A stretch of 64,000 bases of DNA from Patescibacteria group bacterium (GTDB lineage Bacteria > Patescibacteriota > Saccharimonadia > CAILAD01 > JADZBC01), in contig JBPOIL010000001.1 of NCBI GenBank assembly GCA_052034495.1, forward strand, positions 14 through 64,013, in the 5' to 3' direction. The translations under genes were made by a program, and so were the position numbers. The notes under the pieces were generated by a model. It was not told the DNA's origin. It saw nothing but the letters and a program-made list of their open reading frames with translations, and searched no databases. Below, piece by piece: positions 1 through 64,000 of this stretch; within the stretch, counting starts at the first letter, position 1, and each line of letters opens with the position of its first letter.

Positions 1-8825: not shown

Positions 8826-9005
8826 ATGCTCGAAGGAGCCGGAAGAGAAGAGCTCGGCGAAGACTTCTGGGGGCCCAGCGAGCCGCCCGGCATGATGGAG
8901 ACGCTCAGCAAAGGCTGCGCAGAAGACAGCATGCTCACCCTTGTGTTCATGGCAATCATGTTCACGATCGGCTGGAACCTGCGTCGCACGAAGAAGGTGC
9001 GGTGA
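8826..9005 (+). CDS. small membrane protein (59 aa), hypothetical
   Basis: ATG with GGAGGGAG RBS 10 nt upstream. One TM helix (MLTLVFMAIMFTIGW). ~63% GC. Confidence 0.4.
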   Translation: MLEGAGREELGEDFWGPSEPPGMMETLSKGCAEDSMLTLVFMAIMFTIGWNLRRTKKVR

Positions 9006-9340
9006 TGGCACGCGAAACCGTCCTTGTCACCGCCATCAGTGAGCTGCTCGATGACGTTCACAACGGCCTGCCACCGACGGTCGCCATGCCCCGGCTCGAG
9101 GAGTTGCTCGCAGACCACGAGGCCGAAACATCGCGGCTGAGAGCTGCCCTGGAAGAGATCGATAATCTCGACCCAGACGACTTCAAGATCGGCCAAAGGC
9201 ATCTTGGGGTGGCCTTCAGGGAAGTTGACTTCGCATGCGTGGTTCGTAAGATCACGCAGATCGTGAACCGCACCCTGCATGGCACCGACGAACACGGCCA
9301 GCCTCTTGCCGAGGAAGGGTCGACCGATGTTCCGTCCTGA
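9002..9340 (+). CDS. hypothetical protein (112 aa)
   Basis: TGATG stop/start overlap with the upstream ORF. Acidic protein in the GC-rich island. The 233-aa minus-strand ORF over the same region looks like an antisense artefact. Confidence 0.4.
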   Translation: MMARETVLVTAISELLDDVHNGLPPTVAMPRLEELLADHEAETSRLRAALEEIDNLDPDDFKIGQRHLGVAFREVDFACVVRKITQIVNRTLHGTDEHGQPLAEEGSTDVPS

Positions 9341-9452
9341 GGCCTTCGCCCACACCATCATGATCATGCGGCTCTGTGCCCTCGGTGCAGCTTTCGTGGT
9401 CATGATCCAAATCCCGCTCCTCGTGAGCAACTTCACCGTCGCCCGGCGCTAG
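9327..9452 (+). CDS. tiny hydrophobic ORF (41 aa), doubtful
   Basis: RBS GGAAGGG. Product MFRPEAFAHTIMIMRLCALGAAFVVMIQIPLLVSNFTVARR. Its stop codon lies inside the terminator hairpin. Confidence 0.2.
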   Translation: MFRPEAFAHTIMIMRLCALGAAFVVMIQIPLLVSNFTVARR

Positions 9453-9475
9453 CCGGGCGACGGTTCGCCTTTTAC
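9438..9475 (+). terminator. rho-independent terminator GTCGCCCGGC-gcta-GCCGGGCGAC + T-run
   Basis: Perfect 10-bp GC stem. Confidence 0.55.
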
Positions 9476-9500
9476 GCGCAAATTCCCTATTATATAAGCC

Positions 9501-10553
9501 ATGATTATCCTAGCCATCGAATCCAGTTGTGACGAAACTGCCTGCGCCATAGTGCGTGATGGTCGTGACGTCCTCGCTAACGTCATCTCCTCGCAAATCG
9601 ATATTCACGCCCAGTACGGCGGCGTTGTGCCAGAGGTAGCGGCCCGCAGTCATATAGAAGTCATTATCCCCGTCATCGAGCAAGCCCTGACTGAAGCCAA
9701 GCTAACTTGGGACGACATTGATGCCATTGCCACCACTCGTGGCCCGGGGCTCATTGGGTCACTCCTGATCGGCACGCTTACCGCCCGCACTATTGCCATG
9801 GTCAAAGGTAAGCCACTCATTGGCGTGAACCACATCATCGCCCACGCCTTTGCAGCCTTCCTAACTGATAATCAGCCAAAGTTCCCCATCCTAGCTCTAA
9901 CAGTCTCTGGTGGACACTCCGCGCTTACTTTGTACAGCGAAAAGCTAGAACGAACCTTGATCGGCGAAACGCGCGACGATGCCGCCGGCGAGGCGTTCGA
10001 TAAGGTTGCTAAACTCCTTGGTCTCCCCTACCCTGGTGGCCCGGCTATAGATAAGGCGGCACAAAATGGCGATGAGGATAAATACAAGTTCCCGATTGCT
10101 CGACTGTCCACCCAGCCCGGCTTAAACACAAACGATAGCTACGACTTTAGCTTTTCTGGCCTTAAGACTGCCGTGCTCCGCCAAGTGCAGGAAATCACTG
10201 GCCATAATCCGGGCGACCTAAGCCTGCCGAAGACGTACAAGCTTGATCAGCAAGTAGTAAATGACATTGCCGCAAGCTTCCAAAAGGCCGTGGTAACCGC
10301 CTTGGTGCGCAACACCGTTCGAGCGGCCGAAGAGTTTCAGCCCGCCAGCATCGTCGTCGGGGGTGGTGTAGCCTGTAATCAAAAACTGCGCTCGGAGCTT
10401 TTAAGTAAGCTACCGAACGCAATCTTCGTTCCTCCTGTATTATGCACGGACAATGCCGCTATGATTGGCGCACTTGCCTACCGCATGGCCAAGCAAGATA
10501 TGTTTTCGAGTCCAGAGTCACTTGTGGCAGATTCAAGTTTGGAAGATCTCTAA
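9501..10553 (+). CDS. tsaD: tRNA N6-adenosine threonylcarbamoyltransferase TsaD (Kae1/TsaD family)
   Basis: N-terminus MIILAIESSCDETACAIV plus HIAGH-like motifs; 350 aa. Confidence 0.85.
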   Translation: MIILAIESSCDETACAIVRDGRDVLANVISSQIDIHAQYGGVVPEVAARSHIEVIIPVIEQALTEAKLTWDDIDAIATTRGPGLIGSLLIGTLTARTIAMVKGKPLIGVNHIIAHAFAAFLTDNQPKFPILALTVSGGHSALTLYSEKLERTLIGETRDDAAGEAFDKVAKLLGLPYPGGPAIDKAAQNGDEDKYKFPIARLSTQPGLNTNDSYDFSFSGLKTAVLRQVQEITGHNPGDLSLPKTYKLDQQVVNDIAASFQKAVVTALVRNTVRAAEEFQPASIVVGGGVACNQKLRSELLSKLPNAIFVPPVLCTDNAAMIGALAYRMAKQDMFSSPESLVADSSLEDL

Positions 10554-10556
10554 TTC

Positions 10557-10940
10557 CTAATGGTCTTCCTCGCCATAGCCTTCGTAGTCCTCTTCACTTT
10601 CAGGCCTTTCTCTGTCGGCGCCCTTATCAGCCTCTGGCAGAGGTGTGCTTTCTTCAACCGCTCCCGTCTCTAAGAGACTATTCAGAGCACTTAATGCTCG
10701 CTCTGCTGCCTCTTTGGCCTCTGAAATTGCGGCTACTGCTTCCGATCTATCCACCATTGGGTTGACCCTATGTGACATCACAGTTTGAGTAGCCCCTTCC
10801 ATGATCCGAGCACTGTCAGCGATAATTGCATCTACCTTATCAGCCTCTTTATACACATCGATTGCCCCTCGATATTCCGAGCTTCCCCCCGATGGATATC
10901 TCCCCGGTGAAATTGGTTCGCCGCCTGATCTGTCTGGCAT
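10557..10940 (-). CDS. hypothetical protein with acidic C-terminal tail (127 aa)
   Basis: Track ORF trimmed to the ATG with AAAGGAGAT RBS. The longer N-terminal extension overlaps valS. Confidence 0.4.
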   Translation of the reverse strand: MPDRSGGEPISPGRYPSGGSSEYRGAIDVYKEADKVDAIIADSARIMEGATQTVMSHRVNPMVDRSEAVAAISEAKEAAERALSALNSLLETGAVEESTPLPEADKGADRERPESEEDYEGYGEEDH

Positions 10941-11071
10941 ATATCTCCTTTTTGTTTTCGTAATCTTGTACACCATTATAGCAAACCATAAGCGTCTTGT
11001 CAAGATACCCACGCTCGCCCACCCTGGAATCTGGCGGCCAATTCGGGTATACTTCGGCCATGGAATCATCA

Positions 11072-13432
11072 ATGCCGAAGGCATACCAGCCAGGCGAATA
11101 TGAAGAGCGTTTGTACAAGATGTGGGAAGAATCAGGAGCATTCAAGCCTAATTTAGACACGCCCAAATCCCCCTTCAGCATCATCCTGCCACCGCCGAAC
11201 GCCAATGGCAACCTGCACACTGGTCACGCCATGTATGTGGTAGAAGACATCATGGTGCGCTACCGCCGGATGCAAGGCCACCCTACCCTGTGGCTCCCGG
11301 GCACCGATCACGCTGGGATTGAAACCCAAGTGGTATTCGAGCGAGAGCTAGCCAAAGAAGGCAAAAGCCGCTTCGACTTCACTCCACAGGAATTTTACGA
11401 AGCTGCACTAGCCTACACCAAGCAGAACCAGCACAACATCGTCTCTCAGCTTAAGTCCCTGGGCTTTTCACTCGACTGGAGCCGACTCAAGTTCACTCTA
11501 GACGAAGACATTATCGAAACAGTTTACGAAACATTCAAGCGCCTCGAAGCCGATGGCCACATTTACCGCGGCGACCGCATTGTAAACTGGTGCCCGCACT
11601 GCCGTTCCAGCTTTGCTGATATCGAAATTAAGCATCGTGACCAGATTGACCCGCTCTACTACGTGAAATACGGGCCGTTTGTAGTCGCTACCGTTCGCCC
11701 AGAACCAATGTTTGCCGATACTGGCATTGCCGTGCACCCCGAAGATGAGCGCTACAAGGAGTGGATTGGCCAAGAAGTCGAAGTCGACCTATTGTGGGGA
11801 CCACGTAAGCTTAAGGTAATTGGCGATCGGCACGTCGATCCAGACTTTGGTACTGGTGTGGTAAAGATTACTCCTGCGCACGACCCTAATGACTGGGAAA
11901 TGGCGCAACGCCATGGCCTAGAAGTAATTAGCGGCATTGGCACAGATGGCTTGCTTACAGAAGCAGCGGGACGCTACGCCGGCATGACCGTGCTCGAGGC
12001 TCGAGACGCTGTGGCGCACGACCTGGAAGAGCGCGGGCTGATCGACCACATTGATATGAACCGTGAGCACTCCATTGCCTACCACGATCGCTGCGGCAAC
12101 CTGATCGAACCGTTAGTCACCGAGCAGTGGTGGATCAAGGTGGATGAGCTTAAAAAGCCGGCTATTGCCGCTGTGAAAAACGGCGAGATCAACATTGTTC
12201 CCGCCCGATTCAAGAAATCCTACATAGACTGGCTCGAGAACCTGCGCGACTGGAACATTAGCCGCCAAAGCTGGTTTGGCATTCACATACCTGTATACTA
12301 CAGCGCCGGCAGCGACAAATCTAAGAAGCCATACATCATAACCAACGATGAAGCCGAGGCGAAGGCCTACTACGGCGAGGGTAACTATGAGCGTGAAACC
12401 GACACCTTTGACACCTGGTTCTCTAGTGGCCAGTGGCCTTTTGCCACCTTGATGGCAACTGGCGACTTCGAAACCTTCTACCCTACTACCGTTATGGAAA
12501 CTGGCCGGGACATCCTCTTCCAGTGGGTAACACGCATGGTTATGCTCGGCACCTATCGCACTGGTAAGGTTCCGTTCGAAAACGTTTACCTCCACGGGCT
12601 CGTAAACGACGCTCATGGCAAAAAGATGAGCAAATCCAAGGGCAACGTGCTCAACCCGCTCGAATTAACCGAAGAATATGGAACCGACGCGCTACGCCTG
12701 GCGCTCACCATCGGCATTACTCCTGGTAACGACGGCGCGCTGTCAAACGAAAAAGTTAAGGGCTACCGCAACTTCTGTAATAAGCTCTGGAATGTTGCAC
12801 GATTTGTTTTGGCCAAGGTTCCTGCCGACTACTCCCCTTCCCAACCCGAGGTCACTTCCAACGCTGACCACTACATGGCCCGCGAACTTAGCGAGGCTAG
12901 TGACTTCGTAACTGAGCAGATCGAGGCTTATCGGTTCTCCGAAGCTGGCCAAGCACTCTACTCCCTGCTGTGGGACAAGTTCGCCGACCGCTACATCGAG
13001 TACTCCAAGTCCACTCTAAATCCTGATATGCTCGCCACTACGCTGGATACTATCCTACGCTTGCTCCACCCTATCGCGCCTTTTGTAACCGAAGCTATTT
13101 GGCAGGAACTTCCGTGGACTGATTCCCAGGTCATGACCGAACAATGGCCGAATATCCAACTTTCCTACGACAGCTCAAAGGCCGACAAGTTCGAGCGTGA
13201 AATTATCGACCTCATTGCCCAGAAGGCCGCAGGGGAAGATGCGCAACGCCGTAAGGCCCTAGAGCGCGAACTTGCACTCAAACAAAATGCCGTACGGATA
13301 AGCGAGCAGAAACTAGCCAGCGAAGCATTTGTAGCCAACGCACCGAGCGAAGTCGTGGAAGCCGAGCGTAAGCGGCTTGATGATGCTAAAATAGCAGTAG
13401 CAGAGCTGCAAACAAGCATTGATTCGATCTAA
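11072..13432 (+). CDS. valS: valine--tRNA ligase
   Basis: HIGH-type (PNANGNLHTGHA) and KMSKS motifs. N-terminus MPKAYQPGEYEERLYKMWEE. Track ORF start trimmed. Confidence 0.9.
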   Translation: MPKAYQPGEYEERLYKMWEESGAFKPNLDTPKSPFSIILPPPNANGNLHTGHAMYVVEDIMVRYRRMQGHPTLWLPGTDHAGIETQVVFERELAKEGKSRFDFTPQEFYEAALAYTKQNQHNIVSQLKSLGFSLDWSRLKFTLDEDIIETVYETFKRLEADGHIYRGDRIVNWCPHCRSSFADIEIKHRDQIDPLYYVKYGPFVVATVRPEPMFADTGIAVHPEDERYKEWIGQEVEVDLLWGPRKLKVIGDRHVDPDFGTGVVKITPAHDPNDWEMAQRHGLEVISGIGTDGLLTEAAGRYAGMTVLEARDAVAHDLEERGLIDHIDMNREHSIAYHDRCGNLIEPLVTEQWWIKVDELKKPAIAAVKNGEINIVPARFKKSYIDWLENLRDWNISRQSWFGIHIPVYYSAGSDKSKKPYIITNDEAEAKAYYGEGNYERETDTFDTWFSSGQWPFATLMATGDFETFYPTTVMETGRDILFQWVTRMVMLGTYRTGKVPFENVYLHGLVNDAHGKKMSKSKGNVLNPLELTEEYGTDALRLALTIGITPGNDGALSNEKVKGYRNFCNKLWNVARFVLAKVPADYSPSQPEVTSNADHYMARELSEASDFVTEQIEAYRFSEAGQALYSLLWDKFADRYIEYSKSTLNPDMLATTLDTILRLLHPIAPFVTEAIWQELPWTDSQVMTEQWPNIQLSYDSSKADKFEREIIDLIAQKAAGEDAQRRKALERELALKQNAVRISEQKLASEAFVANAPSEVVEAERKRLDDAKIAVAELQTSIDSI

Positions 13433-13440
13433 GAAACCCC

Positions 13441-14331
13441 TTGAAGACTAAGACTCACAACAAACACTCGTTCTGGCCCCTCGCAGCCGGCGTGTTCCTC
13501 GCCGCTGGTGTTGTTTTTGCGTTATCCGCGCCGAGTGTACTTGCATGGCGAGACAGGGAAGTGTCGACGCTGATTACCAAATCCGCCACCGCCAAGAACC
13601 AAGCACAGCAAGAAGAGTACCTTGCTCAAGCAAACATCATTGGCTGGGGAGGGGAGCAGGCACCAAAGGCATTGGCGGATTACTATTTGGCTAATGGCCG
13701 CTACGACAAGGCCTGGCGTACGCTTTCGCAGTGGCCGCTTAAGCCTGATTACGCCCGGCTTGGCAACTACGCTCTTATTGCACAGGAATATTCACCTGCC
13801 CAGCGATTTTACGCCCGGGCAATAAGTCAAAAGGGTACCGCGGCAGCACATGTGGGCCTCGCAGCCGCGCAGTTTAATCGAGGGGACCTTAAGAATGGTT
13901 GTGCAAACGCAGCCAAAGCTACTAAGTTGGACTTGAACTACGAAAAAGCCCAGCAAATGGCTACGGCCTGCCTGCTGATTAATCCAAAGGAGGCAACGCT
14001 CCAGCGTGCAAACTACCCTTTGCTAGCTTCTGCGCAACTCAGCTCGGCCCGTGGGCAAGGCGTATTCCTTATTCAGAATCAAATATATAAAGAAGGGGAG
14101 AAGCGACTCGCAGCCACCGACAAGACCCCGGCGGACTGGCTCATGCTTGCCGGACTCGCCAGCGCCCGTGGTGATCACAAGCTAGCTGTACAACGAGGAG
14201 AGCAGGGGATCAATCTTGACAGGTCAAATCCAGAATTGAATAGGTTGCTAGCCAATTCATATCGAGCTCTAGGCCAAGCCAAGGCCGACTTCTATACCCG
14301 TAGGCTCGAATCCCTACCCCTTGACAAATAG
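13441..14331 (+). CDS. membrane-anchored TPR-like repeat protein, hypothetical
   Basis: N-terminal TM helix; repeated A/L-rich helical hairpins. Confidence 0.4.
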   Translation: MKTKTHNKHSFWPLAAGVFLAAGVVFALSAPSVLAWRDREVSTLITKSATAKNQAQQEEYLAQANIIGWGGEQAPKALADYYLANGRYDKAWRTLSQWPLKPDYARLGNYALIAQEYSPAQRFYARAISQKGTAAAHVGLAAAQFNRGDLKNGCANAAKATKLDLNYEKAQQMATACLLINPKEATLQRANYPLLASAQLSSARGQGVFLIQNQIYKEGEKRLAATDKTPADWLMLAGLASARGDHKLAVQRGEQGINLDRSNPELNRLLANSYRALGQAKADFYTRRLESLPLDK

Positions 14332-14434
14332 CATAATCATTATTCATATGAAGGGTTTACAAACCCCTTAAAATATGTCCGTGTTATGTTCGTTTTATAA
14401 GGTTTGGCTGTGGAGGCAGCGATTCCCCTTACCC

Positions 14435-14463
14435 TTGGCGCGGGGCGTGAAAAACATTATAAT
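14435..14463 (+). promoter_or_regulatory. sigma70-like promoter TTGGCG-17-TATAAT upstream of tRNA-Ser pair
   Basis: TTGGCGcggggcgtgaaaaacatTATAAT. Confidence 0.4.
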
Positions 14464-14517
14464 ATCGAGGCTGTTATAGCACGGCCCAATGACGTAAACT
14501 AGAAAGTGCGCTATCGC

Positions 14518-14611
14518 GGAGAGGTACCCAAGTGGCTATAAGGGGACGGTTTGCTAAACCGTTAGTAGGGAGCAATCTCTAGCGAGGGTTCGAATCCCTC
14601 CCTCTCCGCCA
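14518..14611 (+). tRNA. tRNA-Ser (anticodon GCT)
   Basis: GGAGAGG...CCTCTCC acceptor stem, anticodon loop cTGCTAa, long variable arm, GGTTCGAATCC T-arm, encoded CCA. Confidence 0.85.
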
Positions 14612-14632
14612 AATTTATATAGCACTCCCTAC

Positions 14633-14722
14633 GGAGAGGTGTCCGAGTGGTTGAAGGAACTGGTCTTGAAAACCAGCAGGCGGGAAACCGTCTCGTGGGT
14701 TCGAATCCCACCCTCTCCGCCA
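14633..14722 (+). tRNA. tRNA-Ser (anticodon TGA)
   Basis: Same acceptor stem, anticodon loop cTTGAAa, long variable arm, GGTTCGAATCC, CCA. Confidence 0.85.
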
Positions 14723-14748
14723 TGGAATTATCAAAGTTAGGACCCAAA

Positions 14749-15270
14749 ATGAGCACTATTGAAATGCTAGACCTAGTAGATGCCGACGACAACCTGATTA
14801 AGGCTGTATCGCGGGACGAAGTATATGAAGAGAACCTAGAATTTGTGCGTGTAATTGATGCTTTTATCATTAATCGCGAGGGGAAGATCTGGATCCCAAC
14901 ACGTCATATGCAAAAGCGCATCATGCCAGGCGGTTTCGATATGGGAGTTGGTGGGCATGTAGAGCACGGCGAGACCTACCTGGAAGCCTTCCGCAAGGAA
15001 GCTGGCGAGGAACTTGGTTGGGACATAGGCTCGCTAGAATACAGAGAGACCGGTAAGTACGGACCAAAGGATGGTCTACACCAAGTAGTATCCACTGTAT
15101 ACGAGATCAAGTCGGATACTGCGCCAGAACTTAACCCAGACGACTTTACGTCAGCCGAATGGCTAACCCCGCAAGAAGTAGCTGGCAAGATTGCTGCTGG
15201 CCACCCTGCAAAGATGAACTTACTCCCCTTACTAAAACTCGTTTACGGGGTAAAGGAAAAAGCACTATGA
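14749..15270 (+). CDS. Nudix hydrolase
   Basis: Nudix box GGHVEHGETYLEAFRKEAGEELG. The track ORF start lies inside the tRNA, so it was trimmed to MSTIEML. Confidence 0.75.
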   Translation: MSTIEMLDLVDADDNLIKAVSRDEVYEENLEFVRVIDAFIINREGKIWIPTRHMQKRIMPGGFDMGVGGHVEHGETYLEAFRKEAGEELGWDIGSLEYRETGKYGPKDGLHQVVSTVYEIKSDTAPELNPDDFTSAEWLTPQEVAGKIAAGHPAKMNLLPLLKLVYGVKEKAL

Positions 15271-15620
15271 ACCCAAACGTACAACTCAAACAATCCCCCA
15301 AGGCCAAGCCGAAGGAAAAGTACTGGCATATTCATGCTGGCAAGCTTCGTGCTGGGCACATTGCGATTAAAGAATCTAACAATGATGCGCTTGGTGAGCA
15401 CTATTCAATTGATATACATATTAACCAGCGCATGAGGGGCAAGGGGATAGGCAAAGCTGCCTACAAGCAAGCAAGCATCAAAAGCGGCTACCCTGTTATT
15501 TACGCACATATGCGTAAATCTAACCTTGCATCGCAAAAAGCTGCCGAAGCTGCCGGCTACAAAGTCGTCGAGATACCAGGCGACAATCAGCTCACCATGA
15601 AGTGGGAAGCCGAAGCCTAG
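15267..15620 (+). CDS. GNAT-family N-acetyltransferase (small)
   Basis: RGKGIGK acetyl-CoA-binding motif. ATGA overlap with the Nudix stop. Trimmed to MNPNVQL. Confidence 0.55.
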   Translation: MNPNVQLKQSPKAKPKEKYWHIHAGKLRAGHIAIKESNNDALGEHYSIDIHINQRMRGKGIGKAAYKQASIKSGYPVIYAHMRKSNLASQKAAEAAGYKVVEIPGDNQLTMKWEAEA

Positions 15621-15678
15621 AATTATCGACAATGCCTTGGCTTTACGTCATAATAGGGGTGATAAAGCATAGGCATTA

Positions 15679-16353
15679 ATGCAAGATGACGAACTAAAAC
15701 CAGGCGTAGCATACACACCAAAGCCAGCAGAGCCTCACACTGCCGACCAGAATGCCTCTGTGGTCCCACAGCAAGCCCCTCAGGCTCCGCAACAACAGTT
15801 CGCGTCAAATACGCCACCCCAGGGGCTTGATACGCCCAACCAACCGCTAGACGCCCCTGAGGACTACGAGGACGAAGAAGTCGACCCTACGTCGGAAACC
15901 ACACTTATGAGCTGGAACGCTCCTGAGTTTACTTTTACTAACAAGCCAAGTGGTTGGTACTTGCTCCTCGGCCTATTCTTCCTAGTTCTTATCGGGCTTG
16001 CCATCTACACCAAGCAATACTTCACTATCGCCCTATTAGTGCTCATGAACATTGCACTGGTCATTTACGCTCGTCGCAAGCCGCGGACCCTAAACTACAC
16101 ACTTACCACGCATGGCGTCCATGTAGGGGATAAGGCCTACCCCTTCGATAGCTTCTCCTCATTCTACGAAATTAGTGACTACGGCCAGCGCGTCATCGAG
16201 CTCGTCCCTGCCAAGCAGTTCGGTACGCTGGTTTCCCTGCCAGTAGAAGATGACCAGGAAAACACTGTAGAAGAGCTACTTGGTAGCGTCCTGCCCAAGG
16301 TTCCTGCGCGTAACGACATGATTGATCGCTTGCTACGCACCCTGCGGTTCTAA
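15679..16353 (+). CDS. membrane protein, hypothetical (acidic/Pro-Gln-rich N-terminus, 2 TM)
   Basis: Hydrophobic segments LLLGLFFLVLIGLAIY and IALLVLMNIALVIY. Confidence 0.45.
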   Translation: MQDDELKPGVAYTPKPAEPHTADQNASVVPQQAPQAPQQQFASNTPPQGLDTPNQPLDAPEDYEDEEVDPTSETTLMSWNAPEFTFTNKPSGWYLLLGLFFLVLIGLAIYTKQYFTIALLVLMNIALVIYARRKPRTLNYTLTTHGVHVGDKAYPFDSFSSFYEISDYGQRVIELVPAKQFGTLVSLPVEDDQENTVEELLGSVLPKVPARNDMIDRLLRTLRF

Positions 16354-16410
16354 CTTTACGCCCAAGCACAAATAAGGTAGAATAGCGGTTGCTCCGCCAG
16401 TTATTCATGT

Positions 16411-16487
16411 GTACCCGTAGCTCAGTTGGATAGAGCGTCGGCTTGCGGAGCCGAAGGTCGCAGGTTCGAGTCCCGCCGGGTACACCA
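16411..16487 (+). tRNA. tRNA-Arg (anticodon GCG, unusual)
   Basis: Cloverleaf: GTACCCG acceptor, D-arm GCTCAGTTGGATAGAGC, anticodon stem TCGGC/GCCGA with loop TTGCGGA, T-arm TTCGAGT, discriminator A, CCA. Confidence 0.7.
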
Positions 16488-16502
16488 AGCATAAGCATTA
16501 TG

Positions 16503-16531
16503 ATAGAGACTCCGCGAGGGGTCTTTTTTGT
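16503..16531 (+). terminator. rho-independent terminator AGACTCC-gcga-GGGGTCT + T6
   Basis: Hairpin followed by TTTTTT. Confidence 0.55.
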
Positions 16532-16601
16532 TATGCTCGTAATCACTCACCCCCTAGAATATAGTTGTAATGCACCTTACAAACACAGAAAGGGTTTCGA
16601 T

Positions 16602-17231
16602 ATGCTTTTGCGCAAAACAAAGGCGCAGTATGTCGAGGCCGCACTACTGGTCATGACATTCTCGCGCCTATTCCTGGCCTTCGGCCTAGCCATGGCTACG
16701 CAGCGCTCTGTTGCGGAGTCTGCTGTTTGGCTCATGGTAGTAATCGTCGCCGATATCTTTGATGGTGTTATTGCTAGACAGTTTGGCGACGATACAGTTT
16801 GGCGACGAATAACAGATGCCGCGGTGGACCGGCTATCCATCTGGGTGGTCTTTGCCGTTGCACTCCAGGGACGAGAGACCCTTTGGCTGTTCTACCTGCC
16901 CCTAGCAATCAGGGGTCTAATCCTGTCTACTGGGAGCTTGCTCTGTTTCTGGCGGAAGCGAACGGTCACAATTGGAGGGAGGTGGCATAAAGCCTCCAGT
17001 CTCTCACTAGCTGCATTTGGATTGGCTCTCTTGGTGGGAAATGAAAATCTGGTATGGGCGACTGCCATACCAGCCTGGGTAATCAATTGGGTCCTGCTCT
17101 TTGATTATCTGCCTATCCAGGTAGCAATACTGGGCCAGCCACCCTCAGTCAGTACGAGCCTTGAGCCAACCCGTGTTTCAATTCGAAGGCTTGAGGGGTT
17201 ACGGTCTGTAAGCAGGTCATGGCGCAAGTAA
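16602..17231 (+). CDS. CDP-alcohol phosphatidyltransferase family protein
   Basis: DIFDGVIARQFGDDTVWRRITDAAVD motif. RBS AGAAAGGG. The track ORF start overlaps the tRNA, so it was trimmed. Confidence 0.7.
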   Translation: MLLRKTKAQYVEAALLVMTFSRLFLAFGLAMATQRSVAESAVWLMVVIVADIFDGVIARQFGDDTVWRRITDAAVDRLSIWVVFAVALQGRETLWLFYLPLAIRGLILSTGSLLCFWRKRTVTIGGRWHKASSLSLAAFGLALLVGNENLVWATAIPAWVINWVLLFDYLPIQVAILGQPPSVSTSLEPTRVSIRRLEGLRSVSRSWRK

Positions 17232-17246
17232 TGGGCAAGGCGGGCG

Positions 17247-17339
17247 AAAGGACCTGCGAGCCCTCGGGCGACTTAGAATACCTAGGTCGCTTCTTTCGTT
17301 ATTATCTTAAAAACAATATAGGTCGAGGGGTGGGGTGGG
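17247..17339 (+). repeat. composite of motifs shared with the GC-rich islands (AAAGGACC...GGTCGCTTCTTTCG; GGTCGAGGGGTGGGGTGGG)
   Basis: Resembles the terminator motif at 5311-5348 and 20635-20666, and the GTCGAGGGGYGGGGT motif at 1896-1910. Confidence 0.35.
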
Positions 17340-17407
17340 CACTAACTCGCTACCAGGATGGTTCTGACTTCGTCGAGCACGCTACACCAACGCAATCATT
17401 CAAACCA

Positions 17408-17433
17408 AGACCCCTCTCGGGGTCTTTTTTGTT
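17408..17433 (+). terminator. rho-independent terminator AGACCCC-tctc-GGGGTCT + T6
   Basis: Near-identical stem to the terminator at 16503. Confidence 0.55.
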
Positions 17434-17437
17434 AAGC

Positions 17438-17466
17438 TTGTTATTCATCTAGGGAGGTCGTATGAT
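17438..17466 (+). promoter_or_regulatory. sigma70-like promoter TTGTTA-17-TATGAT
   Basis: TTGTTAttcatctagggaggtcgTATGAT, upstream of the small-ORF pair. Confidence 0.4.
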
Positions 17467-17514
17467 ATCGCTGTTCAGCCAATTTGCGACACTTAGGCCA
17501 GGAGGTCTAGACAT

Positions 17515-17760
17515 ATGAGCTCTAAGCTTGATTCAGTGCCCCCACTCCCTGCGCTGAGGCGACGACTTCAGGCCAGCTGTCCCAACGAGCCAGCCCAATG
17601 GGTTGTGTGGAGGGCTCGTCAACAGGGCGTGATGTTCTTGGCCTGGCCTCCAATCCTGTTCTGGCTGGTCACCGACATCTATGCCTTCGCGCTTCTTGGG
17701 GCCGCCATCGCCGTGGTCTCACTCGTGTTCGGCTTCATCGCCAGCGGGAAGAGGGAATAA
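17515..17760 (+). CDS. small membrane protein (81 aa), hypothetical; ~65% GC
   Basis: AGGAGG RBS 10 nt upstream. C-terminal TM helices FLAWPPILFWLVTDIYAFALLGAAIAVVSLVFGFIA. Confidence 0.45.
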   Translation: MSSKLDSVPPLPALRRRLQASCPNEPAQWVVWRARQQGVMFLAWPPILFWLVTDIYAFALLGAAIAVVSLVFGFIASGKRE

Positions 17761-17795
17761 GGAGAAGGAGACTCTTCGGCTGAAGGGAGGAGCAC

Positions 17796-17975
17796 ATGAA
17801 GATTCGAGGCTTCAAGGCCTGGAACTGGCGATCAGTCCATCGGCCCATCTTCTACGCCGAACGATGGGACGACAAGAGGTTTGGCATCTGGATCGATTGG
17901 GGCAACGGCACCTGTGATCCGGTCTGGACACTCGGAGTCGAAATCTCTTTCGGCAAGGAGGACACAACTGAATAG
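17796..17975 (+). CDS. small Trp-rich protein (59 aa), hypothetical
   Basis: AAGGGAGGAG RBS. Product MKIRGFKAWNWRSVHRPIFYAERWDDKRFGIWIDWGNGTCDPVWTLGVEISFGKEDTTE. Below the track cutoff. Confidence 0.4.
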   Translation: MKIRGFKAWNWRSVHRPIFYAERWDDKRFGIWIDWGNGTCDPVWTLGVEISFGKEDTTE

Positions 17976-17987
17976 AGGGAACACCAC

Positions 17988-18021
17988 CCGGTGAGGCTTC
18001 GGCTCTGCCGGGTTTCACTTT
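17988..18021 (+). terminator. hairpin (UUCG tetraloop) + T-rich tail
   Basis: CCCGGTGAGGC-ttcg-GCTCTGCCGGG then tttcacttt. Confidence 0.45.
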
Positions 18022-18046
18022 GCCGGGGACATTGGCCTACCGAAGA

Positions 18047-19861
18047 CTATTGATAGCTCTTGGCCTGTTTGCTGAAGAGCTCGTGATAAACGCCCGTCTG
18101 CTTCATCAGCTCCTCATGTTTACCCTGCTCAATAATTCTGCCATTATCCATCACTACAATGAGGTCTGCGTCTCGCACTGTGCTAAAACGATGCGATATT
18201 ACAATTGCGCCCTTGCCAGCCTGCATCTTCCACAAACTGTTAAAGATCGCGGCCTCTGCCCGAGCATCAATGGCGCTCGTAGGTTCATCCAGGACTAACA
18301 CGTCAGCTTGGCGGTAGAAAGCGCGGGCTAGCGCGATCTTCTGCCACTGCCCGCCAGAAAGTTCCACTGAACTGTCATAAAAACGCGTTAGGAGCGTATC
18401 TTCCTTCTTGGGCAACTGGTACACGAAGTCAGCTTGGGCATCGCTTATGGCCTTCTTGAGCCGCTTGGGGTCGGCTTTGGTCGTCGGGTCAAAGGCTATG
18501 TTTTGAGCAGCAGTAAGGGGGTAGCGATTGAAGTCCTGCTGAATCACCGCCAACTTGCGGTACCAACTATCCAAGTCAATTTCTCGCAGGTCTACCCCGT
18601 CCACCAGGATCTGGCCCTCGTCGGGATCATAAAAGCGCAGTAGCAACTTGGTCAACGTAGTCTTACCCGCGCCGTTCACACCAATAAGGGCCATCTTCTG
18701 GCCAGATTCTAGCCTAAAACTAACATCTTTAAGCACCTTCTTACTAGTGCCTGGGTAAGTAAAGCTCACCCCATAAAACTCGATTACTGGTATCTTTCCG
18801 CCGTGAGGCAAAACTATAGCGTGCTCTAGCTGGACGATCTTGGGGGTGGCGTTCATGAGCACAAAGAAGTCCTCTACGTTGGCGAGCTGTTCGTAGACAG
18901 TGCGAAAGTTCCGAACCAAGTTGCTACTGGAGTTTTCTAGTCGAGATACAAGGTTGTCGTAGAAAGTATAATCGCCAATTCCAAACGCGCCGTTTGAGTT
19001 AATAACCCTCAGAAAAAGCCAAACTCGAGTAATAATGGAGGTAACAACCCCGACCCCCTCAGCAGTTCCTTCGATAACCGAAGCTTGCTTTTGCTGGTCT
19101 ACTTCTTGCCTTGAGAGGTCATCATGATTCGCCCTAAATCGCTTTAAAAATGCGCCAATAGCTCCAGCCGGGCGGAGCTCGCGTATGAACTGCCACTCGC
19201 TCAGGTTAGAGCGTAGCGACCAATTAAGGCGGCGCTTCTCGCTTAGTATCACGTTCAGTTCGCGGAAGCGGTCGGCGTTAATCAGGCTTGAAGCCAGGCG
19301 GGGGACGGACGACACCGCCGCTAGCACAAAGAGGACGGGGCTGAGACTAAGCACTGCGACCGCCGCAATGACAATTGAAACAACATCGCTCAGCATTCGA
19401 GATAGCAGCCTCATTACCCAGTTTATGTCCAGCTTATCAACCCGAGAGAGAGTATCTTGGAACTTTGGATCTTCAAAGTAGGCGGCATCTAACTCGGCGC
19501 AACGCTCGGCAATGAGTCGGTCAAGTTTGTAGCGCGATGCGACCTCTGTTTTAGTCATAAGGTAGTCCTGAAAGTTACGCCCCGCGAGCTCCAGGATCCC
19601 AAATAAGCCAGTTATAGCAACGAGGTACCAGAACTTAGGAAAAACAGTACTGATGTTGCCGCTTAGGTATGAGGTGATGAGGTTTATGATAAGGGCGTAG
19701 AGATAACTTCGGCCGATGGAACTAACTGTGAGGACTGCATCGAATATCGGCATGGCCACGGTCAGCCAACCGGTCAACGTCCACTGGAGTTTTAAGCTCA
19801 GCGAGAGGTACTTACCAAATGGTTTTTTAGCTTTTTTCGGTTCGCCCATAATTCTAAGCAT
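18047..19861 (-). CDS. ABC transporter permease/ATP-binding fusion protein (exporter type)
   Basis: N-terminal 6-TM domain. C-terminal NBD with Walker A GVNGAGKTT, signature LSGGQWQKIALARA and Walker B VLVLDEPTSAID. Confidence 0.85.
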   Translation of the reverse strand: MLRIMGEPKKAKKPFGKYLSLSLKLQWTLTGWLTVAMPIFDAVLTVSSIGRSYLYALIINLITSYLSGNISTVFPKFWYLVAITGLFGILELAGRNFQDYLMTKTEVASRYKLDRLIAERCAELDAAYFEDPKFQDTLSRVDKLDINWVMRLLSRMLSDVVSIVIAAVAVLSLSPVLFVLAAVSSVPRLASSLINADRFRELNVILSEKRRLNWSLRSNLSEWQFIRELRPAGAIGAFLKRFRANHDDLSRQEVDQQKQASVIEGTAEGVGVVTSIITRVWLFLRVINSNGAFGIGDYTFYDNLVSRLENSSSNLVRNFRTVYEQLANVEDFFVLMNATPKIVQLEHAIVLPHGGKIPVIEFYGVSFTYPGTSKKVLKDVSFRLESGQKMALIGVNGAGKTTLTKLLLRFYDPDEGQILVDGVDLREIDLDSWYRKLAVIQQDFNRYPLTAAQNIAFDPTTKADPKRLKKAISDAQADFVYQLPKKEDTLLTRFYDSSVELSGGQWQKIALARAFYRQADVLVLDEPTSAIDARAEAAIFNSLWKMQAGKGAIVISHRFSTVRDADLIVVMDNGRIIEQGKHEELMKQTGVYHELFSKQAKSYQ

Positions 19862-19933
19862 TATATGGCAATTCTATCTACCGCACCAGGCTAGCTTGAG
19901 GAGGCAAAGTCAGTCTAGGTTAAATCGAAGGTA

Positions 19934-19962
19934 TTGACCAACTAAGCCCATTATGTTATTAT
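19934..19962 (+). promoter_or_regulatory. sigma70-like promoter TTGACC-17-TATTAT
   Basis: TTGACCaactaagcccattatgtTATTAT. Confidence 0.4.
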
Positions 19963-20018
19963 TTCAGTCTTGTTCGGGGAAACCGTAGTACCCGACTAGA
20001 GCCCACAAGGGGAATCAA

Positions 20019-20570
20019 GTGATCAAGCAGTTGCTGCAGAGCGTGCTCACCATCCTGAGTGCGATGAAGACCAAGGTGGTCGTCAAGGCGACGATCTCCG
20101 CCGACGAGACGATCGGCGCCGACGCCACGGCGAAGACCCGCTTCGACCACATCACCACCTCGCTCCACACGATGGCCACGAACATCGCGGCGATCATCGA
20201 TCCCGAGACGTCGTTCGCCAAGGAGTGCACCAAGGACACCTCCGGGACGATCCCGTTCGGGTTCTACTTCCCGCTCATGGACGGCACGCGCCTCGAGCTC
20301 GAGTTCGGCGTCACGACCATCGGCTACACGCCGACGGCGCGCGACATCCACGAGATGGTGGCCGAGGGCATCGAGCCGACGATCGACCTGATCGGCAAGC
20401 TCATGGGGCAGGACAAGACGGGTGAGGAGATCGAGTCCTGGAAGCGCTCCTCGATCGAGGGCATCCACGAGCAGCTCGGCCTCCCGATGCACCACAGCGA
20501 GCTCGTCGGCGCCACCACCGGCGGCTCCGGCAGCGAGGGCGGCGGGCACGCCACCAACCTCGACGGCTGA
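20019..20570 (+). CDS. hypothetical protein (183 aa), ~64% GC
   Basis: GTG start with AAGGGGAA RBS. High-GC third-position codon usage unlike neighbouring genes. Terminated by twin hairpins. Confidence 0.5.
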   Translation: MIKQLLQSVLTILSAMKTKVVVKATISADETIGADATAKTRFDHITTSLHTMATNIAAIIDPETSFAKECTKDTSGTIPFGFYFPLMDGTRLELEFGVTTIGYTPTARDIHEMVAEGIEPTIDLIGKLMGQDKTGEEIESWKRSSIEGIHEQLGLPMHHSELVGATTGGSGSEGGGHATNLDG

Positions 20571-20594
20571 CCTTCGGGTCAACCACGGCAAAGG

Positions 20595-20666
20595 GGCCGG
20601 GGGAGCGCGTCTCCCCCGGCCACGCGCCACCCATAAGGACCTTTCGGAAGAAGGGTCCTTCTTTCG
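20595..20666 (+). terminator. twin hairpins: GGCCGGGGGAG-cgcg-CTCCCCCGGCC then AAGGACC-N11-GGGTCCTTCTTTCG
   Basis: The second hairpin belongs to the repeated terminator family (see 5311-5348). Confidence 0.5.
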
Positions 20667-20694
20667 CTCACAATAATTTTGCTATCATAGAACC

Positions 20695-21387
20695 ATGATT
20701 ACCATACGCAAATCAGAAGACAGAGGTGGTGCCGACCATGGCTGGTTAAAGGCCAAGCACAGTTTTTCTTTTGCAGGCTACTACGACCCTGCGCATATGG
20801 GCTTCCGTTCGCTAAAGGTAATTAACGAAGATGTTATTGCTGGCGGGGCCGGTTTTCCACCCCACCCACACGAGAATATGGAGATAATTACCTACATCAT
20901 CTCCGGCGAGCTGGAGCACAAAGACAGCATGGGTACAGGGTCAGTTATAAAAGCTGGGGAAGTGCAATATATGAGTGCTGGCACGGGCGTAGTACATAGT
21001 GAGTTCAACCACTCCGCGTCCTCGCCGCTGCATTTGTTACAAATCTGGCTGATGCCGAACGAGTTTGGCGCGACTCCGCGCTACGACCAGCAAGCCGTCG
21101 ACTCGGCGAGTATCACGAACAGACTAGGTCTTATCGCCTCGGGCAACGAGGGCGGGATACACGTGCGTCAGGACGTGAGCCTCTACGCCAGTAAGCTGGC
21201 TAGTGGCAAGGCCGTTGAGCACCAGCTCGAAGAGGGTCGCGCGCTCTGGCTACAGCTTATATCCGGGGAAGTTGCAGTAAACGACGAGTCAATCCAGGCT
21301 GGCGATGCAGCCCGCATAGAGCGTGAGGATAGCGTCAAAGTTACAGCTAAGTCTGATGCCCACTTCCTCCTCTTCGACCTCTCATAA
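20695..21387 (+). CDS. pirin family protein (cupin)
   Basis: HPHENMEIITYIISGELEHKDSMG pirin N-domain signature; 230 aa. Confidence 0.8.
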   Translation: MITIRKSEDRGGADHGWLKAKHSFSFAGYYDPAHMGFRSLKVINEDVIAGGAGFPPHPHENMEIITYIISGELEHKDSMGTGSVIKAGEVQYMSAGTGVVHSEFNHSASSPLHLLQIWLMPNEFGATPRYDQQAVDSASITNRLGLIASGNEGGIHVRQDVSLYASKLASGKAVEHQLEEGRALWLQLISGEVAVNDESIQAGDAARIEREDSVKVTAKSDAHFLLFDLS

Positions 21388-21421
21388 AGCGCAGTAGCCC
21401 TTGGCATGCTATAATCGGCGC

Positions 21422-21898
21422 ATGAAGAAATACATAATCCCAGCTATAATATCGGCGATCGTGATCTTGGTCATCGGACTCTTCATGTTCGCGCCGAAAG
21501 CGAATGACTACTCATCTAAGAACTTAAGTCCTGCGAAAGACCAGCCTAGCAACCAACAGACAACAGCGAACTCTGACACAGAGGCCACGGCGCCTGGTGT
21601 ATACACAGACTATTCCGAGGAGGCCTTCGCCAGCGCACAAGGTACGCGCATTCTGTTTTTCCATGCGGCATGGTGCCCCCAATGCAAGGCCCTGGATGCC
21701 AGCATTAAGGCTGGTGCAGTGCCTACGAACACTACTATACTCAAGGTAGACTACGACTCTAGCCAGGACCTCAGGCGCAAGTACGGAGTCACCACGCAAA
21801 CCACGCTGGTGCTCGTAGATAGCAACGGCGATCTAGTGAAAAGATACATAGCGTACAGCACGCCATCTCTTGATGCCCTAATCGCCAACCTGCTCTAA
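21422..21898 (+). CDS. membrane-anchored thioredoxin-like protein
   Basis: N-terminal TM helix; WCPQC redox motif. Track ORF trimmed to MKKYIIP. Confidence 0.65.
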   Translation: MKKYIIPAIISAIVILVIGLFMFAPKANDYSSKNLSPAKDQPSNQQTTANSDTEATAPGVYTDYSEEAFASAQGTRILFFHAAWCPQCKALDASIKAGAVPTNTTILKVDYDSSQDLRRKYGVTTQTTLVLVDSNGDLVKRYIAYSTPSLDALIANLL

Positions 21899-22617
21899 TG
21901 CCGCTTATTATCGTATCGTTCTTGGCTGGCATTCTGACAGCGCTAGCCCCCTGCGTACTGCCGATAATACCCGTGGTAATTGGGGGGTCGGTCTCTGGAA
22001 AGCCGGATAGAAAGAAGCCATTTGTAGTCTGTGCTTCTCTACTGGTATCGGTCATTGTGTTTACACTTATCCTGAAGGGCAGCACACTATTGATCGGTAT
22101 CCCGGACGTATTCTGGCGAACGCTCTCTGGGGTGATGATAGCGTTCTTTGGGCTTACTCTGCTTTTCCCATTACTTTGGGACAAGCTCACAGCCTGGACT
22201 GGGCTATTTAACAAGTCTCAACGGGCGCTAGGTGGTGCTTACAAAAAGGGTGGGCTAGGTGGATCAATAATGATCGGGGCGATGCTGGGGCCGGTGTTTT
22301 CCAGCTGTAGTCCGGTTTACCTGTTCATTCTTTCTACCGTGTTACCGCGCAGTTTTGCCGAAGGCATAGTCTACATCATAGCCTACGCACTTGGGCTCTG
22401 TGCCGTCTTGCTGCTAGTGGGCATATTTGGGCAGAAGGTGATTGCGAAGTTCGAATGGGCCACAAATCCATACGGGTGGTTTAAGCGGGGAACGGGCATT
22501 CTGCTTGTATTGGCAGGGATCGCCATAGTTACAGGCGCTGACCGAAGCCTTCAGCAGTTCGTTGTCGATCGTGGCATTCTAGACATAACTAAGGTCGAGC
22601 AGCAGCTCTTGAAGTAA
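21898..22617 (+). CDS. ccdA: cytochrome c-type biogenesis / thiol-disulfide transporter CcdA(DsbD)-family membrane protein
   Basis: LAPCVLP motif; polytopic membrane protein. TAATG overlap with the thioredoxin-like gene. Confidence 0.65.
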   Translation: MPLIIVSFLAGILTALAPCVLPIIPVVIGGSVSGKPDRKKPFVVCASLLVSVIVFTLILKGSTLLIGIPDVFWRTLSGVMIAFFGLTLLFPLLWDKLTAWTGLFNKSQRALGGAYKKGGLGGSIMIGAMLGPVFSSCSPVYLFILSTVLPRSFAEGIVYIIAYALGLCAVLLLVGIFGQKVIAKFEWATNPYGWFKRGTGILLVLAGIAIVTGADRSLQQFVVDRGILDITKVEQQLLK

Positions 22618-22837
22618 AAAAATAAGGAGCCCTATGGACTCCTTATGTAGGCTGTCCGCAAGCGGACTCTACCTTGTTTGACGCCACCTCACAGGTGACA
22701 CAATCATTATACACCCCGCCACAGTAGGCGAGTCAATAGATTTTATACGAAAATAGTGCGAACTTATCAACAGGCTTGTCCCCATGTGAACAAGCCTAGC
22801 AATTGTGTGCAAACTAAGGGTGTGCTTTAATACTCTT

Positions 22838-23629
22838 ATGCTTAAATCTTTACTTAAAATCCGCCTATCAATCCTAGCTCCTAGCCTTTTTGCCTTCTTT
22901 ATTCTCGTGGTCTTCCTGGTTCCGCGCCAAACGCTAACACCTGGGCAACTTGCACTCTTCTCAGTCAACTCCTTCCTCTTTGGCTACTACTTTAGCCCGC
23001 TACTCAGCGCCCAAAAGAGCAGGGTCGCAGGGCTTAATGGTCTCGCTCGCCAAGAAGAAATGACGATTCTCGACATTCTCAGTCATGCACACCTCCTCAA
23101 GGACAGCACTCGCCATACTCTCAAGGTCAAGCTCAAGACCTACATCGACAGCATTATGGGTAACTATCATATCTCGGCCGATAATGAATATTATGATGAG
23201 CTCCTCTACTGGCTCAAGAATACAAAGGGGGACGACCAGCAAATTCTTGACCAGATCTATAACGAGGTATCAAAAACTCAGGACCACCGTAGTGATATAT
23301 CCAACCTCCTAGCCAGCAAGGTCTATAGCCATGAATGGCTCGTCGTATCTGTACTCTTCTCTATAACTCTGTTCTTCTCCGTCATGACAAATTTTGGCGA
23401 CTCCGTGTTCTTCGGCTTTATGCTTGCCATCCTGTGCGCGGGCCTTTGTATGCTCATGGCCATCCTGATTAAGTTCGCAACCCTTACCCACAAAGAGGCC
23501 AAGCGCATGTGGGACACACTAAGAGAACTCGATACTAAGCACTTTGATGACGTTACGCACCAAGAAGTCACCCAGGAAGTTCATCGCCTCAAGCTCGCCA
23601 ACAAAAAGCGTCACGCCAAGGCGGCCTAG
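22838..23629 (+). CDS. membrane protein, hypothetical
   Basis: Several TM segments. An alternative GTG start at 22805 (the track ORF) has no RBS. Confidence 0.4.
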   Translation: MLKSLLKIRLSILAPSLFAFFILVVFLVPRQTLTPGQLALFSVNSFLFGYYFSPLLSAQKSRVAGLNGLARQEEMTILDILSHAHLLKDSTRHTLKVKLKTYIDSIMGNYHISADNEYYDELLYWLKNTKGDDQQILDQIYNEVSKTQDHRSDISNLLASKVYSHEWLVVSVLFSITLFFSVMTNFGDSVFFGFMLAILCAGLCMLMAILIKFATLTHKEAKRMWDTLRELDTKHFDDVTHQEVTQEVHRLKLANKKRHAKAA

Positions 23630-23683
23630 ACTAGAACGTTTGAGTTCAATCAAGTAAACTGTATTTTGTCCTACCCTGGACGA

Positions 23684-23775
<92 letters not shown>

Positions 23776-23811
23776 TACAAAGAGTCGGTGCTTATGCGCC
23801 GGCTTTTCGTA

Positions 23812-24486
23812 TTACTTCTTAGCTACCGCCAGCCCCCACACAGTCTTCGCGCCGGCTTCTTTAAGGACCCTGGCGCACTCATTCATGGTGGCACCGGTCG
23901 TAATCACGTCATCCACTATAAGTACCCTCTTACCGGCCGCTGCGGCGGGCTTAAAACAAACAAAGTTGCCTCCCACGGCCTTTAGCCGCTGAGTCCTATT
24001 CAGTCGCACCTGCTTTTCGTGCTTAATCCGCAGCAGAGCAGGGGAGTATGGGAGGCCGGTTCTCTTGGCCAAAGACTTAGCGAGCAGTTCCGACTGATTA
24101 TAGCCACGACTGCGCAAAGACGAACCATCGCTCGCCACAGCAGTAATGACTTCGTAGTCGGACAGATCGAAGGCCTTGGCCAAATATCCAGCGAGAACCT
24201 TAGCGGTGCTTCGGTCGTTAGCGTACTTCAGCTTCCTAACAAGCTCCTTTGCATAGTCTTCATACCTCCACAGTATGTAGGCTCCCCTCAGAGCAGTCTT
24301 GCGGGCGCACGTGTTGCACGTTTTTCCGCCTGGTGTAAGCCGATTGCAAAAGACACAGCTCGACACTTTACGCACAAGCTTAGCTTGAGCGCACTCAGTA
24401 CATAGGCTCATCCCTGGCACGCTACACGCTACGCAGTCCGCAGGGGCAATGATTTCGATGATTTTCTGTAACATGAATGTTTGCAA
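23812..24486 (-). CDS. comFC: ComF family protein (phosphoribosyltransferase domain, ComFC-like)
   Basis: N-terminal CxxC...CxxC zinc finger; C-terminal PRTase motif VLIVDDVITTGATM. Confidence 0.75.
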   Translation of the reverse strand: MQTFMLQKIIEIIAPADCVACSVPGMSLCTECAQAKLVRKVSSCVFCNRLTPGGKTCNTCARKTALRGAYILWRYEDYAKELVRKLKYANDRSTAKVLAGYLAKAFDLSDYEVITAVASDGSSLRSRGYNQSELLAKSLAKRTGLPYSPALLRIKHEKQVRLNRTQRLKAVGGNFVCFKPAAAAGKRVLIVDDVITTGATMNECARVLKEAGAKTVWGLAVAKK

Positions 24487-24550
24487 TTACTCCTGATTCG
24501 TGGCTATAATAAGGTTAATCTCAGCGCTAAGCAAGGATAAGGAGTAATTT

Positions 24551-24979
24551 ATGGCACGAAAAAACGATGTGGACGAAGAAATTTTGCAAGAAGAGTTCCT
24601 AGATGACCAGGCAGCCGGTGAGGACTGGATGGCCGAAAACGAGTTCGAAGGTCAGCTTGCAGTAGATGTGTATCAAACCAAAGAAACCGTGGTCATCAAG
24701 GCGCCTATCGCCGGCGTGCGACCAGATGATATTGATGTAGCGATCTCTGAAGATGTCGTAACGATTCGTGGCGACCGCAAGGACGAACGAGCAGTCGAGA
24801 AGGAGCATTACTACGTACAAGAGTGCTTCTGGGGATCATTCTCTCGCTCAGTAATCTTGCCAACCTCGACGATTGCCGATAAGGCTGCCGCTAGTTTGAA
24901 GGACGGAGTTCTCACAATCGAAATCCCTAAAGTTGCGCAGAATAAGGTCAAGAAGATTAAAGTTAGCGCTAGTCTCTAA
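24551..24979 (+). CDS. Hsp20/alpha-crystallin family small heat-shock protein
   Basis: ACD domain (LAVDVYQTKETVVIKAPIAGV...GVLTIEIPK). Upstream TTGCAA-18-TATAAT and AAGGAG RBS. Confidence 0.85.
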   Translation: MARKNDVDEEILQEEFLDDQAAGEDWMAENEFEGQLAVDVYQTKETVVIKAPIAGVRPDDIDVAISEDVVTIRGDRKDERAVEKEHYYVQECFWGSFSRSVILPTSTIADKAAASLKDGVLTIEIPKVAQNKVKKIKVSASL

Positions 24980-24997
24980 CCACGTATAGTCCTAACT

Positions 24998-25026
24998 AAA
25001 AACGACCCACTCGGGTCGTTTTTAGT
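24998..25026. terminator. bidirectional terminator AAAAACGACCC-actc-GGGTCGTTTTT
   Basis: Perfect stem flanked by A5 and T5. Confidence 0.6.
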
Positions 25027-25061
25027 TAGCCTAATTCAGGGGCTAGGGACAGCCAGGCTTA

Positions 25062-26408
25062 CTACTTACTAGTGACCATCTCCTGAGTTGTCCTTGTAGC
25101 CGCCGTATCAACGGCCGACTGCGCATCGCCGCCAGCTAAAACAGCGCTTATCATGTCAGAGAATATCCCATCAACGTTATAGCTGTTGCCCTTGTACCAA
25201 GTTTTTGCTGTGCTTAGCTGGTCTGCAAAGGGACCGAGGTATTTGTCCTCTGACTGCAGATTGATAAGATCTTTACGGGCCGCGGGGCGGTAGGTAGCAA
25301 TGCTGTAGCGGTTCAACTGAGTGCGGGTAGAGGCGAATCTTAGAAAGTCCCAGGCCACCTCTGACTGCTTACTATCCTTGTTGACTTGCTCGACCCAAAA
25401 TTCCGCCTGGTTAATCGAGTTGCCGGTATCAACCTGTGGCAGGGATGTCATCTTGTACTTAAGCTCTGGACTTGCAGCATCAATTTCTGGCGCGCGGTAT
25501 GCATACTCGACTATCATTGCGGCCTTTCCGGCCTTGAAGGCATCGAGCGAGCTTCCCAATTTGCTATTCCACGCGTAGTTCTCGCTCTTTTCTCGGGCAA
25601 AGCTTGTGAAGAAGTTGGTTGCTTTAGCTCCCGACGCATAGCCTGTTCCGTCTGGCTTGTTGAAAGTTGCCTGAGTAGGGGGACTATTCGTCATTGTGGC
25701 CCCATTTTGCTGCATTAGAACAGAGACTATCGAAGTGTAGTCTGTGACAGAGCCGTTCCCCAAGGCAACTCCGGCCAGAGTAATGTCGGCGCCAGAACGC
25801 TGGGTTATCTTGCGGCTCATGTTCATGAGCTCATCCCAGGTTTTAGGCGGGTTCTTATAGCCGGCCTTACTCAATAGATCTTGGTTGTAAAACAGGCCCA
25901 AGGTAGATACCCCAAAAGCCAAACCGTCCACTACCTCGCCTTCTACTAACTTCTTCGAGGCTACATCTACGAACGTGTCCCTAAACTCATTGGCCGTGTA
26001 TACGGTACTGGGAGCCGGGGCATTGTAGTCATCATAGCGGGGGAGCCAGTCGTCCTTAACTGTATATAGATCTGGTAATTTCCCTGCCTTTGCAGCTTCA
26101 GTCAATTGCTTATCGTAATCAGCGGCCTTTAAGTTGCTGAGCTTTATCGTTACATTGGGGTGAAGTTTCTTGTAATCAGCGATTATGTCGCTAAAGGGCT
26201 CGACCCCGTCAACGGTGCGCCAGTAGGTAAGTGTAATCGGCTCAGTAGGGAACTCAAACCGCGAGCCAGATTCTTCGATTCCTTCTACGGATATGGCATT
26301 CTGCGGTTCGGAGGGGATAAGCAAAGCTAGGCCAACAAGAATGGCTAATGCGATGCTAATAGATATGACGGTGGCTTTGTGCCGACTTAAGAAATTCATT
26401 GAACTCAT
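25062..26408 (-). CDS. ABC transporter substrate-binding protein (extracellular solute-binding, family 1-like)
   Basis: N-terminal signal/TM anchor; ~430-aa periplasmic-binding-like body. Confidence 0.5.
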   Translation of the reverse strand: MSSMNFLSRHKATVISISIALAILVGLALLIPSEPQNAISVEGIEESGSRFEFPTEPITLTYWRTVDGVEPFSDIIADYKKLHPNVTIKLSNLKAADYDKQLTEAAKAGKLPDLYTVKDDWLPRYDDYNAPAPSTVYTANEFRDTFVDVASKKLVEGEVVDGLAFGVSTLGLFYNQDLLSKAGYKNPPKTWDELMNMSRKITQRSGADITLAGVALGNGSVTDYTSIVSVLMQQNGATMTNSPPTQATFNKPDGTGYASGAKATNFFTSFAREKSENYAWNSKLGSSLDAFKAGKAAMIVEYAYRAPEIDAASPELKYKMTSLPQVDTGNSINQAEFWVEQVNKDSKQSEVAWDFLRFASTRTQLNRYSIATYRPAARKDLINLQSEDKYLGPFADQLSTAKTWYKGNSYNVDGIFSDMISAVLAGGDAQSAVDTAATRTTQEMVTSK

Positions 26409-26491
26409 TTTACCATGGTAGGCTTACGCTTTAGTAAATCTAAAAGCGCCGCGGGATTACGCAGCGCTCAAGAATAAATAGCCTGGGATAA

Positions 26492-26860
26492 TTACACTAT
26501 ATTGACAACATAATTAGCAATGGAGTAGGCCAGCAATGAAACGACGAGGCCAATCACTGCATATAATATGGTGTCCTTAGCGGCCGTGGTGCCTTTTTGG
26601 TCGCCACCAGACAAAACGTAGCGCAACCCGCCAATCACAATCATGATTACAGATATAATGCCTATGGCCAGTATTAACGTGTTCGTGATCGTGCCAATAG
26701 AGCCCATGAGGTCTGTTGTGCCGAAGTTGCCATCATTTGCACATTCTGCCCCTGCAGCTGCGCCGCCGCTCAAATCACAAGCAGCTAGCGCCCTCTGGGC
26801 GTTTAATGCCACTGAGAGCGCTAAGCCTGATGCTACAGATGTAACTCGCGCTAATCGCAT
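26492..26860 (-). CDS. VirB2/TrbC-like T4SS pilin paralog 1
   Basis: Signal peptide + 2 TM. Conserved block GGLRYVLSGGDQKGTTAAKDTILYAVIGLVV shared with paralog 2. Confidence 0.6.
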   Translation of the reverse strand: MRLARVTSVASGLALSVALNAQRALAACDLSGGAAAGAECANDGNFGTTDLMGSIGTITNTLILAIGIISVIMIVIGGLRYVLSGGDQKGTTAAKDTILYAVIGLVVSLLAYSIANYVVNIV

Positions 26861-26868
26861 AGAACTTC

Positions 26869-27222
26869 TTAGAGCTGGTTGATTACGAAGTTCATGATGG
26901 AGTAGGAAAGGAGCGCAACGACCACACCGATGATGGCGTACAGAATGGTGTCCTTGGCAGCCGTAGTGCCTTTTTGGTCGCCGCCCGAGAGAACGTAGCG
27001 GAAGCCACCGATAATCAACATGATTACAGATACGATACCAATGATGGTAATCATCAAGTTCGTGATTCCTGCAATTGAGTCAGTTAGGCTCGTTGTCTCT
27101 AGGTTGCCTTGTGCTGCATTGATGCCTTCTTGCGCATCAGGGTTAGCGGCAAGCGCAGTACCCGCAGACAACATTACCCCTGTTAAGCCCAAGCTAACCT
27201 TTGTGGTGATTTCTTTTACCAT
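26869..27222 (-). CDS. VirB2/TrbC-like T4SS pilin paralog 2
   Basis: Same architecture. Block GGFRYVLSGGDQKGTTAAKDTILYAIIGVVV. Confidence 0.6.
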   Translation of the reverse strand: MVKEITTKVSLGLTGVMLSAGTALAANPDAQEGINAAQGNLETTSLTDSIAGITNLMITIIGIVSVIMLIIGGFRYVLSGGDQKGTTAAKDTILYAIIGVVVALLSYSIMNFVINQL

Positions 27223-27294
27223 TTTAATAAATTCTCCTTAAACAATTATGCTTAGATTGTATATGACTCCACCTGGTTTGACAACAAAAACTTA

Positions 27295-27666
27295 CTAGGA
27301 AGCAGGGAAGAGACCGATCACATAATTAACTATGGCGTAGGCAAGCATAGTAATGACCAGGCCGATTACTGAATAGAGAATGGTGTCCTTGGCCTTTGTG
27401 GCCTTGCTAGAATCACCAGCAGACAACGAGTACATAATGCCACCCACAATAATCATAATGACCGATATAATACCCGCAATGGTAAGGAGCGTGCTCGTGA
27501 TAGTGCTAATTACAGTTCCGGCGCTATCGGGCGTTCCGCTTAGGCTAGTAATCTTCAGGCTAGTGGGAATAGGGGTGGGGGCAGGATCTTCTGCCAAAGC
27601 CACGCCACGCCAGAGTAGGGTGGTGGCGCCTGCGGCTAGGTACTTAAGGGTCTTTGGAATTTTCAT
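27295..27666 (-). CDS. VirB2/TrbC-like T4SS pilin paralog 3 (diverged)
   Basis: Block GGIMYSLSAGDSSKATKAKDTILYSVIGLVI. Trimmed to MKIPKTL, a signal-peptide-like start. TATAAT lies 7 nt upstream of the ATG. Confidence 0.5.
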   Translation of the reverse strand: MKIPKTLKYLAAGATTLLWRGVALAEDPAPTPIPTSLKITSLSGTPDSAGTVISTITSTLLTIAGIISVIMIIVGGIMYSLSAGDSSKATKAKDTILYSVIGLVITMLAYAIVNYVIGLFPAS

Positions 27667-27710
27667 AACTGCATTATAGACTAGTTTGCCCAAAAGTATA
27701 AAGACCAAGA

Positions 27711-27986
27711 TTACAGGCCGAATGCGGCCATGACAAACTGACCAATCACTCCTGCCAGGATTGCCAGGATAAGCCCACCAATCGCGTTGGTAATCGTCTT
27801 CTTGGCCTTTTCTTGGCCCTGGGGATTACCGGCAGACATAGATAGCTGAATGCCTCCAATCACGATGAATATCACCGCCAATGAGCCTGCGAGCATCAGG
27901 GCAAATAGACCAATGTTGTTAATCAAGTCCATAATGCTGCCATAGTCTGCGTCTGTCCCGACCTTTACGTCCTCAAACAAGTTCAT
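27711..27986 (-). CDS. pilin-like small membrane protein paralog 4 (no signal peptide)
   Basis: Block IGGIQLSMSAGNPQGQEKAKKTITNAIGGLILAIL; lacks the N-terminal leader. Confidence 0.45.
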   Translation of the reverse strand: MNLFEDVKVGTDADYGSIMDLINNIGLFALMLAGSLAVIFIVIGGIQLSMSAGNPQGQEKAKKTITNAIGGLILAILAGVIGQFVMAAFGL

Positions 27987-27995
27987 ACATACTCC

Positions 27996-28349
27996 CTATG
28001 CAATGTTAATTCCGAATATACCCATTATGGCACGAAGACTTATGAGAAGTATAAGAGCCACAATGGCGTTTATGAGTCGGCTCTTTGCGGCCTTGAGTCT
28101 ATCTGGACTGTCTCCAGATGTGATCATTTGCACCCCTGACACAACAATCATAACCACAAAGAGCGCTCCGAATAGTCCAACCATCATATTCGCAATAATG
28201 CCAATCAACTCCATTGGCTGGTCCGTACAGAGGTTTTCTGGCAAAAACTCCCCACAGTTATCTACTGTGGCGGCCCTTGCGCTCGAAGGCAGGGCCAAGA
28301 GCAGGGTAGCTAATAATGCAGTCTTAATGTTGGCGATCTTCATCTTCAT
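27996..28349 (-). CDS. VirB2/TrbC-like T4SS pilin paralog 5
   Basis: Signal peptide MKMKIANIKTALLATLLLALPSSARA + 2 TM. Block VSGVQMITSGDSPDRLKAAKSRLINAIVALIL. Confidence 0.5.
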   Translation of the reverse strand: MKMKIANIKTALLATLLLALPSSARAATVDNCGEFLPENLCTDQPMELIGIIANMMVGLFGALFVVMIVVSGVQMITSGDSPDRLKAAKSRLINAIVALILLISLRAIMGIFGINIA

Positions 28350-28438
28350 TAGTCTTAGAGTTTAGTTGCTCTTATTGAGGTACTTATAAGCGTAAGCTCT
28401 GTACCTAGCTGTGACTATTATACTATAATGACCACATA

Positions 28439-30658
28439 ATGCCTCGACTTATTAAAAATACTGCGTCTCGCCGCTGGTCCCTGCTAAAGGCTGGGCTATT
28501 TGTGGTGTTCGTGGCCGTGTTTGTAAGCGCGCTAGTCAGCCCATCAAAAGCCAGCGCATCGCAGTCTGCAAGATTCGAGGACGCTTCCCATATAAAAATA
28601 AAGGATAGTGGCATGGATACCTTTACACTGCAAGAAGTGCAGGATGCAGCCACAGATGCCCAAATTGATGCCCAAAGCTCGGGGGAAGATGGCACGGTAT
28701 TAAAGGCTGTGTACTTCTTTAGCCCTGCGGCCAACCTTGGTAAGAGGATATGGGAAGCGGGATGTCAGGGGTGTTATGACTACTACTTCAGCCCAACACT
28801 TACCGTGCAAGCTGGCTTCCCAGTTTATGTAGGAGCTGGCGAAAATAAGCGCCTAATGTACCCGCTCTACGAAATCGCCCCTCGAGCTGGCGTTCGCTGG
28901 GATAAAGATCTTAAGCCCCCTATGTCTGAACCAGCAGTGATGACTTTTAACTACGAGGAAAACGGCACCAAAACACCAGAAAAGAAAGATGGCAAAGTAA
29001 TCTGCTCCATGGAGCAATGGATAAACTGCTACGAAAACACTAATGGGGGGAGGCTAATTACGTCCTCTACCTTCACAGACGCAGAGAGAGACAAACTAGA
29101 CGATATAATAAGCAAGACCAAGTCTACGTTTAAAAGCACGCAGAACGCGATCAAGGACAGTTGTGATGGCGGAGCTTTGGGCTTCATTCTCTGCCCCATT
29201 CAAGACGCCATGCTCAAGGTCGTAGAAACACTGAATGGCTGGCTTGCGAATATACTAGATATTAATACGAGCGGGTTTCAGAACGACACACTGCAAAGGG
29301 CTAGCCAGAATATACTCGGCCTAGCAAACGCCATATATGCGTTAATATTCTTGGTGATAATATTCGCTAACGGCCTAAGTATTGGTATAGACAGCTACAC
29401 CCTCAAAAAGATGGTACCGCGGCTCGTTGCCGCTATAATCCTTTCGCAGTTCGCATACTTCCTTACAGGGGCATTTATAGAGTTTGGAAATGTACTGGGC
29501 CGAACTGTTACGGCATTCTTTGTGCAGCTCGTACCCGAGAGTGCGAATGGCGTTGGACTAGGAGGTGCAGTTACTCTGGGGGTTCTAACTGGCGTTGCAA
29601 TACTACTAATCCTGGTGATGCTGCTAGTCATTATAGTTGCCTTCTTGGTGGTACTGGGCGTGTTGGCACTACGTTGGGCCGCCCTATACGCCCTGATACT
29701 TGTTGCTCCGCTTGCTTTTGCGGCCATGGTGCTGCCAAACACCAAGAAGCTATTCGACTTATGGTGGAAGAATCTCCTGAAGCTGGTAATGATGTTCCCG
29801 ATTATTATGGCTATCACAGCGGGTGCAACATTCCTAAGCACGGTTATGATAGCCGAAGACGCACCGCTTGTTATTCAGATTATTGGAGCGCTCTTGCCGT
29901 TTATTGGATTCTTGATGGTTCCGAAGGCGTTCAAGTGGAGCGGAAGCTTAATGGCGGCAACCGGCGGAAAGGTTTCGGACTGGACTGCAGGAAAGGCCAA
30001 AGGTACATACCAGAAGAGTGCAAAGGAAGGCAGTATAGCAAAAGCGAAAGGTAAAGGTCTTCAAATCGCCGGCGGAGCAGCGACCAAGATGCCAGTATTC
30101 GGAGGGGCTGCTGGAGGGGCTCTGTTGAAACGAGGGGCTGCGGCACGTGGTGCTGCTTCAAGTGCAGAGAAGGATTATTTCAAGAACTTTTCAGATGAGG
30201 ACCTTGGAAAGTATATAGCGGCAACAAAAGGAAAGGGGAAACTCGCGGGCGTGGCGAAAGGAGACCTGGATCGACGGATTAGTGAAAAGGCCAAAGACCA
30301 AAGAGAATACTTTAGCCGTACGGGCACTGTGGACACAGTTGGGGCAGCAAAACTAGAAAAATTACAGGCGTTCAAGCTCGGGGAGGTCGGAGTCGATGCC
30401 GACGAGACTCGAGAGGGAACGTATTACGATCCATCAAGAGGGGTGGTTACAGCCACCGTAAAGCTCGACCCAACAACCGACAATGTCGAGGTGAAGGGCA
30501 GTATTGTTGATATATCTGGGGCAACTGTGGTGGGAGTACCAACTCCACCAGGAGGTACGCCCGTGTCGACCAACCTCCCTAAATCGGGATCAGTCCCTCC
30601 TGGTTCTGGGCCAAAGTATTCAGGCTACGATCCCTCTAAGCGATCTAGCTTCTTATAA
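28439..30658 (+). CDS. VirB6/TrbL-like polytopic T4SS membrane protein with large N-terminal extracytoplasmic domain
   Basis: Signal/TM, ~280-aa Cys-containing ectodomain, 6-7 TM helices, then a Gly/Lys-rich C-terminal tail. Confidence 0.45.
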   Translation: MPRLIKNTASRRWSLLKAGLFVVFVAVFVSALVSPSKASASQSARFEDASHIKIKDSGMDTFTLQEVQDAATDAQIDAQSSGEDGTVLKAVYFFSPAANLGKRIWEAGCQGCYDYYFSPTLTVQAGFPVYVGAGENKRLMYPLYEIAPRAGVRWDKDLKPPMSEPAVMTFNYEENGTKTPEKKDGKVICSMEQWINCYENTNGGRLITSSTFTDAERDKLDDIISKTKSTFKSTQNAIKDSCDGGALGFILCPIQDAMLKVVETLNGWLANILDINTSGFQNDTLQRASQNILGLANAIYALIFLVIIFANGLSIGIDSYTLKKMVPRLVAAIILSQFAYFLTGAFIEFGNVLGRTVTAFFVQLVPESANGVGLGGAVTLGVLTGVAILLILVMLLVIIVAFLVVLGVLALRWAALYALILVAPLAFAAMVLPNTKKLFDLWWKNLLKLVMMFPIIMAITAGATFLSTVMIAEDAPLVIQIIGALLPFIGFLMVPKAFKWSGSLMAATGGKVSDWTAGKAKGTYQKSAKEGSIAKAKGKGLQIAGGAATKMPVFGGAAGGALLKRGAAARGAASSAEKDYFKNFSDEDLGKYIAATKGKGKLAGVAKGDLDRRISEKAKDQREYFSRTGTVDTVGAAKLEKLQAFKLGEVGVDADETREGTYYDPSRGVVTATVKLDPTTDNVEVKGSIVDISGATVVGVPTPPGGTPVSTNLPKSGSVPPGSGPKYSGYDPSKRSSFL

Positions 30659-30666
30659 GAAAAATT

Positions 30667-31500
30667 ATGAGTCAATATAAAGTCCCCCAAAACGTAGAAG
30701 CAGAAGACACCATCCTGGGTCCGTTGACGATTAAACAGTTCATATACGTCGTCATCGCAATAGGGTGGGGCTTTCTGTGCTGGCGTGTGTTTGGCGTAGC
30801 TCCAATCATAGCCATTTTTCTAATACTGCCAATTTCTGGGCCACTCTTAGCACTCGGGCTCATCCGCCGCGAAGGCCAGAGCTTCGAAACGTACTTTATC
30901 GCCATGATTCGCTTCGTGCTTGTGCCCCGCAAGCGTACCTGGCTCAAAGACCAGTCAAAGGTGGTCATTAAGGAGGAGGTTAAAAAGCCAGAGTTAGAGG
31001 AGGTAAAAATGCCGAGCGCCACTGAAGTCCGCGGAGAACTGCGCAAACTTGCCACCATAGTCGACAGCCGCGGCCGCATACCAAAGGGCTTGGAGCTTCA
31101 ATCTGCCGATGCAAACGTGGCCGGCAGCGCGCTCAGTCAGCGTGTAGTGACTCCCGAAGCCACCCAGGTAGCGTCAGAAATAATTGCTACTAAGGTGTCG
31201 GCACCCCGCACGGACATGCTCGACATGCAGCACAGCCCACAGGCCGTAGCAGTAGGGGAGCTCCTAACTACGAGTGGTGCGAATGTAAAGGCACAGGCCA
31301 TAGCGAACATGCAGAAGGCTGCTACTGCTCCTACAAGTCACCCTGCCAGCCAAGCACAAGCACCTTCGCAAGCACCAGCGCAAAATGCTATACTACAAAG
31401 AGCTGCCGAGAGTAGTGGCGTAGTGTCTGTACAGCAACTTGCTGACCAGGTTAGCCGCCATAATGTTCTCCAGCAGGGGCAAAGCACGCAAGTTCGCTAG
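30667..31500 (+). CDS. PrgI/VirB3-like T4SS membrane protein
   Basis: N-terminal LGPLTIKQFIYVVIAIGWGFLCW + second TM, the 2-TM PrgI-family architecture. Located directly upstream of VirB4. Confidence 0.5.
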   Translation: MSQYKVPQNVEAEDTILGPLTIKQFIYVVIAIGWGFLCWRVFGVAPIIAIFLILPISGPLLALGLIRREGQSFETYFIAMIRFVLVPRKRTWLKDQSKVVIKEEVKKPELEEVKMPSATEVRGELRKLATIVDSRGRIPKGLELQSADANVAGSALSQRVVTPEATQVASEIIATKVSAPRTDMLDMQHSPQAVAVGELLTTSGANVKAQAIANMQKAATAPTSHPASQAQAPSQAPAQNAILQRAAESSGVVSVQQLADQVSRHNVLQQGQSTQVR

Positions 31501-31542
31501 CTCCGTTATTTTGTCAGTAACGCACTAGGTATAATCGCAAGT

Positions 31543-32613
31543 ATGGCTCAGCCAACTCAACCAAATCCACAAATTACCGACCAACAGCGACAGGCCTTGG
31601 CCTCTGTAACGCCGCCCAAAAACGTCAAAGATCAACGCGCCAGCACACAGAACCACTTAATGTTTTCGGAAATACGCGACAACATCGTAATGATGCGCGA
31701 CGGGTCATTACGTATGGTAATTATGGCCTCGGCGGTTAACTTTGACCTTAAGAGCTCCAGAGAGCAAGACGCGATTGAATACGCATACCAAGGCTTCCTG
31801 AACGGCCTGCACTTCCCAGTGCAAATTATCATTCGTTCGCGCAAAATCGACCTAGACAACTATCTTGGCAAGCTCGAGGGACTGCAGGCAGAGCAAGAAA
31901 ACCAACTCCTGGCAGGCCTAATGGAAGACTATATATTTAACATCCGCGGCTTGCTCGAAGACGTCAACATTATGGCAAAGTCATTCTACATAGTTGTGCC
32001 ATATTACATTCAGGTGGCCAGCAAAGAGAACATTGTTAGCAAAATAACTGGGCTCATGAAGCAGAACGAAGACGTAGTGGAGAGTAGTGCGGACTTTGAA
32101 AAACATAAAGGAGAGCTTATTCAGCGTACCAACATTGTGGCTCAAGGCTTAGCCCAGATCGGCATACGCGCTGCCGTACTGACCACCCAGGAGCTGATTG
32201 AGCTGTACTATGGCTCGTACAATATCGATGAGGCGCAAAACCAACCCCTCGTAGGAATGGATGAAATAAATTCGCCAGTCGTTGGCAGGAGTGGTGCGCC
32301 GCTTGTACCGCACGGGCCAGCGCAAAAGGTTGCGGAGCCCGAAGACATGTTTGCCGCCGCCCGCAAAGCAGCCGCAACGCATGCACCAGTGGCCCAACAG
32401 GCTCAACACGTTGCTGCCGTACCGCAAGCCGCACCAGCAATCCAGCAGGCGCCAAATCAAGCCGCTACTACATCCGTACAGCAACCAGGTCCGCCAGTGA
32501 CTCAGCCTGTACCGACTGCTCCAGCCCAGCAGCAAGTTTCTGCTGGCCAGACGGTACAGATTCCTCGCCCCGCAGCAGCGCCTCAGCAGCCACCCCAGGG
32601 AGGGCCTCAGTAA
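31543..32613 (+). CDS. VirB4/PrgJ N-terminal domain-like protein with Pro/Gln-rich C-terminal tail (apparent N-terminal part of a split VirB4)
   Basis: Block IRDNIVMMRDGSLRMVIMASAVNFDLKSSREQDAIEYAYQGFLNGLHFPVQIIIRSRKIDLDNYL resembles the VirB4/CagE/TrbE N-domain. It ends in a ~120-aa low-complexity tail. Its stop overlaps the next ATG (TAATG). Confidence 0.45.
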   Translation: MAQPTQPNPQITDQQRQALASVTPPKNVKDQRASTQNHLMFSEIRDNIVMMRDGSLRMVIMASAVNFDLKSSREQDAIEYAYQGFLNGLHFPVQIIIRSRKIDLDNYLGKLEGLQAEQENQLLAGLMEDYIFNIRGLLEDVNIMAKSFYIVVPYYIQVASKENIVSKITGLMKQNEDVVESSADFEKHKGELIQRTNIVAQGLAQIGIRAAVLTTQELIELYYGSYNIDEAQNQPLVGMDEINSPVVGRSGAPLVPHGPAQKVAEPEDMFAAARKAAATHAPVAQQAQHVAAVPQAAPAIQQAPNQAATTSVQQPGPPVTQPVPTAPAQQQVSAGQTVQIPRPAAAPQQPPQGGPQ

Positions 32614-34505
32614 TGGCTGTTAAAAAACCAAGGGTTGACCCTAGAGTTCAGGCAGAGATTGATCGCCGGGCCGCAATCCAGGCCGAAGCCGAGAAGGTTT
32701 ACCGCGAAGGCGTAGTAAGTTTACGGGATATCATCGCCCCGTCATCAATTGAGATTGTAAACGACCACATTAAGATCGGGAAGCGCTTAGCGCGGACGCT
32801 GTTTGTGTTTGGCTACCCCCGCACGCTCTTTACTGGCTGGTTGTCGCCACTTATTAATGTCGATGAAATTATCGACATTAGCCTCAACATTATCCCGGTG
32901 GAGAGCAAAATTGTACTCGATAATCTCAAAAAGAAGGTAGGGCAGCTAGAAGCTAACTACACTATCAACCAAGAAAAGGGCAAGGTGCGCGACCCGGGGC
33001 TAGAGGCTGCCATCCAGGATGCTGAGGAACTCCGCGACAGCTTACAGGTGGGTTCTGACAGGTTTTTCCGACTTGGATTGTATATAACCATATATGGTAA
33101 GGATATGGATGAACTAAACCTTGTGGGTAAAAAGATTGAAAGCATGTTAGGCCAAAGCCTCATCTATACCAAGCCGGCAACGATTCAAATGGAGCAGGGC
33201 TTTAATTCAACTATCCCAATGGGCCTGGATCAGCTTAATGTATACCGGAACATGAACACAGGCGCGCTGAGCTCAACCTTCCCATTCACTACGGCCGAAC
33301 TCAGTCAGGAAGACGGCATTATGTATGGTATTAACCGTCACAATAATGGGCTTGTGATTTTCGACAGGTTTAGCCTGGAGAACGCTAACATGACAGTGTT
33401 TGCCAAGTCCGGTGCTGGTAAGAGTTTTGCGGTTAAGTTAGAGTGCTTGCGATCTCTCATGATGGGAACAGAAGTGGTTATTATAGACCCCGAGAATGAA
33501 TATAAAACGCTTTGTGATGCAGTGGGGGGCAGCTACCTGCACTTATCTCTCGCCAGCAATACCCGCGTTAATCCATTTGATTTGCCTCAAACAGTGGACC
33601 CAGAAGAGGCAGACAATGCCCTGCGAGCAAACATAATCATGCTCCACGGACTGCTCAGACTGATGGCTGGGGACATGAGTCCTACAGAGGAAGCCGACAT
33701 GGATATCGCCCTGATCAACACTTACGCCAAAAAAGGTATTACCAACGATCCGCTCACACACCGTGCCCAGCCACCCGTAATGGCCGATTTGTATAATGAG
33801 TTACTATCTATGCCGGGGACCGGGCAAGGCCTCGCCGCCCGCTTGCGCCGTTTTACTGAAGGAACGTTCTCGGGTATCTTCTCGCAGCAGTCCAACGTAC
33901 AACTTAACAACCGGTTTGTGGTGTTCAACATTCGCGACTTAGAAGATGAATTGCGACCCATCGGTATGTACATTGTGCTCAATTATATCTGGAACCGTGT
34001 TAAAACCGACCGCCGTAAACGAATCCTTGTGGTAGACGAAGCCTGGCAGCTCATGCAATACCAGGACTCTGCTATGTTCTTGTTCTCAATCGCTAAGCGT
34101 GCCCGTAAGTACTTCCTTGGCCTCACAACCATATCCCAGGACGTAGAGGACTTCCTAAGTACTCGGCTAGGTCGTGCAATTGTAAATAACTCTTCCTTGC
34201 AACTCCTCCTCAAGCAAAATCCAGCAGCCGTAGACATTGTAGCTGACACGTTTAAGCTAACGAGCGAAGAGAGTAGTCGGCTAAGTCAGTTCCCAGTAGG
34301 GGAGGGTCTATTCTTTGCCGGACTCAGCCACATTATTCTACGCATCTTGGCCTCACCAATGGAGACTCAACTAATCAGCACGAACCCACAGCACATGCTC
34401 GATCAGCAACGCGCCCAGCAAGAAGCCGTGGACGCAGCCGTAGCCGCCGCGCCACCACAGCCAGAAGCTAACTCGGCGACTCCAGCAGACACAAGCCAAG
34501 CGTAA
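32613..34505 (+). CDS. virB4: VirB4/TrbE/PrgJ-family T4SS ATPase
   Basis: ARTLFVFGYP motif, Walker A FAKSGAGKS, Walker B ILVVDEAWQLM; 630 aa. Confidence 0.85.
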   Translation: MAVKKPRVDPRVQAEIDRRAAIQAEAEKVYREGVVSLRDIIAPSSIEIVNDHIKIGKRLARTLFVFGYPRTLFTGWLSPLINVDEIIDISLNIIPVESKIVLDNLKKKVGQLEANYTINQEKGKVRDPGLEAAIQDAEELRDSLQVGSDRFFRLGLYITIYGKDMDELNLVGKKIESMLGQSLIYTKPATIQMEQGFNSTIPMGLDQLNVYRNMNTGALSSTFPFTTAELSQEDGIMYGINRHNNGLVIFDRFSLENANMTVFAKSGAGKSFAVKLECLRSLMMGTEVVIIDPENEYKTLCDAVGGSYLHLSLASNTRVNPFDLPQTVDPEEADNALRANIIMLHGLLRLMAGDMSPTEEADMDIALINTYAKKGITNDPLTHRAQPPVMADLYNELLSMPGTGQGLAARLRRFTEGTFSGIFSQQSNVQLNNRFVVFNIRDLEDELRPIGMYIVLNYIWNRVKTDRRKRILVVDEAWQLMQYQDSAMFLFSIAKRARKYFLGLTTISQDVEDFLSTRLGRAIVNNSSLQLLLKQNPAAVDIVADTFKLTSEESSRLSQFPVGEGLFFAGLSHIILRILASPMETQLISTNPQHMLDQQRAQQEAVDAAVAAAPPQPEANSATPADTSQA

Positions 34506-34540
34506 TGAGCTATAATATAGCTATATAAAACCAGGAATCA

Positions 34541-37500
34541 ATGGCTCAAAACACAGGACGTGACCCAAATCTAGACGAAGGTCAAGCTTACGGCGGGACC
34601 CCCACTCAGCAGAGCGGGGGAACTAGCATGGCGCGTGATATTGCCCAGGCAGGTAAGGATGTTGCAAAAAGTACCGGCAAAAAGTCGCCTGGGAACGAAA
34701 AGCTCCCCGACAGTCCTTATGTAAAAGGTGGCGGTAACGGCGAGGACAGTCTACCGTCGCGTGGTGCCAAAGCTGCTCAAACCATGGCAGGCAAGGGCGG
34801 CACAGACCCTACGACCGGCCAGGCAGGGCGAGCCACCCAGGCGGCCCTAGAGGCAACAGGAACCGCCAAAGATAAGGATGAGCAAGGAGTCGCCGAAAAG
34901 GCCGCCCGTAAAGCTGGTGGTAAAGCTGCTCGCGCAGGAGTAGATGCTTTCACTGGTAGTGATCAGTTGGGGCAAGTTGCGGATCAAGCGGTTCAAAGTA
35001 TTGACCCGAAAAAGGCAGCCAAAAAGGGAGCGAAGGCGGCCGTCGCTACTATAGGTATTGGAATCGCACTGATAGTCACCCCGCTGCTTTTACTACTGTT
35101 AATTATCGGATACGCATTTACCCACCCCTGGGATGCTGCTAAGGAGGTTATTACAAATGCTAGCTACCGACGGTTCGTAGCAAGCGTGGCAGGCTTGGCA
35201 GTTGGCCCAGGAAGCAGCGCGAATTCAATAGCCGCTATTACCGGCCCCATGCCATACGAGGTGGACTATAGACCTGGCTCTGCTATTGCGGCCCCGGCTG
35301 GCCCTAAGCCAGAGCCAGGGACGCTCGAAGATGCCATCTCCAAAATTGACTACGAAAAGTCCAGGAACCGGTTTAAAGGTGACTACTGCGAGTACAGAGT
35401 GATAACCAAGCCAGTGGTGTCCTACGACGGCCAGCGTCGTAACGTCATCAATAAAGTTGTAGATGCAAAAGGTAAGCCCGTAGAGATATCATCCCCCGCC
35501 GTCTACCAGTGTATTCTAGAACAATACCCAGTTATGGAGACCATGATGCGTAGCGAGCAAGCTCGTAAGATTAACAAGCAAATGCAAGTTAACTTCTCCT
35601 ATGCTGAAAAGGAAGATTCTAAGGCTCTTGAAGGCAAATCCAAAGAGGAAGTAAAAGAAGCACTACACAAAAAGTCTCTGACGCGTTTATGGAGCAACTC
35701 GGACAGCCCTTACGGCAATAGTACCGAGTGTGTAGAGGACTTTAAGCCTACAGGCCCCAAGGTGGATAGGGCGATTAAAAAGGTAATCAACAACTTAGCC
35801 TGTGGTGCTCAACCGGAAAAGATCGATGTCGACTACAAGGTAGAGGAAATACCTAAATCACTCGACACCGACTCAGCCAAGTATGAAAAACGACTAGTCG
35901 AATATACCAAGGCCGCTTGTGTTTTCTATAAGAAGCTCAATGAGGACAAGGATGCTATAAAAAAGTATCAGCTAAACCGAGCGAAGTCATCCGCCCGAGC
36001 TGGATTCCAGGCCCTAACCTTGGCTGATACCGGCGTAGCGGGCGAAATATCAACCGAGGAACTTAACGGCGACTTCTATAAAATCTCAAACTTTGCTTCC
36101 TCGAGGGCCTATAAACAAGAGGTGAATGGAAGCTCGGATGGCGTGCAAGTAGACCCAGAGGCTATACCGACCACAGTACTTGGTCTTACGAAGAACTACT
36201 TCGAAGGCCTGGAGGACAATGGTAGAATCAAAGACTCACTCGCTGAAATGTGCAAGGATCAGGACAAAATAGGCGACGGTGGTTTCACTGGTTTCGCAAG
36301 CTTTATAAGTGGCTTGTTTGGCGGGGGTGGGCCATCAAAAGAAGAGCTTGCTAAGGATATTGATGATGCACTTACGTACCTAAAAAAGGACATTCAGAAG
36401 AACAATTCTCAATACTTTACCTCAGCAGAAAAAGTAACCCTAGAAGACATTATCGTACGTACGGTCATGATTACCTCTAACGCCAGTAACAGCGGTGTAG
36501 AAGATGGCCCAGATAACTTTAACCGGATGATAGTAGGTGCGAAAAACTCATCATACATACATACCATGTCGCTCCTAGGTGGTAGCTACCAGACTGAACC
36601 CGAGGCGGCTCAAGCGAGCATCCAAGTTGAACAATACAAGCGACTTCGAGATAAACAGGGTGGTATAGCCTATAGGCTTTGGAATAAGGATAATCCACGC
36701 TCGTTGGCAAGTCGGCTCGCGGCTGAATCCACAGCGACACCTTCGCAGATCACTGAAAAAACTTCACGTTATGCGCTTAATATGCTTAACCCGATTCGGG
36801 CCTTTGCCGAGGTAAACTCTATGATTACCTATGTGGGCTATGGCGAAACTAACCGGGCCATTGCGGCCGCGGACGACGATAGGGCGTACTGGAAGATCGA
36901 CACAGCCGGAGTTCAAGCTACGGAAGATGCTGTGCAGAATGCCCGCTACATCGAGGCGTTAAAGAAGAAGGTCGCGGACCCTGCTTACACTAATGATGAA
37001 ACTATTAAGGCAGTTGCGGCTTCATTTGCAGCGTGGGACAAGTGCATGGATACATACTATCCGGATATGCAGACCCTTGATGATAATAAAGATGACAGAG
37101 CATGTCAGATTATGCGAAAGACCACCGGAAGTAGAGCTATCGCAAGCAACTACGCTGTATCACCCAATAAGTATAAACTCCCTACTGGAAATATCCGCTT
37201 AGCTGCACTTAGCCCAACTTCCGAAAAAGCACTGGCCCGTAAATACGCTGTGTACAAAGGCCATGTAAACTTCTATAGCGCTTGGGCACGGCTTAGCAAG
37301 ACCGAAAAGGATGAAGAAATGTATGCCAATAGTGGACCATCGGATGAATCAAATGGGGCTGCCGACCAGGTTGCTACTGGCAACACGGGACCCAACGGTA
37401 GTGTTAAGTCTGATAAGCCAACGGCTTGTACGAGTGGGCCGCAAGAAGGAACGGTGGAACTATCTAAGTATATAATGAGTAAGTTCGGAGCAAGCAGCAT

Positions 37501-46289: not shown

Positions 46290-47114
46290 ATGTTTGATAC
46301 ACTGATCGTAAATCCGCTCCTGAACCTTCTCATGGCCATCTTCGGCATCCTGCCAGGCCATGACTTTGGTATCGCCGTCATCATCATGACGCTCATTATT
46401 CGCTTTGCCATGTGGCCGCTTACTGCCAAGCAGCTTCGATCACAGAAGAAGATGCAGGCACTTCAGCCAGAGATCGCTAAGTTGCGCGTGCAGGCGGCAG
46501 GGGACAAGGCCAAGGAAAACCAACTCCTTATGGAGCTCTATAAAGAAAAGGAGATTAATCCCTTCTCTTCATGCCTACCGCTCCTCCTGCAGTTTCCATT
46601 CCTGATCGCTCTGTTCTTTGTACTCAAAAAGGCCGCTCTACCGTTTGACCAGATTAGTACTCTCCTTTACGAGCCAGTAAAGAATATACCGTACATCCAG
46701 CAGCTTATTAGTGGCGCGGTTAAATACGACCCAATGCTTCTACGGGTCATCCCAATGGATACGGCCAGCAAAGTACTCGCCGTAATTGCCGGTATTACTC
46801 AGTACATCCAGGTCAAGATGATTACACCTAAGAACATTGACCCGAACGACCAACAGGCCAAGATGACTTCGACCATGAATTACATTTTCCCAGCCATGAC
46901 AGCCTTCATTGCCTGGACGCTACCTGCCGCTCTACCACTCTACTGGATTACCGGTAACGGCGTAGCAATCTTCCAACAGTGGCTTATTATGCGCGAAGAA
47001 ACAGAAAAGATGGAAGAAGCCGTGATCGTAGAAGAATCTCCAAAGAAGACTCTACCAAAGGCCCGCAAGAATCAGACCAAAAAGCCAGCTACAAAGAAGA
47101 AAAGGAAGAAGTAA
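46290..47114 (+). CDS. yidC: YidC/Oxa1 family membrane protein insertase
   Basis: 274 aa, 5 TM, short Gram-positive-type YidC. Conserved operon position. Confidence 0.85.
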   Translation: MFDTLIVNPLLNLLMAIFGILPGHDFGIAVIIMTLIIRFAMWPLTAKQLRSQKKMQALQPEIAKLRVQAAGDKAKENQLLMELYKEKEINPFSSCLPLLLQFPFLIALFFVLKKAALPFDQISTLLYEPVKNIPYIQQLISGAVKYDPMLLRVIPMDTASKVLAVIAGITQYIQVKMITPKNIDPNDQQAKMTSTMNYIFPAMTAFIAWTLPAALPLYWITGNGVAIFQQWLIMREETEKMEEAVIVEESPKKTLPKARKNQTKKPATKKKRKK

Positions 47115-47558
47115 ATGGATAGAGCGGACACGCAAGCTCGACTCGAGGAGCTTCTGCGCAAGCTTGGGTTCGATGCGAGCGTGCAAGCCGAAGAAGCTGA
47201 AGGTAATTTGGTTTTGAGTATCGACTCCCCTCACCACGCACTATTGATTGGCCGAGGAGGGGAGACTCTTCGTTCCCTGCAACAAGTATTTAATGCCATG
47301 CAGCGCAAAGCTGGCGGTGAATTCGCCACACTCGACGTAGCAGGGTATCGCAAAGAACGCGAGGCTAAGCTAGAAAAGATCGCAAACGAAGCAGCCGATA
47401 GAGCCCGCCTAACGCAAGCTAAAGTTCACCTTAAGCCTATGAATGCTTACGAACGCCGCCAAGTACACATGGTGCTTGCAGAGATGCCAGACATTGTAAC
47501 AACCAGCGAGGGAGTAGAGCCGCACCGAGTTATCGTGGTGCAAACGCGGGAAGCTTAG
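47115..47558 (+). CDS. jag: Jag/KhpB RNA-binding protein (KH + R3H domains)
   Basis: GRGGETLRSLQ (KH GXXG) and R3H region (NAYERRQVHMVLAEM). Confidence 0.8.
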   Translation: MDRADTQARLEELLRKLGFDASVQAEEAEGNLVLSIDSPHHALLIGRGGETLRSLQQVFNAMQRKAGGEFATLDVAGYRKEREAKLEKIANEAADRARLTQAKVHLKPMNAYERRQVHMVLAEMPDIVTTSEGVEPHRVIVVQTREA

Positions 47559-47571
47559 GAGTCATAGTCTG

Positions 47572-48942
47572 ATGAACTCCCCTATAGACACCATCGTAGC
47601 GCTTTCCACCCCGCGTGGCCGTGGTGCGATAGCCATCATGCGATTAAGCGGGCCAGATGCTTTTAGTATTGTGCAGACCTTATGGCACGGTAAGCGGCCG
47701 GTTGAGCATCTTGATCCACATAGGCTCTACGGCGGTTGGATTACTTTAAGTGGACGCAAGCTAGATAGTGGACTCATTACTACGAGCCACACCCCGCGTT
47801 CATACACCGGTGAGGATATGGTGGAACTTCATACTCATGGGTCACCAGCTGTTATCGACGAAGTTTTGAACGCCTGCCTGTCTACCGGTGCGCGATTAGC
47901 CGAGCCAGGTGAGTTTACCAAGCGAGCGCTCCTCAATGGCAAGCTAGATGCTGCCCAGGCAGAGGCGGTCGCCGACTTAGTTGAGGCAGAGAGCAGCAAG
48001 CTAGCTCGATTAGCCGCCGACCAATTGGCAGGGGGCCTGTCTCGCAAGATGGCAACCCTCGTTGAGGATATTGTTGGTTTGGCCGCTGCAGAGGCCGCCC
48101 ACCTAGACTTTAGCGAGGAAGACATATCCGAACAGACCCACGAGACACTACTAACTAAGGTGCAGACAGTGGAGGCAGAACTCACAGAGCTCATCAATTA
48201 CTCCCAGAATATTTCAGTGTTGCGCGATGGCGTTAGTGTGGCGCTGGTTGGGCTGCCCAATGCTGGCAAATCCACCCTACTCAACAAGCTTCTTGGCTTT
48301 GAGCGCTCCATTGTTACCGACATTGCCGGCACTACACGCGATACTATAGAGGAGCGTATCATCCTCGGCGACATTCCGTTTAGACTTACCGATACAGCGG
48401 GCTTAAATACCGACCCCGATGAAGTTGAGGCTATTGGCATAGAGCGCACGCACCGCACGGTTAACTCGGCCGATGTGGTGCTTGTGTTGGTCGCACCGTC
48501 GGCACTCGTCGAAACCCAGAATTATCTAGAAGCATCCGGGCTTATGGAGGATCTGAACACCAAGCAAACTATCCTAGTGACTACGAAGTCAGACGAGGCG
48601 CAAGATGTTCCACCCAAGCCCAAATGGGCGAGCCAAGTTATGCAGGTTTCCGCCCAAACTGGCGATGGCATGGAGAGTTTGCAAAAAGCACTCATTGGGT
48701 TAGCTGACGTTCATGACACACCTGGCGATGTTGCTTTAACCACCAAGCGACAACTAGAACTCGCAACTCTCGCCAAAGGGCATATTACCCAAGCGATCAT
48801 CCTTTTGGGCTCAGGAACCCCGCGCGATATTGTACTCGTAGAACTAGAATCAGCCGCCAAGCAGCTCACACGAATTACCGGCGCAGATACCAATGACGCA
48901 ATGATAGCCGACATGTTCAGTCGCTTTTGTATCGGTAAGTAA
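47572..48942 (+). CDS. mnmE: tRNA modification GTPase MnmE
   Basis: G1 GLPNAGKSTLLN, G3 DTAG, C-terminal CIGK. Confidence 0.9.
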   Translation: MNSPIDTIVALSTPRGRGAIAIMRLSGPDAFSIVQTLWHGKRPVEHLDPHRLYGGWITLSGRKLDSGLITTSHTPRSYTGEDMVELHTHGSPAVIDEVLNACLSTGARLAEPGEFTKRALLNGKLDAAQAEAVADLVEAESSKLARLAADQLAGGLSRKMATLVEDIVGLAAAEAAHLDFSEEDISEQTHETLLTKVQTVEAELTELINYSQNISVLRDGVSVALVGLPNAGKSTLLNKLLGFERSIVTDIAGTTRDTIEERIILGDIPFRLTDTAGLNTDPDEVEAIGIERTHRTVNSADVVLVLVAPSALVETQNYLEASGLMEDLNTKQTILVTTKSDEAQDVPPKPKWASQVMQVSAQTGDGMESLQKALIGLADVHDTPGDVALTTKRQLELATLAKGHITQAIILLGSGTPRDIVLVELESAAKQLTRITGADTNDAMIADMFSRFCIGK

Positions 48943-48944
48943 TA

Positions 48945-50156
48945 TTACTTCTTCTTAGGTTTGGCTGCGGTTGAAGACTTAAGTTTGTGATGCTGCCTAT
49001 GTAGTCGCATGTATAGAATCGTACCAATCAGCATTGCCAAGCCTAGGCCAATTAGGATGGCTAAGAGGGTATTGTATGACTTTTTTTCAAGCACTACAGC
49101 ACTCTTTGGTGCAGTTTTCTTGGTGGTGTCCTTGGTGTAAAGACTCGCTTCAGGGGAGTTCTTACTCTCTTTATTGTCACGCACTGCTCTCACGAAGTAG
49201 CTATAGCCCTTGTCGTACTTTGTTGATCCGTCTATATACTCGTTGGTATCGGCGTTTATTTCGGCAAGCTTTTCGAATACACCCTTAGAGCCTACTTTGC
49301 GGTACAGGTGGTACTTGGAAACACCAGTAGTCGAGGACTTCTTCCACACGACTTTTATATGGGATTTATTCGAGATTTGAGTAAGGAGTAGGGTTTCGGG
49401 GGATGATATCGTGGAGTCTTCGGCAAACGGTTGCGGGCTCGAAGTGGTGGACGCAGTGTTACTTGCGGGCACTGTAGCTGTGGGCTCGCTCGGGCCTCCG
49501 TCAGGAGAAGTTACCACTTCGCTCGGGACGGTATAGTTAATCACGAGCTTTGGGCGAGAGCTTGCGGTAGCTTCGCTCATATAGAATACACGCGTCCAAT
49601 ACCCACCACCAGTAATCTGGTTTAGCAGCAGACCGTCATTGGGCATGGTTCCGTCTAGCCAGTAGCCGACAAGGCTTGTTGCACCAAAGTCTACATACGA
49701 GCCTGGTGTACACAGCACGTCCTGAGAGTACAAAATCTCTAATGAGCTACCACTTGTACTAAGCTGTTGGTATGTCGAACTTTCGGTCCAGGCAGGGGAG
49801 CCATTAGCTAAATACGCGCCTATACTAACCCTCCCGGCGTACGCGGAGCTATTTATGCACCCGCCTAATCTCATCGTTAGCTTGGCACTCTCCACGGTGG
49901 ACCCCGCAGGAATACTAGATAGGTCGAAGTACATTAGAACCTTCTGGCTAGACCCATCCCCGGGTCCCGACGCGACAGTTCCTAGGCCAATATTCCCATA
50001 GGAGCCATTGGGCGCGTCCGAGTTAACGTATGTGTCGCGGGTTGGTTCTAGAGTGACTGATTCAGCCTTTGCAGCAGGAGCTAGTAATAGGGTGGCGGCA
50101 GAGAGGGCAACAAAAATCCCTACCCCAAAGTATTTCTTTACGCCCACAAACTTCAT
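48945..50156 (-). CDS. cell-surface protein with C-terminal TM anchor (DNRLRE-like + FN3-like domains), hypothetical
   Basis: Signal peptide; Ser/Thr-rich linker; C-terminal TM helix + KKK tail. Confidence 0.4.
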   Translation of the reverse strand: MKFVGVKKYFGVGIFVALSAATLLLAPAAKAESVTLEPTRDTYVNSDAPNGSYGNIGLGTVASGPGDGSSQKVLMYFDLSSIPAGSTVESAKLTMRLGGCINSSAYAGRVSIGAYLANGSPAWTESSTYQQLSTSGSSLEILYSQDVLCTPGSYVDFGATSLVGYWLDGTMPNDGLLLNQITGGGYWTRVFYMSEATASSRPKLVINYTVPSEVVTSPDGGPSEPTATVPASNTASTTSSPQPFAEDSTISSPETLLLTQISNKSHIKVVWKKSSTTGVSKYHLYRKVGSKGVFEKLAEINADTNEYIDGSTKYDKGYSYFVRAVRDNKESKNSPEASLYTKDTTKKTAPKSAVVLEKKSYNTLLAILIGLGLAMLIGTILYMRLHRQHHKLKSSTAAKPKKK

Positions 50157-50249
50157 GAATGTAGCGTAACGCTTAAGCTAGAAGTTGTAAAGCAAGTTAG
50201 TACACTACTCCCTACGCATACCAAGGGGGAACCTGATGACAGGCGTTTT

Positions 50250-52067
50250 CTATTGAGAATCTGGCTTGGGAAACTTCAAGGCTGATTGGTAGTAGGTGTT
50301 GAAGGTGTCAGTCTTCGTAACCTGTCCGTTCACTTTGATGTCTCGGTAGAACACCGTCTGTGAAGGCTGGTTTACATCCGAGCTACCGCTTACAAAGTAG
50401 GGTCCGCGGATTACACCTTCCTTCTTTTTGGTTCCGTAAAACCTGAACTTCAGAGTCGTGCCGATCATCTCTGTTTGTATCAAAAGGTGTGCATCGGTAT
50501 CGTTACGGAACTTAAAGTCTACCGGAGGGTAGTAGATAGTAGCATCCACTCCAGGAACACCATACGGCGCAGTGTAGTAACTAATGGCAAAGGCATGGTT
50601 TACTCGCTCTAAGATTGGCAGGCCTGCCGTAAGAGCTGCACGGAATGCAGTTGATGACACTTGGCACAAGCCACCACCATACTGTTCTTCTTGTCGGTCT
50701 CCTAGAATAACCCAGCCAGGAGTATAACCCTCCTCGGGCCCAACATTACCCAGGAGCTTACCGAACGAGAACACTTCGCCAGGCTTTAGGAGTACACCGT
50801 TGTACCGCGCTGCACCAACCCGAACGTTGGTTAGGCGATTAGCCGATGAGCCTGGGAAATAACTTACTCCTTCGCTCAACAACTCTTTGATGCCGAGATT
50901 ATTAATACTTTCTTCGTTAACTGTTGGCTTGGTGGTGTCTACACTCATCGCAATGGTGCGTTGAGCATCAGTTGTGTTAAGCGAGGCAAGTATGGCGTCG
51001 CGTGTCCTTACTACGTTGAGCTTTTTACCATCTCGACTTGCCACGAATACTGTAGCCCGGTTGTCGGTTACGTTCAGTTGTGCGTCTATAGCCGCCTGGT
51101 CGATTTCTTTACTGATCTCAGTTAAGTATGAATCAATGCGGGCAGCGTCAAACTCTAGTTCTTTTGCGGGAGTAGCTGCGCCGTAGTATCCCTCGAGCAG
51201 GTTCTGGGAATACACTTTGGCTTCAGGGCTGGTGGTGGAATGAAGCCAACCAAAAGCCGTAGCCGGATCGACTTGCCAGGTTTTACCCGCGTAGTCAAGT
51301 TGCAGGGGGGAGCTAATGTAGCTTTGGGCTAGGGCCTTGTTAGCCTCGAGTGTTGCACTGTCGACCGACGGCTCCACGCTATCAGTCTGCACAGGGATAA
51401 TCTGCTCATCTAGTCTAGCTAGCGCACTGTGTAGGGCTAGGCCAAGCGCACCGTAATCTAATCGCTTACCAGCAGCCCCGGCAGTAAACCCAACCTGGCC
51501 TTCGGCTACCTGGTAGCTAGCGTTCACACTCGGTGTGGCAAGCCCGTTGTTGATTGCAATGGTCGTAGTGGCGAGCGCGGCATCATCGTAAGTAAGACTG
51601 GTGTTGTCCTGGCTAGCAATCCCAGCTAGCAAAGCCCATTGGCTTATCACTTGCTCTGCTATGTTGCCGTCCCTACCTTGGCGCATTAGTTCTTTACTGA
51701 GGGTTTCGTTGTTATAAGTAACACTAATGTCCTTCTGGGGAACGGATACCGTCTTGCCGTTCGCTTCAATCAAGATAGGGTTCTGGCTGTAGGCTAGAGT
51801 CTCTTTGTCGAGCAGCTTAGAGGCTTCATTAGGAGTTAGTCCTCCTAGGTATACGCCGTGGCCCCAAACCCCTGGGTAAATGCGGCTTGCGTAGGCAGCT
51901 CGCAAGGCAACTGTAGTAAGTACGAACAGGCCAAGGGCGACCAGCAGGCCATAAGCAATCTTACGACTTGCGCTACGGTTTTTTCGGGTCGGTAAATCGA
52001 AGGTTTCCTCTGGCTTACCTGAAGCCTCGATGTTCGATTTTTTATTCTTAGTCGCCATTGCTACCAA
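50250..52067 (-). CDS. VanW family protein
   Basis: VanW-domain block GGGLCQVSSTAFRAALTAGLPILERVNHAFAISYY; N-terminal TM anchor. Confidence 0.7.
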   Translation of the reverse strand: MVAMATKNKKSNIEASGKPEETFDLPTRKNRSASRKIAYGLLVALGLFVLTTVALRAAYASRIYPGVWGHGVYLGGLTPNEASKLLDKETLAYSQNPILIEANGKTVSVPQKDISVTYNNETLSKELMRQGRDGNIAEQVISQWALLAGIASQDNTSLTYDDAALATTTIAINNGLATPSVNASYQVAEGQVGFTAGAAGKRLDYGALGLALHSALARLDEQIIPVQTDSVEPSVDSATLEANKALAQSYISSPLQLDYAGKTWQVDPATAFGWLHSTTSPEAKVYSQNLLEGYYGAATPAKELEFDAARIDSYLTEISKEIDQAAIDAQLNVTDNRATVFVASRDGKKLNVVRTRDAILASLNTTDAQRTIAMSVDTTKPTVNEESINNLGIKELLSEGVSYFPGSSANRLTNVRVGAARYNGVLLKPGEVFSFGKLLGNVGPEEGYTPGWVILGDRQEEQYGGGLCQVSSTAFRAALTAGLPILERVNHAFAISYYTAPYGVPGVDATIYYPPVDFKFRNDTDAHLLIQTEMIGTTLKFRFYGTKKKEGVIRGPYFVSGSSDVNQPSQTVFYRDIKVNGQVTKTDTFNTYYQSALKFPKPDSQ

Positions 52068-52141
52068 TTATATACTGTTAGCAACTTTTTCGTCAGACTT
52101 TCGTAGTGCATAAGGTGGAAACACTTATTTCAAGCTGTTAA

Positions 52142-53148
<1,007 letters not shown>

Positions 53149-53149
<1 letters not shown>

Positions 53150-53724
53150 TGGCCAATTTAGCAACCACAGAGTTTAAAGGCAGAAACACAAAGATCCCAG
53201 GTTTACTATTCTTCGACGTGTCATATGTCGGTGACGAAAGGGGCTACTTCCAGGAAAAGTACCAGAAAGCAAAGCTAGTTGATGCCGGCATGCCAGGGGA
53301 GTTTAATGTTGTTCAAAATAGCCTCTCGTTTAATAAGCAAAAGGGAGTAACACGTGGCCTGCACGCAGAGCCGTGGGACAAGTACATCTCCGTAGTCGAG
53401 GGCAGTGTTTTTGCCGCCTATGTTGACCTCCGGGAGGGAGAAAACTTTGGAGTTGTTGAGACGATTACCATTACCCCAAACGTTACGGTCTTTTTACCAC
53501 AAGGAGTCGCAAACTCTTTCCAGACCCTCGAAGACAATACATTCTATCTCTACAGCGTTAATAAGCACTGGAGCGCGGACGATTATGAAAAGTACGCTTT
53601 TGTGAACTTGGCCGACCCGCAGGTTGCGATCAAGTGGCCCGTACCTCTGGCCGATGCCGTGATGTCAGATAGAGACAAGGAGCACCCATTACTAAAAGAC
53701 ATTAAACCAATGGTTGTTTCCTAA
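53149..53724 (+). CDS. rfbC: dTDP-4-dehydrorhamnose 3,5-epimerase
   Basis: 191-aa cupin in the rml operon context. Confidence 0.8.
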
Positions 53725-54575
53725 TGAACGAACATAAGATCCTCATTACTGGCGCTAATGGGCAGCTTGGTAAAGAACTGCAAAGGCAGTACCCCAAGGC
53801 ACAAGCAGTAGGTAGTGCAGAGCTTGATATCTCAAGCCCCGAAGCCGTTAAGTCCTTTAACTGGTCTACTGTAGACATCATTATTAATGCAGCAGCATAT
53901 ACAAACGTAGATGGGGCTGAAGGTACCGAGGGTAGAAAAGCTGCCTGGGCGGTAAACGCGACCGGCGTGGCCAATTTAGCAATGGTTGCTTCTGAGCATG
54001 GTCTGACATTAGTACATATTTCCAGCGAATATGTATTCGATGGGACTTCTAAAAAGCATGACGAGGAAGAAACACTAAGCCCACTATCTGTATATGGAAG
54101 CAGTAAGGCTGCTGGGGATATTGCTGCTTCGACAACTAACAAGCATTATATTATACGCACTAGCTGGGTCATCGGTGAGGGCAAGAACTTTGTCCGTACC
54201 ATGCTTGGCCTAGGGCAGAAGGGCATCGCTCCTACTGTGGTCTCAGACCAGATTGGGCGCCTTACGTTTACCACGGAGCTTGTGCGGACCATAGACCACT
54301 TACTCCAGAACAGAGCCGATTACGGAGTGTATAACCTCAGTAATGGCGGAGAGCCCGCCAGCTGGGCCGACATTACACGCGCCATATTCAAATGCGCCGG
54401 CTATGATTTAGTAGTCGGAGAGACAACTACCGAGGAATACTTTGCTGGCAAAGAAGGCATCGCCCCCCGGCCGCTACAGAGCACCCTCGACCTCTCTAAG
54501 GTTATAGCTACCGGGTTCGAGCCGAAAGATTGGCGCGATGACCTAGTTAATTACGTTAAAAAGGAGCAGGCATGA
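53724..54575 (+). CDS. rfbD: dTDP-4-dehydrorhamnose reductase
   Basis: N-terminal [11 protein letters not shown]; 283 aa. Confidence 0.85.
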
Positions 54576-55429
54576 AAGGAATAATTCTAGCAGGCGGTTC
54601 GGGAACAAGACTCTACCCGGTCACCAGGGGTGTATCCAAGCAGCTGATCCCTATTTACGATAAGCCGATGATCTACTATCCGCTTTCAACGCTCATGAGC
54701 GCAGGGATTCGAGAGATTTTAATAATCTCAACGCCCCAAGACCTACCAAGGTTCGAGCAGCTGTTGGGCAGCGGGGCTGAAATCGGCTGCGACTTTACCT
54801 ATAAGGTGCAGGACGAGCCCCGAGGCCTAGCCGATGCTTACAGAGTAGGGGCTGAGTTCATCGGGGACGACAAGGTTGCCATGGTGCTGGGGGACAACAT
54901 CTTCTATGGCTCCGGCCTGGCTGAAAAGCTCCAGTCGTTTACCGATATCGACGGAGCAGTTGGTTTTGCTGCACCAGTCCATGACCCGGAGCGTTACGGC
55001 GTCTACGAATTCGATGAGCAGATGAACGTGCTCTCGATTGAAGAAAAGCCAGAGAAGCCAAAGTCCAACTATGCTAACGCAGGCCTGTACTTTTGCGACA
55101 ACGAAGTAGTAGAGATTGCTAAAAACGTAGAGCCAAGTGAGAGGGGCGAGATCGAGATTACCTCCGTGCTAGATGCCTACCTTAAGAAGGGTAAGCTAAA
55201 GGTTTGTTTATTTGACCCAGGGACTGCATGGCTAGACACTGGTACGTTCGCAAGTCTCAATCAGGCATCCCAATTTGTTCAAGTTATTGAGGAACGACAA
55301 GGTATCAAGATTGGTTGTATTGAGGAAATTGCTTGGCGGAATGGCTGGATTAATGACGAACAGCTAAGCAACCTCGCTACCCCATTGAAAAAGAGTGGAT
55401 ATGGTAAATATTTAGAAGGGCTTCTGTAG
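54572..55429 (+). CDS. rfbA: glucose-1-phosphate thymidylyltransferase
   Basis: N-terminal [18 protein letters not shown]. Confidence 0.9.
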
Positions 55430-55435
55430 CAAGGC

Positions 55436-56209
55436 ATGAAGATAATTGTCGCCATACCTTGTTTCAACTGTGAGAAACAAATACCTAGAGTTATAAAGGG
55501 TTTCAACAAAAAACTGCTTTCTGAGTTAGACGAGGTAATGGTTATTAATAACCGCAGTGAGGACAACACTGTTGAAGCTGCAAAAAAAGCAATTCAACAA
55601 ATAGGCTCACGTAAATTTAGTATTTACACAAATACAGAAAACTACAATCTAGGAGGCACACACAAGGTTGCATTTCTACATGCAGAACAAAAAAATGCAG
55701 ACTATATTATTATTCTTCATGGCGACGACCAGGCAAGTACCCAAGACATTAGCAAGCTAATAAGAGCTGCGAAAAATAGTCCTAATGCCTCGGCAGTCCT
55801 GGGTTCAAGATTCTCAAAGGGGTCAGAGCTCCAGGGGTATTCCATTGAAAGAATTATAGGGAATAAGTGCCTCAATCTAATCTATAGTATTGTAACCCTC
55901 CGTAATACCAGAGACTTGGGATCGGGCTTAAATATTTTCAAAATAGATTCACTGAAGGATCATAGATATTTAGGGTTTGGGGACAACCTTGCTTTTAACT
56001 TCGATTTATTGCTAGATTTCTATAGAAAGAAGTCTATTCTAGTATCTACTCCAATAATCTGGCGAGAAACTGACCAGGTAAGTAATGCAAAAAACCTAAA
56101 AATAGCCAAAATGGCCCTTACTAAGCTAGCAAGGTGGAGGTTTCACAAAGAAAGATTTCTAAAAAAGACGACAAATGACTACACTACTACGAAAGTTTGG
56201 TCAAAGTGA
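55436..56209 (+). CDS. glycosyltransferase family 2 protein
   Basis: N-terminal IIVAIPCFNCEKQI; DxD-type GT-A fold. AT-rich (~38% GC). Confidence 0.7.
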   Translation: MKIIVAIPCFNCEKQIPRVIKGFNKKLLSELDEVMVINNRSEDNTVEAAKKAIQQIGSRKFSIYTNTENYNLGGTHKVAFLHAEQKNADYIIILHGDDQASTQDISKLIRAAKNSPNASAVLGSRFSKGSELQGYSIERIIGNKCLNLIYSIVTLRNTRDLGSGLNIFKIDSLKDHRYLGFGDNLAFNFDLLLDFYRKKSILVSTPIIWRETDQVSNAKNLKIAKMALTKLARWRFHKERFLKKTTNDYTTTKVWSK

Positions 56210-56940
56210 AAGAACTACAGATACTTATGCCTATGGGAGGATTGGGTCAGCGTTTTCGAGATCAAGGGTACGAGACGCCAAAACCACTCATTCAAGTAGA
56301 AGGTAGGGCCATGTTCCTTAAAGCACTCGAAAGTTTTGAAGATCTTGACGTACCTAAATCATATATATTTGTGATTAGAGCCGATCAAGACCAAGAGTAT
56401 AACTTAGCAAAAAAAATTTCCTCTTTGTTGCCGGAAGCAAAAGTTAACATATTAGATCACAATACACAGGGAGCAGTAGAAACATGCCTGATAGCAGAGA
56501 AAGACATTAAGCCTGATTGCCCAATTATTATTATGGATTGCGATTTTCGCTTTTCATCTAAAGAATATAACAGCAAGGTAGTATCTGCCATCAATCATGG
56601 CGAACCGGACGGAATATTATTGTGTTTCCCTTCTGATAATCCAAGGTATAGTTATGCAAAGTTAAAAAATCAGAATGTCGTAGAAACCGCTGAAAAAAAA
56701 GTCATATCCAGCAACGCTATAGCAGGTGCTTATTATTTCAACAAAGCATCATCCTTCTTGGATTCCGCTCACAAACTACTAAAGATACCAATTTCTGAAA
56801 ACATGAAAGAATATTATTTGTCTTTAATATATAATATTCTAATAAAACAAGATAAATCTATAACAATTGCAAGGATTGACGATTTTAATTCGTTTGGAAC
56901 GCCAGAAGAGTTAAAATCGTTTCTATCTACTGATGAGTAA
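56197..56940 (+). CDS. sugar/alcohol-phosphate nucleotidyltransferase (LicC/IspD-like NTP-transferase fold)
   Basis: Motif MPMGGLGQRF...PKPLIQVEGRAM. Very AT-rich. Confidence 0.55.
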   Translation: MVKVKELQILMPMGGLGQRFRDQGYETPKPLIQVEGRAMFLKALESFEDLDVPKSYIFVIRADQDQEYNLAKKISSLLPEAKVNILDHNTQGAVETCLIAEKDIKPDCPIIIMDCDFRFSSKEYNSKVVSAINHGEPDGILLCFPSDNPRYSYAKLKNQNVVETAEKKVISSNAIAGAYYFNKASSFLDSAHKLLKIPISENMKEYYLSLIYNILIKQDKSITIARIDDFNSFGTPEELKSFLSTDE

Positions 56941-57505
56941 GAATGGGAGAATTATCAAAGCATTTTTTTTCGATCTTGATGGCACACTTTGTGACACAGA
57001 TGAGGCGAACTATTTAGCCTACAAAAAAGCATTTAAAACTGCAGGTTTCGAGCTAAAGAGAAGTGACTTTGACAGAGTCAATGGCAATAGGGCGGATAAG
57101 TTTATGCCGGTCCTAATACCAGGCATTTCAGAAGAAGAGATTGAAAAAATTAGAGAACAAAAGGCAGTCTTTTATGCCAGACTAATGCATAAGACAAAAC
57201 CCAATAAAGAGCTTATTGATTTTATGAATAAGATGAGGCCGCATCACCAGATGGTCTTAGTCACAACCGCCGCCAAAAAAAATGCCCACGAAGTTTTGAA
57301 GCAAAATAACTTACTTCAAAGTTTTGATAAGATGATTTTTGGCGAATATATAGCAAGGCCAAAGCCAGCACCAGATGTGTATCTACTGGCTCTAAAAGAA
57401 GTAGGCCTGGAAAAAGATGAAGTAGTTGTTTTTGAAGACTCTCAAGTAGGTATAGAGGCGGCAACAAAAGCAGGCCTACAAGTAATTAAGGTAATAATAT
57501 CTTGA
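56933..57505 (+). CDS. HAD-IA family hydrolase (phosphatase/beta-phosphoglucomutase-like)
   Basis: FFDLDGTLCDT motif I. Confidence 0.7.
   Translation: MSKNGRIIKAFFFDLDGTLCDTDEANYLAYKKAFKTAGFELKRSDFDRVNGNRADKFMPVLIPGISEEEIEKIREQKAVFYARLMHKTKPNKELIDFMNKMRPHHQMVLVTTAAKKNAHEVLKQNNLLQSFDKMIFGEYIARPKPAPDVYLLALKEVGLEKDEVVVFEDSQVGIEAATKAGLQVIKVIIS

Positions 57506-64000: not shown

Follow-up and report, generated by a model that had tools for sequence, protein, structure and literature searches.

Five old and individually conserved pilin paralogs in the chromosomal type IV secretion locus of a Saccharibacterium

Tandem arrays of pilin genes have already been published from Patescibacteria, in which 441 arrays of 2-11 pilins each were reported from 383 assemblies in a survey of 3,035 genomes, and they were found to be abundant in Saccharimonadia, with the type IV secretion system (T4SS) often located near dnaA (PMC12102498). 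These arrays of Quinonero-Coronel et al. 2025 were composed of 2-11 tandem PF18895/PF04956 genes near virB4, the members of one array being on average 25% and at most 54% identical (PMC12102498). The stretch of 64,000 nucleotides analysed here (the window) was found to fit this definition, with at least two tandem pilin genes near virB4 in a Patescibacteria genome, and two of its pilins, pil1 and pil2, were 60% identical. Ca. Southlakia epibionticum ML1 (SEML1_0006-0019) and Ca. Nanosynbacter lyticus TM7x with its "Sec secreted array" belong to the same class as the window organism, and they resemble the window in containing a chromosomal T4SS with VirB4, PrgI, a VirB6-like protein and wall hydrolases (PMC10633639, PMC12857230, PMC12102498) as well as, when compared by description, tandem sequence-divergent VirB2-like pilins within the T4SS cluster and no recognised relaxase or coupling protein nearby. 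The pilin series of Southlakia epibionticum was given as six pilins (2025 review), whereas five hairpin domains were found in the clade of the window and six in the more distant genomes L028 and L029, encoded there by five or four genes. In S. epibionticum the pilin series and the T4SS were reported as essential, with no recognisable relaxase or coupling protein (PMC10633639), and the Saccharibacterial T4SS was found to be needed for epibiotic growth (PMC10633639, PMC12102498). Its function has been described as completely unknown (PMC11665869), whether a monoderm T4SS is able to assemble a pilus is regarded as open (PMC12857230), and the VirB4-dependent polymerisation of a lipid-containing pilus is, according to reviews, yet to be shown in any Patescibacterium (PMC12857230, PMC11665869).

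The pilins VirB2 (Agrobacterium), TrbC (RP4) and TraA (F) share with the window pilins a leader, two hydrophobic helices and a short polar/basic loop, along with a co-encoded VirB4 ATPase. They are single-copy pilins of diderm systems with an outer-membrane core complex and VirB5, whereas the window contained five copies, a monoderm-type VirB4 (CD1110-family; MPF-FATA in PMC12102498) and a PF04956 similarity that was sub-threshold to weak. Small hairpin proteins encoded beside a monoderm-type VirB4 are shared as well with the Mbov_0395 family of Mycoplasma ICEs (NF045849) and with actinobacterial DUF6112. The Mycoplasma and actinobacterial proteins belong to mobile, conjugative elements, which to our knowledge contain a single pilin-like copy; nothing relevant was found in the literature on Mycoplasma ICE pilins. 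Tandem divergent VirB2 paralogs of a host-interaction T4SS are also present as trwL in Bartonella Trw and as virB2 in Anaplasma phagocytophilum (cited in PMC12102498), where the copies are viewed as lineage-specific, variation-giving amplifications, whereas the window pilins belonged to ancient 1:1 orthogroups of constant number, two of which are fused in relatives. As a functional analogy only, one conserved, highly expressed major subunit and a fixed group of ~4 specialised minor subunits are encoded by adjacent genes of conserved order in type IV pili and type II secretion pseudopili, whose protein family and assembly ATPase are unrelated to those of the window.

The preliminary description had placed a minus-strand run of five consecutive small genes at 26492-28349, and exactly these coordinates were returned by the ORF check. 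The genes were named pil1 to pil5 and assigned, in this sequence, to orthogroups E, D, C, B and A, and the locus was found to contain the following features.

26444..26469, minus strand: terminator-like hairpin, GC-rich, with a T-rich tail (10-pair stem, 7 GC pairs; consensus match only)
26492..26860, minus strand: pil1 (orthogroup E), 122 aa, PF18895 39.4 bits
26869..27222, minus strand: pil2 (orthogroup D), 117 aa, PF18895 43.2 bits, TrbC 20.6 bits
27223..27294, minus strand: conserved intergenic region 5′ of pil2, with TTGTCA-17-TACAAT at 27284-27256 and Shine-Dalgarno AAGGAG at 27239-27234
27295..27666, minus strand: pil3 (orthogroup C), 123 aa from the probable start ATG 27666, PF18895 49.5, TrbC 26.4, DUF6112 25.7 bits
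27711..27986, minus strand: pil4 (orthogroup B), 91 aa, PF18895 46.1 bits
27996..28349, minus strand: pil5 (orthogroup A), 117 aa, PF18895 47.1 bits
28350..28438, no strand: divergent intergenic region of 89 bp separating the pilin operon from the operon of the T4SS machinery
28439..30658, plus strand: polytopic membrane protein, VirB6/TrbL-like, 739 aa (precomputed PF19590 TrbL_3 on the identical protein and orthologs)
30667..31500, plus strand: PrgI-family (VirB3-like) protein, 277 aa, PF12666 57 bits (cut-off 27)
31543..32613, plus strand: TrsD/TraC-like protein, 356 aa, NCBIfam TrsD 25.3 bits (sub-threshold); orthologs with precomputed PF26593 TraC-like
32613..34505, plus strand: VirB4-like ATPase of monoderm (CD1110) type, 630 aa, NF045971 369.8 bits (cut-off 325), Pfam P-loop_TraG
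34541..37819, plus strand: 1092-aa protein, C-terminus probably a VanY-type peptidoglycan peptidase (syntenic L028/L029 proteins carry PF02557 VanY)
38766..40514, plus strand: 582-aa protein with GDSL lipase, phage-tail lysozyme and CHAP domains (Phage_lysozyme2 119.5, CHAP 43.2, Lipase_GDSL_2 31.2 bits)

All five small proteins passed the curated gathering cut-off of PF18895 T4SS_pilin (26.6 bits) in the Pfam profile scan, and PF18895 was matched by 81/81 homologs tested. The threshold of PF04956 TrbC/VirB2 (27.9 bits) was not reached by pil3 or pil2, and pil1, pil4 and pil5 showed no PF04956 match at E <= 0.1; among the homologs, 46/81 matched PF04956 at E <= 1e-3 (best E 1.5e-6). The window pilins appear from these profiles to be remote superfamily relatives of TrbC/VirB2. 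The DUF6112 score of pil3 was above the cut-off of 25, and the cut-off of NF045849 (Mbov_0395 pilin-like conjugal transfer protein; 40 bits) was approached by pil4 (39.0) and pil3 (38.8), followed by scores of 30.1, 25.3 and 23.9 for the others, with 81/81 homologs matching NF045849 at E <= 1e-3. The pilin similarity expected in the preliminary description was borne out by T4SS_pilin in all five proteins and stayed below threshold for TrbC/VirB2, and its tie between the five tandem VirB2-like paralogs and a T4SS was confirmed by the adjacent VirB4 and PrgI.

The virB4 gene was found 4.3 kb from the five-gene tandem, and recF, dnaN and dnaA were found 0.3 kb past the end of the T4SS operon; the relatives of the window VirB4 were Saccharibacteria genomes (MAGs). 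The locus is core chromosome adjoining dnaA in the genome of an uncultured organism, and the five genes form the pilin operon of a chromosomal, origin-proximal, monoderm-type T4SS characteristic of the ultrasmall, epibiotic Saccharibacteria (Patescibacteria). The neighbours had been named at first as VirB6, VirB3 and VirB4; PrgI (VirB3-like) and VirB4 were confirmed, and VirB6 was assigned from the precomputed TrbL_3 matches, with zero matches of the 739-aa protein in our own hmmscan. Pfam and PDB searches with the 739-aa, a 317-aa and the 1092-aa protein returned little or nothing, and these proteins were annotated via orthologs; the Pfam scan of the 1092-aa protein was blank, and its L019 ortholog showed a faint Peptidase_M74 match only. 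The 356-aa TrsD/TraC-like protein is the separately encoded counterpart of the N-terminal part of VirB4, and the 582-aa protein would, from its domains, take a VirB1-like wall-hydrolase role. The head-to-head layout of the two operons was likewise present in L019, L024, L028 and L029 among the loci checked, and the pilin array was located downstream of VirB4 in L002 and L003.

No relaxase, coupling protein or VirD4 family and no VirB5-like tip protein were found among the scanned portion of the window ORFs, and the monoderm (MPF-FATA-like) VirB4 was accompanied in this cluster, as in the published arrays, by no recognised relaxase or coupling protein. Classical conjugation is an unlikely function, because no relaxase or coupling protein was present among the ORFs scanned and because the locus is core chromosomal next to dnaA. 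This had been anticipated from the sequence, and the literature agrees (PMC10633639, PMC12102498).

Two strong hydrophobic helices were found in each of the five proteins, joined by an inter-helix loop of S-x-G-x(6-7)-A-K, and leader-like N-termini ending in ALA or ARA were found in 4/5. The VirB2-type architecture (leader, two hydrophobic helices, short polar/basic loop) was therefore present with the leader of pil4 as the exception, and the earlier statement of a leader and two transmembrane helices in all five held for the helices and for four of the leaders. The leader of pil1 ended in ALA, followed by a Cys-x12-Cys loop (ACDLSGGAAAGAEC) and the two-helix hairpin; the Cys pair was present in orthologs of L001, L009, L020, L006 and L029 and absent from L002, L003, L010 and L011. 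The leader of pil3 also ended in ALA and its N-terminus was rich in Pro/Thr. The hairpin of pil4 was preceded by a short acidic N-tail without a signal-like segment. The leader of pil5 ended in ARA, followed by a Cys-x9-Cys loop (NCGEFLPENLC) and the hairpin; the group-A Cys pair was kept across loci, and the group-A N-terminal extension ranged from ~15 to ~100 aa between genomes, with ~100 aa in L002 and L003. The AlphaFold2 model of pil2 was a helical hairpin (H46-78 and H83-116, pLDDT >90). Foldseek against the PDB, which says little for a fold of this small size, returned generic helical hairpins only (chemoreceptors, ATP synthase subunit c; best E 0.37) and did not retrieve the solved VirB2, TraA and TrbC pilins, and the PDB sequence-profile search found no pilin, with weak MacB and CD81 transmembrane matches only.

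Pairwise identities among the five ranged from 24 to 60%. The nearest sibling of pil1 was pil2 (60%), followed by pil3 (43%), pil4 (31%) and pil5 (29%), and the block G(L/F)RYVLSGGDQKGTTAAKDTILYA was identical between pil1 and pil2 except for the L/F position, so that the shared block in the first two paralogs and the progressive divergence of the other three were recovered by alignment as first described.

The hairpin just past the pil1 stop likely marks the end of the pilin operon, as far as a consensus match can suggest. Clear Shine-Dalgarno sites were found in pil2 (AAGGAG) and pil4 (GGAG, 5 nt ahead of its ATG) only, and promoter-like (sigma-70-like) matches in the region were not above shuffled sequence (5 found vs 3.7 +/- 2.0 expected). 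Several genes had been credited with promoter-like and ribosome-binding elements of their own; this was found to hold for the ribosome-binding sites of two genes and for the pil2 element, which was conserved in relatives. The region 5′ of pil2 was near-identical in L019, L020 and L001, with ~4 differences/65 nt between the window and L019 (by inspection), and synonymous sites were saturated in the genes flanking it. A -10-like element was present before the group-D gene in every one of 12 loci, and this gene was preceded by the longest gap of the array in every locus but L019. The longest ORF of pil3 extended over 27295-27708 with a TTG start (137 aa); the true start is probably ATG 27666, since 123 aa was also the length chosen when the identical contig was annotated independently. 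The TAG stop of pil5 and the ATG of pil4 share a reading frame, and programmed read-through was considered there; the stop was in frame in 2/6 split loci, as expected by chance, and no claim is made.

The order of the paralogs was the same in L019, L020 and L001, and similarity between orthologs exceeded that between paralogs, with orthologs 58-98% identical and above the best paralog identity for each gene. Against L019, pil2 was found to be 98% identical in amino acids, as conserved as VirB4 (97%), and the remaining paralogs 58-83% (pil5 58%, pil4 66%). The most conserved paralog was pil2 (98% to L019/L020, dN 0.012, dS ~1) and the fastest-evolving was pil5 (dN 0.36 to L019); the orthologs of pil1 showed 83% identity in L020 and 70% in L001. 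Five hairpin domains were found in 12/12 complete loci of the clade, encoded by five or four genes, and the strain-to-strain variation in copy number that had been considered was not supported. The five are ancient, individually conserved paralogs in a fixed order, and with orthologs closer than paralogs and five domains in every complete locus, a lineage-specific amplification of the Bartonella Trw/Anaplasma type was not supported.

The domain tree recovered groups A, B and C and one joint D/E group. Since these two groups stayed joined within the clade of the window, an old conversion or replacement may have been part of their past. In the block common to pil1 and pil2, 12 of 18.3 synonymous sites differed (pS 0.65), and no long identical DNA tracts, repeats or cassettes usable for recombination were found. 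Recent pil1/pil2 gene conversion was ruled out by this pS within an identical amino acid block together with the lack of long identical tracts; with synonymous sites saturated, the block is maintained by purifying selection. The dS values were >1 or undefined against every available relative and omega was unreliable; dN/dS was therefore dropped as a test of positive selection, and only dN and amino acid identity were usable.

The equivalents of pil5 and pil4 (A and B) were found as one fused protein in six loci and as separate proteins in the other six, a pattern for which no fewer than 2-3 fusions or fissions are needed on the VirB4 tree. In the fused proteins of L004, L006, L010, L011 and L012, domain b was collinear with pil4, with a junction motif LFxGVD; the leader of pil4 is absent because pil4 corresponds to the second domain of these two-hairpin pilins. 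The covalent fusion argues that A and B are partners in one assembly and not alternatives. A word-indexed search with pil4 returned 20 stand-alone proteins only, and the fusions were found by an exhaustive profile search, in which the wider family was found to contain "poly-pilins" of 2 to 17 tandem hairpins in one polypeptide, including 4-, 6-, 11- and 17-hairpin forms. One poly-pilin was located on a contig with archaeal-type neighbours, and AxA-like motifs were found after some second helices in P0144. No mention of poly-pilins or of fused or multi-domain T4SS pilins was found in the literature searched.

The locus is probably a five-hairpin pilin operon of the Saccharibacterial T4SS, the old and differentiated subunits of which are co-assembled in one heteromeric pilus or conduit. 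The subunits would sit on the VirB6-like/PrgI/VirB4 machine and would not be interchangeable variants. The highest conservation among the five, a conserved promoter-like element of its own and a strong site for ribosome binding make pil2 (group D) the candidate for the major and most highly expressed subunit; pil1 (group E) appears to be its close sibling with an extra putative disulfide loop. Since pil5 and pil4 (A and B) are fused in relatives, they may form a 1:1 pair, in which the fast-evolving N-terminus of pil5 is predicted to be outward-facing and disulfide-bonded. By analogy with VirB2 systems, the hairpins would be inserted by Sec or YidC with both ends outside the membrane, followed by removal of the leaders by signal peptidase; VirB4 would then pull the subunits out and polymerise them to form either a pilus or a conduit through the envelope, which would serve the epibiotic interaction with the host bacterium and not conjugation. 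Family members of up to 17 fused hairpins are hard to square with single-subunit extraction into a classical pilus, which counts against this model.

The preliminary description had taken multiple pilins as unusual, a premise that fails for the phylum (PMC12102498), and had favoured diversification for immune or phage evasion. A related role in antigenic or host-range variation was suggested for the published arrays and raised for Patescibacteria (PMC12102498), with interchangeable pilins that are differentially expressed or selected and vary the filament surface for host strains or for phage or immune evasion, modelled here on the trwL copies of Bartonella Trw and the virB2 paralogs of Anaplasma. 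Such variation would agree with the low identity to L019 of pil5, pil4 and the VirB6-like protein, the last very fast evolving at 47% against 97% for VirB4, and with the unequal length of the group-A extension. However, the strict 1:1 orthology and fixed gene order across species and genera, the constant hairpin count in 12 loci, the covalent fusion of A and B in six of them, the near-invariance of pil2, the lack of long identical repeats or cassettes for recombination and the saturated synonymous sites of the pil1/pil2 block point to fixed differentiated subunits and render interchangeable variants decidedly unlikely. A role in host contact is possible for part of the set, because pil5, pil4 and the VirB6-like protein evolve fast.

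The proteins could instead be pilins by homology only, forming no extracellular pilus and remaining in the cytoplasmic membrane as a hetero-oligomeric ring, stalk or channel of the T4SS or acting as a short wall conduit, as monoderm MPF-FATA-type systems have been described without pili (PMC12102498, PMC12857230). The nearest NCBIfam model was the Mycoplasma ICE "pilin-like" NF045849, just below its cut-off for two proteins and matched by all homologs, single polypeptides of 2 to 17 hairpins resemble polytopic membrane proteins, and a VirB5-like tip protein was absent among the ORFs scanned. Against this stand the profile similarity of 46/81 members to the pilus-forming TrbC/VirB2 pilins and the leaders and predicted outward, disulfide-bonded, fast-evolving N-termini, which suit exposed subunits; a chain of linked hairpins would also still fit the topology of a filament, given that each hairpin has its two ends facing outward. 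Such an assembly without an extracellular pilus is considered unlikely. The window proteins are short and hydrophobic and gave weak spurious matches to unrelated membrane families, and generic small membrane proteins lying by chance beside T4SS genes were also considered; with five of five above the curated PF18895 threshold and a pilin array present among the T4SS genes of each complete related locus, this origin is effectively refuted.

The window adds no new kind of system to the published pilin arrays; its five copies turned out to be old, individually conserved partners and not rapidly varying alternatives. The comparative result turns a vague idea of variation into a testable structural hypothesis, namely that five or six differentiated hairpins make up a fixed set, in which one conserved major subunit carries its own promoter-like element and a fast-evolving, putatively disulfide-bonded pil5/pil4 pair is interchangeably fused or split. 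Experimentalists are thereby guided to the subunit to tag, the subunit to seek at the host interface and the pair to co-express. More tentatively, and with considerable doubt, the PF18895 pilins might not be free one-by-one monomers but obligate partners whose covalent linkage is evolutionarily free to vary, from separate proteins to A/B-fused proteins and poly-pilins. If this is true, filaments or channels would either be put together on a novel principle, with tethered subunits incorporated as strings whose order is already set, or the proteins would be polyprotein precursors that are cut by signal peptidase, with every second helix serving as an internal signal peptide. Either option would, if true, offer a tangible way into the construction of the surface structure by the essential Saccharibacterial T4SS.

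Five open reading frames were found on the minus strand at exactly the coordinates of the preliminary description, and all five were found to belong to one type IV secretion system (T4SS) pilin family (letters denote ortholog groups).

26492-26860, minus strand: pil1 (group E), 122 aa
26869-27222, minus strand: pil2 (group D), 117 aa
27295-27708, minus strand: pil3 (group C), 137 aa counting from a TTG start
27711-27986, minus strand: pil4 (group B), 91 aa
27996-28349, minus strand: pil5 (group A), 117 aa

For pil3, an alternative ATG at 27666 gives 123 aa with a normal leader, and the same ATG was picked by an independent gene call on a public contig matching window 24711-30986 at 100%. All five proteins scored 39-49 bits against Pfam PF18895 "Type IV secretion system pilin" (curated cut-off 26.6), whereas pil3 (26.4 bits) and pil2 (20.6 bits) fell just under the cut-off of 27.9 for the TrbC/VirB2 model PF04956. 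The PF18895 scores, together with the presence of the array with a T4SS in related loci, refute the reading of the five as generic membrane proteins lying beside a T4SS, and bear out the pilin identity first proposed. Outside Pfam, the closest curated model was NF045849, the "Mbov_0395 pilin-like conjugal transfer protein" of Mycoplasma ICEs; pil4 (39.0 bits) and pil3 (38.8 bits) fell just under its cut-off of 40, and 81 of 81 homologs matched it at E <= 1e-3. The cut-off of the actinobacterial DUF6112 was passed by pil3. Given these matches, VirB2-like hairpins may be native to monoderm T4SSs; co-option from diderm systems is the alternative origin (PMC12102498).

The identity to pil1 was found to be 60% in pil2, 43% in pil3, 31% in pil4 and 29% in pil5 (24-60% over all pairs), in agreement with the earlier account of a block conserved in pil1 and pil2 and diverging toward pil5. 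Two strong hydrophobic helices were found in each protein, and the AlphaFold2 model of pil2 (81 homologs) contained a helical hairpin of residues 46-78 and 83-116 with pLDDT above 90; a fold search is uninformative for such a two-helix protein. A leader-like N-terminus with ALA or ARA at its end was present in pil1, pil2, pil3 and pil5 and absent from pil4, so that of the leader and two-helix architecture claimed for all five, the helices hold throughout and the leader in four. Group A contained a conserved Cys-x(7-12)-Cys loop directly past the leader and an N-terminal extension whose length differs among loci (about 15-100 aa), and group E contained a second conserved Cys pair in most loci; the cysteine loops of both groups are predicted to be exposed.

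The array was found head-to-head with a plus-strand T4SS operon, across a gap of 89 bp.

28439-30658, plus strand: polytopic VirB6/TrbL-like protein, 739 aa (precomputed Pfam TrbL_3 matches of the identical protein and orthologs)
T4SS operon, plus strand: PrgI/VirB3-like protein (57 bits)
31543-34505, 5′ piece, plus strand: TrsD/TraC-like protein, 356 aa
31543-34505, 3′ piece, plus strand: VirB4 ATPase of the monoderm CD1110 type, 630 aa (369.8 bits, cut-off 325)
within 34541-40514, plus strand: 1092-aa protein (VanY peptidase domain in the syntenic counterparts of related loci L028 and L029)
within 34541-40514, plus strand: 582-aa GDSL lipase, phage-tail lysozyme and CHAP protein (domain matches)

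The VirB3 and VirB4 neighbours named earlier were recovered by profile; VirB6 stands by the precomputed matches, our own hmmscan of the 739-aa protein having given no match. The stop and start codons of the two VirB4 pieces overlap by one base at 32613, and the same split was found in L028, L029 and the related locus L019. The last two proteins listed are large and wall-active, and a GDSL lipase likewise lies downstream of the pilin array in locus L027. The recF, dnaN and dnaA genes start 0.3 kb past the last operon gene, followed by yidC and mnmE. No match to relaxase or coupling-protein families was found among the window ORFs scanned, and all VirB4 relatives found were from uncultured Saccharibacteria/Saccharimonadia genomes. 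A surface-polysaccharide locus was present at 52151-61416 (dTDP-rhamnose rmlB, C, D, A, glycosyltransferases, GtrA-like and LPG_synthase_TM genes), and included a stretch at 56-60 kb of low GC content (0.37-0.39; about 0.50 elsewhere).

Multiple pilins, first described as unusual, are not so in this phylum: 441 arrays of 2-11 pilin genes have been reported from 383 Patescibacteria assemblies, chiefly in Saccharimonadia and often close to dnaA (Quinonero-Coronel et al. 2025, PMC12102498). The window locus, with tandem pilins near dnaA, is of this published and already known kind. Ca. Southlakia epibionticum likewise has a T4SS, which is essential (Wang et al. 2023, PMC10633639); its likeness to the window is taken from the published description.

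The window was compared with 13 related loci. In L019, L020 and L001, pil1-pil5 were found as 1:1 orthologs in unchanged order, each pilin being closer to its ortholog than to any paralog. The trees were neighbour-joining trees of short alignments without support values, and that of the hairpin domains contained groups A, B and C and a joint group D/E. Exactly five hairpin domains were present in 12 of 12 complete loci of the clade, and six in two more distant Saccharibacteria (in five genes and in four). The amino acid identity to the L019 ortholog was 98% for pil2, 97% for VirB4, 80% for pil3, 66% for pil4, 58% for pil5 and 47% for the VirB6-like protein, and pil1 was 83% identical to its L020 ortholog; pil2 gave dN 0.012 at a dS of about 1, a saturated value from which the strength of selection is not quantifiable. 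The N-terminal ~170 residues of the VirB6-like protein did not align to the L019 ortholog; its rate resembles that of the adjacent pil5, for which co-evolution or host-facing selection might be the cause. In L019 (10513-12200), the gene call gave a fragment of 71 aa for the pil1 ortholog, and the adjoining solute-binding protein gene was broken up into several short ORFs, whereas L020, with the same pil2 protein, contained an intact pil1 of 121 aa; assembly indels or pseudogenisation are the probable cause, rather than a change in copy number. The common block of pil1 and pil2 contained 12 synonymous differences in 18.3 synonymous sites (pS 0.65), and no long identical DNA tracts were found within the array; purifying selection, and not recent gene conversion, has thus kept the block, and the duplication is, by these sequence measures, old.

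In six loci (L004, L005, L006, L010, L011 and L012) the first array gene was found to encode a two-hairpin protein of 197-236 aa, collinear with pil5 followed by pil4 and containing the junction motif LFxGVD, whereas the two hairpins were split in six other genomes. The two states are interleaved on the VirB4 tree, so that the hairpins must have fused or separated at least 2-3 times. In the window, pil5 and pil4 are in one reading frame, with nothing but TAG GGA GTA TGT between them (27986-27998). Both ends of the hairpin lie on the outer side of the membrane; pil4, as the second domain of the fusion, therefore needs no leader, which explains its lack of one. The repeated fusion is strong evidence for joint action of the two groups in a 1:1 ratio.

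The 72-nt spacer 5′ of pil2 contained TTGTCA-17-TACAAT and an AAGGAG site, with about four differences in 65 positions to L019 by inspection, whereas neighbouring synonymous sites were saturated. The spacer 5′ of the group D gene was the longest of the array at every locus examined except L019, and a -10-like element was present there at every locus examined; this putative regulatory spacer is thus conserved.

When 1.84 billion representative proteins were searched exhaustively with a profile, 75,346 members of the family were found (E <= 1e-3). The highest scores were those of "poly-pilins", in which 2 to 17 PF18895 hairpins follow one another in one polypeptide. Three were confirmed on their DNA.

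L025:1777-3435: P0141, six hairpins, inside a pilin array
L027:2861-4021: P0144, four hairpins, inside a pilin array
L026:10001-15328: P0173, 17 hairpins, 1775 aa, among archaeal-type neighbours on its contig (ribosomal protein L39e, Cas4)

No T4SS genes were found around P0173 within the 18.6-kb stretch of L026. Some linkers open with AxA-like motifs right past the second helix, and tethered-subunit assembly or polyprotein processing are both possible. No mention of fused or multi-hairpin T4SS pilins was found in the literature searched. The poly-pilins reinforce the view of hairpins working as ordered sets.

Host-range or antigenic variation has been proposed for such arrays by analogy with Bartonella and Anaplasma (PMC12102498), and the preliminary description likewise read the five pilins as diversified for evasion; the comparison does not support this reading. 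The fast evolution of groups A and B and of the VirB6-like protein gives some support to an array of alternative variants, but the stable orthology and order, the constant number of hairpin domains, the very unequal rates among the five, the A/B fusion and the old pil1/pil2 duplication contradict it. The hairpins may instead never leave the membrane and form a channel: pili are said to be lacking in monoderm T4SSs, the closest curated model from outside Pfam is that of the Mycoplasma "pilin-like" protein, and the family contains long multi-hairpin polypeptides.

We infer that pil1-pil5 are differentiated subunits of one assembly, in which pil2 would be the major subunit, pil1 its sibling, and pil5 with pil4 a paired, fast-evolving component. 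This pair may be placed at the host-facing end or, because the VirB6-like protein evolves equally fast, at the VirB6 interface. From general knowledge of VirB2, the hairpins would be put into the membrane by Sec or YidC, their leaders cut off by signal peptidase, and the pilins pulled out by VirB4 and polymerised on a platform that contains VirB6; the cell's own wall or that of the host could be opened by the peptidoglycan hydrolases of the operon. By analogy with Southlakia, whose T4SS is essential, the system most likely serves interaction with the host rather than conjugation. The interest of the locus lies in the fixed set, the A/B fusion and the poly-pilins rather than in the array itself.

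Follow-up and report, generated by a model that had tools for sequence, protein, structure and literature searches.

Short VirB4 proteins and their companions in known systems

In staphylococcal plasmids of the pGO1/pSK41 type and related plasmids of Bacillota (MPF_FATA, pGO1 subclass), a small soluble protein, TrsD or TraD, is encoded directly 5' of a VirB4 of about 630–670 aa, TrsE or TraE, and a VirB3-like gene lies upstream. In S. aureus the small protein is TraD, of the TrsD family, and it is followed by TraE.

The adjacency of TrsD and virB4 genes in Patescibacteria was already published in 2025. The passages cited here from that survey (Quinonero-Coronel et al. 2025, Microb Genom, PMC12102498) report 2,272 TrsD homologues in Patescibacteria, of which 1,664 adjoin virB4. 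They describe TrsD homologues as the most abundant T4SS component of the group, and TrsD as remotely homologous to the N-terminal portion of VirB4. They also list the TrsD homologue of Southlakia epibionticum as essential, from Tn-seq cited there. The same passages give TrsD no function, do not describe the two genes as a split VirB4, and report no VirB3-VirB4 fusions in Patescibacteria. TrsD is not named in the main text of Guglielmini 2014, and neither TrsD nor a split VirB4 comes up in a 2025 nomenclature review. The 'TraD' of a paper on the pELF plasmid denotes a VirD4 homologue and is irrelevant here.

The canonical VirB4, TrwK of R388 (PDB 7o41, 7o42 and 8rtb), is one chain of 823 aa, from a diderm system that has an outer-membrane core complex. 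In the locus described below, the corresponding parts appeared to be encoded as two proteins.

Organization of the locus

The window (the whole 64,000-nt stretch of DNA analysed) contained a type IV secretion cluster with the gene set of the Patescibacteria TrsD-VirB4 clusters: pilins, VirB6-like, PrgI, TrsD-like, VirB4 and cell-wall hydrolases. Like them, it was chromosomal and next to dnaA/dnaN. The TrsD/TraD plasmid systems, on the other hand, are conjugative and have relaxases, whereas the clade of the window cluster is believed to have been recruited for epibiotic growth.

Five divergent pilin genes (VirB2-like; 26492–28349, minus strand) matched Pfam T4SS_pilin with E values of 6.5e-10 to 4.6e-13. 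On the plus strand, a gene for a VirB6/TrbL-like polytopic membrane protein (28439–30658) had no match in the Pfam copy scanned, and its identical counterpart in a second assembly carried a precomputed PF19590 (TrbL_3) label. Next came the gene for a PrgI (VirB3-like) membrane protein (30667–31500, plus strand; Pfam PrgI, E=3e-15, residues 5–91), with a hydrophobic segment starting at residues 15–50 and a long low-complexity C-terminal extension. ORF1 and ORF2 followed directly. A gene for a 1092-aa protein (34541–37819, plus strand) lay 3' of ORF2 in conserved synteny; it had no match in the same Pfam copy, and the precomputed Pfam labels at related loci (L001, L003, L004 and L091) were VanY or VldE. 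ORF2 thus lay among PrgI, TrbL_3, five T4SS_pilin and lysozyme/CHAP hydrolase genes, as expected in a T4SS cluster.

ORF1 (31543–32613, plus strand) and ORF2 (32613–34505, plus strand) encoded 356 aa and 630 aa, respectively, at the coordinates given in the original prediction. ORF1 comprised a globular alpha/beta domain of about 220 aa (31618–32277, residues ~26–245) and an Ala/Pro/Gln-rich, presumably disordered tail of 111 aa (32278–32610, residues 246–356), slightly shorter than the 120 aa or so first estimated. The junction was also as first described: the TAA of ORF1 (32611–32613) overlapped the ATG of ORF2 (32613–32615) in the sequence TAATG (32611–32615), with one base common to both. 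This is the geometry expected for translational coupling. The final codons of ORF1 contained a Shine-Dalgarno-like GGGAGGG (32598–32604), 9 nt 5' of the ORF2 ATG. Neither a promoter nor a terminator was found between the two ORFs in a promoter and terminator scan, in which the site counts were at chance level.

The frame of ORF2 was open for 116 codons 5' of its ATG, back to a TGA at 32262–32264. One indel could therefore join the two ORFs, and since the frame is open through the whole tail, comparative evidence was needed to judge such an indel.

ORF2 is a VirB4 without its N-terminal part

ORF2 scored 369.8 bits against NCBIfam NF045971 (conju_CD1110 VirB4), above the equivalog cut-off of 325 bits. 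It had homology to solved VirB4 C-terminal domains, namely PDB 4ag5 (E=1.2e-53) and TrwK (E=1.7e-4, with the ATPase domain aligned to TrwK residues 446–733), and matched P-loop_TraG (96 bits), AAA_10 and DUF87 in Pfam. The predicted Walker A/B core was present, with GAGKS at residues 267–271 (33411–33425) and the Walker B region VVDEAW at residues 473–478 (34029–34046). The motif ARTLFVFGYP, which had been placed at the start of ORF2, was located at residues 60–69 (32790–32819). It was conserved among the fused homologues described below, in which F357, T360, Y361, P362 and R363 were invariant.

The match to NF045971 covered model positions 173–730 of 752. In the full-length VirB4 model NF045975 (VirB4_plasma), ORF2 covered positions 293–893, beginning at ORF2 residue 35, and position 257 of VirB4_CagE fell at ORF2 residue 75. 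ORF2 thus began at about position 150–180 of full-length VirB4 models, lacked their first 150–170 or so positions, and represented the remaining N-terminal region with the ATPase domain. S. aureus TraE was truncated about equally, entering the CD1110 model at position 183 vs 173 for ORF2. The comparisons below suggested that the part missing from ORF2 is encoded by ORF1.

ORF1 resembles the missing part

Against NCBIfam TrsD (NF041427), ORF1 gave 25.3 bits (E=1.1e-5), with residues 25–177 aligned to positions 5–167 of the 201-position model; the curated cut-off is 200 bits. In pairwise BLASTP the similarity to TrsD/TraD was marginal and barely detectable. Reciprocally, the HMM of the ORF1 family matched S. 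aureus TraD (3.1e-7), L. sakei TrsD (4.1e-13) and the gene between PrgI and VirB4 on pBMB57 of B. thuringiensis (1.5e-18). This indicated that ORF1 is a remote homologue of TrsD/TraD, outside the NF041427 subfamily.

The position of ORF1, 3' of a VirB3-like gene and directly 5' of an N-terminally short VirB4, was also that of its matches, as the layout of VirB3-like, TrsD-like and short VirB4 genes recurred in the S. aureus, L. sakei and B. thuringiensis plasmids. The TrsD proteins, however, are 219–227 aa long and have no low-complexity tail, and the S. aureus junction is a gap of 20 nt and not an overlap. A precomputed PF26593 ('TraC-like') label was present on a protein identical to ORF1 and on nearly all its listed relatives. 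Our own Pfam scan of ORF1, with or without the tail, gave no match at E<=10, and the copy scanned apparently did not contain PF26593.

The original prediction had also proposed a VirB4-type N-terminal block in ORF1, and this was confirmed from two sides. ORF1 matched positions 97–236 of the 894-position model NF045975 (E=5.8e-5, 21 bits), a sequence link that was weak outside the fused clade. The best fold match of the predicted ORF1 domain was R388 TrwK/VirB4, which came clearly on top in both fold searches with a modest TM-score of 0.43, despite the lack of detectable sequence similarity between TrwK and the ORF1 part. The fold searches give no matched TrwK residues, so the assignment of ORF1 to the N-terminal region of TrwK was based on the fused proteins and the NF045975 model, with which ORF1 is collinear.

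Other profile comparisons gave no significant matches. Compared in hhalign with individual full-length VirB4 sequences, the ORF1 family reached a probability of 0.1% with an enterococcal PrgJ-like protein and of 6.6% with F-plasmid TraC, although the aligned positions were N-terminal in both. The ORF1-family profile found no meaningful match among PDB sequences and did not reach the TrwK N-terminal region.

Homologues of ORF1 were numerous (2,065 cluster representatives at E <= 0.001), and almost all were stand-alone. A stand-alone family of this size, and scores far under the curated TrsD and VirB4 cut-offs, would suit an accessory protein in its own right, such as a chaperone-like or regulatory factor, whose likeness to VirB4 is only ancestral or fold-level. 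We consider this unlikely. The region absent from ORF2 and TraE was exactly the one that ORF1 and TrsD resemble, the fused proteins kept the same order and were collinear with the full-length VirB4 model, synteny with the VirB4 body was strict, and TrwK led both fold searches. The original prediction held that independent full-length homologues elsewhere would make ORF1 a separate protein family. Such a family does exist, but kinship with VirB4 is not contradicted by it, as its members share homology with the N-terminal region of VirB4 and, in another clade of Patescibacteria, are fused to the body.

The family is ancient, with members also in Bacillota, Actinomycetota and Archaea. Among the species surveyed, identity in the ORF1 domain was 41–79%. 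Compared with L001, the closest relative surveyed (79% identity in the domain), the domain had a dN of 0.13; dS was saturated in this comparison, so that only dN values were usable. A recent gene fission under decay, with ORF1 as a pseudogene remnant, would find a sign in the unusual low-complexity tail only. It runs against the conserved domain with its low dN, the ancient family and the essentiality listed for the Southlakia homologue in the survey passages (PMC12102498), and we give it practically no credence.

The two-gene arrangement is conserved

The original prediction had left a choice between a VirB4 genuinely expressed as two polypeptides and a frameshift, sequencing error or programmed event, and had suggested a comparison of orthologous loci. 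We surveyed 88 loci from about 80 species in which both the ORF1 and ORF2 genes were detected. The two genes were separate in 85 loci, and in the other three (L005–L007) they formed one fused gene. The order PrgI, ORF1, ORF2 was conserved in related loci. A 1-nt overlap like that in the window was seen in 58 of the 88 loci, with small gaps or overlaps elsewhere. Shine-Dalgarno-like 4-mers were present 5' of ORF2, inside the end of ORF1, at 54 of 69 distinct junctions (78%), vs 8% of control windows. These results favoured two polypeptides.

An assembly or sequencing error, in which a 1-nt indel in the GC-rich tail (64% G+C vs 48% for the DNA of the globular domain) broke a single VirB4 gene, would agree with the open frame of ORF2 and with the fused homologues of another clade, which have a comparable linker. 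The same genes were found, however, in an independent Logan assembly (L091), with an identical ORF1 and equal lengths of the neighbour genes. Thirteen close relatives held the tail in the ORF1 frame, with the C-terminus and stop conserved. Homopolymer runs of 5 or more were absent from the tail DNA, and the tandem-repeat scan gave a single weak 1.9-copy 11-mer, hence no real repeat array. Together with the separate genes in about 80 species and the Shine-Dalgarno motif 5' of ORF2, this made an error very hard to credit. We take a single-base indel in the tail to be excluded by the comparative evidence.

Programmed -1 frameshifting, or termination-reinitiation slippage in the tail, could yield a fused VirB4 in addition to the two proteins or in their place. 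ORF2 does lie in the -1 frame, open through the whole tail, and a rare fused product is formally conceivable; the -1 relation was common to 65 of the 88 loci. On the other hand, no canonical slippery heptamer (X_XXY_YYZ) was found in 32265–32612. The frame relation was not conserved, being +1 in 10 loci and 0 in 13, with a stop between the genes in the latter. In most species a frameshift site would have hardly any space in a tail of only about 19 aa. The off-frame peptide read in the ORF2 frame across the tail was rich in Cys, Arg and Ser, unlike the linker of any homologue, and the conserved Shine-Dalgarno motif pointed to independent initiation of ORF2. We regard such an event as highly improbable. 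The ORF1/ORF2 pair is thus best interpreted, from genome comparison, as a real and conserved arrangement of Saccharibacteria secretion systems and not as a sequencing error or frameshift.

Proposed two-piece VirB4

The interpretation that we favour, with a probability of roughly 0.8, is that a Saccharibacteria-type (Patescibacteria) bacterium encodes VirB4 in two genes of its chromosomal type IV secretion cluster. ORF1 would be the VirB4 N-terminal module, the first 200 or so residues of the motor, made as a separate small, soluble TrsD-like protein, and ORF2 would be the rest of VirB4. The two genes would be co-transcribed, and translation of ORF2 would begin from its own Shine-Dalgarno site inside the last ORF1 codons. 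The location of this site and the UAAUG overlap suggested that translation is probably coupled, which would give roughly equal amounts of the two proteins (a 1:1 ratio). The polypeptides would then associate non-covalently and rebuild a complete VirB4, with ORF1 probably at the interface with the VirB3-like PrgI encoded just upstream.

A two-gene VirB4 does not change current understanding in a major way. Its practical use lies mainly in annotation. Gene pairs of this type should be left as they are, neither 'repaired' as frameshifts nor marked as pseudogenes, and the small ORF is best labelled a TrsD-like VirB4 N-terminal module and not a hypothetical protein. For TrsD-type proteins, which have no assigned function in the literature, it offers a testable idea: that they supply in trans the missing N-terminal piece of the short VirB4, with the VirB3 interface as the probable site. 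Epibiotic growth is reported to require the Saccharibacteria T4SS, and a two-piece motor is relevant to structural or genetic studies of that system.

The ORF1 tail

The 111-aa tail contained 26 Ala, 20 Pro, 20 Gln and 12 Val. Its dN against L001 was 0.52, vs 0.13 for the domain. Among the 13 close relatives the start and end of the tail were conserved, including the C-terminal PGQ...GGxQ-stop, while the middle was hypervariable with in-frame indels. Tails of 45–111 aa were found in only seven surveyed relatives, the nearest relatives of the window among them, and the long tail set the window protein apart from TrsD of Patescibacteria in general. The tail is a fast-evolving, sublineage-specific extension and is probably disordered.

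In most of the approximately 80 related species, ORF1 ended about 19 aa past the globular domain. The split is therefore independent of the Pro/Gln-rich tract, at which the original prediction had placed it, and appears to be older. The tail resembles the linker of the fused homologues in composition, and is not needed for the split.

Fused homologues and other attachments

In a Berkelbacteria-type clade of Patescibacteria, VirB4 is a fused protein of 860–910 aa that contains both parts, in the order of ORF1 and ORF2, with PrgI upstream as in the window. The parts are joined by an Ala/Pro-rich linker of 45–82 aa, similar in composition to the ORF1 tail. Unlike the two genes of the window, these fusions are single polypeptides, with neither a stop codon nor an internal start signal. 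At least 65 fused clusters were found, from several independent assemblies and a complete genome. One 582-aa protein (P0334), considered as a split relative inside this clade, was rejected, as it reflects a wrongly called start inside an ORF of 906 aa.

A fusion of 898 aa (P0216) consisted of an ORF1-like part (34% identity), the linker and an ORF2-like part (51% identity), and its residues 3–882 aligned in a single stretch to positions 92–893 of NF045975. Its full-length AF2 model, built on a 53-sequence alignment, had a mean pLDDT of 62 (below 50 in the linker and middle region) and a pTM of 0.43, a confidence too poor for the model to inform on the packing of the module against the body. 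The profile of the fused family, compared with PDB sequences, matched the ATPase part of TrwK only.

VirB3-VirB4 fusion proteins exist in some MPF_T systems, according to two papers (PMC4027160 and PMC12102498). These show that the boundaries between VirB3, the VirB4 N-terminus and the VirB4 body are evolutionarily flexible; in the window, in contrast, all three parts were separate genes. A more speculative possibility, which we hold only tentatively, is that the ORF1-type module is an adaptor in its own right, linking VirB3 to the VirB4 motor and either attached to one of these partners or free, and that the Saccharibacteria tail has a function of its own. The tails of 45–111 aa, with their conserved ends, could for example tether or regulate T4SS assembly. 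As such an adaptor, the module would stand alone in Saccharibacteria and on pGO1-type plasmids, and would be joined to the VirB4 body in Berkelbacteria-type Patescibacteria, as presumably also in canonical VirB4. On a plasmid of the actinomycete Embleya, an ORF1-like module was fused to VirB3/PrgI. On a plasmid of the archaeon Halobaculum, the module followed a two-segment hydrophobic N-terminus without a PrgI match, which is probably also a fusion to VirB3/PrgI.

Two separate genes at the VirB4 locus

ORF1 (31543–32613, + strand, 356 aa) and ORF2 (32613–34505, + strand, 630 aa) had one base in common, which belonged both to the TAA stop of ORF1 (32611–32613) and to the ATG of ORF2 (32613–32615). 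The ORF listing and the junction sequence confirmed the two ORFs, their coordinates and their overlap as originally predicted. ORF1 consisted of a globular part (residues ~26–245) followed by an Ala/Pro/Gln-rich tail (residues 246–356). In ORF2, the ARTLFVFGYP motif lay at residues 60–69, Walker A (GAGKS) at residues 267–271 and Walker B (VVDEAW) at residues 473–478.

The original prediction had left the choice between two genuine polypeptides and a frameshift, a sequencing error or a programmed event. The open frame of ORF2 extended 116 codons upstream of its ATG, and the window sequence alone was compatible with a single-base error in the tail, so comparative evidence was required. ORF1 was identical in an independent Logan assembly, in which the gene lengths (739, 277, 356, 630 and 1092 aa) equalled those of the window. 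Neither a slippery heptamer nor any homopolymer run of 5 or more occurred in the tail.

Comparison of orthologous loci, a check proposed with the original prediction, covered 88 loci that yielded both genes (~80 species), mostly Saccharibacteria of the GTDB species set together with loci fetched earlier. The two homologues were separate genes in 85 of the 88; the exception was one fused gene, which accounted for three loci. The 1-nt stop/start overlap recurred in 58/88 loci, and the remainder had small gaps or overlaps. All three possible frames of ORF2 relative to ORF1 were seen (65, 10 and 13 loci). This argued against a conserved frameshift, which needs a fixed frame relation.

A Shine-Dalgarno-like GGGAGGG (32598–32604) was located in the last codons of ORF1, 9 nt before the ORF2 ATG. 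Such a motif occurred 4–18 nt before the start of the ORF2 homologue at 54 of 69 distinct junctions, versus 8% of control windows. A promoter and terminator scan found neither a terminator nor a convincing promoter between the two ORFs.

Searches for ORF1 relatives gave 2,253 matches (word-indexed search) and 2,065 cluster representatives (exhaustive search). Among the best 150 representatives, all but one were stand-alone ORF1-type proteins of 175–480 aa. The two-gene VirB4, a TrsD-like module plus an ATPase body, is real and conserved. Error and frameshift are contradicted by the identical ORF1 in the independent assembly, the varying frame relation and the lack of a slippery heptamer; the assembly, the survey, the Shine-Dalgarno-like motif and the varying frames upheld genuinely separate ORFs.

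ORF1 and ORF2 as complementary parts of VirB4

Judged by its sequence, ORF2 is a VirB4. Against the NCBIfam CD1110-family VirB4 model (cut-off 325) it reached 369.8 bits, spanning only positions 173–730 of 752, and the N-terminal shortfall recurred against other full-length VirB4/TraC models. Its C-terminal half matched the solved VirB4 C-terminal domain 4ag5 (E=1.2e-53).

ORF1 matched NCBIfam TrsD/TraD weakly (E=1.1e-5). Its 25 bits were far under the curated TrsD cut-off of 200, which made it a remote homologue outside that NCBIfam subfamily. On NF045975, a full-length VirB4 model of 894 positions, ORF1 gave a weak match at positions 97–236 and ORF2 matched positions 293–893. This indicated that the ORFs were complementary, collinear parts of one VirB4.

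ORF1 residues 1–245 gave a confident AlphaFold2 model (mean pLDDT 83.5) from 47 family members. In a Foldseek search of the PDB with this model, the top 14 matches were all TrwK/VirB4 chains of the R388 type IV secretion system (T4SS), at probability 1.0 (TrwK residue range not given), and the first match after these chains had a probability of 0.28. Sequence profiles gave no significant match to the TrwK N-terminal region, PrgJ-like VirB4 or F-plasmid TraC. ORF1, with the identical protein P0001, had no Pfam-A match even at E<=10 in a copy apparently lacking PF26593; precomputed annotation of P0001 and of ORF1 relatives gave PF26593 'TraC-like'.

Within the NCBIfam 'SCO6880 family protein' model (477 positions), ORF2 residues 121–205 also matched the C-terminal end weakly (positions 395–477, E=0.008). 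This sequence match is a hint that the SCO6880-type proteins of actinomycetes may likewise be a part of the VirB4 N-terminal region with a gene of its own.

A natural fusion in Berkelbacteria-type Patescibacteria

One ORF1-family representative, the 898-aa P0216 of Berkelbacteria-type Patescibacteria, was a natural fusion. Its residues 1–228 were ORF1-like (34% identity) and residues 322–890 ORF2-like (51% identity), with an Ala/Pro/Gly-rich linker at residues ~230–300. Residues 3–882 aligned continuously with NF045975 positions 92–893. The P0216 gene lay downstream of a PrgI gene and occurred on five contigs, which came from three sequencing runs.

Searching with P0216 revealed fused proteins (860–910 aa, 56–100% identical) in at least 65 clusters, with Ala/Pro-rich linkers of 45–82 aa. 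Source names, where given, were mostly Berkelbacteria or Patescibacteria. In the complete Berkelbacteria genome CP066695.1, a 906-aa ORF (L097:3029–5749) contained the ORF1-like module and the linker; the annotated VirB4 is 582 aa from an internal ATG, leaving 955 nt apparently non-coding. Full-length AlphaFold2 modelling of the fusion gave a poor result.

The module outside Patescibacteria

A similar arrangement is found in an S. aureus plasmid of the pSK41/pGO1 type, where the gene after traD (227 aa, TrsD model E=1.2e-67) encodes a VirB4 of 670 aa. This VirB4 begins at CD1110 model position 183, so that the break point is about the same as in ORF2. The layout recurs on plasmids of L. sakei and B. 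thuringiensis, and the ORF1-family HMM matched the module in all three species: S. aureus TraD at 3.1e-7, L. sakei TrsD at 4.1e-13 and the B. thuringiensis gene at 1.5e-18.

On an Embleya plasmid (NZ_CP108778.1, L009:1865–2911), a 349-aa 'PrgI family protein' carried the module in its C-terminal part (ORF1-family HMM 5.9e-16; BLASTP 2e-10). On a Halobaculum plasmid (NZ_CP134950.1, L096:1817–2827), the module was found in a 337-aa ORF upstream of VirB4 (HMM 4.5e-12), which had two VirB3-like N-terminal hydrophobic segments and no Pfam PrgI match. Together with the Patescibacteria and Bacillota forms, these indicated that the module can stand alone or be joined either to the VirB4 body or to the VirB3 side. 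In both plasmids the module stood behind a membrane hairpin, separate from the VirB4 body, and in Embleya an XF1762-family gene lay between the module-bearing gene and VirB4.

The Ala/Pro/Gln-rich tail

The tail (111 aa) contained 26 Ala, 20 Pro, 20 Gln and 12 Val, a composition similar to that of the linker in the fused forms. Its DNA was 64% G+C, versus 48% for the ORF1 domain. Across 13 close relatives the tail was kept in the frame of ORF1. Its start (PVVGRxG...AEPEDMFAAAR) and end (PGQ...GGxQ-stop) were conserved, and its middle was hypervariable with in-frame indels. Against the nearest available relative, dN was 0.09–0.13 in the domains versus 0.52 in the tail. The tail is probably a disordered extension under weak constraint.

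In most surveyed species the tail region was only ~19 aa, so the split was independent of the tail. The long tail is a minor, sublineage-specific feature.

Other proteins of the cluster also carried Ala/Pro/Gln/Ser/Gly-rich low-complexity extensions (30667–31500, 30400–30658, 34380–34505 and 34541–35000). PrgI (30667–31500), with a domain of 90 aa, continued for ~180 aa of low complexity; the C-termini of the VirB6-like protein and of ORF2 were likewise of low complexity, and the 1092-aa protein had a Gly/Ala/Lys-rich N-terminus. The tail therefore seems to belong to a lineage-wide habit, and to be nothing special to the split.

Proposed mechanism and relation to published work

Set beside the observed gene structure, conservation, homology and signals, the following proposed mechanism has the best support. 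ORF1 and ORF2 would be co-transcribed. Translation of ORF2 would start from a ribosome-binding site of its own in the final ORF1 codons and would probably be coupled to ORF1 termination. The two proteins would join non-covalently into a complete VirB4, with the ORF1 module probably at the VirB3/PrgI interface. Fusion patterns and synteny point to this association, its stoichiometry and the VirB3 contact.

Quinonero-Coronel et al. (2025, PMC12102498) retrieved 2,272 TrsD homologues in Patescibacteria, more than of any other T4SS component, and 1,664 of these adjoin virB4. They describe TrsD as remotely homologous to the N-terminal portion of VirB4 and assign it no function; the Southlakia epibionticum homologue is listed as essential. 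By the adjacency reported there, the window pair is an instance of a published arrangement. A 2025 nomenclature review mentions neither TrsD nor a split. Explicit break-point complementarity, the fused Berkelbacteria-type VirB4 clade and the module fusions to the VirB3 side were not found in the literature compared, and may be published.

The T4SS cluster

The window contained a complete Saccharibacteria-type T4SS cluster (26492–41214). Five pilin genes (26492–28349, − strand) were followed by a VirB6/TrbL-like gene, PrgI, ORF1, ORF2, the 1092-aa protein and a lysozyme/CHAP hydrolase. Directly downstream were recF (41487–42548), dnaN (42552–43649) and dnaA (43968–45365), all on the − strand, which placed the cluster next to the replication origin. 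Such a location is reported for some Patescibacteria (PMC12102498).

The 1092-aa protein (34541–37819) had no match in the Pfam or NCBIfam libraries, and may be a cell-wall-remodelling component of the T4SS. It was conserved downstream of VirB4, and its precomputed labels at related loci were VanY or VldE.
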